Shown: positions 1 to 64,000 of the stretch, piece after piece | Layout: every line of letters starts with the position of its first letter | Numbering within the stretch: position 1 is the first letter of the stretch | Notes under the pieces: generated by a model | The model's database searches: none | What the model saw: the letters and a program-made list of their open reading frames with translations, nothing else | Told to the model about the DNA's origin: nothing | Assembly: GCF_041146345.1 (NCBI RefSeq) | Contig: NW_027191402.1 | Coordinates: 1,178,001 to 1,242,000, forward strand | Direction of reading: 5' to 3' | DNA length: 64,000 nucleotides | Source: Neodothiora populina | Lineage: Eukaryota | Program-made: the position numbers and the translations under genes

Positions 1-1370
1 CGCGAGTCAGGCCGCCCGCACGGCTCGAAGTCCATGCGGGAAAGGTCGGCTTGTCGATGCGATGCACGTCAGTGCCGTGCTCGTTGACATTGGGGCAGTT
101 GCGATCCAATGGGCCGCAATCGTCCAAGCCCAATAAGCAGCGTGGAGTATAAAACGGCATATTCTGCTTGTCCGCCCGTGTTCCATGAGTGGGTTGTATC
201 ATACTCGACACGTGTCCGCTACCCCCTCGCGTCCGACTCGCCCGCGGCGCTGGCTGTCGACGCGGCTGACCTGAGCTGTCAGGCTCTTCGTGATCTGCAT
301 TCGGGCTGTCCTTTTCAAACTCCCTCCCAGACGTCGGGCGGCATCCGGACCTTGGAGCAGGCTCAGCAGCCTTCTTCTTAAAGACGATAAGTGACACTCG
401 CAGGAGCTTGTTGCGCAGCGGCAATGGGCAGTATACTGAGGGTGTAGCGTCCGGCACTGCAGGAGTCTCGTCGATGATCTCGGAATATGTGTACTCCCAC
501 GTCACTAGTCAGTCCCGCGCTCTCTCACGTCATGTATGCGACCGAGGTGGAGACTGAAGAACTTGCAGAGTGGATGCTAGTACCCAAGCCACCGCCGAGA
601 GATGCAGTCGATTCTCCGTGCTCGACTGGTCGTTATCAGACCATCCCGTTGTTGATCCCACATCAGCCTGTGGCACTGACAGCAAGTAGTAAACCGTCCG
701 TGGGTTCTCTGGCACTGGCAGAAAGATGAAAGCTTCCTCGGTGCTAACATATCCGAACTCGCGCCCTGCTGCCACCATGTACAAGCAGGCTTGCGTTCCC
801 GCGGCAGCCACAAGGCGCTGGCATTTCTTGCGAGGCGAGTCTTCATTGCTGTATTCCAGTATGTCAGTCAGATCCGTGTCCCGGAGACCTTCTTGAAAAG
901 GCCCCAAGATCAGCTTGTGGGGCGCCTTGTACTCGATGATAAACGCGGCCACCCGTTCTTCTATTTCCGAGCCCTTTGACATGTTGTACACGCAGAACTG
1001 ATCTGTTCGAGGGCGACTCGTCAGCGCGTGACCCGTCGGCGCATGACTCTTCGGTGCATGACTTGTCGGCTCACGCGCGACCAGGCCGGCATCCGGACTC
1101 TTTGGCTGATCAGCACCGCTAGACATTCTCTCCTTCTCCAACAGCCGACGAGATCGACGGCGGCCTCTGCTCGACAATTCCACCGCGCTCATGCTGCTGT
1201 TGAGAGCATTTTCCGGGGTGAGCGTGTTCGCGTGGTCCTTGGTCGCTTTTTTTGCAGTGCATCGGAGGAGTCGCCTATGGTTGACAGGTCACTGGACTGC
1301 ACTGAGAGGCCAGATTGGAGTTGCACGTGGCGTTCGTTCAAGAACTGCGGCAGTGTTATGTATGTGGCAA
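1..1370 (-). pseudogene. Spok-like protein relic (PD-(D/E)XK nuclease, Cys cluster, start of kinase domain); runs off the window start
   Basis: ORF 530..1192 has RTDQFCVY...IIEYKAPHKL...TQACLYMV..G.EFGYV. An N-terminal TLPQFLNERHVQL segment lies near 1310-1360. Past a premature TGA (530) and frameshifts, the minus strand at 40-160 reads FYTPRCLLGL...LDRNCPNVNEH...IDKPTF. Confidence 0.75.
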
Positions 1371-1879
1371 AACGAACTGAGAATGATCTGCAAATGATGC
1401 AATATTAGCCGTTGTATTCTTCCTAGCAGTATTTGACCGAATCATGCAACATGGCACATCACCATTACACGAAAGCGGAAACAGTCTTTTCCGAGAGTGA
1501 GTGAAGTGTCAGCATGTCTGGGCATTTATGGAAGTATGACAGGCTCAGTCACCAGGTCAAGGAACGCATCGAACATATCGCTACCACGAGTAGAGCTCTG
1601 ATATAGGCCAGCGGTTGAAGTCTTCAGGTGTCGGATATCGACTTCCTTCTATCATTGGAAAGCAACACCTCTTGAGAGCATACTACGGCTGGTGGACATA
1701 AAAAAGGACCCCCGAAAGTATCTGCTATGTACTAGTATAATTTATCATTAGCGTAGGTCTTCGCTAGCAGGGGACCGAAGCAAGATCTCAATCGCTTGGA
1801 TCGGCTGATCTACTTAGCAATCACTTTCGAGGGAATTGTAACAGGCTCCATGTACAGAGCTTATTGCGACCAGCTTTCA

Positions 1880-4122
1880 CTAATTTAACATCTCTTCATA
1901 TGCTCCCGCAGTATACACTAAGCGAATGACGTTGAGGCCAAAGCTGAAGTACACGACCTGTGGCCACGAAACCTGTTCTAATTCCTTCACAGCATCGACC
2001 CCTGTCTGAAGCTCTTCTATGCTCACATCCAATCCTTGAAGATGATCTCGATGATAATCTTCTTGGAGCCATGTAACTTGGACATACCCCTGACAAGTAG
2101 AGCTTGAAGCTGCTTCACTTTCAGTATTTGTGGTGAGATCGCTACCGATGCAATGCTCGGATGTCACGGCCAGAATAAGATGGAAATTTGAAGCATATAC
2201 GCTGATATCGCGAGCTCCCTGGAAAAGAAGTAAAGACACTGGAACACCTTTCCGGAGTCTGACTACCTCGCCAGGGAGGGGATATGCTTTGGCAGTATGT
2301 GAATCTTCTCTAGGGACTACACGTAGCAGCGGCTCATAGTTTGAAAACGTTATTGTACCTTCCGATCCAGGCTCATAGCGTCTCGACCTCCAATCGACAC
2401 CTTTGGAGAAAGTCTCGTCCGGCAGCTCAGTAGATCTTCTCTCCTGGTTGGTACTGAGCTGTTTCAAATCAAAATCATACGCTCTTTGAGACGTTGTAGA
2501 TCCAGATTTGTCTTCTGATGGGATAACATTGTCATCTATGATAAAGGGTGCAATTTCGGGGTCTACCACTGCAGGTTGCCTTGTGAGAGTGCACCGGGAT
2601 TCCAAATTGGATGGGACGAATTCAGCAGTCTCATGCTGTGAAGCATAGCCATGATGAACTCTGTAAGCCTGTGTCGATTGGACTATTGTGGTTGTTGACG
2701 CCGTTCCGGATGGGAGGATAATACTCTCCTCAGGCTGAGGAAAGGGACTTCGATCGAGTTTCAGCTCTCGTGTGATACGGCAGGAAATCTCTTCCTCGAA
2801 GTTCCGCACTGTCGCAATGAGATTAGGTGATCTGGAGCATGTTGATCCCAATAGATCTACTGGCAACGCCCACTTCTCATACAAACGTCCGTGAGAGCTA
2901 GGGATTAGGAAGCGTTCATGTACTCGAAAAAAGAGGTTGCAAAGGAAGCAAGCCTGTTTGTTCGAGGAGATAATTCTCGGAACAGTTTCGGAGGTCGTGA
3001 TTTCATAATGAAGCAGCAACTGGATTTCCGCATGGACAGGATAATTTAGAGTTGCTGCTTGTTTTATGAAATCTATAGAATCTTCCGTACTCGTCACGCG
3101 ACCGTCTTTTTGCAATCGACGTCCACGAGCCATGCTAAAAAGACACTTCGTAGCATTAAGAGTAACGTTGTCGATCTCCACGACTAGATGTTTGGCTGGC
3201 CGAAGTTTTATTGGAATGTTTTCGATGTTGTTGAACATCCTGAATCTACGTGAGTAATGTATCAGCAAGTTGGTTGCTCTCAAATATCGATTAATCTTCC
3301 TCAATGTCTTTATTGACCCGGACAGGGATGAAGTCAGTCCATGATCTTCAACGATTATGACCAAGCGGCTACACTTCTGCACTATCTCCATGAGCAGATC
3401 TAATCCAGGCGCCGATGTCACCACCTCTGGTTCAAGGTGTTCGAGACGCTTGAAAAGGGACGCCAGATGTTTTGTAGCTGAGCGCAGAGTTTCTGTTGTC
3501 GATGTGGAGATCCGTTGGCCTGCAACTGTGTGACAAGCCTCCAAATCTCTGCACAGTCCAGGGATCCACGATGGTCGAAGACTCCTCGCTTTCTTGAAAT
3601 TACAGCGCATCTTCGCGTTTCTTAACCTGCAAAGAATACGATTCCGATGTAGAGCGACAACCTCATGTAAGACGTCGCAGTTCTCTGAGTGAGACAAGCG
3701 TGGTCCCGTGAATCAGTAGAGTACTATGACCTTCAACAAGCTGATAATGATGACGAACGATGGGTACTTTGATCTTGCAAGATTCGTGCAATTCTCTCCA
3801 ATGCCTCCTTGACGACCGACAAGTCCCCTTTATTGACTGCTATTTTGATTTTTATGCGTTGCGCAGACTCGTATTCCTCAACGCAGGCTGCCGCTACTCT
3901 ACCTGGATCGTCACTATTTGCCGCCAAAAGCGCGAAAATCTCAGCCAATCGACGTTCTTGTTTGAGAGTTAATATTCTTTGCGAGCTGCCTCCTTGAATC
4001 ATCTCACTATGGTACCCATTCCAGTTTTCTGATGGAAGATTTGGTTTGTCGTTTATATAATGCGATAACACGGTTTTTTGGGCTAACCCCGACAAGTCTT
4101 CAATCTTTAACGCTCGATCCAT
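1880..4122 (-). CDS. OTT_1508-like nucleic acid deaminase (two exons, about 722 aa)
   Basis: HAEIQLL...PRIISSNKQACFLC...SHGRLYEKW motif. ORFs 3733..4122 and 1880..3697 join in frame through a phase-1 intron at 3685..3758 (GTTCGT...ACTGAT...CAG). Confidence 0.85.
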
Positions 4123-5879
4123 TGTTCGGGTTGATTGATAAAGATCCCCGCACGATTTAAGCCTTGGTGGCTATCTAAAGATTTCAAGGGCGTCAAGGTC
4201 GACGTCCTTTATACGGGAGGTTGAAATATGCATCTTATTTTTGCATAGTACTGTAAGTGTCGCATGTTGGTCGCATAGGATCTGCGACTTCCAGCAGCTA
4301 AAGACGCACATGGGGTGGCGATCGAGGCAACTAGATCCAAGACAGGCCAGGCCCTCCTTGTTGCTGGTAGTGGAAAGTGTGGGGTTTACTGGATGTCAGC
4401 AAGCATCTAGCCCGTCTTATGCGACGAGAGCACCTGTAGGCGATAGTTAGAGACAACAACAGATGCAAAAATACTTGGTAATGCATTGATAGATTGCAAC
4501 TACTTGTATACCTAGCAGCAAAAAGAGACTGAGAGCAAAGCCATGACAAGGTAGTTGGTAGACGGCTGATAGTCAGGGAGCGGTAGCTGATTGTACCTCC
4601 TATGATACACGACCAGAACATATTTTTGATCATGGCTATACCTGGCTAACTACTCCCTGCAAGTATCGCGGAGCAGCTCTCTACCCTGCTAGAGATATCG
4701 CATGAGTTTCACGCATTGTGAGTAGTTATGAAAGAGCGCCGAATCTCTGGTTGAGCCTAGTGCTAATTCTTCATCTGCTGATAACCGATAGTGTATGCAT
4801 GCACATGTGATCGTGGAAATGGGTCACGCCACTCGAGCATGAACAAGCAAAATGGTATAATGACTACATCGGGCAAATTGCATCTTGTTCTTACGCCTGC
4901 TTGCATGTAATCAGTATGATAAGCGGTAGTGCAGATCAAGATGTCATAATCTCATAGGCTCCGAGACCCTCTTCACCTAAGCGATGGACGAAGCTGGAGA
5001 GATATCTCCATTTATCACGCATCTAAAGTAGAGTGAATTGGAATACTGCAAAAGATTGGGTTCCCCATATCACCCCATCAATACATTAGCCTTGAAAAGA
5101 CGACTATTCTCGGCACAACGACAAGATTCCATGACCTGTCAGTGGATCATCTAACTTAGGCCAATGCGCTGAGCCGTTGAAGCTCAAATCTCTTCTCCAA
5201 GGGGGATCCCCGAGCACCATGAAGCCATAAGTTGAAGCTGGGCTTCTCTTCTCAATCATCTGGGTGCACGACTATCCGACTCAAGGATGGATGGGTTCAA
5301 CAAGTATCCTTCATCTTGACTGTCTCGAATGCATCAAGTACTTGATAAGCAGATTCGGCACACCACGCCACGCTGATCAACCGTCATTCCAGGTGAGAGA
5401 TGATCGTTGCACTTTTGCCCTGTGACAATTCCATCGTCAGAAGATCGCATAGCGTATCATTCTGAGTCAAATCGGCGCCCGAAGTCACAAGACTTGTGGG
5501 TGATAACGAGGGTTTGAATGACAATCCACAGGGGTGTGCAAGTATGTGGACAGGAATTGAACAGCCAAGTAACAAGGGATCGTGTCACAGTATGGTGGGG
5601 TAGAGTGTACATGTGAAGACTGCATTATCCGAGTCAGAGCAGGGCCCCAACCGCATCCAGGAAACTAGAGTATCTGTTCGACTTGCCGTGCTTGCGACCT
5701 CCTTGACAGGCCTGATTAAGATCCATCTCGCTCCATACGAAGGTTCAATGTGCGCACAAGGGTCGATTCACGGTATGTGACGGATCGCTGGTTCAATCAT
5801 CTGCTACAAGCTCGAATCGTCGGATATGTTCATACTCGCGTGAGAAGGGCGTATAGATAGTTCTTGCAGAGCGCGGCAC

Positions 5880-6355
5880 AGCTTCCAAACAGACTCCGTC
5901 ACGCCTTTGAACGACCCAAAATAACAGAAGTCCCATCCCCAAAGATTACTGGTTGCAGATGATCACCCGAGATTGGGTGCATCTCAATCGAATACTTTGC
6001 CAGTGGCCCTTTGTTGATGTCCTCGTTCACTTCGGGGTCGGTATTGATAACGATCCTATGATAATCGCTATGGAGCCGTGCAACGGATTTTCAACTGACC
6101 TGGCTCCTGAAAAACGAGATAATAGCTTTGGCCTATGTGCTGGCAGAGAAGTTCGTTATCGACGATTAATCCGGAAATGTGACCAACAAACCGTTTCGGC
6201 TCCCTTTGCAAGTCAATCGGTAGGCGTGCATTGTCGGAGAACTCCAGATGAAATTTGTGGGCTACTACTGCCTTCTCATCCTTGTTGAACGGAAAAGAAG
6301 GCACGAACTTGTTGATCTGACCAACTACTGTGGGATTTTTTGCAGTCAGTCTCAT
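5880..6355 (-). pseudogene. Degraded gene fragment of unknown family
   Basis: 95-aa ATG ORF (6068..6355) with protein-like composition that continues in another frame (HSDYHRIVINTDPEVNEDINKG...). No family recognised. Confidence 0.25.
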
Positions 6356-8156
6356 ATTTGCATCGCAGGAATTTTAATGTGCGACCAATCATGGATTTAC
6401 CCCTAGATGTCAACTTCCAGGTATCTACGAATCACTTAGTGTCTCGCAACAAGGCAGGGCAAAGCTAGCCTCAATGGAAGGAGTGTGATGAATCGAGAGA
6501 TGGCTTGCAGGCAATTTGACGTGATGTAGGCATGATCATCAGTGTTAGCGAGCTCGACAGCGGTTGAAGTCCACCCTATGCATGATAAGATTATCGTTGT
6601 CTTATTCAGGCACGGCGCGATGCAAGACTACGTATCGATAAAACAAACATCCTATAGCGGACTATCTGGCCGAAGCAGAAACTACTGTGGACACGTTCCA
6701 GCCGGATGTGACCAGTCAGAAACATTCTCGCCTCTAAATCACACTGTTCCTTGTATAATAGTGGTTTATATGCTCATGCGTTGAGATGAGACCTGGTATA
6801 TGATGTCTTCCATCCTTACTGTTAGCTAACCCTTGAACTTATGCTAAGCATCTCGACTACCGCAATGCCTTCATCATATCCTAGGAACCACTGGAATCAA
6901 TCCATCGAATCACCTCTATAATTTGTATGCACCCATGGTCAGGCTCACCCTGTGAGTTTAGACTGTTAAATTCTGATCGTCTCTTAGCACACTGTTGTTG
7001 CGGAATCTATGTCGTTTCCTGTCTGTTGAGTCGAATATACGACTGCTATACCGGATCCAGATATTCCAACATAAAGATACCGCAACTTCATCTCCGTGGA
7101 AACAAACCCTGACGAATCCGGGATCGTGCATCATGAGACTAGTGACACTACCGACGCTCAAGTTCCACCCCCATGACCAGAACAAATGTAATTCCTTGAT
7201 GATGAGAAGACGACAGATGAAGCCAGATGGGACATTCTACCGGCAGGGCAGACCAGACCGAAACTGGTCAGATGTACAAGATGGACAATAAACCGAGCGA
7301 TCCCTGCTTTTCAACGAAGTGGGGTCTTGAAGGATTGAAGAGTGTGCAAAGTTCAATGTACCAATGTAACTGAACCTTTTTGCATTGATTTGAGATCTGG
7401 CCATAGAACCTCAAGTATATTTCCTGGGGTGTGGTCCATAACAAGATAGACCTTTTCATCTGGCTGTTCCTATATTGCATAGAGCCTCGGTGCGGATATT
7501 TCGATGTTGTAGTCGATTTACAATAGGTTCTCTCCTTCGACAACGTCCTGATGAGGACTATACTGACGACATAGTGATCGCAAACGCGAATGATCTTTTC
7601 GTCAGCCCATTCCTTGATGTTCCGATAGGACCACCAGCGAACAAGCGAGCATGATTGCTAATTTCCCGACTGGAGCGATCAGTTTGGATACCGAGACGAA
7701 CGTTAGCGGTTAGGGTATTGTGCCGGTAAAAGTTCATTCGGAGAACTTGCTACCAATAGGGTCTTCGTGTACAATGTTGGGCGCTAATCAGTTTGGTCTT
7801 CCTAAAATAACTGCTGAGATTATTACTACACGCCCTCATTTATATTAAGGCAAGCCCCGCAGTAACACATCATTTGATCCTTCCAATTTCGAAGCTGGGT
7901 TGCGCGCTCGATTAGGCATTAACGCATATCTTGGAACCTCAATATCGGCTAAGCGATGCTTGTGGTTTTTCGCGGCTGATAACTAGGATCCAGTCGAGGG
8001 CTGGGGTATAAGTAGCTACAGGTAAGGTAGGGGGGTCGATGAAATATACTTGGAAGTGTATCACATATCGCGACTAGATCTGAGTGGAAACTTATGACAC
8101 CCTGCTACTAAGAATTGTGAAGTGAAGCGATAACGATTTGCTTAACGTGAAATAGG

Positions 8157-9119
8157 TTTTTTAAGCCCGTGGAAATTTTGGGACACGGTTCATTTTAAGA
8201 TGGTGGCCTAACTCACAACAATCCTGTTAACCTAGCAGTCTGGGAAGCAAGGCGTGTGTGGCCTTCCTCGTGTGCGCCGGACATAGTTGTTTCCCTTGGA
8301 ACAGGGACAACCCAATATCAACCAGGCTTAAATTCTCATCCATACCGGTCATCTAGAAATGGCTTTTTGACAAGGCTCTGTCGGTCATTTTGGTCCTCAT
8401 TAGACGGACAGCACAAATGGACGGAATTGCAGAACAATCTGGACGAAGCGAATGGGAATCAATATCACAGACTTAACGTCTCTCTAGACGCAGATATCAG
8501 CATCGACGACGTCCGGGCTGTCGAGCTACTAAAGAACAAAGTGCGCAAACAGGCAGATCTGGAACTTAAATGTCAAGGCATTATAATCTCGCTCTTATCG
8601 TCGTCGTTCTATCTTGAGCTGGACATGGAGCCGCAATTCGACGATGGCTTCTACCATTGCACCGGGACTATACGCTGTCGTAACAATCCCAATGATCTTC
8701 TACAAGTTCTTCTTCAGATGCCATACACGAACATGAGATTCACCTCTGATACAGGCTATTTGACCGACGTTGGCGGCGTGGAAGACATATGTTCCTAATG
8801 CCACCTCTACGTGAAGCGTGTGAAATTCTACGTACGACACCCAAAAGAGGTGATGACAATATACTTGGAAGCCGATAGTGATGTTAAGAAACGTATCAGT
8901 GGTTTCCCACACAGTATGGAATGGTTTGTAAGGGAGCAAAAACTGGATTCTATGTTTGGCACTCGGGAACATGATCATGCGGTGCGCCAAAAATGCGGGT
9001 TGTGTGAAGGACGTGGGAGTCGTAAGCGGAGATTCAACCGGAACAACACACGCGATCAAAAGAGGCTCCGGGGCGCCGGTTCGGTGATGCTGGACAGAAC
9101 GCAAATATCAATGTTATAA
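8157..9119 (+). pseudogene. Patatin-like phospholipase (PLP), C-terminal exon only
   Basis: After an acceptor ending at 8156 it reads FFKPVEILGHGSF*DGGLTHNNPVNLAVWEARRVWP...DIVVSLGTG (patatin DGG motif). In-frame TAA at 8196 and 8796. The N-terminal GxGxxG/GxSxG part was not found. Confidence 0.85.
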
Positions 9120-9142
9120 ATAGCACATTCCCTGCCAGCTTT

Positions 9143-10327
9143 CATGCTATGAAGCATCTACTGCATAATTCAGTTTCTTCTTCTTTGAACGTATCGCTCC
9201 TAAGTATGCAACCTATCGTCGAAATTAGTCGGAGCAGGACAAAGTTCCCCGGTGGACCTCTGTTGTTACGAAAACGCCCTGATCCACCGGCTTTAGAGAC
9301 GAACACTGCGATATCGCAGAAACGTCGTTTCCTCTAAAGCACGGCACTACCTTCACGCCTTCCCCTTAAAGTAAATCCTGATAGCAGTCTCTTCATGAGT
9401 TATGTCCGGAAGAAGAGTGGCGAAACCAACAACCTCAATAATGATGTTGAGTCGTCCAAAATCTCTTGGTCATCCTTTCGAAAGCTCATGCAGGAGGATC
9501 AGGCTGGTATGGCGCTCATTGCTCACCAGAATCAAGCAGACTTCCGTATAGTGGCCATCAAAACCAGAGGAGTGGGCAGTGAACAGTACAATGAAAATTC
9601 AAGACTCACGTCCTATAAGAATCTTGTCAATCTACAATCATTCTTTGAGCATGAAGGAAGCATGAACTTTGTCTACGAATCATGTTCGGTCTCCCTAGCT
9701 GATATACAAGCAAGTCCTTACGGGCTCCTTCAGGAATATGAAATAGCAGCAGTATGCAAAGAGGTATGTGATGACGGCTTGGCATCGACCTTAACTAACC
9801 TAGAGAGCTTCTTGAGGGACTCGGTTACATCTCGGAACTTCTTAGAGTCGGACATACACTTCGATGCGAAACTATCCTCGTGACTGAGGATGGTTACCCC
9901 AAGATTGGTACGTTGGTACTCTGATTTCGTTCCACTAGTATCAAGCTCAACATAACAGCGAATATTGGTGATATAATGTTGGATAGCCACAATCTTGAAT
10001 GCTTGGAGAGTAGCAGATTGCTTGGATATCTCCTCAAATATCTGCTTGAGCCCGTTAGTGTATTAGACGCAAACCACAAGCTCGAATTATCTTCACACAA
10101 TGTGTGGTCCAGTGATGCCGAGGATTTCCTCCTTCAGACCTAGATCAAGGGCGTGGAAGATTTGAAAGAGGTGCTCTCAACTAGCAACACGAGATAGAGA
10201 AGAAACGGATCACTCTCAGCATAATTTTTTACAGAGATCACCAGGACCGCATTGTCTGGTTCCCCATATTTTGATAGCCCAACGCACAATGCGGAAGACG
10301 TGGACCCTTCTGCCAGATCTGGACTAA
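9143..10327 (+). pseudogene. Degenerate protein kinase-like gene (three putative introns)
   Basis: VAIK...NLVNLQSFF...FVYE...SLADI...EIAAVCKE|LEGLGYI...KI|ANIG kinase-like succession. GTATGT/GTACGT donors with CTAAC-type branch sites. In-frame stops at 9334 and 10141. Confidence 0.75.
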
Positions 10328-10504
10328 TAGGTCTGCTGACTTAAACAGGCGCTATATAGCCGATCCCATACTGGGTCTATTGCACTGAAAGGGGCTCATG
10401 GAGACTTACTATGGACATATCGGTATCATATGGTAAACACATGCCACAATCTTCTACATTTATGTGTAGTCATTCGTCCATAGGAGCCTTATCCCTCCGC
10501 ATCT

Positions 10505-11053
10505 ATGAATTTCAATACTTCTATGACTATGGCTACATCAGTTGTTCGTTTTGCTCAGTCTGTTGTGACGTGTGTCTCCCGATCGCCAAATTGTGCAGAA
10601 GAACGAGCTATCTCAAGATTTGAGCACTATGCTTGGGTGTGTGGAAGCTGCTCCCTACCACCTGCTTTAGATCAAGGTAGCATTAGCCTCTGCCTAAGGG
10701 GTCTATCTTTCGCCGACCAGATATTGAGTCAATTGCGGTACAGCCGCGGCCACGCTATAAGCGTAGTGAATCGCCGGTGCTGGCATATTCGTGTAGAGAT
10801 ACCGACGCATTGTGAGGCAACCTGGGAGCTTCCGTATGCGGACAGGTACCTCCAGCGATTATCTCGCTTGTCTTCGACGACTCGATCAATTTCTCAGAGG
10901 ACGACTTCTAGTGCATCAAGCATCGTCAGTGCTTATTCTTCATTCTACGAAGTATGCCCAGATGTGGTGGACAGAATCGCCCGAGTACGGCGAAGGCTAG
11001 AGGATGGAGAGATATACAGCATAGTGCGTAGACTCACACGATACATTTGGTGA
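10505..11053 (+). CDS. Uncharacterised fungal protein with H/C pattern (FEHYAWVCGSC...LCLRG...VEIP..C)
   Basis: 182-aa ATG ORF, convergent with the DUF3435 gene. The motif spacing resembles a fungal hypothetical family. Confidence 0.55.
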   Translation: MNFNTSMTMATSVVRFAQSVVTCVSRSPNCAEERAISRFEHYAWVCGSCSLPPALDQGSISLCLRGLSFADQILSQLRYSRGHAISVVNRRCWHIRVEIPTHCEATWELPYADRYLQRLSRLSSTTRSISQRTTSSASSIVSAYSSFYEVCPDVVDRIARVRRRLEDGEIYSIVRRLTRYIW

Positions 11054-11204
11054 GATCTGCTGCATTTGTGAGCTTCGAGGGACATCCTTCTTTAGCATTT
11101 CATCGACATCGGCTTATATGAGTTGAATGGTCTTGTGACGGAAGCTCATATTTTTACAAAGAAAGATCTCATATTCGAGGAGATAAGAGGAATATAGAAC
11201 AGTA

Positions 11205-13645
11205 CTAGAACCGGCTATCAAGTCCATGAGGGGTTGCGCGAAGACGCGGACCATGGCAAGAGACCATGTGATGCTTCAATCGTTCCTCGCCATTAAATAC
11301 GAACCCGCACTCAACGAATGGGCAAACATCTGAAGCTTTTAAGTGGGTGAGATGTTCCTTTTGCACGTGAGTCTGAAGTACATCCAGTCTGCAAAACATG
11401 AATGCTCGTGCGTGCTCAGTCAAACGTTTATCTGAGAAGCACCACGGACACTGTAACCCGTGACAGACATTAAGATCGTCTGCAGCTGCTTCAACGCTAG
11501 AGTCGTTCGGCGAGGTTTGATAGTGACGTATTTCTCGTCGCGTACAAAGACTGATCATAGCCCCAAGAGCGAGAAGTCGATCAGCGCGAACAACATTTTC
11601 CGACAGAGTGTTAACATCCTCGTTTCGAAATAATGTCTTCGCTAACTGTCTGCGTTCCGGAAATACTAGCGACGGGATTTCTGGTAAATGTTGTGGTTTC
11701 AATCCCTTTCGTTGTCTATCAATCTCGTTGCAGCCAATATTATCGAACCACTCTTTCCGTTGAGATCCTCGATGATCGCGAGCTATCTTCTTTCTTCGCG
11801 CTAGTATAGCGCGTTGTGTCTTCACATAGACTTTGTGTTCATCAGTCGTCTTCGCCTTTTTCAGACTACTGTACTTTGAGTGTATAACAAGCCGTAGTTC
11901 TTTCAGCGCTAATTCGAGCTTTTCGAGAGTCGCATCTGGGAGGTCCGGAGTGCTTGACATACATGATATTGCAGCATGTGCACGCGGATCTCTCGTCAGA
12001 CTCATGTGGCTCGCGAGTCGTACAATAGCGTCACGAGAGGGTGTACCAAGATAAGCGGAGGATAGATCAACTGTTATTGTTTGGTTGACATAGTATTTGT
12101 CAAATATCTCTGATCGCGAGTGCCCCATGGCACGGTTGCGCTCAGCTGCTGTGGCAAATTCTAAGATGTCACTCAGTATTGTCTCTAGAATTGCGAAGAT
12201 ATTACTTACTGTCAATCGCCTCCCCTGCTCCACGACGTAGGCTGTACAAGTTGAAATTTTCTTTAAAGCCTGCCGAATGTCCAAGGCGCACAGTGTGCAT
12301 GCTTGCAACTTCGTAAGGCAAGCCAGTATGTGGAGAGCATGCAGGTCCGTATGAGGTCCTGCAACTGTTGCGCAACAGCGGAATATCTCGCATCTCGTCT
12401 TTCCATTCCAGCGGAACACTCATAAGATACTCCGGAACTTGAATTTGATTAAGATCAGCGGGCGTCCGTAGCTAGTCACTTTTGAACGCCTGATCTGCGA
12501 AAGCAAGTGCAAGAACGTGCAGAATTGGACAAAAAGCAAGGTTGTCGTCCCTCTCGTAGAGTATATAACATGGTGCCGACCCTGCATGCCGAGTGCCCTT
12601 GTGTAATCGGAGCTTGATGATCATGACAATCATGGTCGACGATGGTCGAGCTGGATCTCGCACCTTGAAAATGCGAATATCTTTGTATTTCAAGGAGTCT
12701 CTCTTAGCATCAGCGTCTTTACTGGACACTTGGAAAGTGTCTGCTTTTTCGCCAAGCTCTTCAAATGGCCGTCTGTATGCTTCTATGATCGTAGATGGGC
12801 GTGCAGACGTATATGCACATAGGAGCATAAGTAGGGATTGCTGGAGGCGGTGTCGCTCAGTAGGATAGACGTCTACACATCGAACCCAATGATGATAGAG
12901 CAAGTAGAGAAGATCGTCGACGTTGACGACTGGTTATCTTTCTGATCCTCAGAAAGTTCAAATTCAGTACGGAGATCAGTCTGTATAAACTGCTCGAATT
13001 TAGTATTCGTTCTGTGCCATTATACTTCTACTTTCTTACGTTTGTCATCTCGGACGCAAGAGGTAGAGGCAAAGGACGGAGTGTTTTCAATCTGTACGCC
13101 TGACGCCAGAACCGCATGGACACAAACAATGTTGAGACTCGTTGTATGTTCGATGTATCAACAAACCAGTATATCCATCTCTTTATTCTTTCTTTATTTA
13201 GATTGTGAAGTTCTGCTTGGGGGTCAGGAACGCCCATCGCTTCGCAATACCTGGTAACGATTTAGCTTAACCCGTCTAATGGAGCAGATTATGTATACTT
13301 CTCCCAGCGTTTCCACATTCTAGCCACACTAAGCAAAGTCGCTGGTCGGAGGCGTATACGAGAGTCTGGATCATCATCGTGAAAGAGGCCGAGGTAGAAC
13401 TCTGGACCTCGTGACAAGTCTTTTTGCGGCTTCCTCGCCATTTCTTCGTAAGAGGTTTCGGGACTGCATTTGATTGAGGAGAACGAGGGCACGTTTTGGT
13501 TATAAGCCTGTTCGGTAGCATTGCTGCGGCATGAAATGCTGCCATGGAGGCATATGTGCATATCGTTGAGGAGAGAGGAGGACTTGTTTGACATCTCTAA
13601 CGCCCATCTCAGCCTATCAGAGATTTCTTGGCGCGAAGCGACCAT
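11205..13645 (-). pseudogene. DUF3435 tyrosine recombinase (Starship captain-like) with C-terminal C2H2 zinc fingers, disrupted
   Basis: Introns at 13251..13298, 12990..13039 and 12161..12209. Motifs YTSARPSTI, LRLHKG, FCPILHVLALAFADQAF, YSLRRG, RNRAMGHSRSEIFDKYY, LTRDPRA, CPWC..H and CPFVEC..H. One-base frameshift near 12933 and an in-frame TAG at 12472. Confidence 0.92.
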
Positions 13646-14505
13646 ATGGTCTGTTCAAACCTCAAATGAGGACAACACCATAAACCTCGACAAGACCTGC
13701 ATTATTAGGAGTCGCCTTCATCAAGACACTGCTTGATATCGTACTGCAGGATTTGCCAAAATTACTCGCCACTTGTGTGGTGCTATACACTGATTTAGAC
13801 AATTCGTTATCGGAGGGGCTGCATGATGCAGTGCGGTATAGAGTGAATATGGGCTGCTAGATTTTTCCAATTACCCTGCACTCTGATAAGAGAATCGTTC
13901 TTAATTTCTTTTTCCAAGGGATTGCAGTGATTTGTGGTAGCTCTAAGTACTGTGTCCTGCCGAGCGAGCGGGATGACCAATGAGTAGATCAATCTCATTG
14001 GTCCACTACAAGAGGCGCACTGCCACAGTAGAGAAGCATTTACCGTCCTGTAAACATGAAATTCCAAACAATACTTCAACGCACACAGCTTGCGCCATAT
14101 GCTCACGACTCCAGAGGTTGGAAATTGAGCATAGGCATTAGTTTCCTCATCAGCTAGGTTTGTATCTGATCGAGTGCTTCAAGAAAGCAGTACAGTAGGT
14201 AAACCATCTGTTCAAAAGTATCGGTAGTTTTCCTGGTATATCTGCGGAGACAACTTTTGAGGGGACCAATCAAAGGGGCCAGCGTTCGCTAGCTTCCACC
14301 GACAGTGTGGTTCACTTGAACATCAAAGGGCCGGGCCACTATAACAAATTAATCTTGCGCTCTTACTCAACGTATGATAAACCTCGCTGTCTGCAGAAAC
14401 TCTTGACGTCGTGCCATCACCCCTCACAATCGGTCGGCTCTACCCAGCTACCTACTACACAGTAACCGTTCAGAAATTACGATAAATCCCCTTGGCAGAG
14501 ATATC

Positions 14506-15642
14506 ATGGTGAGAAGCCCGGCATCCGTTTCGCAAGATGGTTTTCGAGGACGCCAAATGCACTTTGTGATAAACGGCCACCATTCTGAAGGTCATGCGTC
14601 TACTTCAAAGCTGATCAGATCGACTGCTGCACGAAATGAATGGAAAGATCCGAGACAGAGGAAGTTATCTGGATCGCAACCAAGCGTTCCACAAATCGTG
14701 ACGAGTCACAGCAGTATATCGTCTCAGCATAAGGGTAAAGCCACCCGTACCTACACTTTTCATGGTACTGGCTAATGCTGACAACGTTCATTAGCAACGT
14801 CTCTCAGAAGTAAACAAGCAAAATCAATACACATTGATGTCCCGTCTTCGTATATATCTAGCGCTGGGCAGCAACGAAGCAAACAAAACAAAGATCGCAG
14901 ATTGAACTTCCTCGAGACAGTACTCCTCGAAGAGTATCCTCTCTGGGCCGCAATGGGAAATGCTAGCGATCCGTTCAATAGGTATCCAGCACCATGGAAC
15001 CCCGCTTTTGGGACACTTTTGGAGTTCTGTGAGTATACATCTGTACATGATCTAGAATTTACATGTCCCACGTCAATCGATACTAATCTGGACTTTGTAG
15101 GGGTTACATACATCAGCCCTGGCTGCCCGAAAGAGATCAGTCATGGATGGGATAGTACGATGACGTCAGCATTTGCCAATGTGCCCCTCGTAGCAAGTGT
15201 CAACAGCAGTGAGCCCGCAGCTTTCTACTCGATCCTGGCGCTATCTGCAGTCATGTTACCTGACACACACCCTCTCGCACCCAGTCGATTGCCACGGCTA
15301 TCTCAAACCCTCCAGACCAAGGCACTGGCGACCTTAAACACCGCCCTGACCAAAGCTCAACAAGCCACTGGCAACTCCACCATTGTTGCCCTTGTCGCTC
15401 TTGCATGCTTGGCCATGTACTTTGGACAGCATGCTGCCGTCAGATCCATATATCTCCCACGGTTGAAGCGCATAGTCGAGGCGCGTGGAGGACTTGGTCA
15501 GATTGCGCGCGAAAGTGGTCTGATGCTGCCTCGCTGGTGCGCGTGGGGCGACTGCGTCTTGACTTCGCAAGCAGGTCGCTCGCCTCTGTTTCTCGACTTT
15601 GAAAATGCCAGCAAAGACTCAACTGGTTTGGACCATCACTGA
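14506..15642 (+). CDS. Fungal-specific transcription-factor-like protein (no Zn2Cys6 cluster seen), possibly 3'-truncated
   Basis: Exon 14506..14734, then intron 14735..14794 (GTAAAG..GCTGAC..TAG), joins the 14902 ORF in frame. Motifs LIRSTAAR, GNASDPFNRYP and L..IVEARGGL. Confidence 0.6.
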
Positions 15643-18600
15643 GGTCCACGAAACACACTCTGATGAGGTTTTATCTGGAACAGCCGTCGGGAGGAGGCTC
15701 AGCGCAATTTCAACACTTTGACCTTATCAATAGATGTCCATATTGCGAAGGCGAACTACAATCTATACGAACATCACTTCAGGTAGAATGAGCCTACATC
15801 AATCACCCGCAGCACTTACCAGCTGCACGACTACAAGCTGCCACTTCTAGGACTTCGGAAGGTACCCAAGATGGAGCCCAAGGCGATACGCGGGCATTGT
15901 TCGAGTCGAGACCAGATTGTTGCCTTGAGATGATTCATGACTAAAAGATGATTGACAGCTTGCAATCTAGCGTGTAATCCAGTAATCTATAAAGTCTTTG
16001 ACCTTCGATTCGTTCCACCATATGAACGCGTAGGTCTGCCCTTTCTACCACCCACTGATTCCCTTCCCCATGATCATGATCGTGCTCTGGTCATCCGACT
16101 GTGAGATCTGTCCTACCCATAGATGAGGATCTAGGCGGGACCAGGGGTAAGCTGATGCACTCCCAGTGCACCGTGTCCGGATGTGCAAACAGCCCCGTCA
16201 AATGTTCGAGGCAGGCTGATCAGGCTTCTTGACATATCACTCAGCCTGCTCTTGTTAGTCTATCAAATACCCACGCACTGGGTTGCTACGCACAACCGTC
16301 TCCCTTATCAAGATCCGCCAAAGCATCATCGAACCAACAAAAATATGGTCTCCCTCTGTACATGTTGAAGCCGAAGACAAGAGATAAAAGAAATGACTCC
16401 AGGACTTTTTGGAACTGGGTGAACGGTACTTCATTCATGAGACGCAGTCTGTATGCTTCGCTACCTCAGCGCTTGCGCTGCACGCACTTAGTCAGGTGCT
16501 CCCGGATCGAGATCACCATTACATATAAGTTCTCTGGACTAGATAACTAGACCCCCGCTAATACCCGTTGTCTGTTCAGTGGTCATATATTCCATGATTT
16601 CTGCGGTCCAGGTCTCGGTATCATATAGATGCATCTGCTCGGCTACGATACACAATATATGAGCTGTTGAGTATCTAGATTTAAATTGAGCTTGAGATGA
16701 TCACTTAGACTCTGCCATGCAAATCCAATTGAGTTTTGAGTTATAAAAATACCAAGCTCGGGAATGCAAGCATGGTTCGAGTCTATTGTGGGGGCAGCAC
16801 AGAACGAGTGCTTGATCTAGACTTCTCTAGACATGGCACGACTGAATACTCGAAGGATCACAAGATGTTTACTGATGGAACCAATACAAAGACAACTTTA
16901 GTCATCCATACTGAAGCTTTGACCATAGTCACATCGTCCGGTTGCTAGGTGATGGGCACATACAAGTTGTCCCCATTATCTTCGGAACTGCTTGAAATGC
17001 TTGCTCGCAATGAGAGTACTGCCTCGAAACTCAAAAGAGTATCTGAATTCGTTTCATTCGCACGTGTAACAGCACACGAAGTCAAGCCTCGTAAACAGGA
17101 TGTCGGATGTTGGACCCATAGCTCTTCTGTCCCTACTACTTATCTCAATTCTCATCGGGCCTCGTGACTGACTTCCATCCTTGGGAATGTGGCCCGTAGC
17201 ACTTGGGAGTAAGATTCGCCAACAGCGCTTCCACATCCGTAGCGGTGCTGATGCTTGCTTGAAACGCTGTGCAAGCTCGCTCATACTGATGTGGATGTCT
17301 TTATCAGCCGAGCGAAGACATCAGGTGCCACCTATCGTCCCGAGGGCTACCAATACTAGATCCCATACATCACTTCCTACTGGTTGGCTGCACTTTGTGG
17401 AAGAAACACCGAATTTGCTGCATGTCTGGAAACCGATGTGAAATATGTCAACTAGAAACGAGAGCCAGGTATTCGAGATATTGGTTCAGGGGCATGAGCA
17501 AGCTCACGTTGTGGCTTCACATACAATTTGCATAGTAGCGTAGGTAATAACAGCCCGAATCAGACAGCTGCATGGATTTGATCTCCTAGAACAATAGCAT
17601 TAGTATCGCACATCTCAACAATGACTGGCTTAAATGACGGGAATGGGAATATACAGCGTGGCCCCCCCATAGCGACTATTTCGAATACTCAACTCTGTGG
17701 AGAATCTTGGAAGGAGTAGTACTGCAGCCTATCCCAACGAGCGCTAACGGCAACTCTCATCACGCGTAATTGTTGGAAGTAGGCACTTAAGGTGCACACA
17801 TGGGGTCGGCTTTTAAAGAGCAATATCGAGTTATATCCTTACAAGTCTGTATCTCATGCGGAGTACAGTCGCCTTCCAAAACAAAGCGATCTCTCGTAAG
17901 GTGCTATTGCCTGTTACATAACTTGAGGTAAGGTATCTACTATCCAGCACGAGAGATTCATCTGGCCTCGGCATAATTTGTCATCTCTTGTTTGCACAAG
18001 AAGATGATGACGAGCTGTTAATAACGCCACTGATAATTACACTACCTACGTCTCAACTCAGCCATCTTATCAGCAATTCCGTCACAGAACGCCACCATTA
18101 TAGGACACTACTGCGAAATGATCAATATATGTCAGACAGTGGAATGTTGAAGTGTTCAGCCTGGAACAAATCATTTTATAACAAGTCATTCCAGAAATGA
18201 GAGGACTATGTGCTTAGACTATCAATGAAATCAGTTCAGATGCACTCACCGTCTAGTGAGGTAGCAGAACTGTCTTTCCTTCCTTCCTGAATTAATATGT
18301 GCAGGGCAATGTAGCAGCAAGTGCTTATCAATTGCCATGAAATACGTCCCAAACCTACTTTTTAGACCGGAGATTGAGCCAGACCCCTATGTGGACTGCA
18401 CTGCCTCGACCCTTTCGTTAGGCTGTTCTGCGGGACACGTCATGTTAATCCCCAGAATTCGGGATGCTTCGCTTGCTGTCGTGCAACCGGAGATATTGTA
18501 AAGGAATGCTGACCTTGCTGCAAGACTTCGACGCTATTTGCTGCTGTTCATATCAACAAAGATTGGGCAGGCTTAGCCCAAATTCGATTTGCCAGAGTAG

Positions 18601-19006
18601 ATGTTCATTCTACCAATTGGAAGACCTTAAGCATGCCAAGTTTACAACCAGGCGTCCATACATAGATAGCTATGTTGCTAAAGAAGATTACTTTGTACCC
18701 ATATTACCGCGATACATATGCACGTGCGCTGAAGCGAGCCACTGTACAACACATATGGCAGGAAACAGCATTATTACGCGTCTCATCATGAGGCTACGGT
18801 ATCACGTCATGGGATGATTTGCGTGCGCAGACCTGATCTCGCTCGACCGTTAAGTTCCTGGGTTTCCCCTATGATCGAACACGACGCAGGCAAGAAAGCG
18901 GTGTATCCAAATCTCAAGCCTCGTCAAGTTCTACTTCTAGGTGCAAAGACGCAGTCAGGGCCAGAGGTGTGTTGCTGTCTGATAGTGACAGACCAAAGAT
19001 AAACCA

Positions 19007-20838
19007 TTGTCTGAAGAACCGAATTCACCAGCATCTACGCCCTTGGCATCTCCACTGCCTGGGAAGAAGCGATCCGTACCATCAGACGTCAAAATTTCAG
19101 CAGAAGGATCAAGGCACCTGGAGATTCTCGATACAAAGCCCACACCGCCTCCAATGGCCAGCAAGGTCCAGCGCGCGCACACGCAACCCGATCATAATCC
19201 CGATACTCCGATGTCAGAGGCTTTTCCAGACACATCGGTGCAAGGGCTTGTTTCAGAAGACTTGGTCATACCGGACTCACCATCGGTCACCAGCAAACAA
19301 TTGGAGGGTGAGATAGCGATGATCTACAAAGACCTACTTGCTGTGGAGGCCATGTGCATCAGCTTCTATAAAGCGGAGCTTACGAGTGATAGCAGTAGTG
19401 GTATGCCTCAAGATCGCGAGAAATGGCAAAAATCGATGGCCCTACACCGAAGTCTGTTATACCAATACCATGATTTTCTCTATGTATCGCAATATCCTGC
19501 AGCGACCGAAGATCTTAGGGGATTGGCTCTGAGATATGCTTTGCCAGCTCGTATGTGGCATCGCGGGATACTTCCGTTTCTAGAGGTGCTGTATCGACGC
19601 CTTCCAGATTCGACGGACTACTTGCTTCAATTCAATTGCATGGCATATCAGATGATTGCTCTGCTGTACGAAACATCCTTGGCCTTCAAATTAACATAGA
19701 TGGAGTGCTTGGGGAACCTGGCACAGTTCAGAATGACTATAAAGGATGGTGTTCAAGACGATAGCGATATCTGGGCAGAGGTGGCTCGGTCATGGTACTA
19801 CTCAGCAGCGTCCGACATGAGACCGGACACAGGTCGATTGTATCACCACCTCGGCAATCTAGCCAGATCAAACGCGGTAGAAAAACTTTCACTCTTTTGC
19901 AGATCTCTAGTCTGCGTCACGCCATTCCAGAAAGCCCGCAATTCTCTCTGGGAGCTTTTAGAATCTACTCCCGACGTTGGGCAATCTGGATGCTCTTTGC
20001 GCAGTGTCCATGGACTAGACGCATCATTCCTTCGTATTCATGCTGCAATGGTTGCAAAGCTTGCTGGGAAATCCAACAGCCTGGGTTTGTCAGCGAATGA
20101 AGAGGAGAGCCAGAGAACATACGTTTCTGGGCTTGCCGAACAAATTGACAACCTTGGAGAGGAGTGGAAGAAGCATGGTGTGTTCCTCGCCACTGCTATG
20201 ATAGCAGCATGTCTTGACTATAGCTATGAAGGGACTGGAAACCCCCTTTTGGTCGCTTTAGCATGTCCGCCAGGTACTTCGAGTAGTGCAAATGCCACTC
20301 GGAGAACAGACGACAACTGGTGTGGGTCATTGCGAGCTACGCGCCTACTTCTCTCGGTCTTTACCGTAGTTCTTGGTCGTAAGCCGACTTCACGGTTCTA
20401 CTTCATGTCCACGTAGTCCTTGTCTTCATCCGCAGCGTCGCATCGCTGTCCAACAGTTCGACACCATGTCTGCGCACATTCCTTGATCTTGTTCCATGGA
20501 CTGAGATTGAAGCGTTTCTCAATAGCTTTGCTCAGCCCAAACCATTACTGAAGCATCACCTGGATATTACTCATCTCAAAACGATGGAGCGTAGCTCCTG
20601 TCCACTATTTGAAGATCACTCGCTGAGAGGAGCTGCCTGGGCTGGCAATCATCCTGCTGAGGAATGGTTTGGCAACCCATCAGACGATACTCCAGGAGCA
20701 TTTGAGACGGCGAGTATCAACCACACAAGACTACAGAGGGTCCTGTATTTGTTTGACTCAATATCCGAGGCTAGTGGTCTTATTATTGTTCTTCACCCCA
20801 ACGACATCCCGCGACATAGTGAGAAGGGTGCATATTGA
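19007..20838 (+). pseudogene. Est1/Ebs1/SMG6-like TPR-type DNA/RNA-binding protein
   Basis: LHRSLLYQYHDFL...PARMW..GI..FLE...T*MECLGNLAQFRM...ARSWY...GRLYHHLG...PLFEDHSLRG..W. TAG at 19697 where W is expected, and a frameshift near 20384. Confidence 0.85.
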
Positions 20839-22900
20839 TCCTTGCAGCTTCCGATGGAGGAGAAGCTAATTCCATGGACATCGAGTAGATTCGCCTATTT
20901 GACCCTGGGCAGCTGGCGAAATTGAGATACATACTGCTCGGATGAATGTAGAGTCCGTTCGAGAAGACTCCTTTTTGAAATGTCGAAAATCACCGAACAG
21001 CCTTTGCCAGGATACCGCAAGGAATGATTTGGCCAAAACGTTACGACATATATCTATTGCATCACATTTCTGCTCCTGGGTTGATCCCATGAGCCTTTGG
21101 CATGTGAATGGTATATCATCATACCTAGGTATAGGTAGCATTTTCTACACGCTCTAGTTGAGAGTAGCTACACAATCTATCAACATCATCACTCTGAAAT
21201 AACAAGACCATCCATACTAGTCGCAACCTCACAGGATATGTAGCGCCTCTTTTGACAAGTGGGTCGATGAATGTCATCTGCCAATCAACCATGAGCAGTC
21301 ACAATCTCGTCGTCGAGGGTGTATCTAATAGGAAGATATTGATAATGCATCATTTATCTGACTTCATTCTCCAGCAAGATCGCCAGAACAAGCAACAAAA
21401 AACCTGTCCCCCCCCCAACCTTCTCGTGCTGCCATTCTCAAACCCACGACCAGTCCCTCGGCCCTGGTCCTTCGCATTCACTAGTCCCACTTAGTCAGTC
21501 AAAGACCTGACACCGTGTATAGAAAGTCGAGTGTCGAGTGTCAACGACGAGACCAGAAAATTCAGGATTGGAGAAGAATGTACAGCCGAGGGCCGGTGTA
21601 GGTCAGGATACGCCACGAAGGCACTCTAGACCCAGTGGCGATCAGTGTAGTGATTCTTGGTATTGGCAACGGCACAGAAGTATCTCTGGGCTTGGTTGCA
21701 TCCCTACTTCAAGCTCTAGAATATAGTTCCAGCGATTAATGTAAGCAGCGTTTTTCGGATGAATAGACCCGCCGATGTACTATTCAAACAATTTCAGGAG
21801 GCAGGCAAGGCTATTAGTTGTCACGAAGTAGGCAATTCGATCTCGAATCCCACATATTAAGCATTACTGATGTCATGAAGGGTATAATTACTTGGTTCAG
21901 AAAGTGTGCTCTCTAGGAGCGGTATAAATAACCTTCCAAGATCTAACAGTTCTGGTTGAATGCTTCACAGGCATAATCACGCTCTGCCAGCGCTATGGCA
22001 TCTTTTAGTTTACGTCCAGCTTGCTTGTGCGAAGAATACACTGGAAGACCCATGGTTGGAAGGTGAAATATTTTGAACAAGAATCCTTTGCAAAGACAGA
22101 ATCAAGAAGGGTCAGGCAGAGGGTAATTGCACAGAAGGCGAATTAAGGCAAAGTGATATGACAAGATAGTCAGTCTTTGAGTAGGTAAGGTAGCAACGTC
22201 ATCAGCTATCACGTCGTTGCGCAGCTTGATTTTACAAAGTTGATCCCTACTAGCCCAGCTCTATAGCGAGGCCACTAGTCATCAATCCTGCGATTGACTG
22301 TGCCCAGAAGCGCTGACGTGAGGCAAGAGATTACGATAACTGCGAAGATGTGACAGATACTTGGCCAAGGAGAGCACATCACCACATCTACCACGACAAA
22401 GGCGGAGAGCGTTGTAGCGACTCTACTTCGGCTAGAGCTTGAGCTACAGTATCTCATGTTACCGTAAGACTCTGCTTCTACCATCGAGCATAGAGAGAAG
22501 GGCACGAATGATACGCGAAGATACGGCGTCACTACCGAACATCATGCTCCTTTCGCAAGAAATGTATGACTGACAGCGTTGATGACCTTGATACTATAGA
22601 GATTGAAACATCCCCTGGCTATTCTCCACAGTAAGCGCGCTCCCCAGCCACCTTGTCAGTAGCATATACTGTATTCTACTAGCGGGAAGTAGGAAGTAGG
22701 TCTTCGCTAGGCCAACAGGTCCAAGAAACGCAGAACCGCCGAATGAAAGGGTGGAATATGATTCTCGTAAGCACTGACTTTACAGCCCTCGATTGGGGGT
22801 CCTTTCATGATAGGCTTTGTCTTCCGGTAAGAAACAAATGGGGTACGCTGGCAACCCTGCCGTCCCAGCATTGTTGTACAGTTTCCACTCATATGACTCG

Positions 22901-23865
22901 TCATCTCGAGTGTACTTCGACGATAGCTTGTAGAGGCTTTTGGGAGACGAACCTGCCATGTGGGTTGAGATCGTCGTTAAGTTCGTCAGCTATAGCGGAT
23001 ATAGCACTCTCTCGATCATCGCTGATCATAATGGGAGACGTATGCGCACTACCTGCTTTGTTTTCGATGTATGCCTTCTTGTCGTTGTCACTCAGTGGAT
23101 GAACCGAGGTCGCGACAGTCAGGATTCGTGAACAGACAGTCTTGACTGAGGTGGCGATAGAACCGCCAAATTCCGCAACTCTGTATTCATCGTCAGGGTT
23201 TGCCAAGCGCTTCCGCCTACAACTCAGCTCCGGAAAGGCGCTCCTGATGTCATACAACATGCTGTCCTCCTCTTGCTGGTTCACTTCGTAAAAGTGCAGC
23301 CCATACGTGACACGTGAGTAAGGGAAGGTGGTGAAGATGATACGCCCGCCATCGGCGAGCAAGTCGCGGGCCCATGAACTAACGAGAGCAACTTGCTCTT
23401 GCTGTGGTAATAAATGCAGGAACCACTGACAAATAATAACAGAGAATCCGGCGGGCGAGCGCGCATCGCGGATGGAATGGAGGCTGTCGAGGTCCTTGAT
23501 GTCTGCGACATGAAGCATGTGCTCCATCTCATCGGAAGACTTGCCTGTTGTCTCCAGTCGACTGCAAATCTGTAGTCAGTCGATGAACAGGGAATCATAG
23601 AGGTATTGCAAGCTTACAGACGATGATAGTAGATGACATCCTTATCATTGTCGATAGCAGTGTAGCTAATCGTTGGAAATTCTTGCATGATCCTCATCCC
23701 TAGAAAGCCGAAACCGCTTGCAAGCTCGAGCAAGGTGTCGTCTGGTTGCAGCGCTGCGCATTTCAGAAGTGCGCTGTTGTTGTCATCGTCAATCACATGT
23801 GTAGCATTCTCAACAATGTAATCAGAAGCTTTCACTCTGACCTTGGCCTCCCAATCGCTCGACAT
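22901..23865 (-). pseudogene. Class I SAM-dependent methyltransferase-like gene, probably frameshifted
   Basis: LLELASGFGFLG...YTAID motif I. Intron near 23570-23616 (GTAAGC..ACTGAC..CAG). The downstream HVADI and LLADGGRIIF motifs are in a different frame from the spliced product. Confidence 0.6.
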
Positions 23866-25755
23866 GATGGTAAAGAGTGCTTGGGATGGTCACGGCAACA
23901 AGATCGCTATATTGCAAAAGAGGCAGATGACATATGGCAGTGAAGGGGGGGTCACGGCAACGATGACAGAAAGGAAGAAGGGTATAAGCAAGACGGCTCG
24001 CGCCCTCGCGGTTTGGAAATAATGTGAAAACATATGGCACCGTCCTCCGACTAGCGGAAAAACTTTGGGGAGAAAGACAGACGTATTAGTTGATGAGCCG
24101 ATGTGAACGTGAGGGCGGAGTAAGCAGATCACAACAAGCATGCTATGAGACGAGCAATGAAGGGGCTCCCTCGTTAGACGCCACTGCAAAAGGCCAACGC
24201 TTACCAAAGGAAAACGTGCCTACGCATGTTCAGCAATATCAGCATGTCGATAGTACCAAAGTTTCGATAGTCAATGCGACGTAGGTTCCCACTGTGACTT
24301 CAAGCTCTTGGAGGATGTACGAGCTACAAAGCCCTACTATCCCAAGAAGCTCTTCCTGAGTAATTTGCTTAGTCTGATTATATGTCATGTCTTTTTTTAT
24401 TCGCACGTCAAGAGGTACCCACATCGAAGATGTATATCGTCGCAACAACATTGCTATTGGAAGAATATTCCGTAACGCGGCGTGAAGTTCATCTTCTACA
24501 AATATACCGTTTTGCTCAAGGAAAATGTGCAGACATACAGCCGCTGGCGTGCATTTGATAGCATCTGCCATAATTAGACTTCGCAGGCCCACAAGATCAT
24601 AAGTCGTAAAACACAGGGTCAGGTCCGCAGTTCTTTTTACCGTTCAGCCTTCCATGCTGTTGACGCAACGTTCATCTGTATCTTCCGACTCCCGAGTCAC
24701 TAGTAATATACTATATAACTACAGGAGTCGAGAACTCGACAATGCTGATTATCGTAATTCTCCGGACTTGTGATTTCGCGGACTCGCGATTTTCACAGAC
24801 TTGTGGGTTGGAGTTGAGAGGCCTTACGAAGCGCTATAGTATGTAGTACCTGACGTTTCGATAGTATAGAGTACAACTTCCTCCTTCCCTTACCGACCGC
24901 AAGAATATTATCACCCTTAGTCTTATACACAGCGACTGTAGCATCAGTTTCTATTATAACAAACATTTTCAGATGAACTTAGCTTACAGTATTCGCAATA
25001 AAAGAAACCCGCAGAGTATAGTACTACTTCACTAACAGTTTTATGTAGACCCCAGCTTCGAGCCCTGAATTCGACGTGATCTTGGAACCACAGAATGAAC
25101 GAGGTTGACTTTTCAGTTTTTCGATTCTACGATACTAGATTTTCGTTTTGGCAGATACGTAAAGTAGGTAATTATGGCCGACCGTCATTAGTAGGTTACA
25201 TGGCTATAGTTTCACGAATCATAAGGCTCACTAAAGACAAACGTTACATCGTTGCGAATAGAAGCTTAAGCCAAGGTCCATGATAGTGCCAATAATGATT
25301 GCCACAGGGTACATTCGTTGATAGTAGTGATTAGATACGAAGTATGGCAGACAGCTGTGGTAGCGAAGAGATGCCTTCTCCGTAGGTACGAAAAGAATCC
25401 ATGCCGTTCTGCATCAGCAGAGGTACAGTACTTCGCCTGCATACAGCGAGCGGGTGCAGAGCGCCCACTTCCGAGGGTTCAAGGCTGCTTCCGGGACTGT
25501 CACGTGGCAGCGATCCGACATCTTTCCGTTCGCCAAGGCCCAGGGCTCAGGGTCCATCGATTCACACTGTTCACCTACAAAGATACTGTTCACCTACTGT
25601 ACACTGATACTAATACAAGGTCTGAACCTTTGTCTACAGTTATACGGCCCGTTCTCAATCTGCTTTGGTGTGATCGTAACTCACAAGCGTAATTTATGCA
25701 TTGCATCAATTACTTACTGATTACGAATCTTATATAACGTGCCTGGACTTCGACA

Positions 25756-26649
25756 GTGAGTTCACAACTGGTGCTTCCATATTATAGAGAAGAGCGCGAC
25801 TTACCTGCGCCTCTACCGTCTGTCGATGATATTCGAGCTTCTACATACTACCTCAAAGGCGCCGAGGAATGGGCTGATGAAAAATTTGTTCGCGTCGGTG
25901 ATCACTTTGTCGTCAAGTATAGTCATTATCAGAACGTTGTCGAAGGCGAGAATCTATTGTACATCGAGCAAAATCTCCAGATATCTGCACCGAGGCTGTA
26001 TGCAATGTGGAAAGAGCCAGACGGAAAATTCTATCTTGTTATGAACTACATCCCTGGAAATACACTCGAGGAATTATGGCCGACCCTCCGGCCAGATGGA
26101 AAAGCCTCCATCGTGTCAAAGGTGAAAGAAGCGTTAGACCAGATGCGTGCCCTTCCTTCTCCTGGTTTTTTCGGAAGTACCGCGAGAAATTACTTGCCCA
26201 CTCCTCTTTTCTACTGGCCGGAACGCCCGCGCAGTGTATGCGGGCCGTTTCGAGATGAGCGCGATCTCGTGATGGGATTAGCATCAAAGTCTCGGCTTAT
26301 AGCCGAAATGAATCATAAGCACTCGTTCCTAGCGGACTCTTACGACGGCTCGCTGATCCACGATCTTGTCAAGACTGACCGGGCGTCAGTCTTCACTCAT
26401 GCGGACCTCCAAATGAAAAACATCCAGGTAGAAGAGATTAATCCTGGAAACCCTTCCAATAAGGAGTACCTGGTCTCAATTTTAGATTGGGAGAACGCTG
26501 GATGGTACCCGTGCTATTGGGAATATTTCTCTGTCTTCATAGCATTCCGATGGGATAGCGACTGGCTCGATCAAGCGACTAAAGCCGTCGTTGCATGGCC
26601 TGCAGAGGCAGCAATGCTCAGACTGATATATCAGGATCTGTGGGTCTAA
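25756..26649 (+). CDS. Aminoglycoside phosphotransferase (APH)/choline kinase-like protein
   Basis: FVVKY...EGENL...APRLY...YIPGNTL, THADLQMKNI, ILDWENAGWYPCYWEY. The ORF opens on GTG with an in-frame stop at 25735 and no upstream ATG. Confidence 0.85.
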   Translation: MSSQLVLPYYREERDLPAPLPSVDDIRASTYYLKGAEEWADEKFVRVGDHFVVKYSHYQNVVEGENLLYIEQNLQISAPRLYAMWKEPDGKFYLVMNYIPGNTLEELWPTLRPDGKASIVSKVKEALDQMRALPSPGFFGSTARNYLPTPLFYWPERPRSVCGPFRDERDLVMGLASKSRLIAEMNHKHSFLADSYDGSLIHDLVKTDRASVFTHADLQMKNIQVEEINPGNPSNKEYLVSILDWENAGWYPCYWEYFSVFIAFRWDSDWLDQATKAVVAWPAEAAMLRLIYQDLWV

Positions 26650-29600
26650 GTTAGGGACGCATATCAAGGAAGCAAGGGTGTGGGTAAGGTGAAGCAGGTC
26701 GGACTCGATCTCCTGATTGTGACTCATGTTATGACCAGGCCGTGTACAATCGACGAGAATATTCAGTAAGTCTTAATCTGCACGGGGTGGAGTCCAACCG
26801 CTGTCGAGCTCGCTAACGCCAATGCTCTGTACTTACATCACGTCACATTGCCTGCAAGCCATCTCTCGATCCATCGCACTCTTTCCATCCGTCTGGCTCG
26901 GCCCTGCTTTGCAGATGCCAGTTCTCTTTTCACCACTGACATATTGATCACGAGTACTGCCACGGCTTGTAGACTGAAATTATGCCCATCGTTAATCCTG
27001 CGAGATACTAAGCGATCTGTAAATATTCCGATCTTGACGTCTAAAGGTAATTACCTGATTGGTCATATTCCCAAGAGCGAGAAGGGAAGTATTGAGTAGC
27101 CAATCGGAAAAACCAGATCAACGTTTGCTGTCACTGTTTTATCACATGTGTAGTGATCACATGCAAAGCGTTCGGTCACTCTCGCGAAGTTCGTACTATT
27201 TGCAAGCGTTGTACCAACTGAGATGCAAATAGTGTTTCGTAGGTGAAGTCATAAGGCGACTCATCTTTGTGTGCTACGAGCAGTACAAGATCGCAATACC
27301 TCTGCTACCTTAATCTCAAGAATTTTGCCGAGGACATGGGCTAGCCCCAGCGATTACACTAGATATTCCGGACTCTCCGAAGATCATGCAAGGAAAGCGA
27401 ACTTCTGGATCAGGTCACGTGTGGTAGGATATCGGCTATGGTGTGCAGAAGCCCGAATCAGCAGCTAAATTGTCGGACAACATGTCAGAACAAATAGACT
27501 CGGCTCGGTCCTCTCGGAACATTGTTGAATAGCTAAGTAGCCCAAAAAGCGTTGCACGATTCACAGCAACACACCTACGTCGAGACCTTAGTTTTGTAGA
27601 TGTGCATGGGCATTACTTAGTTGCATGATGCATGCTTCCTTCGTGCGTACACAGCTCAGGATATGCCACAAGTAGACTATCCATATATTGACTCTGGTAA
27701 TCGCGGGGGAGCGGCCAGGGTCGGAGCTGAAAGAGCCTAATCATCGGATTTGTTGCGGATTGCATGATGTGTTCTAGACCTTGGACCAGCCTTCATATCC
27801 TTTCAAGAACCCCACCAATTACTCTTTTCTCCGTTCGTATTTTCCCTGAAGATAACCCACGAGCTCCGGCTAGACCTGCTGTATTCGTGGATTCAGACAT
27901 CATGCGGAATATGTCAAATCATTGAGTAAGTCCGGGTTTTGCTCAAAGTTATCTTATTAGCTAGATTCCTCATCAGTTGCACTAGGTACGAAGCATCGGT
28001 CTCGTGTTAGCGTCTTTATGTCGGTCCTAGTGTCGATGTAGCTAGATATTGAACTATTGGAAGCGCAACAAGTCACTTGATATCAAATATCTTGCGTTCA
28101 TCTCTGATTTATGCACAGCTCGTAGGTAATTCTCCGTTTATATAAGTTGCATGGAAGCAGAATACCGAAGGACATGATTTCCGCCATAGTCCCTAGTATC
28201 TCATGAGTCTCTTGTAGTCGAAACAATCTTCATTCAGGTCTCATTTGAACATAAGGAATCAGTGCCTTGATCTTCAAGTGCCATTCCTATGTGGCCCGAT
28301 CTTACGTGGCCCGAATGAAACCATAAAGTCGGAGCTCTTTGAGCGCTATGCTATCGTGAATCTCAGCTACGACCTGAGCACGTAAGTATCATTTCTGCTT
28401 GACAACGATCTTGCGCTCAATCTGAAACAATGTAAGCCAGCCCAACATGAGTCTTCAGTTTAATGGTTTGATCCTGATCCTCCCGCTACTACGTCAGTAA
28501 AGAATTACTTGCGAAGCAGCACGTAAATCAACAACATACGCACTCTGGAATACGCTCATATTCAACTTGTTCCCGCAAAACAACTATGTTATAGCGCCTC
28601 ACGCACATATGAAATATCAGCGGGGCGATTTCTATCCCGACTTTCTAGTGAAGTGTCTAAGGGGTGGAGATTATTTTTCCAACAATTGTGGTGGCCGAAG
28701 CGAAGCCCCAATAGCAAACGGAAGGCCAGGACGAGCGTGTTTTGGAGCAGGCGCTGGCCTACGCTTTAGTGGTTCTGCAAATGAACCAAAGCAAAGACTT
28801 ATTTTCGCATGGCATATTGTTGGTGTGAGGATGATGGCGTACAAAGTAACCCCGCAAGCCTGTGAACCGGAGAGCTTGGTAGGACAATTTGATGGATCGG
28901 ATGAATGATGCTTCGAAGACTCAGGAGATGGTAGACCGTATCAATACGGAAGAGTTGCTGGTGCAAAGTTAGGGAGTGGCATAAGGAGGATTTCTGAAAG
29001 GTAACATTGGCGACCTGGAGAATGAACGCAGCATTTGCGCGACGTTGCGTCATAGTCGAAGTTGATGAATCCTGGCCTGTAGATGATTAGAACAGCTACC
29101 TGTACGCGCAATCCGCTATATTGTAGTATTCGGCTGGTTGGTTTACTAATGGATGACTACATGCTATCTAAAGTACGTGGCAGGCAATCACCAGGAAGTT
29201 CTTAATCTGCTGTATTCAAGAAGTGACTCGGCGAAGAAGTAATATGCTTGAACAGACCTTGGGAACTAGGAAGTATCTCTTGCTCGATCTCACTTCGGAT
29301 GAAGCTGAGGCTCTCTGATTGCCCCGCTAGAAAGTCTCCCCTCTGAGATATACTCATGTCGCTGTAGGGAGAGTAGACGGGCCGCCGCTGAACCTACATT
29401 GCTAGTCAGTACTAAGAAGAGCTTCTGAGCCACCTTGGCTGACCAGAGAAATTCCTGCTTCATAGGAGCCACGAACAAGACTTCAAGAGACCAAGTTGCG
29501 CATGATAGCGTAAGCGAATTCACCCTTCAATTCGTGCAGATACCTATACTATTCAATTCTAATCGTCGCGTGACATGCAATCTACCGTCAATTTTCTGCT

Positions 29601-31164
29601 GTACAGAACACGTCTGCGTTCAGTCTGCTCGAAGCTGTTCTGATATAAGATACGATAGTGGGTGTGTAGACTAGCCTTAGCATAGATTGTGGTATCACTT
29701 TTGTCATATGTATTCTTGCGCTGTAACTACATACACAACGCTTTGATGAGTTCCGTTGATACTCCTTACTCAATGCCAGACTCTGGATCGCTCTGGTCTT
29801 GTGGTAGACTCTCAAACATGCCTACACGAGACATTGCGCCGAGACAACTGGTCTATTAAATAGTTGACGAACGACCGTAGACCAAAGAATCGCATACTAA
29901 CACTGATAGAGCAGAAAATACCCCGTGGCCAAGGGACCGTTAGCCATAGTATGGCAGAGCTGTCTACGAATATCAATGAACGTCCGAAGGTTGTGAGACG
30001 CTGCAGGTAGTAGGATGGGGAACACGAACTAGGAGCCCGCAGCGTTTCTTACCTTGACAGTAACACCTTTGTTGGTCCTAGCTTCAGCATACCCTAGAGC
30101 TTCAATTCTCTCTCCCGCATCGACGTCAAGATTTCATGAAACCTTTTCTGGGTCTGCGTATTGCCATCCTAGGATGTGAGCTCTCCCAGATCGGGTGATG
30201 AACTCTAGGCTTAGCACGACTGAATTCGTTGAGATTACAAAGGCGCTGAGAAATGCAATGGGATCAGAATCGGTTGTATGCACGCAATACCACGAAGGAA
30301 GGAGTTGCAACTAGATGAGTAGATAAGCTGGATGAATTCTGGCGGCACCATATTCAATGGATCTGCAGGGCTCGTGAGTTTACCGTTGGACGGTTACCCT
30401 TTAGTCATATATGGTAAAGAAAGTCGCCAATATTGTCGAGGGCTAGGAAGTTCCACCGTTAAGGTACTCTTCGATCGATGTACTGCACTGTAGTTCCAGG
30501 TTGATCTCAGTAGTCCGGCTCAATAAGACGTAGGCACTTGATATGCTCTTGAACACATTACTATTCCAAAACAACTATGCTAATATTGTCCGGAACGTAC
30601 TGTAATTGATTGTCCAAATTGATGGTCGTGGACTGCTTTTGACGTCTCCGAAAGTGCTTCTGCTCATGCTGTTACCCAGACAAACAGAGCAGGTGACTAG
30701 CTATATTCACTTATCAGCCAAAGAGATGAGGACATCATGATCACAGTCGTGGCAAGATGTTGTCATCTTAGACAATCTCGTGTTCTGGACTGGGGCTAGC
30801 AAGGGATATGACGCTTTGATAGATAACAAACCTTCGGGTGGAGACACTTTTGGTGAACACAGTCGTACAACTGTGAGGCAATGGACGTGCGACTTAGTCA
30901 CGTAACTCATCAGTGCTTGAGCGGGATGATGGAACTCTGTGAGATCATAGGTACCAGCTAAAGCGAACTAAGACTCCACTCCTGATCGGAACAAACTGCC
31001 AGCAGAGGATGCGTTGTAAGCGTTAGCTCATGCTATCTCCCAGAAGAGACCAAACGCTGAACACCCTTTGGATAAAACATCGTATTCATCGACTTAACTG
31101 CGAACTTTTGATCAATTCACTGCGGGACCGCAACTTCGGACCCGTCTGTTTCTTTTTAAAAACC

Positions 31165-32633
31165 ATGTCAATTCATGATCTAGCTGACGAAATTCTTATA
31201 TAAATCTTTCCTCATCTCGAACCGGGAGAGACTTTGGACCCAACCTCTGACGGGGCACATCTCGAACACGTTATGCTACAGCGTTGTCGTGATCTTTCCA
31301 GCCTGTGTAGGACATCACGTAGAATGAATGATGTTGCGAGACCAATGCTATATTCGCTTTATGTCAAACCTTACTCTTTCGACCCACCTCTGCACAAAGA
31401 CAAGCGACCTAACTTGAGACTTTCTCTAAGGTCGTTATACAGCCATCCTGAGCTTGCAAAGCATGTCAGAACCGTATATCTTGGTACGTGGGATTGGAAG
31501 AATGAGCAAGACTTTGTTACGTGGCATTGGAAGAAGAAGCAAAATATCTCCAGGAATACATCTGATGAATCCGGTTTGAGCAAAGAGCAAATGTTGGCAC
31601 TTCGCGAAAACTTCCTATTCCCAGAAGTAGAAGCGGAATGGGTAGAGAGGTGGGAACTCGGACTTCGAAAGCACAACGTGGACGCTAACATCGCTCTCCT
31701 TCTGATGCAGTTGGAGAACCTCCAACATCTTATATTCCAGTGGCCGTCCGATTATATGGGATATTCGGAGTAGCAATATTTGAAGCTGTCTGCCTTTCCC
31801 ACGTTTCTTCGCAGCCTGTTCGATTTAGCCCCACCAATAGACTGGACTCACCAATCCTCGGGTCACTTACGCAAGTTGTGATTCTAAAAAACCCTCCTAA
31901 TGTCACGTTATCTGCGGCTCACCTTTCAAGCCTTCCTGATGATACGCCATCTGCGGATCCCATACTTGAGATCATGCACTTGCAATCACTGAAATCGTTG
32001 AGTATATGTATGGGCTTCCCGCTGCAACGGAGCGAACCTACAATTCCCACATATGATTGGAAACATATCGTCGACTTACGCTTGATAAATCCTTGGCCTA
32101 TGAACTTTGGATCGTTCATTGAGGGTTGTATACAGATTACAGGATCTTGTACGGCGCTAAAAAGCTGTGTAATATCATATGTTACGGAGGAAGTCCCCTC
32201 ATGGAAAGCAATCGATGAGAAATTGGCGAAGCACAAAGCCTCGCTGCTCAGCCTTGTACTCGATGTCTCCCTTGACATGCACTTGCGCGTGGGGGTGAAA
32301 CCTTTGCAGTCTTTGCGGGAGTTCACGAGCCTTCTTGTCATGAAGGTTCACTACTTAGCCATAGTCGAGAGATTCGCCATTGCTTGCGACATCATTACTA
32401 ACTTCTTACCCCCACAACTCGAAGAGCTTGCAATTCTCAGATGTGACTTAGACCCTGTATCACAGCGCCATCTAGATCAGTTCGCTGACATATTTGCAAG
32501 AAGCGGCATGCAGATGTGGCCCAAACTACGTAGGGTAAGGTTTGAGTTCAGGTACACTGACATCATTTCCGATGCAGATGGCGGGTTCGTGGAGTTTGCC
32601 GAAGCAAGTATGACGAAAGCTGTTGGCGCATGA
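31165..32633 (+). pseudogene. F-box / LRR-like protein
   Basis: MSIHDLADEILI*IFPHL (F-box start, TAA at 31201), LSSLCRTSRRMNDVARPMLY, HPELAKHVRTV, LPPQLEEL. TAG at 31771 plus a frameshift. Confidence 0.8.
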
Positions 32634-35600
32634 AAACGTAAACTCATGTCCATTGGGTTCGAGATCTACTATATTACACTCGGAAAAACATCTGTAGAAC
32701 GACTAACGGTACTGGTGACTGTGAGGCCGTGGACTGGAGGCACGAGATCTCAGTGGCCAGGTATACCTTGAAGTGATTTGCCTAGTGTACTATAGCTCGA
32801 TATCCGCGCATGAGAGCCAACGAATAATTTGATTTGATTAGTTATATCTCGCCACGAGCACAGGGAGTGGAGGAACTCGCTACAGTGCTCCACCTCGACA
32901 ATTTCACAGGTGCTGTGAATGGTGGAAAGCTCGCAATTCGAATGCTCTATTCTGACTATCGGCTGACCCATTGATCAGGTCTCACAGGCCCCGGAGATGC
33001 GCCGTCTGAGACGTACACGAGACCATCTCTGCCCCAGAAGCGTCTACTAATCGGTCTGATGTTCTGACTATTTCAGAGGATCGACCAAATCGTTGCGTCA
33101 TTCAACGCGCAAAAAGAGATTACCGCAGCTGGAGTGGGAAGCAACTATGACCAAATGGAAGCTACCGTGTTACTATTCTTCACTTCAAAATAACACCCGT
33201 AACCTATATCCATCTTCTGCTCTTTCCTAAAATTAGGATACTATATTATATTGATAGTTTTATTTGACCACATCGCGTAGTAAGAGTCTTGGTAGTACTT
33301 TCAGCCAGAAGGTGACTAGTCGAAAGCGCACATCTACAGTAACAGTAACGTTAAGTACTAAGGAGCAATATAGTATCTCGAGAGACTACAGTGATCGCTA
33401 TACTCCGTACTTACTGGCCTGCTCAGATGTGGGGTCCATGGTAGCATATAAATCGAGATGGGACTGATAACATTGAATTATGTACTGAACCATGCTACAG
33501 AAATACGAAGCTACTCTATCCCCGTCTCTCTCCCACGAAACAGACACCTTTAAGGTAATGGTTCAGACTTCTCTGGAATTGCTGTATACGCCCCTCTGTT
33601 CCGGACTGAGAAGGCTCTTCGTTGGGTTAACTGGTGTGGGTGTAGTAACCATATCTTTAGAACCTTGATGAATGGTGTTTAGTCGACCACATTGGTTAGC
33701 TGGTAGAACAGTCCCCAAATCACCATATGTGTTGCCAGTCAGATAATACGTGGATCTAATTCTGAAGGGCGCCATGATAGAACCTTCGGATTCTAAGACA
33801 ATCAATGAATAGATAGACGGCAACTCAACCTGAGTGACTGTTTCCCGATTATCATCTATCGGAGGTAAGAGCAAGCCTGCGTTGGAGAGATGATTATAGT
33901 TTGAGTTGCACTTCGCCATAATTTGCGTCTAGCATGTTAGGCTGCTTGGCGCTCTTCGTGCAGTAGAGTTTCTTACTTGTTCGGGATGGCATATGTCTTT
34001 ATTGGCACCAGCATCCTGGCAGGTTTGACATCACGATCCGTCATTGGAATATCCGGGAACACACCTAATCTTGAACCTCCTGCACCGCGTACACTGCGCA
34101 GATAGTCGGCAGAGTTGGATATGGACTTTGTGCTACATTACTGCTGTTCTACCACGTTTCTGAATTTTGTGTTGTTGGGAGACCTTAGCATCTAGTGGTG
34201 GGGTATCATGCGGGTGAATCTGATCATTCATTTTGATGTGGGTGAGTTGCAAGAATTGATTTTACGTAGATCACGTGCTTAACGTAGGAGTCTGTAGAGG
34301 GTTTGCAACAGATGCAATAGTGATAATTACTCGATACTTTTAGGCTTCCTAACTTGTTGCAAGTGTCCACATCAGAAACAACACCAGCAGCACATCGCAT
34401 GCGAGGTAAAAGAAGAATAAGCTACATTGCCGTCTCACCTTCTTTGTAAGATGAACACCATCACTTGGACCCTAGGATGATGTGCAAACCTCGGATCTCT
34501 CACCTATAGAGAGCACGTCGATGGCGATATCCGACTTGCCTGCGGTGAAAAGGCATCCGAAGGAAACTGAGCGTCTAACGCAAGTTTTGTGGAATTCGCA
34601 CTATCTCCACAAGCAACCTAAAATGAAGAATTACCGTGCGCGATTTTCCTTGCCTATGAATAAGAGAAGCAGTTTGTTCATGTTCGTAAACGATTGTCTA
34701 TGAAGCTTGTGCATATCAGCGCTTGGACGATCTGCATCTGGAAGGTCATGCTTCACGATACGGAGATGTGTGCCAAAAGTCCTTCCACACTCTAGTAAAC
34801 TTCGTTAAGATAGCCTGTAAACCGCTTCTCGTTTTCCTCAGATAGTTGACTACTGCGTTCGGGAAAAGAGAAACCGTAGTCTTGAAACATAGAGTCATAG
34901 ATCGTCCACCTAGAGCAGCATGCTTCTCCGGGACATCCTAGGTCCTAGTGCTGACATTTGCAGGTCCCAAGGACATAGGCGGAGAATACAAGGACTTCTT
35001 GTCTTTATTTCCCGGACTTGGAGTGATACAGACATGCTGTAAGATGGTTAAGTGGAACTTCTGTACCATAGACCGGAGAATCTATTAAGCCGCCCAATTA
35101 CTTGATGCCGGTACGTCAGGTGAGGGGCCGTGCGCAGGGTGGGTCTTGGATAGACTGGTCTTACTAAGTGGCTGCTCCGATCGACTGTTTAGTGTTGTCG
35201 GGCAGAAGGTACAGAGTCTATATATTAGTTATTACCCATCTATGGTATGTACAGCAGACGTCCCTGAGCAGAGTTTCGAGATGAGCTTCTCTCACTCAAG
35301 CCACGAACCGTTGGTTTATACCACTTTTGGCATTAGGGACACAACATCACGAAATTCTTCTCCGTGTAAAGCCCGCACTACGAACAGCAGAAGCGCACCA
35401 GCCACTTTGAATGCCAAGACTTACTCGAGTCGAAAAAGACACAACGCTGACTATCGTAATGGGTAGGAAGTGATAGCACAGTAGCGAGTTGTCCGTTACA
35501 TCAGATGAGATAGGATAAGACACGCATTGAACGATCTGCTCACGCGTCGCTTTGTTGCAATTAGTCTATACTCAATTCATTTCAAATCTATTTGCCAGAG

Positions 35601-35811
35601 TGAAAGAAGGTATGTAACAACGTATGAATCGCTCGCAAGCAATAGATCTGCCTGTAGTCAAAGCTATTCGTTGTCCTATTGCTAGGTTGCTTGCCTCGGT
35701 GGCGTATGTACAGTGGGCGAGGGCCCTCGCCTAAGCGGGGCCCGTGCAGCTCACGTGCATTTTCCAGAAGGGTCGGACAGGTAGTCCTAATACAGTCAGG
35801 AACACTAATTA

Positions 35812-35856
35812 TAGATTCCGCTTAGATTCCGCTTAGATTCCGCTTAGATTCCGCTT
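35812..35856. repeat. Tandem repeat, 4 x 11 bp (TAGATTCCGCT)
   Basis: Four perfect units read directly. Confidence 0.95.
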
Positions 35857-37043
35857 GTGCAGGAGATCCTATCGCTCTGAAGAACGCTTCCAAGCTCCAT
35901 CGATCTTTATTTTATCGCTGTCTGGGCTTGACGTCTCTGATTACTATTGATCCAACGGCGACGGCCTGCTGTCAGGTTGGTATACAAGTCTGCCAGCTTA
36001 GTTCTCTTGTTACATTGGACAGAAATCTCTCGCTGGACCTTGTGTAACAGAGCGGGTACTCGGAATCATTAAGCTAAGTAGACAAAAGATCCACAGTGAT
36101 GCTGATCAGGGATTGCTGGTCGAGTACACGGATATATACGTAGGTGTGATAATCAGAGCAGAGGGCGACCCTGTCCGTCCTTTCATACCTTGTGCCGAAG
36201 ACTTGATATAGTGTACATCACCGGGATGTTTGAGGTGAACTTGAGAGACGCACTATAGATACGGGCCTTTTGGACGAGTATCTCTGTTATCCAATAAGAT
36301 GCTTTCGTTCGTGCATGCGAGCTTTGGTGCTCTGTGACACCGAATTTCCGTCTCCAAGACGCTCAAAATCAAAACACCGCTGTACTTCTTTACCATTGCG
36401 TTGAAAGATCACATGTAACCGTACGGAGCAGACGAATAAGACTTGGCATCCCAAGAGCGATGGTCTTATGTCTTTTTGCTATGATGATGCTCGACTCGTG
36501 TTATCATCAAGACCTACCCCAACTGACTGCACGTCCTTGGGTAGCCATCGATAACCACCTTGGACGCTTCCTTGGACGCTTTGACTTGACTCGCGACTTG
36601 ACTCGTAGTGCTCCGCGGGGAATAATCGGGACCGCACCCTTAATTTGGCTCAGGTCCCAAGGGGAAACCTGTCACTGCACTAGCGCGACGATCCATTCGA
36701 CATACCGTCATTCAAGGTTGGGTGGACAGGATCCTCCCACCCTTGCGACAAGGTACAGTATATATTGCGTGTATTCAGTCAAATCCCTTGTCAGGGGATA
36801 TCGAGTCTTTGAGTCAAGTGGTGGATCTGCACTGGATAGCGGACCCTCGTACAATACTGTATGTTGTACTGTACAGTACAGGGCTCTGCGGTTGAGGTCG
36901 CTCCTCCTTGCTCGCCCAGTAGGCTGGTGCGGGAAGTCCCTTGACTTTTTGAAGTCTACTGTAGCAGTGAATGTAAGCCCCCTGTAGTCATTTTCCGTGC
37001 TAGCTTAAGGACACCCTCGCCTTCGAAGCGCCATTAAGAAAAC

Positions 37044-38317
37044 ATGGCTATGGATGTTCACATGGACGATAATGCCCAAAGGACACCGACGACGACAACA
37101 ATCAAACCCCGAGGCAAGAAAGCGCTCAGGGGCATCCGCAGCCACAGCCGCAGCAACAAAGGCGCGCCCGGCGCAGCTGGAGCAACAGAAGACGCTCGAC
37201 TCGTAGAGAGCAGCCTACGGGACAAGACAGCAGCAAAGAGGAACAGCAATGGGGGCGACAAAGCGACAAAGAGCAACACGGCATGGGCGGCCTAGTTGAT
37301 GCTTGAGCCTCCACCCCTGCCTCCTCTTCCTTATGCAGCCGCCGCCGCCGCCGCCGCAGGCACACTCTCCTCGGCCTCGGTCGCACCCTCGCAATCCGCC
37401 TCACAGATGATGGATTATGCCTCGGCCTCGGCGTCGCAAGTCTCCGGCGCGTCGACGAGCCACCGCACCGGTAGCCCCGTCAGACGCGCCGCTGCCCTCC
37501 GGAACGCCCAGAAGCCTGTCCTGTTTCCCCGCTTGACCGCACACAATCGACCCGCCAATGTGGCTGATCTGTTGGATCAACTCAAGGACGTCGAGACTGG
37601 CATGGGCTTTGTGCCGAAAGCCATCGAGGCTCGGCTGGCCCGATTGGTCGACGACGAGGGCAAGAAGCTGCGACCTTGCAACACGGACAACAGCCCGACG
37701 AGCGCCGCTGAAGATGCCAATGCTATACAAGACCTGGCCCTGCTCGAGTTCCTCTACACCAACGCGACCTTTCTCCAAGAACGGCTTTGCCGGCGAGGCG
37801 GCGTGCAACGAAGCGATACACTATCCGCTCCTCTCTTTGGCTCTGCGGCCCTTCAATCAACACGTGATGCCATTCAATGTGTAAGAAAGAAAGCCACCAC
37901 CCTAATACCCTAACGCTGACAAGTCGGTTTATCAGTACAGCGGCTCGCATCTGCCCGGCCTTGGTCCCTCAGCATGGCGACATGCGCGATCGCTTACAAT
38001 CAAAAATGGTTAATTATACCGTCAACACCATCCCCAACACCGACCGAGCTAAGGATCGCATCCACGACATCATCGTCAACCAGGACTCTTCGCTCCAGAC
38101 GATCACCCAGACAACCTACCCTGTCGTCGACCGTCTGCCATGTGCCATATCCATCATGACCAAGCTTGCCACCTCCGGCGACGATGGCAGAGCCCAGATT
38201 GGAGTCTGGTCTTCGGCCTACTTCACCTGCTTGCACGAACTCCGCAAACAACGTCCCCTAACCATTCAACAACCTTCGTATTACCGGTACCCTAATCATA
38301 ATTCAATGTCTGGATAA
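37044..38317 (+). pseudogene. Fungal PD-(D/E)XK nuclease-like protein (PF20516-type), frameshifted and 3'-truncated
   Basis: GC-rich coding-like segment. SKMVNY...TITQTTY...PCAISIMTK...AQIGVWSSA resembles the KMVDY...SINQT...ISIETK...QLG.W consensus, with the catalytic acidic residues altered. Stop at 37293 and frame breaks. Confidence 0.7.
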
Positions 38318-38689
38318 AGCGTATAGAGCTGCTCTTTGAGCTGAGACCAGACATGCCCAATTGAATTCAAATCCGGCGAGTATGCCGGCCATCCGTCGAG
38401 CAATTGGACGTCGTTGTCGCGAAACCAAGCTTTAGATAGATTCGCTGTCTCGATCTGTGCTGCATCGATGACTATCAGAGAATCCCCTATGGCTTAAGGC
38501 CTGGGACAGAAACCAGTATGTGTCTCAGTAATTTTATAGCGTTGGTCTGCTAACATGTTCTACAGTTTACGTCAAATGCGCGCGGCTGTTTGCCCAATGG
38601 CCAACCCGTGAAGCGTGACGCATCTCGCTTCAGCATGTACGGATAAGCTTATGGAGGTAAAGGAGCGACTTGACCTTCAAAGATGAGAT

Positions 38690-39809
38690 ACATACCACCA
38701 TGTCCGATACGATGGTAATGTAAGCACTTCAACGCCAACGTAACTTCACCTGCTATCCTTCTAGCGATAGCACGAGGAATCTTGCTGTCGAGGTCTTCGA
38801 GTCCTTCAACGGTCCTTGAGTGTCTCTGGTACTGTTTTAGGCTTGATCTGGTCCCATAGACTGCTCCTCTCAGATTGATGAAGCTTTTTCACATCAGCTG
38901 TTGCATCTTCGACTGAAGGAGGTACGAAGATTCCCTTGATATGATATGCTCGTACAAGCTTTGGCGTCTGCGACACCTAGAGTTGCGGAGCCACTTCATC
39001 CATTAAAGAAATTTGTGAGCCATACGCGTTTTGATCTCTAGTGTAAAATGGATCGATACGTTCTGGCCCGTCTCCCAGATGGTCAAATCGGATCCAGCAA
39101 CGACGACTGGACTCTTCTGTGGGCCGGATTTCTTGCCAGACTCTGCATCCTTTCAAGGATATCGTTCTCTGACACACTACCCAGATACTCACGACTATCA
39201 ATGTATGCATCAGTCTTATGACGAACGACCATGGTCAGGTCATCAAAATGGTATAAGATGATGCTGTGATGACCAGTACTTCCGGCGATTCGTGTGGTAG
39301 TCTATGCTTTTTCAAATTCGTGGCCAAAGCCTCGAAACTCATCTTGCCCTATAAATTCGTGAGCGGATGAATATTCACGGGAAAATATAGCGCTTTGCTT
39401 AACAAGTTCTACCCTGAAAGCTAATGACTCGAGTCCATTTTACCTGTCGTAGGGTCGATGAATGAAGAAGCTTGCGGATCTTGCTTCGATTGGTAAAGAC
39501 ATCTACCTTGCTGACATCGAACTCAGGGCCTTCAACGTATAGAGATCGGAGCAGGGGCTCAAGCTGGCTCTGGGCATGCCGAGCTGCGTTCTGATTGATA
39601 TAGATAAGGCCGCTGTCTTCTTCAAGTTTCTTGGGCAATTCGATGCTGGACCAAGCTGGTGGACAACCAGGAACAGCGATTGTGGACTTTGGTGAATCTA
39701 TATAGTTGTACGACGTTAGGTGTCTCCCTCCTGTGATATAGGCTTCGCTTGATGTGCTGATGGACGCAAGTTCTGGGCGAGAGATCACGCTAAGTACTTC
39801 TGCTGCCAT
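38690..39809 (-). pseudogene. RAI1/DXO-like PD-(D/E)XK family protein (often mis-annotated 'geranylgeranyl pyrophosphate synthetase'), disrupted
   Basis: SYNY...TIAVPGCPPAW...NQNAAR...KIRKLL, then in shifted frames EFRGFGHEFEKA*, STGHHSII, VRHKTDAY, LEIKTR and PQL*VSQTPKLVRAYH. Confidence 0.75.
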
Positions 39810-40538
39810 TGTAGAGTGCACAATCTCATATGCAACGAGGGTACCGATGAGCTGTACTGTAAGTAGAATTACTAAGGGTTTTGAGATGAATGGCGGTCGT
39901 ATCAGAATTACCAAGCGGTGCGTTACGATCAATTACGAGCAAAGCATTCAGTTATAAGAGGATTCGAGACCTCCCACCTTGTCGCGACCCTTCGACAATG
40001 CCATGTTTGAGATCCCTGTTGCGCAGGTGCAACCTACTGCTCATAAATTGGCAATGCATGCAGAAAACCATTATCGGACCAAGATAGAGGGACAGCCGGG
40101 GGATTTTATGACAACGTCACGTGGCTACCATCAACAACTATCGATATTGTTCAGTGCAGTACTAGCTCACATTGACACGGGAGTTCGAAGCTGAGCTATC
40201 GCTCGTATATGCTGAAATGCAATCAATGGCAGGCAGCGCAAAAGCCGGAGTCGCAGGCACATAAGATTATGAAGATCAAACTTTGTTTTGCAGATGTTAT
40301 ACTCCATACTGCATACTCTTCATCTGAGAATGCACATAATAGAGGCTCGTATCACCAGAATAAGAGGCTTAGGTATAGTATCTAGGTTCCGATCCTTGTT
40401 CTGCTTAGCTACGACGTAGGATCAGTATGGCAGCTTGCCTATAAGAAGCTGGACAAATTATCTGTGAAGATTCTGTTCAACAATAACTACAAAAGACATT
40501 ACACCGATGTTTCGACTCCCTCCTAGCACAGAAGACGT

Positions 40539-41689
40539 CTATATGCACCATTCGTTACGATTTGCAAACTTTCGAGGTAATGCCAGCAGCAAACCCCTAG
40601 GATTGGTATGTGATATCTCCCCATCGCCTCCTGGAGTATCGAGCTCTCTGAAAACGGTACAAATTTGCGGCGGCCGGTATTGGTCTCGCTGGTTAGGCTT
40701 GTCCCAACGCACCCAGCCCTGCCTGGATAGGTTCAGAAAAGTAATGACCCCTATCTCGGAAGGGTTGCGTGCGCTCTGTAGTAGTCTCGATAGAGTCAGA
40801 AGAACCTTCTCAATTCGATCTTCGGGTGATTTCGTGTCGAGCGGGCTCTTGATGCTTGACCTGAAGTGGGATAGCTCCAGCAAGTACGCAATTTCACGGT
40901 ATTCAGGCCTCAAGGTTTCTGTGCGGAGCTTGTATGTAAAACATTGATCGATGGGTATATCCGGGGTAATTCCAATAGCATACACCCGTGACGTGGCAGT
41001 CTCGAGTTCCGAGGACGACAGTTCTGCTAGAGTTCTGCTGATCATTGTCAACCAGTCTTTTATAGGTGTTGTAACCCCGACCCAGACTCCTACAAGCCAG
41101 CTAAGCTCGTACTCTGCACTTGTTGCGTCAGGCCTTAGAGGTAGCATGTTCAACAAATCTTAACTGCGTCAGTAACATCGTCAAAGATATGCTGCCAATG
41201 AGACTCACGGTGATCTTCAGCTGCGCGTGTTGTATGTTCAACGGTCTGTGTGAAACCAATGATGTTGGGCTTTGAGAGTAGCAGCGACCCTCTCTTTCTG
41301 ACCTCGACAAGAAAGTTTTGATAAGTGATAGTACTAGTCATCATTAAGAGATCAAGAAAATCCCTAGTTTCTCCATATGAACAGGTCTGAAAAGATGCGA
41401 CATGTTGTAAGACGTATTCATAGAACATAGCGGAAGGCTCATTATCGTCGTCTTGGTCTCCTTCACTACCATATGCAGATGGCAAACACTTCGAAGGTGG
41501 GTGTGATTGACCTCTTTCAATCAATGCTTCGATGACCTTCCGGATATGTACGAATTCATCAACTGACATGTACAACAGGCAGCTTCGAAGGATTGTGAGG
41601 GTAACTTCCTGAAAAGTAATACTTCCGTTCATGACCGGATCCACTGGAAGCAATCTCCACGTCATAAGCCTTGGGAAAGGAGAAGCCAT
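40539..41689 (-). pseudogene. Uncharacterised protein split by a frameshift near 41155
   Basis: Two consecutive overlapping ORFs (179 aa and 205 aa) on the same strand. No family recognised. Confidence 0.45.
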
Positions 41690-42042
41690 CTAAATCAGTA
41701 GAAATAAGGCTTTGGCTGCTTGTGACAATGTAGTCTTTTGATGAAGCGACGGAAAAGTCTCGTAAAGTAGTGATCGGATGCGTAGGACTTCTGCAGGCTG
41801 ATAGCTCTACCTTTATATGATGCCAACCAGTCTATCTTCCTTCGTAAGTCCTCATCATCCAGCCAGAAGATGATATCACCAGATGCAGGTCTGTTCGAAG
41901 AGGTACCTGCATATTACACCTTTGATTGTTATGACAGTCACATCTTTGTTGAGATTTGCCTAATGGGCCGAGAAGCAAGCTCACTCTAGGAGCAAAGTAA
42001 GTAGTGTACCGACAGTACATACAAGCGAGCCGGCCTGCAGTA

Positions 42043-42245
42043 CTCTCCCGTCGTCATGTCGGGAGGAGAGAAGATGCTGGAAGGAGGGTAGAAAGGACAC
42101 TATTGGAAGATGCAGGCGAACAAGCCGCTATTGCTCTCCTGCCGTTATGTCGGGAGGAGAGAAGATGCTAGCAGGAGGGCAGAAGATAAGATACCCAATG
42201 AACATGCAGGCGAGCAAGCATATTATGGTATCCTCCCGTCGTGTC
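42043..42245. repeat. Imperfect tandem duplication of about 90 bp
   Basis: CTCTCC..CGT.ATGTCGGGAGGAGAGAAGATGCT...GGAGGG.AGAA...ATGCAGGCGA.CAAGC occurs twice, with the start of a third copy. Confidence 0.85.
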
Positions 42246-42699
42246 CACGTCAACGCTGAATCCATACTCATAAGTAGGGCCACAGCCTCTCATGATGCAT
42301 CGGGACGACACAATTATGGTATGTATTGTATTAGGTCCCTCGAAAGGTGCAAGTGTTTGATTAGCACTGGCTATGAGAACAGCTGTGATATTGCAGTGGC
42401 TTTCTAGTAGTAGTAATCACGGTAGGAGTGCGTAGACTGATATAACATGAAAAGTATGATCTACTCCGAACATGCGATGAGTCACGTGTCGCTCGATTGA
42501 GAAGCCTTGGTGGCCAAATCCCCACGCCGCTCTCCCCAACCTCGATTTATGTTCGTTCTCTGAGCGAACTTCGTGATCTACAAAATAACGCCAAGATCTT
42601 TCGAATTAGTGAGTGTACTTTGTTCTTAGTGTACATCCGCTCCTAGTATTATTATGATCACGTCTAAAGAATCGTCATACTAATAGGTGCAGTTTCTCG

Positions 42700-43386
42700 A
42701 TGGCTACCACCTCTAAACACGAACACCTTGACACTATGCCGCTCAACGACAGTGACAAGGAAGCCATTCGAACCTGCATGGTCAAGATTGATGCTGCCCC
42801 TTTACAACATGATAGTCCCCATATAGTTGATCTGAAGGGCTATATAATGTCCTTCTACCGTTCATGCGAGCGTTTAGCCCTTTGAAAAAGGTATACTTGT
42901 GATATAGAGATGTTTAACGGTAGTTCTATCAGCTAACGAGAGCCTTGTCCTTGTCAGATCCCAGGATCTGGATTTAAGGTTGCCGCGTTTCGTGTTGAAG
43001 ACACACTTAAAGTTTCGATACCAGAAAGTGTGCTGCTGGTGCCTACTGCAATTACATCTGGCCGGCTGTCTATCGACAATAAAGCTTTACGCCTGGACTG
43101 GTTGGGCAGTGAACAACATCTGCTCCTCAAAGAAATGCCACCCTTGAGCGAGCCATTTTCAGCGTTCGTCTGATCGGTCGAGGATCCGCTCGGCCAAGTA
43201 TTTGGAAACATAGTAGTGCTGACACAATTCAGTAAACTTCTTGAGATTTGGCAGGATGACCTACCAGAACTTCGAAAAAGCTGTTCCAAGATCGTCGTTC
43301 TCTATCAAGGGCTGCTCGCGATAGCTCGAACGTGGTCGAACTATATGCTCAAATATCTCAAAAGCAGCTTTCTATGGAAAAATTAG
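42700..43386 (+). pseudogene. Degraded intron-containing gene of unknown family
   Basis: ATG ORF followed by a GTATAC..GCTAAC..AG intron and a protein-like continuation with internal TGA stops. Confidence 0.35.
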
Positions 43387-43922
43387 CAAACAATCCAGAG
43401 AAAACGACTCGATAACGGACTGCTTCGTGCTGAGTTGCCCTCCACTGTTCGGCACCAAACATGCGAAGCCGCAACTTTGGTTGGTACTGAGGTGCACCTA
43501 TCTCGCTGTGAGTGTTCATTCCAAGAGAAATCGAAACGGTGGCAGTGACGAGAACTCTCGGTATACTCAGCAACAAGATGTAGGAACGTCGCCGCATGAT
43601 ATATATGTGACCTCGTACGGTGGTCATAGCATCAAAAGTCGATTCGGACTGGGCTCATCTACAGCTCATGGAAAGAAAGTCAATAAAAATGCTTGATTGA
43701 GGCACATTCAAAATTAGATCTTGGAAGCGATGTGTTACACTTTGGGGATTCAATTGTGTTTGTGGAGGTCTCCGATTTGCAAGAAAGAAAGTGGTTTGGC
43801 AATGCGAGCTATGGGATCGTTCAGTTAAATCTCGATCACAGCATTTTCTTAAATCGTCCTGCTCTGAATTGCGATGAGCACTCTTTCTCACGCACTGCAT
43901 CCATTCATATCCTCATGACTGC

Positions 43923-44591
43923 TCATAACCGTGTGGTAAGGAGGTCATCTGGCCGAGTGTGCGCTCCTGAAGCAGATTTGTCGCAGCGTTTTATGGCTTT
44001 GACCGCCATGCGATCCTCGATCCTTTCGAATGCCCATTCTGCTTCGACGAAGTCCGATTGTACTTGCAGAAGACTCCGAGTCGCGATGGTACCACCATTC
44101 ATAGGCATCGAATATTCGAACCAATTCGACTGCAACGATGATAGATAGGAAAGTGAAAGAACACACTCAAGCTTGTTTCTCAAGAGGAAGTACGCCAATT
44201 CGTCCAAGAATGTGCTATCCGGCACAACAACCAGATCGTCTGATAAGTCCACCGAGTATTCGTACGGCAAGAAACCCAGCTGCTCATTAAGAAAGAAGGA
44301 GCATGGCCGTACCGAGCGAGAACCCAACGGCTTTGCCTGGCATAGATCCAACTCGTTGCTTCCAACAGCAATTTTCGAATGCGTCATCACCATGTTGCTA
44401 GCGATATCCTGGTGACGGTGAAGCAGGGAGATGGAGAAGTGATTGTGAGCGTCATATTTGGCGAAGATCGTCGCTAATGCTAGGAGGATTGGTCGTTTGA
44501 TTATGTGCTCTTGCTCTTCGAAAGTCCTGATTGAGTTGTAGTGTGCTGCGGCTTTCGAAGCGTCCTTGTAGAGGCTGTATCGAGGCTCCAT
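43923..44591 (-). CDS. Uncharacterised fungal protein (222 aa; YNS...LATIFAKY...FSISLLHRH motif)
   Basis: Intact intronless ATG ORF with a family-like LLHRH motif and a C-terminal C...GAH. Confidence 0.7.
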   Translation of the reverse strand: MEPRYSLYKDASKAAAHYNSIRTFEEQEHIIKRPILLALATIFAKYDAHNHFSISLLHRHQDIASNMVMTHSKIAVGSNELDLCQAKPLGSRSVRPCSFFLNEQLGFLPYEYSVDLSDDLVVVPDSTFLDELAYFLLRNKLECVLSLSYLSSLQSNWFEYSMPMNGGTIATRSLLQVQSDFVEAEWAFERIEDRMAVKAIKRCDKSASGAHTRPDDLLTTRL

Positions 44592-44622
44592 TCCATCCGT
44601 GACGATATCGAAAGCTTAGGTA

Positions 44623-44838
44623 GAGAGGGGTGAGGATTGCCAAGCTCTAGGATTGCGAGCGTGTCTTTTGAAAGCTTTCACGTGGGTTATACAGGAGAGG
44701 GGTGAGGATTGCCAAGCTCTAGGATTGCGAGCGTGTCTTTTGAAAGCTTTCACGTGGGTTATACAGGAGAGGGGTGAGGATTGCCAAGCTCTAGGATTGC
44801 GAGCGTGTCTTTTGAAAGCTTTCACGTGGGTTATACAG
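44623..44838. repeat. Perfect tandem repeat, 3 x 72 bp, in a divergent promoter
   Basis: Units start at 44623, 44695 and 44767. Each contains the palindrome TGAAAGCTTTCA overlapping CACGTGGG. Confidence 0.97.
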
Positions 44839-44977
44839 TAGGTTGGACGGCTTGTGCATCCTAGGATGCCCGCGCCTTGTTTAAGGGCTTGGCGTTGCTC
44901 AATTTAAGGCAAATATCCCGCATTACACCACCTCATCCAATATAATCTCTATCCCACGCGTCTGCAACTCCTCCAAC

Positions 44978-45572
44978 ATGGTCGAAGATGATCTCATTGC
45001 TCGAGAACACCACGAGATCTACTCCCGTGCTGTAGGCAAGGGATTGTCCACGGAAGACATAAACGCTGCGAGCAAAATCATCGAACAAGCTCAACCACGC
45101 GACATCTACCGCAAGCATTCGGAGATTCCTTTTGTCTACGAAGTACTCACCACACCTGGTTGGCGAGAAGAGGTTTCGGCTTTGGCGGATCGTTGGGTGA
45201 CGGTACGTCTGAGGCACCATGGGCATGAGTGCACACTAATCAGGAAAACAGGACACGAAGAACATTCAACGGGCATCGACTTCTGTGGGGAGGATCGCGG
45301 AGAAGCACGGACCCGATCTTGTTCGGGCTTTCTGTATGTTTCGTTTGAAGGCTTTCAACTCGTCTGACTGGATACCGGTGTCTGAGGGAATGAGTATAGA
45401 CAGAGCGAAGAACCAGACAGTCGTTTTCGTTGCCCTTGTGGAATTAAATCCAAGCAATGGATTCTTCATGCCACTAGAGAAAGGGCAAGATGTGTGCATA
45501 GATGGCAATACTGTTCTGCGGTTTCCTCCTTGCGGTGGCGGAGTCGGTCTCTTCATATGTCTGAATCTGTAA
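44978..45572 (+). CDS. Uncharacterised protein (about 181 aa, two exons)
   Basis: Intron 45203..45251 (GTACGT..CTAAT..CAG) joins exon 1 in frame to ...VFVALVELNPSNGFFMPLEKGQDVCIDG...GGGVGLFICLNL*. Confidence 0.7.
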
Positions 45573-45584
45573 TCAAGATATGTT

Positions 45585-46927
45585 TCATCTGACTGCACGT
45601 AATGGATTGACTGCAAGCTGGGTGGCCTGTTTATAACCTAAAGCCTGGCTGATCAATGCGATGCTTTAAGGATCACTCAGTTAGGAATGGAAACACATGC
45701 GTTAATCATTGACTTACTGGATCTCATCCCGCAGAATCTTCCTGACAAGCGCAGGTACGAACAAAACCGTCCATGGTCCATTATGAGGTGGGATGCTCAC
45801 GAATTCTTGCCTGGTCAATTTCTGTTTGAGGTATTCGATACTATTATCTGCTGAGCAGGAAAGTCGGTAGTAGGAGGCGAGGCTTTGGTTCCCTATTACA
45901 TGTTAAGGTCCCCAAGTCAGCGTGCGGTGAATCGGACGTTGATACTGACATAGAAGGACAAGTTCTGAGGCTCGATTATTCCACCCATAAGCGTTCAAAG
46001 TGTCAATCAGCCTGTTTACATATACCGCGATTGCGAGCATTCGTATACAGTATCTGTCCGACCGGTTGCCTATGCATATTTTCACAACCTCCAGGATTGT
46101 CGTCTCAGGAAGTTTTTCCTCTTTGCGGAGTACAGCACATGCTGAGAAGAGCAAGAATCTTTGGAAGCCAGCGAGTCTGGCGGCTAACGACGCGTCGCTT
46201 TCTCTCCCAAGTGCGGATTCAGCGTATCGCCGAACGATGTCTGCAAGTCCATGACATCCATCAGCGGAATTTCTAGTAGCACTCAGCATGGTCGCGGGAC
46301 ATGTTCCGTCGAGCAAAAACCCAGCTGCGTTGCCATTCTGCATGATAGGAGAGATATCTGCATCTTTGATCGATCGCTTCCAGTCGATAGCCTTCGGTGT
46401 CATGTCAACTAGCTTTGCTGCATCTTCCTCCCACAAAGCGTGGCCCGGGTTGGACTTTCTGCGACGCTTCGCTTTCGGTTCCAAGTCTTTTACTTCCCAG
46501 CGACGAAATTGATCGTGCCTTGGAGGCTCAGGTCTAACCGACAACCGCTCTGGGGACGTGGGAGGAGTAGGCTGGGTATCCGGTACCGTTGAAGAAACAC
46601 AAATTGGCGATGGAATATGTGTGGTATCTTCACGTGGCGGTCGATTTGAAGGATGAGTTCTATACGAATGCTTACAGCAGGAAGAATGATGCCGCCTCAA
46701 ACAGAGGAGTCTATCCTCCAGATACAGAGCGTAGTCCTCTATCGTTCCAGTGAGATTGTCAAGCTTTGTAGCCATTGAAAGATGCGGAGAATGTTTACGC
46801 AAATTGAATGGGGCCTGACTGGTTTTGAATCAGGCCGTCTTGATTCGGCGGCAAAATTTTGCCATCCAAAGAGGTATACATTGTTGTCGATCATTAACAG
46901 AACGATTGCTGTCTGGGCATAATCCAT
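45585..46927 (-). CDS. Uncharacterised protein (multi-exon); start at 46927 via a putative first intron, or at 46775
   Basis: 299-aa ORF continues in frame across introns 45893..45949 and 45664..45717 to a TGA at 45585. Confidence 0.65.
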
Positions 46928-47486
46928 TCTGGGCTTAAGTGTAAGGCAGCTACCAAAATTGCCTATCTATCTTGCATGATGAAGCATACAACAGACGGCA
47001 TAAAATGTGGCTGATCTGTAGCGTTTGCTAAGTTCATCCACCTTTGTTAATCTGCCTCTAAGGGGCATAGAATCACTAACACCGATATCTATTAAACGCC
47101 ACCAACTAAATTGACAGGGATTGAGGATACGAACTTCTGCGATTCTAGCCACTGTCCATTCGTTTGGGCATATTACGATCCAGAAGAGCGGTACAAAGCA
47201 CTCTCAGTCCTGCTAGTCAAATGCGTCTCATTGCAGGGCCTACACACATCACTTTCCGTTCCTGCGAAAGAACATGCAGCTCGTTATTCAGTCGTGGTCG
47301 AGTGCTCTTTTGTTTAACACACTTCTCCTACAAAAGGGCAAGAGAGCCTTAATGAAATATAACCAATTCTTCATCAAAACCTCAATTACACATCACAAGA
47401 CTTCAATTACTCAACACCCTTCGAGCTCCAGGTGTGTACACAAGAATCGCTCAAAGACCTCGGTCAACTTACAACAGATACTCAGA

Positions 47487-47666
47487 ATGTGTAACGTCGA
47501 CGTAGCCACCACTATCTACCAATGCGGTGATAGAGTCAAGTCAGATGTCAAGTTTACGGCTTGTCCCAAGATGGGCACTCCCCAGTGTCCAGGTCGAGTC
47601 GAAAGACCCATGGGCTCTAGCAGAGTCAAGGGTAAGTGCGGCCGCGCAAGCTGTACGAACCCATGA
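47487..47666 (+). CDS. Small Cys-rich protein (59 aa, MC...YQCG...C...C...C....C)
   Basis: Six Cys in 59 aa. TATA-like AAATATAA near 47355 and a CA-rich leader. No hydrophobic signal peptide. Confidence 0.6.
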   Translation: MCNVDVATTIYQCGDRVKSDVKFTACPKMGTPQCPGRVERPMGSSRVKGKCGRASCTNP

Positions 47667-48531
47667 TGACAAACTCTCCCACTTGAGTGGTAAGTCTCTT
47701 TGCAATGAGCTGTGGATAATATCGAGAAACTTACAACTCCGATAGCGATTGGTATACAAGTGATGTAAAGAGCGGATTGACAGAAGCGTGAAGGATGGTC
47801 ACATTGTTCGTTGAGTAGCTCTAGGTACGGTTTCGCCTCATAGGTTTTCCATGCCTGTACGCAAATGCGGGAGCGTGTTATGATGCTGAATAAATAACCA
47901 ATGTCAATTTTCTATGGCGGCGAGTTTAACGTGTCTTAATTGTTACGGGGTCACCTCTGAAGACCTTCGGTGTGTTGGCTCAGCTGATCTGAGCTTGCGA
48001 AGCTCAGGCCTCGCTTCTGTCCTATATCTTCGTACGAAGATGAGGATACTTCTCTCTTTCTTTCTCCATCGAAACCTCCTTGTCCATAGTGGAACCAATC
48101 GATAGCATTTCCATTGCTTCCCCTTACACTCGGTAACCCAGCTCATTCGCTGCAAATCCTGGAAATTATACTTGCTTTGATCGCCGCTATTCAACGGAGT
48201 GAAAATACCCTGTATGTACATATCGTAGCTCGCCAAGATCCGGGGATCGCGATAGCGCAAATTGGCTCAGCGCTAAATCAGAATATCGTTCGGCGTCTGA
48301 TACAAGTTGACGTGCTTTCTCCCGCTATAAAGACCTTCTCTAAGTAACCCGCTCCCTCCCATCATTATACCACGGTTTCTACTCAGAATGGATGATGTTA
48401 GGCGCATATAGCTTGCCACAATATCTCTCTTGTCAGCTACATCACTTCCTATCACAAACTTCCTCCTACATCTTCTTCGCCCACGAAGGAGTTCCATAAC
48501 TCGGTACCTCTCTCGTAATCTTGACCCAACC

Positions 48532-49408
48532 ATGGACGTTATCAACCGAGGCTCAACCGCAGTCGTCAAGAGATACGGGCATGGTGTTGTAATCAAATGC
48601 CCCGATCGACCTTCTGGCCATGATAACATTGATTATCCCGAAATTGAGAAACAGATCCTCGATATTCTAGGGCCTCATCCTCGGATTATCAAGTAAGATT
48701 CTCAGACACATCTTTAACTCGTCGCCGCTGACAGTATGATCAAGTTTCCTAGGATATTCAGCGGAGCCGATAGGATTGTTGTTTACCGAAGCGAATTGTG
48801 GCGACCTACAACGCTACTTGGACAGTAATAATGAATTGATCAGAGAAACTCTCCGACTCAAATGGCGCCTTCAGGCCGCTGAGGCTATCGCTTACTTACA
48901 CAGCAAGGGAGTCATCCATTCCGATCTTCGTCCAGAAAATTTCCTGCTTCATATCTATAACGATAATGATGGTCCGGAGCTTTTGCTGTCCGATTTCGGG
49001 GGCTCGTACTACGAGAAAGACGGCAGAATAATTGATGGGAATCACTTACCTGACGCTGGATTTTTCAACCCCACAAAGCCATGGATCTCTACGGAAGATA
49101 CCGACATATTCGCGCTTGGCTCCGTTTTTTATACTATCATGACAGGCCATTGGCCGTATAAATTGCCAGGCCCGTTTGACTCTGTCAAGGATCAGGAGCA
49201 ATATGAGGAGAAGGTTAACGAACAATTCACGAAAAGAGCGTTCCCGCCCATTGAAGACCTGGTTGGTGGGGACATCATACATGAGTGTTGGACTGAGAAG
49301 ATCGACGATGCTAGAACAATCGTGTCTCGTCACAAGTCTTTGATCCAAAAAGGGGAGCAGGAAAGGAGAGGACTTATTGGACTTGCTTACAAATGGCTTC
49401 TGAAATGA
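48532..49408 (+). CDS. Protein kinase (two exons), intact
   Basis: RGSTAVV...VIK...HPRII, intron near 48693-48744, then HSDLRPENFLL, DFGGS, DIFALGS. Confidence 0.85.
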
Positions 49409-49799
49409 GATCATATTCTGTGATTATACCGTCCTCCTATGGGCGTGGCTGTGAACAATGTGCCTAACCTACAAAAGCACGAAACGTGTGTCCATCGCAC
49501 CTGTAATCTGACAAGAGTACAAGACAAAACAAGATATCTACGTACCGATGAGGTGCTTATAGATACGCTCATGTCTCCGACTATTCGTCGCGCTAAACTC
49601 TATAGAGCTTTGATCCACCTCCAGCCTGATCAGTGATTAACAGCTTTCTATGCTCTATTTAGGCTGCTGCTGTGGAAGGGATAACGAATCCCCGCTGATC
49701 AAGCGGTGGAGAGGGTCAGCTGGATCATTGACTGTAACAAACGCAATATGCTATTGGAGCTGGACCTGGCACCCGACTTGCTTTCCCGTCGTTCCTCGT

Positions 49800-50475
49800 T
49801 AAGGCACATCGATACGAGCTTCGACTAGATAACGACGCTTTTTGTGAACTGATGAAGAGCTGCACAACCCTCGACTGTGACGACCGAGATCCACCTGATC
49901 TTTATCTGTCAGAGACAGGCTGCAGTCTGATTGGATCGTCTCAATGTGAACAACCTCTTTCCGCTTCTTAGCGTTGCTTCCAAGAGATGTGCTTGGCTTG
50001 CACATTGACTTTCGGCTGGCCCAAGGTTCGATGCCGTGATGTTAATTAAGGTGCTGCCAGAACGCATCTTCATTCTCTGCGGCGCAGCTACAGTATGGAT
50101 GAGGACACTGGAGCGACCATGTGGCGATTTTTGCGCAATGTCTACTGATATGACGGTGAAGTTCGTGACAGTCAGTAAACTGATGGAAGTGTTGTCCAGG
50201 ATCAGGATTACTTTCACTAAAACAAAACACGCATTTTGCAGTGACGATAATGACTCCATAACGAATTATCTGACCACAGAAGGGACCCACGGAAGGCAGG
50301 CTAGACAAATGTATTTTGCAATGTGTATCCCAGGATACTTTGCTTTCGATCCATAGGCCACATTCGTAGCAGAAATTGAGGTTGCCAGGACTGGTTGCGT
50401 CGACGTACAGATCATGTTCGCGCAGAATATGAAGAGCCAGGGAGTTGCTGTTGTTCATGGCAGACTGGCATGACT
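49800..50475 (-). pseudogene. Cluster of C2H2-like zinc fingers resembling the C-terminus of DUF3435-family recombinases
   Basis: FCYECGLW...WDTHCKIHL...FCG...KCVFCF...LHRHI..H...CPHPYC...FWQHLN*HHG, with an in-frame TAA at 50042. Confidence 0.55.
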
Positions 50476-50626
50476 TCCATCTGCAGAATTGTCACCGGCT
50501 CCTAACTACGTGCTGTGTGAGGTGACGGAGAACACCAAGAGCTTTGCTACTTCCAAAGGAATGGGCATAAAAAGACCAATGGCAGGTAGCATGAGCGATC
50601 ATACCATGCGAGCCAAGAGTTCTGCG

Positions 50627-51806
50627 CTAGGTGCTTGGGTGTTGAGAAGGCTGATCTACGGAGGGGGGTGGTTCCTGGTGCGCATGGTCGTTGTTTGCAT
50701 CATCTGCATTGTTCTTGTATGATATATGGGAGTCGTCGGTCTGGACCGCAGCGTCCTTGCTGGTCCAAGGGCGTACTTGTTTGAGCTTTTGCAGATCGGC
50801 AACTTGAGTCGTCAAGAAGGCCAAGTGGTCGACGACTCCACGCATCCATGCTTCGCCTAGGGATGATGGCAGAGGAGGTGGTAGCGTGGTGGTAAGGGTA
50901 GTAGATGAGGCTTGGGTGTCTACTCGGGCGCGTTTTTTTGACGGTATCGCAACGGGTGGAGTTGAACTGATTTGATTGTAGGCGGGAGGTGTATCGCCCG
51001 GGTGTTGGGAATAAGGGTCCGCACACAAGTCGGCCTCCGGGGCGATATGCCCTAGGTGAGCAGGGGCAGAAGCAAAGACAGCAGGAGGTGCAGCAGCAGA
51101 AGCGGCAGCAGAGGCAGCAGCAGGGACGGCAGCAGACACGATAGGGGCGGTAGAGGCAGAAGGGATAGAAGGGGCAGAAGGGACATGACTGGCAGCAGTA
51201 GCATGAGGGTCAACGGAGGCAAAAGGTCCGAATTGTTCAGGGTACCCGAAGACATCTTCTGGACGACTAATGAGACGGCCACCTTGTCCAGCGTATAATG
51301 TCTCAAGGACAGGGTCATCAGACAACGAACCGTGTGCCAGAGCGGCGGCGAGGCTGGACAAGCGCTCTCGGTCACCAGTGGCGGAACTTGGGACACACAA
51401 TTAAGGCAGAAGGAGTAAGAGTAAAGGAAACGGCGATTATGTCAGCTGGCGATTTGCAGAGATTGCCGGCCACAAATGACGCGAGAACACATTGCGGTAC
51501 AGTCGCAGGGTTTGCGACGATGTCCAGACTCGAGATCTGACTAGGTTCGATCAAAAGGTACATGTGCGTGTTTCCCCCGCTGCCCTTTAACTTGACCGAG
51601 GTGCGAAGCCTGCACGAGAGGGTACCGTGTGCATCGTCTACGGAATGGATGAATGTCAGTGACGAAAGGCGAGTGTCATGCCTGAGGCCAAAGTACGAGG
51701 CTTGCTGGATGTCAGGCAGAGCCCATGCTGCAACAGCGGGCACGTGAAGCTTGAGGAAGGGGCAGGCCGGAACTGCAGGAGACGGCGCAGAGGAGCCCGA
51801 AGACAT
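50627..51806 (-). pseudogene. Uncharacterised fungal protein (beta-rich N-terminus, Ala/Pro/Ser-rich region), frameshifted near 51390
   Basis: Overlapping ORFs of 144 aa and 257 aa, GC-rich with coding-like composition. Confidence 0.5.
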
Positions 51807-53213
51807 TGCAGGTGTGGGCCGAAGCAGCAGCGCAACTATATGTGTAGGTACAGGTGCAGATACAGGTGCAGGTACAAGTGCAGGTGCGGATGTTCAGGGA
51901 GGGAGGGCGGACAATCAGAGTTGCTGTAGCCCGTACTCGTCAGATACATAAGAGTATCTAGGCACACAGAGAGCAGTCAGCCAACTTTTCAATAGATTGA
52001 GAAGCGATAATGGTATCGCAGCAAGTAGCAAAGAATTGGAATAGAGATGAGATGCAAATGAGAATGGAATGGAACAGAGACGATTTCCTCTTCCCCTCAC
52101 TTCTGCAGCAGAACAAACGGTTGGCCCACTGTTGCCTATACTGCAGAGGAGGTCCCGAAGGAGCCCACCCACCCAGGCTTTTTCCATCTTTGGAACCAGA
52201 GCAGCCTTGACTCTGCAAAGCGAGTAGCGCAGAGGAGACAATCGAGAAGAAACACACGCAGGCCCAGAGACACGTAGCCACGCAGACAGACGATCAAGCA
52301 AGGCGTACACCGCGGAGGTCGAGGTCGTAGCCGAGGTAGAAGGGCTCGGGTCCGATTTCAGAGCATCGGAAGTGAAGAAGCTGTCAGTAGCCTACAGTAA
52401 CACCCACCAGTTGCAGCCAGCTGGAGCCGCGCAAGTGGCCGAGGGTAAGAGTCGACAAACGGAGACCTTGCGGCCCCTACAGACCCCAGACACGCGAGAG
52501 AGGCAGGGTATGAAGCATGCGCGTCAATCTCGAGCATCTGGTAGAATGGCCTGCTTGCGATTTCCTGGTCCTCTGCAACACACGCAGCTCCAGTGACGGC
52601 AGACCGGCAGGCTACCGCGGCAATCTCTTATCCCATTAGGAACTGCAGCGGCATGGTGTTGTTTCCTAGGAGCTGTGTAGAGTAAGTTGGCGACATGATT
52701 CTGTGGCCTGTAGGTCATGTACGTGTTGTTTCATCTGTCTGCCTGCGTGACTAGTCTCGACACGAACGACGGCGACGACGACGCGGCTCTGCTCTTGACC
52801 ACAACCTACCCCTCCACCCAACCAGGCTTTGATACAACAGACGCAAGCAGCCTTGACCTGCGAAACGGACACGATAGAGGATAGAAGACGCGTCACAGTG
52901 ACGGAGGCGGGGGATGGCGGTGACATACTTACTAGGAGACGATTGACGGTGACATGATAGACAACAGAAGACAGGTGACGGCGATCATGGATAACGTATA
53001 ACGGAGAACAGACGACTGACAATGGAGAATGATCGGGGGACTTGTGGATTGCAACAAAAGAGTCAAATAATACAAAGCTGGATTGCGACGAGAAGGCGAT
53101 TCACTTTGCAACAGCTTGCGATGGCCGCTTGCGATAGTTACTGTAAGTTCGGAGAGAAAGAGCACGGAACAGCTACGGTAGGAACAAGTGATACTGTAGA
53201 TACAGTACACAAC

Positions 53214-55734
53214 GACAACAAAGGCGGAAACAAGAGTGGATACGGCAATGAGGATCATACCCAAGGTACCACCACTTATCCCAGCGAGTTCAGCTGTTTC
53301 TGCCGATAGAAAACTCACGAGCGCTCCGGTAGAGTTCTCCACGTCCTCGAAGAAGGAAATCTCTTGTCGTAGCATCTGGCTGAAAGCCCGCCTTTTGGCT
53401 ACGTATATTAGGCGTTCCGAACAATAGGCAAAGACGCCACCTTGAACGCTGAAAACGAGCATCATAACGATTGCTAGCAAGAAGAACATCCACGCCCAAA
53501 AACCAGCCTCAGAGCGAATCTGATTGGAAGCTTCGAGTGGACGTGAGATGGCTACCAGTGCTTTCCCAAATAGGATGGCAGATACCGGCTCTTCCAAACC
53601 AGCGATGATGGAGCACAATAGACCAAACGATATGTGGGACCATTCCTTGGCATTGAGTCGTAAGACGAACTTGGCTGTCGAGAAGAGTGATCGCGAGCTT
53701 TTGGTCGTTGCACCCTCTACTGGAACAATCTTTTCATGGCTCGTGGCCAATTCCTTTTCGACTTGCTGCTCAAGTTTTTGAACGTGTTCCACGTGATGAG
53801 GAGACTTCTTTTGCTCCTCGATGACTCCCTGAGCCTGCACAAGCTCGAAGTAGGATCCTTGATGGGCCATAAGTTCATTATGTGTACCCTGCTCAATTAC
53901 AGCCCCACTCTGCAAGACGAAGATCACATCAGCGTTTTTAATTGTCGAAAGCCGATGGGCAATTATGATCGTTGTCCTTTTCTTGCCTGTTAGTTCCAGA
54001 GCGGCTTGGATCTTAGCTTCTGTCTTTACATCCAACGCAGAAGTAGCTTCGTCAAGAACCAAGACCTTCGGATCCGAGATCAAAGCTCGAGCAAGTGCAA
54101 TTCTCTGCTTTTGACCACCGGATAGTTTTGATCCCCTTGATCCTACATTGGTTTGATATCCGTTAGGTAAAGCGGATATGAAATCATGAGCAAAGGCTAA
54201 TTTGGCAGCATCTTCTATCTTTCTTTGCTTCGATTCGGCCGGTAGATCCTGGAACGGAGACCCGATAAGCCCATATTCAATATTCTCGTAGATTGATGTG
54301 TCAAACAGGAATGGATCCTGGTTAACAACTCTGATCTGGCGTCTGAGCCACTTGAGATTGACTTGCTCAAGGTTGTGACTGTCAAAGACGATCTGCCCTC
54401 TGACCGGCTCGTAGAATCGTGTAATAAGCTTAGCAATCGAGCTCTTTCCAGAGCCTGAAGGGCCGACAACAGCAGTAGTTCTCCCGCTAGGGAAGATCAT
54501 GTTCAGACCGTCAGCAATTACGACAGTGGGTCGTGAGGGATAGACATGCTTAACGTCTTTCAGCTCGATTCTCCCATCAACGTGCTCTGGAATGATGCCA
54601 TCTTCAGATCCGGGATCTATTGGTGACACACGAGTCAACAACCGCAAGACTCGCTGCCATGCTGAGGCTGCTAATGTGAAGATCTCTGCGTTTGAGCCGA
54701 CACCTAGAACACAAAATGCAGCACTCTTGGTAACCAAGGTTATTGCCACAACAGCCATAAAAGACGTTTCATGGTCGACCAAGAAGTGTGATCCTTGCCA
54801 GAGTGCTAGACCAACGTTCAAGTAGCCGGTACCGACAGTGACAGCCACCATGACTCCCATCAGGAGTTTGAGAGTGAAAGCTGCCTTTTCCGCTACTTCG
54901 AGATGTTGCTCATAGGTTGCAAGAATGCTCTTTTGTAAGCCAAGAGCAGTCGTACTCTTGATAGAACTAAGAACCTCTTCAACGATGGCACTGCTTGTAG
55001 AGCGGACAGTCATGGAACGACCAGAGTATCTTACAGCTACGCGGTTGCCGACAAATAAGAGCGCAAGACTCGCGAAAAAAGACCAGATAAGAATGAGAGC
55101 TAGCTTCCAGTACAAAGCAAAGCTGACAATATAGGTAGCAAGAAGTGTTCCAACGGCGCTGATGGTGATTGACAGTTTTTGAGACAGGCTCTCCTGGATA
55201 ATATTCAAGTCTGTGCCTAATTGATCAATGAATTGCCCAGCGCTGTTGCCATCAAAGAATGCAATGTTCTGGCGCAGTATTGTCTCCATGTATCGCACTC
55301 TGATTCGGAGGACGATGTTTGCACCAGCGTAAGCAAACCCTGCAGTCGACACGAACCATACTACGAAAGCACCAATGGCAATGTAAACAAAGAACAGAGA
55401 ATAGTGGCTAATGAGATGGCTCGAGTCGGGGCAGGCGGAACCATGGTTTTCGATATCGACAAAGATATGTGAGAGCCGTCCGAAGATGATCTAGAAGGAG
55501 CGTTTATTAGGAAGATGAAGATCAATCGTTGAGATGTATCCTTACAGGTGGCAGGGGAATAATGGCACCTGCGATCAAAGCACACACGGCGCTTAGCATG
55601 ATCACGATCAAATCACGTAGAGACGCATATTGGTAGAGCGTGAGGAACGAGGCTTGGACATCCAGAAACTCTGTTTGACGACGAATGACCTCTTGTTCGT
55701 AAGATGATGCTCTCTCTTCGTTATGCGTAGACAT
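53214..55734 (-). pseudogene. ABCB/MDR-type ABC transporter truncated within the second TMD
   Basis: Exon 1 55546..55734 and intron 55491..55545. TMD1, then NBD1 (GPSGSGKS, LSGGQKQRIALARAL, LDEATSALD, IAHRLSTI), then TMD2 up to STLVSAFVV, after which similarity stops abruptly. No NBD2 in the window. Confidence 0.9.
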
Positions 55735-56980
55735 GACTATCTGCGATGGAAATGAAGCCAGGAGCTTGGGAAATCACTCTGGTTTGCCGGTGGAACTTTC
55801 AGACCCCGCGCTGGCGTGATGGCGCTTAGTATGACTCTGAATATCGATCGTCAATTTCAATCCAAATATCCAATCCAGATCTAGGAATATGCCTCCTGAG
55901 TCTTGTCCGGTGTCGGGCGTCTCTACATGCAAGCAAAGAACGGCTCTCGGGCGGTCGTTGCCGGCATAATCGGCACCAGTCCAGTGTTTCGCAGTTAATT
56001 AATGATAGCACGTCTCACATATTGCGTGATATTCTACTACTTGAGTCTGACCTTCCTAATTCATCATTATTCTCTGTCAATCCAGATATCATCGCTTTAC
56101 CTGATCAGACTACAGAATAGATCGATTTGGTAGCCATCTTTCACTACAATGATGTCACACCAAAATATCACACACACGATAAGCCCGCAAATGTCCACCG
56201 ATACTCGCGGTGCTTAGAGCGTAGCGATATGGATATTACGAAAAGCTCAATTAGACAAAAAGTGCCAAGGCTCAGGCTATCGTAATCCGGAGCACCACGA
56301 TAAAGGCGGCACACGATATGTATTAAGCAGACCCTTGGATGTTGTCACGCTGTCGTCAAATGCAGTGAGTAAACAATCCAACCGGCCGTGGCGTTAGAGA
56401 GGCTGATCTAGCGGCTCTGCCTCGGCAAAACCCATACAACAAGTCAATGATCTCGCTTATGATCGGCAACGTGCCGAAACAGCTTTCCGCACTTGCATTT
56501 CCGCAGAGGTGATCACCGCTTCTGGACCTGGCGTCCTCGTCAATCCAGTGCATGACACAACACTATTAGAGGAGATTGCTATCTTAATCTGTGTGAAAAC
56601 GCGTTGCGTAGGCTTCATTCTCATTGAGAACCTACCTCTAGAGGGAGACCAGTTCAAGTCCTATTTACAATGATGAAGGTAGACAGTCTCTCAGCTTCGC
56701 GTTATAGTTCTCAGATGGTGTCTCGAGAAGTGCTGGAATGTGCGAGTCGCGGGTGTCTCGCAACAGGAGCCCGACGAGACTGTTGCCGAACTTGACAGCT
56801 TCTTGACGAGTGACGGGTATACGTACCAGCGTCGGTGAAGCATAGGTGATCTTCTGGTCTTTGATATACTGGCTACCTTGCAGGGACAGCGGTTAGTGAT
56901 GATGGTGTGCCGGTGCTATTCCGCTGTCAAGTAAATCGACGAAGCAAGGACGATTTTTCGATACGGTGTGAAAATGAAGA

Positions 56981-58477
56981 CTATTTCCGGAAATCTCCGT
57001 TCACAGTGACGAAGTCGTGCGTCAGATCGCACGTCCAGTACACGGCCTCTTCAAGATCCTGATTGTCCTGCCCGTCTCTCAAGTCTACCAAAATCTCGAC
57101 ATCTTGCTGCTCCATGGCTTTCTCTACAAGTGTCTGATCTATCTCCGCAGGGACACCCTTATCCAATATTTTCAGAGCTCTGGATCCATCAACAGGAATA
57201 AGACAGATAGAGGTCAATCCTGGCACAATAATTCCTTGGCCCGCAAATTCGGTGTCAGCCAACGAATATCCCAGCGCCACAGAAACCCAGCCCCAGCCAG
57301 GATCTCCGCCATAGACGCCCGTCTTGAACAAGACCGATCTCGCGATTGCAGAGGCGATTCGTTTGCCCGCTGGGTAAGACGGAGCGCCTCGGACACGAAT
57401 TGTGATGAATTTTGTCGCGCCTTCGCCGTCTCGAACGACTAGTTTCGCCAACTCGGCCATATATCCGATTAGCATCTTTTGTAGGGCGACGAAATCTTCC
57501 GATTGATGCGGCAAGGAAGAGTCGAAGTCGACAGGATACCCGCCTGCTGCGCCATTGGCGAGGAGCGCGACCATGTCGTTTGTGGAAGTATCGCCTTCGA
57601 TGGAAATGCAGTTGTAGGACTTATCCGCAGCGGTCGACAGAAGTTGTTGTAATGCGCTGGGTGTCACTGGAGCGTCGGTGCAGATTATGCCTAAAGTCGT
57701 GGCCATGTTTGGATGGATCATGCCTGCGCCTTTAGTGATACCTGCCAATCGAAATTCGACACCAGGCGAGGATGGTAGTGTGAATGTCCACGAAGCCAAC
57801 TTAGGAAAGGTATCGGTGGTCAGCATTCCTATAGCAGCTCCAAGCCAGTGGTCATGGGTGGATCCCATGTTTTGACGGAGCTTAGGCAGATTATGGATTA
57901 TACTACTAATCGGGAGGCTTTGCGTTCATAGTTAGTACATCTGCAAGAACTCATCGAATAATAATAAGCATGTTTACCGTTGACCGCCAGCTCCTGTATG
58001 CATGACCAGAACAGATGACTTTTCACCCTGCTCGGCGAGATGATTAGCCGCTTCCTCCCCCATCTTACGCGTATCCCTTAAACCAGGCTCTCCAGTAAAC
58101 AAGTTCGCACAGCCCGAATTAGCGATGATGCCTCGAAGCCCATGCCCTTTCGACGCCTGCATAACCTCCCGAGACACCGTGATTGACGGCGCTGGGAACT
58201 CATTTTTCGTGAAAACCGCGGCACCGCATGAGGGCCTGTCAGAAGCAACGAGGACCAAATCAGGTTCAGGGGACCGCTCGGACTTGATACCGGCTTTTAC
58301 ACTGCCAACTGTAAAGCCCAAGGGATAGGTGCCGCTCTTTGGGATAAACCTTAACTTGCTTCCAGGAATTGATGAGCTGCCGTGAAGGTCGAAGTTAGAG
58401 AAGTTGCGATTTTGACACTGGGACTTTTCAATGCGGGCTATTGCTGCTGCGAAGGCAGCAATACGGCGAGCAAACAT
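56981..58477 (-). CDS. argJ: Ornithine acetyltransferase / ArgJ (ARG7-like), divergent paralog with a mitochondrial presequence-like N-terminus (about 478 aa)
   Basis: [61 protein letters not shown]. 60-nt intron at 57918..57977. Confidence 0.92.
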
Positions 58478-58940
58478 CTTAGATTTGTAGAATCAGGATC
58501 GACGTGCTTATGGTCCCTGATTGTTGAGGCATGTAGCCCGTATAAATAAGACCAGGTTCGAAGATCGAGGGTCAGAGCGATTGCACAGACCTCAACCGTC
58601 ACAGTTAGTCGTGCCCTCTTTGATCGGATAAACTACGGAGCACTTCGTGCGGACCAGGCATTCGATCTTCGGCGAGCACAGCGAGGAATGGCCAGTGCAA
58701 CGAGTATTCTCGGATAGCTATCTATTAGCTGTTTATCAACCATTTACACGTCCTCCAAGCGTGCCGGATATGCCGAGAGCTCGGAAAGCGACAGAGAAGA
58801 AGAGCGTGCATCAGTTGATTAATGGGAAGGACGACAAAGCTGTAGCTGCGTGGCGCGATGATCCAGATGATTACTCAAGCATGAAAGACCATTACGAAAG
58901 CATGCTAGTGGGGATTACTACTCAAGTATTCTATCCAAAA

Positions 58941-60387
58941 TTGATTGAGTTGAGTTGAGTTGAGTTGGTTTCATTTACCCTGACCCATCGCCCTGAGCGA
59001 TATGCAGGCTACATACTGTTATAAGTCTATGCTAGCTGATGATGTATAAGTTGCGTTTCCTTTTTACGAAAGTGATAAGTTGATGTCTCAGTCTTCTGCG
59101 TTCTCCTTTCTTGTAAACCTCTGCGTGTCTTCTGCAAAGTCCAGCACTGCAGCTAGCTCCGTAGAGGTGATTTTCCAGCGTTCACTGCTATTACCGTCTG
59201 TGCGTGTTCTGTCCTCGTCGTCTTGTGCCCTTGGTGGCGATGGCTGTCGTGGATGCGGCTTTCCACCTAGCATCGTCCAAAGTTCTCTTGACTTGTCTCC
59301 AATCTTCTTATGAAGCTTACTCCTCAGTTGTTGTAGCAACGGGCACTCCGTTAGTACGTGTTCCACTGTTTCCGGTTCCCCACACTCGCACTTGTCATCA
59401 TCTTCGTAGCCAATCTTCATGCGATAAGCTTTAAGCCAGCAGTGGCCTGTTCGTAGTTGGGCCAGTAGGTTCGCTCTGTTCCTTGGCAAATCATCGTATA
59501 GGTGTCGCACGTGTGGGCCTGGTGTGGCGGCATCGACCCTGCGTGGGTGTTGCCCTTTTATTGAGGCTCTCCACTCAGTCCTCCACTGCTTGAGCGTGTC
59601 TTGCTGGATGGCTTGCCTCTGAACGGTCAGAAGTCTCTTGAAGTCGTGTCCCCTTGGCTGAGATGTCGCTCGTTTAGCCAATTTGTCGGCCAGCTCGTTC
59701 CCTGAGATTTTGCTGTGGCTAGGGGTCCATTGCAGCTTGAATCGGATGCCTAGACTTTCTCGATAGAACTGTGCTGTTTCATGGATTATCCTCACTATAT
59801 GTTGGCCAGAAGCACGCCTTGCTGGTATGGAAATGGCTTGAAGTGCGGTCTTGGAGTCACAAGCAATAATGTATAAGTGCGGTTCCAGCATGTGGCTTCG
59901 CACGTGTTGGTCTGCAGCTAGGTGTATGCCAGAGTGGATGGCCATCATCTCTGCCGCGTGAACAGAGTAGTGATTACTCGACCCCACTCCAATGGCAGAG
60001 CTTGACTGTATCTGTAGGTGTTGATCTATGATGACTGCCGCTGCGCCTAGGTTCCCATTCTTGCTTGCTGCATCGGTGTAGACGACAGACTTGGGTGACT
60101 CGGAGACGGCTTGCTCTATCGCCTTGATGGCCTCTTCGCTTGTTGTTTTCGATGTGATTGCTACGAATGGGGACTGCTCCCAAGGTGGAGGTGGGCAGGT
60201 GTCGATCGTTTCTGCCTCATCCATTCGGTCTAGGTTGAGAGATTTCAACATAGAATGAAGTGGGCTTAGGAAGCTGTTCGTGTGGCTGAGGTTCCGAAGA
60301 GCTCTTTGGAGGACTTGGTGCGCCGGATGTTTGTCTGGGAGCGCTTGCAGGCCTGTAATGACTCTCGCTGATCTCTGCTGAAGCCTA
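58941..60387 (-). mobile_element. 5'-truncated Tad1-like non-LTR retrotransposon (RNase H plus C-terminal Cys/His motif)
   Basis: VYTDAA...AAEMMAI...CDSKTAL...WTPSH..ISGNELADKLAK and QLRTGH...CECG..ETVEH.L.EC. 3' tail (CAACT)n at 58941-58967. The frame stays open to about 60387. Confidence 0.92.
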
Positions 60388-60489
60388 CTACTTGAAGCTG
60401 CGCGGGAACGCGATGCGCTTTCAACTTGGACCCTCGTCCAAAAATGGTATAGCGTACCCGTTGTTAAGGCTCCACTTGAACCCCAGTCG

Positions 60490-60537
60490 GTAGGACCTCA
60501 AGTGGGACCTCAAGTATGACCTTCAGTAGGACCCTAA
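60490..60537. repeat. Four imperfect 12-bp tandem units (GTAGGACCTCAA consensus)
   Basis: gtaggacctcaa / gtgggacctcaa / gtatgaccttca / gtaggaccctaa. Confidence 0.8.
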
Positions 60538-61000
60538 ATGTGAAATCTCGATCTCTATAGGTCGCATTTGTTTCAGAGAACTGATAATGTGATGCCCTGC
60601 CATTTCTCAAGATGAACCCCTCCGACCTGGCTTAGATGCGGACAATAGTGGAAATCTCATGTTACTTGCTAAGCGTACGCAATTGACATTCGCTTTGACT
60701 CGTTGTCCTACGCGCGCGTGACGCGTGCAGCCTAATTTCCGACGCGTCAGATTTGTTGCATCTCCCTCTCCTCTTGCCCTTTACCTCTGTTCTCTACTCA
60801 CCGTGGTGATAGGCGTTATTAAGTAGCATCAATCTCACCACTACCACCACCACCACCTCTTCTCTCTGATAGTGTATTGGGCACTGTTAGCATTGTTAGA
60901 GCTGAAACCTCACTCGTCTCTTGATCGTTTCTCACGCCAGTGAGTCATCTGTGGCGTACGGGCTTCAGACATTTAGTCGCGCTCTATGTCGTCGTTGATA

Positions 61001-63261
61001 ATGATGCCACACCTGGATCCAGTGCGGCGATTGCAGCTTGGCCAGCTGCCGCTTGCTATCTCATTTCTTCACTTCGACTCGCCTGAGCCTGTTGTGATCT
61101 GCACTTAATGTTAATACGCACTTACGGTTAGCGGAGACCGCGTCACAAGGCATCTTTGGGAGGTGCATCAAGTCTCAAAGGACGCGCGCCGAGGGCTAAC
61201 CCCGCTTATCCAGTCTCTCTGTCTTCTTGATCCCCATAACTTAGAGAATCGGCCTGATGGATTGCTACCCCATCCTCATTTAGCTGTACGGACCGGATTT
61301 GCGTGCATGCATTGCAACTATCGCTCTACCAGCTATGACCTTGTTTTGCGGCATCTTGTAAAGTAGCATGATCGGAAACGCATAAGTGAGCTTTTGCCCG
61401 GCAACGATATACAGGAAAACGTGTGCCTCCAGAGCTGGACCCAGAACGCTTGTGGCGGTTATTGGATTGTAAATTTGCCTGCCAAAATCTCCGAGTCAGC
61501 TATTGCATTCCCTCTTCCACAGGCACAGGCCCGTCTGGAAGCTATCCACCAGGCCGAGCTTGGTTACATCGCTACAGCCCATGTCATCAATAAGTGTACT
61601 GTTACGGACGACGTAGGCGAAGATCCTGCTCTTACATCGAACTGGATACGCCGCACAGGCTGGAAGCGCACGTACAATGGCGCACGGCGCGACATACTTG
61701 TGAGACTCACGGCCACACCTGATCGCTGCGGTCCTCACTCTACTGATTTTGCTATTGCGCAGTGCGATGGTGCTCATATTTACAGCCCGGCCGCAGACGA
61801 GGCAAGGCTTGTCGAACTTGAAGATGCTATTGATCGCTTTTTCGACCGCTGCGAGGAAACTGTCCACCACACGGATACCTCTATCCGTGCTTGGCTACTG
61901 AGTTATCGTAGGCACGTCCCATATAGAGCCCCGTTTGAGATACCTGATCAGCTTAGTACAAGGACAAGGTATCGCAGGGAGTGGAAAAGGCTTATCTACT
62001 TCGTCCTGCGTTTATACCGGATGGAAGCAGCATCTCGACGGTCTTTATTGAAACTCGAGCTCAGAGAGGTGCAGGTGCAGGCGTTGGATCGATTTTGGCA
62101 CGACCCGTGGTGGGCTCGCCAGACAGGCGATGTATCAGCAACGGCAGCGTATCTCGGCAGCAACGAGCTACTGCAAGGGGACGATATTGCGTGTGACTCC
62201 GATGAGATTGATTCAAGTATTACGGACGGTAGCGATGCTGAGCCCTTCTGCGATTCCGCCTTTGTGGACGTGAATGTCGACCCCCCTCAAAGCAATGCTG
62301 CGCTCGATGACAGGAGAGCTAATTTTGAAGACGGTAAGCGCTACTAGTGTCGGCTACACAGTGCGGAATCGCACAAGGCAGGCACTATATCAGCTAATGT
62401 CTTATCAATGTAAGGCAACGCGGAGATATTATGACACTTAACGACCATCTAGCGGATCTAGTAGGTTGTTTGAGTCTTTTCCTCTCTACAGAGGAATTCG
62501 TTAATAGCCTCTCGAGTTCAACGCTCCTTGTCTATTTCAGCGGCGTCCTTGGATTCTCGACCGATGGATCAACATTCAAGAAAGCCCGCGACTATACTAC
62601 CCGACTGTCGGCCCTTATATACTCCCTCCGTCTGATCTTTCTTGAGCGCTCGCTTCCTCGTTTAGGCCATCCCTACATTGGCTGGATTGAACGACCAGCG
62701 CAGGGCCAGCTCAAATGTCTTAATCGGCTTCGCAGGCGGTATATGTGCTTAAGCTGTCAGTACCCGATGGGTGAGCTGTTGGGGCTACGGAAGTATGGAC
62801 GCGCGTTTACCCGATCGGAAAGCGCTGCGTTCCGGGTGCGGTGGAGCGACGATGGACAGACTGTGTCTTGGGGCCCCAGCCAGCAGCTAACCATGGTCCA
62901 ATTCAGACTGCTTGGTGAAGGGATACTAAAAACCGCCTACGTTATGTGCGATCACTTAATGTTCGACTGGCGACCCGACATTGATCTAGGCGCCATTAAG
63001 GATCAGTTCTCAAATTCCTCGATTAGCTACTCGTTCATTGCCGACCCTGCTAACAACCTTTCGGGTTCCTACCTTAAGCTGTTGGAGCGCGCATACCCAG
63101 ACGGCAAGAGAGGTCTCATGTCAGGAGACAACTGGAACATGGAGGCCGTTAGCAAATATCTCTCCTGTCAGGAGGCCATATTAGAGCAACTTATGCTAAT
63201 TATGTACCTGCTCGGTGGCCAGGCCCCTCGGACTACGGAACTCTTCAGCATTGAGATCTAA
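61001..63261 (+). pseudogene. DUF3505 (OrsD-like) / telomere-linked RecQ helicase-type protein, N-terminal part, truncated by a LINE
   Basis: VVICT*C*YAL...RHL...H, FACMHC...RHL, LQSWTQ..YWIV, WIRRTGW, LLVYFSGVLG...YTTRLSALIY, GGQAPRTTELFSI. Stops at 61106, 61112 and 61364. The helicase domain is absent from the window. Confidence 0.85.
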
Positions 63262-63267
63262 TTACAA

Positions 63268-64000
63268 TGATTGATTGATTGATTGATTAGTCTATCAAGC
63301 TATTCACAGTCTTATCGTCCGTATGAGCTGTCCAATGTCGTTCCCTCGTTTTCTTATCTGTTGCTTAGCCTCACGGATAATAAAAGAAGAACCCTAACGC
63401 CCCTTATTCCTTAATCGCTACCCTCCTGTTGCTGTAAAGGGATAGCTGCCATCCTGGTTGTCTGTTAAAGAAACCGGACTATCGCTTTCACTATTTTTAA
63501 ATTTAGTCTTTACTACTCGAGTAGGCTATTTACTAACTAATTTATATACATTTCTCTTTTCTTACTATACCCTCCTAATAAAAAGGACAAGTTACCTTAT
63601 CTGTTCCCTGCTATTTACTTAAGTTCTGCTTGTATACTTGTTTAGCGCTAACACCGAAGAAGCACATAAGCTACTGTCTCGTCTTCCTGCCTATATTTGC
63701 ATTTACTACTTTCCTTAACTCCGATCTTTGCTAAATGGGATCGGAGATAAGTATAGTTCGTTCTTGCTTGTACGAGAATACCCGCTTGCTCGGAGTTTAA
63801 CGCTCCGTAAAGCTTAAGCGTGTGCTTGCTTAAGAGAGCTGCATCTAGCCTCTATGTGTATTAACCTTATCTGTTCGTTCTTAGTGTTTAAGCTTTTAAA
63901 CGCTTTTGTTCTATAAGGTTTTTAACAAGAAGTGTTTAAACCACCCTGCTCTCTTTAATTTAGACGTTAAAGTTCCTAAATAGTTTCGTGCCTATCTCTA
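63268..64000 (-). mobile_element. Heavily RIP-mutated Tad1-like LINE, 3' end
   Basis: Minus strand reads EQAGILVQART...LRSHLAKIG..CKY..DETVAYVLLRC*R*...GNLSFLLGG and ends GATAGACTAAT(CAAT)n. AT/TpA-rich. Confidence 0.88.

What the first reader, a model, noticed from the sequence alone, without database searches (positions are those of the whole stretch)
1..1370. Spok-like meiotic-drive gene relic downstream of a Starship captain
Seen: an EYK-type nuclease motif, a C..LLGL...LD..CPNV..H cysteine cluster and the start of a kinase-like segment, in that order. Known: Podospora Spok spore killers have this domain order and ride in the Enterprise Starship. Inference: this element carried a Spok homolog that has since been inactivated by a W-to-stop change, frameshifts and an internal deletion. 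Homologs need not be drivers.
Basis: partly seen in the sequence, partly recalled or inferred. Interest (0 to 1): 0.75.

Follow-up and report, generated by a model that had tools for sequence, protein, structure and literature searches.

The report
Dead Spok-family gene near dead Starship
This is a broken, distant relative of the fungal "spore killer" genes, lying near the broken mobilising gene of a giant transposon; such relics are already known to be common, and the one unusual detail is a spliced RNA read from the opposite strand.

Summary
On the minus strand, from window 1356 to about 550 bases left of the window, lies a Spok-family gene. Podospora SPOK4 matches its nuclease/cysteine part (25%, E 3e-11) and its kinase (31%, E 1e-13), and the catalytic residues are kept. 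It is dead: start and coiled coil are gone, two frameshifting deletions (about 93 and 13 codons), four premature stops, the first cluster cysteine lost, and 72 of 322 conserved positions changed (intact relatives 0.3-8%). No sequencing-error or RIP explanation was found. It groups with intact Cladosporium-type and environmental proteins (55-60%), far from the proven Podospora drivers, so drive by its ancestor is inferred only. The genome's single DUF3435 captain lies 10 kb upstream on the same strand and is also broken. Starship carriage is likely, but no element ends could be defined. Spok pseudogenes and Spok cargo on Starships are both published. One extra: cDNA-derived contigs cover the relic and show a 61-base intron spliced from the antisense strand, whose donor overlaps one of the nonsense codons; most likely cryptic transcription. 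Verdict: new member of a known kind, low interest.

The parts
1240..1356 (-). Remnant of the first 39 codons of Spok domain 1; no start codon or coiled coil upstream
   Evidence: tblastn of P0004 residues 59-97, 69% identity, E 1e-11; DNA match to L020 begins at 1356; relic lacks P0004 1-58
1234..1240 (-). Junction of deletion 1 (about 93 codons of domain 1), with a change of frame
533..1234 (-). PD-(D/E)XK nuclease domain in one open stretch; residues matching SPOK3 D219, K240, Q294 and Y298 are kept
   Evidence: alignment A1; model of 533-1192 mean pLDDT 81.4; best fold matches BpuSI Z 6.0 and V. vulnificus HsdR Z 4.6
530..532 (-). Premature TGA
   Evidence: no difference in X1 contig 1-13424
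509..511 (-). Second premature TGA, same frame
508..568 (+). 61-base intron of an antisense transcript (GT..AG on the plus strand); its donor overlaps the TGA at 509-511
   Evidence: joint 507 to 569 in one X2 contig, depth 11.2, 30 letters on the short side; only plus-strand intron-like donor found by a motif scan of -600..1800, both splice sites absent in L020
155..508 (-). Low-complexity linker between nuclease and cysteine cluster
41..154 (-). Cysteine/histidine cluster; first cysteine replaced by tyrosine (codon 149-151), other two Cys and two His kept
33..41 (-). Junction of deletion 2 (about 13 codons), with a change of frame
1..32 (-). Start of the kinase-like domain; continues left of the window to L001:951, with a TAG at L001:1122-1124 between the catalytic loop and the DFE motif and a TAA at L001:1023-1025
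   Evidence: Pfam APH E 0.0008 and Kdo E 0.003, both under the curated cut-offs
1880..3712 (-). OTT_1508-like deaminase, 610 open codons; neighbour, probable co-cargo
   Evidence: PF14441 E 3.9e-18
8199..9116 (+). Degenerate patatin-like phospholipase C-terminal part (a Starship auxiliary gene type); weak call
   Evidence: Pfam Patatin E 0.08 on the DGG motif; Atlas 0.92 to a cluster with Patatin in 19% of members
11205..13441 (-). DUF3435 captain, the only one found in the genome; frameshift near 12935 and in-frame TAG at 12472-12474; three introns spliced in cDNA
   Evidence: closest relative found Delphinella strobiligena, 62%

Best explanation
A pseudogene of the Spok family, left as dead cargo of a derelict Starship. 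The ancestor was a single protein of about 780 residues: coiled coil, domain 1, PD-(D/E)XK nuclease, Cys/His cluster, kinase. By analogy with SPOK1-4 it worked as a one-gene toxin-antidote, the nuclease damaging DNA in nuclei or spores that lack the gene and the cluster plus kinase protecting carriers (inferred, not shown for this branch). It probably arrived downstream of the captain at 11.2-13.4 kb (inferred). Loss of the 5' end or the domain 1 frameshift would silence toxin and antidote together; both halves then decayed without selection (decay shown, order inferred). The captain died too. The locus is still transcribed, at least partly antisense with a new intron, most likely as cryptic transcription without function.
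For: SPOK4 hits, E 1e-13 and 3e-11, shuffles at most 26.6 bits. Colinear 54-69% matches to intact 779-803 aa proteins over all domains. 77 of 78 homologs carry the precomputed family PF27653, as does SPOK4. Lesions listed. Relic differs at 72 of 322 columns invariant in close relatives, in nuclease (26 of 145) and kinase (25 of 92) alike; the 8 intact relatives differ at 1 to 27 of 314-340. End branch 0.5 against 0.03-0.22 for its 8 clade mates. X1 contig 1-13424 has 0 substitutions and 1 gap, at 2927, outside the relic; X2 contig 569-1785 has none. One captain locus and one Spok locus found in 24 Mb, 10 kb apart, cargo side, same strand. Grognet 2014 reports Spok-like pseudogenes as frequent; Gluck-Thaler 2022 reports Spok homologs in numerous Starships.
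Against: No direct repeats, terminal repeats or empty site were found; the genome has no relatives in the tool. Only 1 of 80 related loci shows a captain-like match and none shows the deaminase or the patatin piece, though the median locus is only 13 kb. The window is the last 64 kb of its contig, among other mobile relics, so proximity is less telling than the uniform 0.001 suggests. The patatin call is weak. The branch holds no protein known to me as tested, and 4 of 6 Fusarium homologs had no effect in yeast. X1 and X2 are one sample, and X1 may be the source of the assembly.
Confidence: 0.75

Rival explanations
1. Same dead Spok-family gene, but not cargo of this Starship: it reached the contig-end region on its own or with another element, and the captain is a chance neighbour.
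For: No boundaries found. A RIPped retroelement remnant and another repeated element lie 4-7 kb left of the relic. 79 of 80 related loci lack a captain-like match in the flanks held. Only 33 of 408 Fusarium Spoks lay in known Starships.
Against: Cargo side, same strand and 10 kb from the only captain found; a patatin-like piece in between; both genes decayed.
Confidence: 0.17
2. The locus has a present function through RNA: the antisense spliced transcript silences the remaining nuclease-only frame (533-1192), or acts in trans against incoming Spok genes of the same branch.
For: cDNA contigs cover the relic and include a plus-strand spliced form. The nuclease frame keeps its catalytic residues and models as a folded domain. 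SPOK3 cut at residue 490 is toxic.
Against: No other Spok gene was found in the genome to be silenced. The nuclease frame lacks domain 1 and has changed at 26 of 145 conserved positions. The joint rests on one contig of one run. The longest plus-strand ATG frames are 64-121 codons, and I did not search them.
Confidence: 0.05
3. The gene is intact in the organism and the breaks are assembly errors, as reported for some Fusarium Spoks in Nanopore assemblies.
For: Such artefacts are described. X1 may be the assembly's own source, and it differs from the assembly by one base in a homopolymer at 2927.
Against: Deletions of about 280 and 40 bases, a missing 5' end and about 70 substitutions at conserved sites are not base-calling errors. 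The cDNA-derived X2 contig matches 569-1785 exactly across deletion 1 and the 5' edge. X1 holds all 213 sampled words of L001:900-3000.
Confidence: 0.02
4. Stops are bypassed by readthrough or A-to-I editing, and the gaps by introns, giving a working protein.
For: The first TGA lies opposite a conserved tryptophan.
Against: Bypass of stops cannot supply a start, 93 missing codons or two frame changes. The only spliced form seen is on the opposite strand and is 61 bases long. No A-to-G difference is listed within the relic or at the captain stop.
Confidence: 0.01

Closest known systems
Podospora SPOK1, SPOK3, SPOK4 (UniProt A0A447CCJ8, A0A516F180, A0A516F183; Vogan 2019, PMC6660238)
   Same: Domain order nuclease, Cys cluster, kinase; D219, K240, Q294, Y298, D667, N672 and D686 equivalents kept; HsdR of V. 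vulnificus, that paper's best HHpred hit, is second in the fold search.
   Different: Only 25-31% identical; EYKAPHK instead of DYKAAHK; separated by several branches of support 99-100; no start, no coiled coil, most of domain 1 missing, first Cys lost, no intact frame.
Unnamed intact Spok-like proteins: Cladosporium halotolerans WHR41_09570 (P0009) and environmental P0004-P0008, P0010, P0011
   Same: 54-60% identical, colinear, one clade with support 100.
   Different: They are uninterrupted 764-807 aa proteins; I found no functional test for any of them.
Spok pseudogenes (SpokPsi1 of P. anserina; the psi genes of Grognet 2014, PMC4022471)
   Same: Missing 5' end, multiple stops, deletions, transposons nearby.
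   Different: Different branch and host class; no RIP signature here; an antisense spliced RNA is seen here.
Spok-carrying Starships: Enterprise (Podospora), Arwing with FOXG_14774 (Fusarium oxysporum), and degraded Starship regions (PMC9156397)
   Same: DUF3435 captain with a Spok-family gene on its downstream side.
   Different: Captain and Spok both broken; ends undefined; about 10 kb apart; captain family not assigned; closest captain found is from Delphinella.

Membership tests
Spok family (broad, Spok-like) | Sequence similarity to SPOK proteins in both nuclease and kinase parts | tested here: met
   tblastn E 3e-11 and 1e-13, shuffle control; blastp of the pieces against SPOK1/3/4, E 2e-18 to 7e-19 and 1e-17 to 7e-17
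Spok family (broad, Spok-like) | PD-(D/E)XK catalytic motif and QxxxY motif | tested here: met
   D, K, Q, Y align with SPOK3 D219, K240, Q294, Y298
Spok family (broad, Spok-like) | Restriction-endonuclease-like fold of domain 2 | tested here: inconclusive
   Top two matches are restriction enzymes (Z 6.0, rmsd 4.6, 104 aligned; Z 4.6, rmsd 4.6, 89 aligned), but Z under 8 is weak; Foldseek gave no match at E 0.001
Spok family (broad, Spok-like) | Cysteine cluster C-x3-C-x13-C-x5-H-x7-H | tested here: not met
   First Cys is Tyr in the relic; the last spacer is 5 residues as in its relatives. The 8 intact relatives keep all three Cys.
Spok family (broad, Spok-like) | Kinase-like domain with catalytic Asp (D667) and DF motif | tested here: met
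   HRD..N and IDFE present, but in a frame broken by a stop; the intact relative P0009 matches kinase folds
Spok family (broad, Spok-like) | N-terminal coiled coil and complete domain 1 | tested here: not met
   P0004 residues 1-58 and 98-190 have no counterpart
Spok family (broad, Spok-like) | Pfam PF27653, carried by SPOK4 and by 77 of 78 homologs | not testable with these tools
   The scannable Pfam copy gave no family even for SPOK4; the label comes from precomputed tables
Functional Spok spore killer | One intact open frame for toxin and antidote | tested here: not met
   No start, two frameshifting deletions, four premature stops
Functional Spok spore killer | Spore or vegetative killing with self-resistance | not testable with these tools
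   Needs a bench assay
Podospora-type (clade II) Spok | Groups with SPOK1-4 in a tree | tested here: not met
   64-row tree, SH-aLRT only, midpoint root: the relic lies in a separate clade. F. poae FuSpok1/2, FOXG_14774 and NECHADRAFT_82228 were not among the named rows.
Starship | DUF3435 captain at the 5' end, pointing into the cargo | tested here: met
   PF11917 at 11205-13441, minus strand, relic downstream; the captain is a pseudogene
Starship | Auxiliary gene (DUF3723, FRE, PLP, NLR) | tested here: inconclusive
   Patatin-like piece, Pfam E 0.08, Atlas 0.92
Starship | Direct repeats, terminal inverted repeats, empty insertion site enclosing the relic | not testable with these tools
   No related genome held; self-comparison of 124 kb and repeat search of the left flank gave no candidate ends
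RIP-inactivated sequence | Excess of CpA-to-TpA changes, positive composite RIP index | tested here: not met
   Index -0.58 at 1-1000 against +1.27 at the retroelement remnant 7 kb left; 26 of 70 changes are C>T or G>A, 7 of these 26 in CpA context

The most novel reading that the evidence does not exclude
A dead spore-killer gene reused as a regulatory RNA: the same base changes that put a nonsense codon into the sense frame created the splice donor of an antisense transcript, and this RNA now silences the residual nuclease-only frame or guards the host against incoming Starship-borne Spok genes of the same branch, making it an RNA suppressor born from a driver.
Probability: 0.05. Interest if true: 0.7.

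Novelty: new member of a known kind. Interest (0 to 1): 0.22.

Why it matters
As it stands it adds one Dothideales example to two published patterns: Spok-like pseudogenes, and Spok homologs downstream of Starship captains. Its practical value is a pointer to an apparently untested branch of intact Spok-like proteins (P0004-P0011, 55-60% to the relic, about 27% to SPOK4) that keep every catalytic residue; testing one would show whether toxin-antidote activity is ancestral to the whole family or confined to the Podospora/Fusarium branch, a question left open in PMC12693581. If the antisense RNA proved to be a suppressor, it would be a route to Spok resistance that I did not find described in the listings.

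Tried and rejected
Pfam scans of the nuclease and cluster pieces gave no family, and none for SPOK4 either, so the blank carries no weight. A profile search of solved structures with alignment A2 showed only kinases among the 60 rows shown. Foldseek on the nuclease model: no match at E 0.001. The first metagenome scan, with one protein, confirmed none of 175 stretches; the alignment scan gave 98, of which 80 were kept. No second copy of the relic's DNA or a second Spok gene was found in the genome; the weak extra rows (L009, L104, L105; E 4e-4 to 3e-3) cover a low-complexity stretch or only the kinase loop and were set aside without further test. Element ends: captain 5' remnants elsewhere match only up to 13743 and for 62-116 bases, too little to fix a boundary. 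RIP, assembly error, and editing or readthrough were considered and rejected (see rivals). No RNA holder was listed by the run search; X2 is read as cDNA from its splice joints, not from its record. Transcript ends and levels were not inferred from contigs. Earlier findings of the scan: nothing by place or sequence, two unrelated notes by words. PMC13535494 matched only 'Spokane'. A domain scan of the left flank L002:2701-9900 was not obtained, so its content is read from repeats and composition only.

Full report
Setting. The window is G000:C4:1178001-1242000, the last 64 kb of a 1,242,800-base contig in a 24 Mb genome. Two flanking proteins are labelled Neodothiora populina, and the cluster of one of them is filled with Aureobasidium proteins; the placement in Dothideales is from my own knowledge. 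L001 is the relic with 1.5 kb of left flank (L001 position = window + 1500).

Observation. Six-frame translation shows on the minus strand a short piece ending at 1240, then a long frame with IIEYKAPHK, two TGA codons (530-532, 509-511) and the cysteine cluster down to 41, then a third frame from about 38 that runs out of the window. In the left flank this frame holds HRD..N and IDFE motifs, with a TAG between them and a TAA in the tail. Intact relatives align colinearly: P0004 residues 59-97 at 69%, 190-568 at 56%; P0009 593-786 at 54%.

Is it Spok? The search with the nuclease-to-cluster part gave 78 proteins among 4684 candidates, none named Spok; 77 of 78 carry the precomputed family PF27653. 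A second search from a distant hit returned SPOK4 of Podospora anserina, which carries the same family, and its cluster gave SPOK1 and SPOK3. SPOK4 hits the relic at E 1e-13 (kinase, 31% over 177) and E 3e-11 (nuclease and cluster, 25% over 310) in 74 kb; 30 shuffles reached at most 26.6 bits. The residues that Vogan 2019 names (D219 to K240, QxxxY 294-298, D667) are all kept; the first cysteine of the cluster is tyrosine. In SPOK3 the C493A C497A double change impairs resistance. An intact relative models at pLDDT 83 with a kinase fold. The relic's nuclease frame models at 81 and its two best structural matches are restriction enzymes, at weak Z (6.0 and 4.6); Foldseek found nothing significant for it. 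The family is large: 606 representatives at 50% identity match the nuclease frame.

Which branch? In a quick 64-row tree (SH-aLRT only, midpoint root; rows chosen by me) the relic falls in a clade of support 100 with a Cladosporium halotolerans protein and seven environmental ones, next to other Dothideomycete and lichen proteins and several well supported branches away from SPOK1/3/4. It is a Spok-like gene in the wide sense of Grognet 2014, not a member of the Podospora driver clade. The tested Fusarium genes were not among the named rows.

Is it dead? Against P0004 the relic lacks residues 1-58 (start and coiled coil), 98-190 and 569-581; both internal gaps change the frame. At columns invariant among close intact relatives it differs at 72 of 322, against 1 to 27 of 314-340 for each of 8 intact proteins left out in turn; nuclease (26 of 145) and kinase (25 of 92) have both decayed. 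The changes show no RIP pattern: 26 of 70 are C>T or G>A, spread evenly over contexts, and the local index is -0.58, while a retroelement remnant 7 kb left scores +1.27. Run X1 holds all 213 sampled words, and one of its contigs covers 1-13424 with no substitution and one gap at 2927. X1 may be the assembly's source, but X2 also matches 569-1785 exactly. Of 80 related metagenome loci, 39 show a stop or a frame change in the match (a crude count that can include alignment overrun), in line with the statement that Spok-like genes are often pseudogenes.

Starship context. PF11917 matches one locus in the genome, window 11205-13441 on the minus strand, so the relic lies 10 kb downstream on the cargo side. 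The captain has a frameshift near 12935 and an in-frame TAG at 12472-12474, both also in X1 and X2; its closest relative found is from Delphinella strobiligena at 62%. Between them lie an OTT_1508-like deaminase, an APH-like relic and a weakly called patatin-like piece; patatin-like genes are one of four auxiliary types. Against carriage: no ends or empty site, only 1 of 80 related loci with a captain-like match and none with the deaminase or patatin piece in flanks of median 13 kb total, and other mobile relics just left of the gene. Uniform chance of this proximity is about 0.001, an underestimate for a contig-end region. I put carriage at about 0.8 given the pseudogene reading.

Transcription. 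X2 is not on record as RNA, but its contigs skip three captain introns and two introns of the gene at 14.7-15.1 kb, so I read it as cDNA. It covers the relic, and one contig joins 507 to 569 across GT..AG on the plus strand, antisense to Spok. The skipped 61 bases have a donor, branch-like site and acceptor of fungal type and start at the only plus-strand donor that my motif scan found in -600..1800. The donor overlaps the TGA at 509-511, and neither splice site is present in L020, the closest intact DNA (64% identical). One comparison at that distance cannot date the sites, and the joint rests on one contig with 30 letters on its short side. No target Spok exists elsewhere in the searches of this genome, so cryptic transcription is the likeliest reading.

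Mechanism. Shown: homology, domain order, lesions, decay of both halves, a broken captain nearby, antisense splicing in one run. From published work: SPOK nuclease kills, cluster and kinase protect, killing acts on DNA (PMC9972908), and a Starship-borne spok stabilises a dispensable chromosome in F. oxysporum. Inferred: that the ancestor did the same, that it came on this Starship, and that a 5' lesion came first.

Novelty. Spok homologs in Starships, Spok pseudogenes and degraded Starships are in print. I found no paper on this locus or on antisense RNA over a Spok gene in these searches: Spok + antisense (20 papers, 15 listed, judged by title and start of abstract), Starship with four Dothideomycete names (15 of 1,072 listed, none holding 'starship'), 'Spok homolog' + Dothideomycetes (0), Spok + pseudogen + Starship + degraded (4). 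Papers seen: PMC6660238 passages, section 17, list of supplements and file 6; PMC4022471, PMC9156397, PMC11162782 and PMC13535494 passages; PMC12693581 passages and section 17; 10.64898/2026.10.04.756499 abstract and Discussion; PMC9972908 abstract; PMC8092012 search listing only. Supplementary tables of the Starship surveys were not read, and bioRxiv supplements are closed; they may list elements of this kind.

Verdict. Observation confirmed, interpretation supported with the two qualifications above. New member of a known kind; interest 0.22.

Noticed in passing
G000:C4:770175-770382 (L016, L017) and G000:C18:36177-36238 (L018): Short remnants (62-116 bases, 83-90%) of the captain's 5' region at two other places; the C4 copy lacks 228 bases across the start codon. 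They suggest older insertions of the same Starship family.
   Followed up: partly
window 6450-7614 and 25865-26911: Inverted, about 81% identical paralog pieces of the APH-family gene at 25738-26649, on opposite sides of the captain.
   Followed up: partly
L002:2838-3567 and window 63268-64000: AT-rich repeat remnant with a strong RIP index, 89% identical between the two places; shows that RIP acts in this genome.
   Followed up: partly
L002:5160-5930: Element with short tandem and inverted repeats and a 66% copy at G000:C13:1942738-1943428; possibly the end of a DNA transposon.
   Followed up: no
window 1880-3712 (minus): OTT_1508-like deaminase with 610 open codons, ending about 520 bases from the relic's 5' edge; X1 lacks one base of a homopolymer at 2927, where the assembly's frame is the open one.
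   Followed up: partly
window 9338-10300 (plus): Degenerate kinase-like stretch next to the patatin-like piece, judged by eye; Pfam gave no kinase match.
   Followed up: partly
window 14782-15642 (plus) and L019:232-1052: Fungal_trans_2 transcription factor gene right of the captain, spliced in cDNA, with a 75% paralog on contig C14.
   Followed up: no
window 18989-20838, 37868-38317, 48740-49408: Est1-like, PDDEXK_12 nuclease and protein kinase fragments right of the captain; the region looks like further accessory DNA.
   Followed up: no
window 44623-44841 and 42043-42245: Tandem repeats of about 72 and 91 bases.
   Followed up: no
window 52932-60497 (minus): ABC transporter, ArgJ-family gene and an RNase H frame near the contig end.
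   Followed up: no
P0015: A close Spok-like protein (64% to the relic) is annotated in an avocado assembly; probably fungal contamination.
   Followed up: no
L088:8445-9458: The one related metagenome locus with a captain-like match, about 5 kb from its Spok-like gene on the opposite strand.
   Followed up: no

Follow-up and report, generated by a model that had tools for sequence, protein, structure and literature searches.

The available part of PMC10104507 describes captains as tyrosine recombinases that are required for excision. HhpA of Hephaestus, as described there, belongs to the same superfamily as the gene studied here, with Tyr replacing His in the pentad and a Cre-like predicted fold. 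It is, however, a member of another family with a TTAC core target, and it is intact and experimentally active, unlike our captain. The same source reports that a frameshift in HhpA lowers transposition, and that a wild-type copy can complement in trans. Tardis Starships (clade 1, family 3), as presented in the parts of PMC11162782 and PMC12153272 available to us, the latter describing the A. fumigatus element Tardis h1, share with our locus a DUF3435 captain carrying the clade-1 YxxR motif, a Tardis-like core lying a few hundred bases before the captain, and kinase- and patatin-type neighbours; our captain also nests among Tardis-labelled proteins. In contrast to those elements, the captain here is broken and the paired direct repeat was not found. 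The host is a member of the Dothideales, whereas the Tardis elements among the Table S9 rows listed carry Eurotiomycete or Orbilia codes.

The available parts of PMC11162782, PMC9156397 and PMC10104507 report that broken captains and degraded Starships occur commonly, and the gene reported here is therefore ordinary in itself. Wallaby with its pseudogene captain, Derelict, and degraded Voyager and Defiant (PMC11162782 and PMC9156397, in part) are likewise immobile remnants in accessory regions, with decayed cargo and a pseudogenised captain. Our captain differs in having only two lesions, in still being spliced and in being less decayed than the cargo. Derelicts, in which according to the same excerpts the captain is gone but the cargo remains, represent the opposite case. 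Captain transcription is described as usual in A. fumigatus in a partly available source. Our literature search found no paper joining Neodothiora and Starship, and none on transcribed broken captains.

Neodothiora populina is a fungus of the Dothideales and a tree pathogen. The stretch that we analysed, hereafter the window, is the final 64 kb of a 1,242,800-bp contig that terminates in telomere-like repeats, from a host assembly of 24 Mb in 18 contigs. We consider it likely, with a probability of about 80 %, that the window holds a pseudogenised captain belonging to the remnant of a Tardis-family Starship, within a subtelomeric accessory region of this Dothideales fungus. Genes of housekeeping type (tRNA intron endonuclease, PAXNEB and VPS11) are found from ~40 kb left of the window (61 ORFs scanned), and a UstYa/tyrosinase cluster, a GH3 gene, an aminotransferase, a transcription factor and an MFS gene sit between them and the window. 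The segment L006:758-7870, 20–30 kb left of the window, holds a tyrosinase and three genes of the UstYa family, which is the composition of a fungal RiPP biosynthetic cluster. The features of the locus are collected in Table 1.

Table 1. Captain gene, lesions, putative element end and neighbouring features, in window coordinates
Feature	Position	Strand	Basis or remark
OTT_1508-like deaminase, inside putative remnant	1880..4170	-	Pfam E 3.9e-18 (1883-3712); extension to 4170 inferred
Broken APH-family kinase paralogue, stops and frame change	6450..7624	-	81 % to 25738-26911
Patatin-like phospholipase, C-terminal third, 2-3 stops; Starship auxiliary gene	8124..9077	+	
Broken protein-kinase-like fragment, cargo type, weak identification	9338..10140	+	Pkinase E 0.11; stop in translation
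Span of X2 spliced contigs, depth 7-9	11136..13641	-	Strand inferred from intron ends
Exon 4: His 12122, Tyr 12092, helical region, C-terminal zinc-finger-like region	11205..12160	-	
Intron 3, 49 nt	12161..12209	-	L030 alignment, X2 contigs
Exon 3, with both lesions	12210..12989	-	Arg 12801, Lys 12600, YxxR 12246 and 12237
Lesion 2, in-frame stop between catalytic Lys and YxxR	12472..12474	-	L030 alignment, contigs
Lesion 1, frameshift, one base shorter than L030	12933..12934	-	L030 alignment, contigs
Intron 2, 50 nt	12990..13039	-	L030 alignment, X2 contigs
Exon 2	13040..13250	-	Homologues, L030, X2 contigs
Intron 1, 48 nt	13251..13298	-	L030 alignment, X2 contigs
Exon 1 from likely start codon	13299..13441	-	Homologue alignment; frame stays open upstream to ATG 13645
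Shared 5'-terminal segment	13654..13745	-	Relics G000:C4:770173-770264 and G000:C18:36177-36246
25-nt subterminal motif, identical in 3 copies	13676..13700	-	Genome-wide pattern search
6-6-6 palindrome inside boundary, candidate recombinase-binding site (function inferred)	13720..13737	-	
Candidate direct-repeat/target core at 5' boundary	13738..13745	-	Three-way homology begins; Tardis-like
Flanking transcription-factor-domain gene, outside element, divergent, spliced	14394..16000	+	Paralogue on C14

An earlier note, made from the letters alone, had proposed a captain-type recombinase, and Pfam, a tree and a fold comparison all bear this out. Two minus-strand matches to DUF3435 (PF11917), at 12205–12933 (E 2.2e-50) and 11208–12161 (E 8.7e-34), together span positions 1–415 of the 418-position profile. 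The ARP, HKG, YSLRRG and MGH...YY motifs that the note had listed as kept were all found in the translation. As read from the sequence, the catalytic pentad R-K-(H/Y)xxR-Y is complete, including the His and the Tyr; the catalytic R, K, Y and R are invariant across 15 aligned rows, and the H and Y nearly so across 44. A profile-free search returned 777 relatives at E 0.001 or better. The nearest named homologue, Delphinella strobiligena BDV97DRAFT_295949 (delstr1_295949; P0001 below), has 75 % identity and is fam03 in the part of PMC11162782 Table S4 available to us, family 3 being Tardis in that paper; five further homologues are labelled fam03 there, and two at a greater distance are given as fam01 and n.d. 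The starfish survey reported in the same source gives four recombinases and no mapped elements for the Delphinella genome.

A quick maximum-likelihood tree of 46 rows grouped the window gene with P0001 and the metagenome contig L030 (support 100), and a 12-row set around it holds five of the six Tardis-labelled rows (SH-aLRT 100); this tree has no bootstrap, its careful search was unfinished, and labels cover 8 of the 46 rows, of which only two are non-Tardis. By the tree, the window gene would belong to the Tardis-family captains, and its YxxR motif takes the form given for clade 1/3 in the available text of PMC11162782. The fold comparison was made with the close relative P0001 and not with the broken gene itself: its AlphaFold model has a pLDDT of 89.5, and the top Foldseek matches are XerH, an integron integrase and Cre (E 8e-5 to 1e-3). 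Family and protein searches of the genome found DUF3435 at this locus only, a count to be read as a lower bound since genome searches scored only the best candidates. Elsewhere in the window, a zinc-finger-like region at 50027–50389 (-) is similar to C-terminal parts of other captains (E 3e-6 with P0012). It has no DUF3435 beside it and may be what is left of an earlier, second captain. Near it, 49728–49804 matches two places on C18 at 70 %.

The gene structure could be compared with L030, the sole relative among 74 pattern matches, and with contigs of two sequencing runs, X1 and X2. These were the only runs found to contain the captain stretch; they come from a single sample, which may be the window's own source and does not represent independent isolates. 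Run X2 is listed as 'DNA?', and we read it as RNA because all three captain introns, and two in the neighbouring gene, are spliced out of its contigs; several bins have no X2 cover. The three introns claimed in the earlier note thus hold, and they occupy the same positions in L030, which has 84 % identity to the window over exon 3, against 75 % for P0001. Intron 1 is spliced although its +5 base is non-consensus. The start at 13645 given in that note is less likely, as homologue N-termini align from the ATG at ~13441. This ATG is probably the start codon, judging by the alignment, and the continuation of the open frame to 13645 is probably fortuitous; 12 more ATGs lie between 13745 and 13441. 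The intact protein from 13441 would be ~696 aa.

Two lesions interrupt this frame, as the note had claimed, and both match in the X1 DNA contig and the X2 spliced contig. The X1 contig (9001–13424, depth 35.6) shows no other letters and no gaps against the assembly, nor does the spliced X2 contig across 11136–13233 (depth 7); a second X2 contig reaches 13641. The window and L030 are 69 % identical over 1,679 columns, in an alignment spanning 13366 to ~11700, L030 ending inside exon 1 and lacking its first 5' part. Within this span the one-base gap at 12934/12933 is the sole exon length difference and 12474–12472 the sole stop. The frame of L030 is open through both lesion sites and P0001 likewise reads through them, unlike the window gene, and protein alignment over the remainder of the gene revealed no additional frame break. 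The captain gene is still transcribed and spliced. The present mRNA codes for 156 aa from 13441, the stop parts the catalytic Arg and Lys from YxxR, His and Tyr, and no open frame carries every catalytic residue.

The description of the captain as recently disabled was borne out by the contig-confirmed lesions and by the absence of surplus amino-acid change relative to L030 and P0001. Over 616 three-way columns the window has 49 unique changes, against 52 in L030 and 58 in P0001, and the radical changes among them number 11, 16 and 20, respectively. We take inactivation to be recent because the window changes are not in excess of those in the two relatives, and drift since then is, by rough inference, small, no more than a few per cent. 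The word recent carries no sharp date, since the window lies slightly above the relatives in conserved columns: 2 of 85 columns invariant in six other rows are changed (relatives, 0 of 83), and 5 of 137 in a looser set (relatives, 2 of 134 each). Synonymous sites against L030 are saturated (pS 0.75, dN 0.20), and so cannot date the lesions.

The note's claim of a 5' end shortly right of 13645 is supported indirectly, at ~13745, by two relics in the same genome. The left ends of these stubs coincide, whereas their right ends differ (13676 and 13310) and their flanks are unrelated. The stub at C4:770173-770382 keeps, past a 228-bp gap, the exon-1 part 13310–13425 at 83 %. Pairwise identity in register is 6–10 of 10 inside, 4–7 of 10 over the ten bases before 13737, and 0–6 (mostly 2–4) beyond; past ~13745 the three-way homology is at chance level. 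The stubs differ from the window at 14/92, 9/76 and 10/70 positions, and this divergence makes them much older than the lesions. Relic matches also appear in the contigs, as loose ends (13676 and 13737) and a joint. From this sequence comparison we infer that the shared terminus is the element end, in which case the captain would be the first gene at the 5' end, ~300 bp from the terminus to its likely start with none between; the corresponding distance from core to start is ~690–770 bp in two Aspergillus elements, as given in the available part of the Tardis literature. Both stubs (L041, C4:770173-770395, and L047, C18:36177-36246) lie 100–300 bp past the stop of a host gene oriented the same way, and the C18 stub occurs in the spliced run X2. 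The C4 stub closes with a few bases similar to the exon 1/exon 2 junction, perhaps by coincidence, perhaps as the trace of a microhomology deletion.

The 6-6-6 palindrome pattern has three exact matches genome-wide, one at each terminus, and two more with one mismatch where the flanking homology is absent; across the three copies 11 of 12 arm positions are identical, against 3 of 6 in the spacer. The 25-mer also has three matches genome-wide when up to 3 mismatches are allowed, each with 0 mismatches (control, 0). A candidate direct repeat like TACGGAGTA matches at 5, 6 and 7 of 8 positions at the three 5' junctions (background tails 0.025, 0.0036 and 0.00027), with its 3' partner copy not found; the product of the three tails overstates the case because the register was picked post hoc and the copies may share ancestry. 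The Tardis target motif was taken from the accessible portions of PMC12153272 (Table 1 and text, plus Table S7 rows), and the window core is only 5–7 of 8 like this Aspergillus motif. Unlike in A. fumigatus, the Aspergillus Tardis 10-mer is not enriched in this genome, with 31 matches against 50 for a control.

The DNA right of 13745 is also accessory-like, with an APH kinase, an EST1 fragment, a PD-(D/E)XK nuclease, a kinase and a captain-like zinc-finger relic, and GC shows no step at 13.7 kb. Since the right-hand DNA is accessory too, the element probably landed in an accessory subtelomere older than itself. The flanking gene's paralogue on C14 was tried as a junction marker and rejected, as its homology stops at 14264, short of the junction. 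Further right, the EST1-domain gene at 18989–20838 (+) is split by stops and has a 68 % paralogue at C8:317773-319518. An ABC-B-type transporter adjoins an ArgJ-family gene at 52932–58492 (-); the latter is 100 % identical to a Neodothiora populina record, its best non-host matches are patchy (Aureobasidium, Sclerotiniaceae, Penicillium), some being named ArgJ 2, and it is possibly a second, cluster-linked copy. A retroelement fragment bearing RNase H lies at 59088–60497 (-). Two long ORFs near the telomere (61367–63261, +) had no Pfam matches and might be akin to telomere-linked helicase/recombinase genes. Tandem repeats were seen at 44623–44841 (three near-perfect 72-bp copies), at 35812–35855 (11-bp unit) and at the start of C18 (L044-L046, C18:1-20483), where a 99.95–100 % identical repeat of 8.5-kb period may reflect amplification or an assembly artefact.

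The cargo that the note had extending past the left window edge was not supported as part of a whole element: no 3' direct repeat or terminal inverted repeat rose above chance, the patatin, APH and kinase neighbours are broken, and a junction between subtelomeric repeat and solo LTR lies 5.5 kb left of the window start. The 161 kb left of the gene yielded a best combined direct-repeat and TIR score of 18, against 16–17 in four control stretches. This candidate lies 12.9 kb left of the window start (TIR 12/14, direct repeat 6/8), and an 8/8 direct-repeat match lies at 21.1 kb. Pattern and blast scans for a 3' end gave chance-level matches only, no repeat within the window could be tied to the captain as a terminus, and no 3'-end relics were common to the two stubs and the left flank. 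A 2.8-kb solo-captain element defined by an 8-nt inverted match at 10915–10922 was rejected as chance, this being one of six such matches left of the terminus and lacking an adjoining direct repeat. A boundary in a split 5S rDNA was also discarded, there being no Rfam 5S match in the window; a search of 215 kb with 10 of the 47 genomic 5S copies as queries gave only chance matches of 10–15 nt.

The auxiliary-gene scan found one broken patatin fragment, 2 kb downstream of the captain; the remainder of that gene was not found in 215 kb, and the ORFs scanned (29, 61 and 91) contained no DUF3723, FRE or NLR. The APH copy was the only paralogue elsewhere in the genome of window positions 1–11300. 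The APH sequences at 6450–7624 and 25738–26911 form an inverted pair, the left copy broken and the right an open frame. An internal copy of a 1.5-kb chromosome-end repeat occupies the interval from 7.2 to 5.7 kb left of the window start; a 198-bp solo LTR cuts it off, and the repeat does not continue on the far side. The LTR has no target-site duplication, which is weak evidence as only one of five copies examined has one. We infer that the LTR site is a rearrangement junction bounding the remnant at ~19 kb. The AT-rich 1.5-kb repeat occurs at many chromosome ends; the copies considered here are at L004:2820-4542 (C4:1170820-1172542), at window 63268–64000 and in L019. Its internal copy is 70 kb from the telomere and opens with (ATTG)n, like a LINE 3' tail in reverse; this copy may mark an older chromosome end.

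Several other explanations of these observations were weighed. The lesions could be assembly errors, or be bypassed in vivo by readthrough, frameshifting or RNA editing of the stop, leaving an active captain. The catalytic residues are intact even in the disabled gene, and the captain is fully spliced at a depth near that of its neighbour (7–9 against 9.9), but contig depth is a poor measure. An active captain would be expected to have an intact reading frame, whereas frameshift and stop are both present in DNA and RNA contigs. Assembly errors do not explain the lesions, because both contigs equal the assembly there, although such contigs lose rare variants and represent a single RNA condition. 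Bypass would also have to work at two independent lesions, and by-eye inspection of the frameshift site revealed no slippery heptamer. Stop-correcting RNA editing is, to our knowledge, known only from other ascomycete classes, which further counts against bypass, and we regard an active captain as extremely improbable. That repeat-induced point mutation (RIP) killed the gene is scarcely more credible. The stop codon includes TpA, the dinucleotide product of RIP, the chromosome-end repeat of the contig has a RIP-like index of +0.5, and the differences between the C4 relic and the window are mostly transitions. The captain's own 4-kb bins, on the other hand, have composite indices of -0.49 and -0.54, as in host DNA, with no bulk RIP signal, and the captain exon is single-copy in the genome; RIP also, as far as we know, never yields one-base deletions, which counts against it here.

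As to the element, it might still be a complete Starship whose 3' end, ~12.9 or 21 kb left of the window start, was missed through degenerate repeats, with the LINE-like repeat and solo LTR as later insertions into cargo. The two repeat candidates noted above and the usual Starship size of 15 kb or more fit such an element, but the scores lie within 1–2 of the controls, the 12.9-kb candidate would split an inferred group of transcription factor, MFS and aminotransferase genes, and the chromosome-end repeat ends at the LTR without resuming. We judge this unlikely, though it is the strongest of the alternatives. Less probable again is an orphan or internal DUF3435 gene within a larger, older accessory block, the shared upstream sequence being a conserved promoter or 5'-UTR. 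The accessory character of the right flank and the absence of a GC step at 13.7 kb would suit an orphan gene, as would the starfish survey, which in its available part mapped few elements relative to Starship recombinases (559 vs 10,212). A promoter or 5'-UTR does not readily account for three loci with unrelated flanks that share one left end of homology and differ at the right, nor for the Tardis-like core at that common end.

We therefore return to a Tardis-family remnant with a pseudogenised captain, for which the following history is proposed. The intact ~696-aa protein would have been a Cre/Xer-type tyrosine recombinase that binds the element ends, as its family and fold suggest; its tyrosine would cut at a short core common to element and target, and the recombinase would then excise and re-integrate the element, a mechanism shown experimentally for HhpA only. 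The lineage would have made three or more insertions in this genome. Two of them would have decayed to 70–210-bp stubs of the 5' end, and the third kept its captain and a 5' end at ~13745, its 3' end being lost or obscured, probably at the solo-LTR junction. In the inferred order of events the cargo decayed first, and the frameshift and stop in the captain came last. The promoter and splice sites still function. The frameshift would be expected to reduce transposition because that of HhpA does so. The genome searches yielded no second captain, so that the remnant is probably stranded and immobile in this isolate, and with DUF3435 at this locus only, trans-complementation within the genome is unlikely.

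A more speculative extension, which we think improbable, takes the three ends as Tardis-type cis anatomy in Dothideomycetes, the stubs as possible captain products or miniature elements, and the captain as possibly retained for another job. The proposed order of such an end is a variable target core, a lox-like 6-6-6 palindrome with conserved arms and a variable spacer, and an invariant 25-mer. The stubs may then stem not from passive decay but from captain reactions that were one-ended or imprecise, or they may be miniature non-autonomous elements mobilised in trans. Purifying selection may have continued to act on the captain once the 3' end of its own element was gone, the gene being kept until very recently for a job other than moving itself.

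These results add a Tardis-family record in Dothideales, and the captain gives a view of a gene that has only just died and is still transcribed and spliced. The boundary was obtained from paralogous stubs of one genome, which provides candidate binding sites for a captain. These candidate end sites are the testable part. The main value of the relic would lie in what it suggests about the look of a Tardis-type end and its conserved end motifs.
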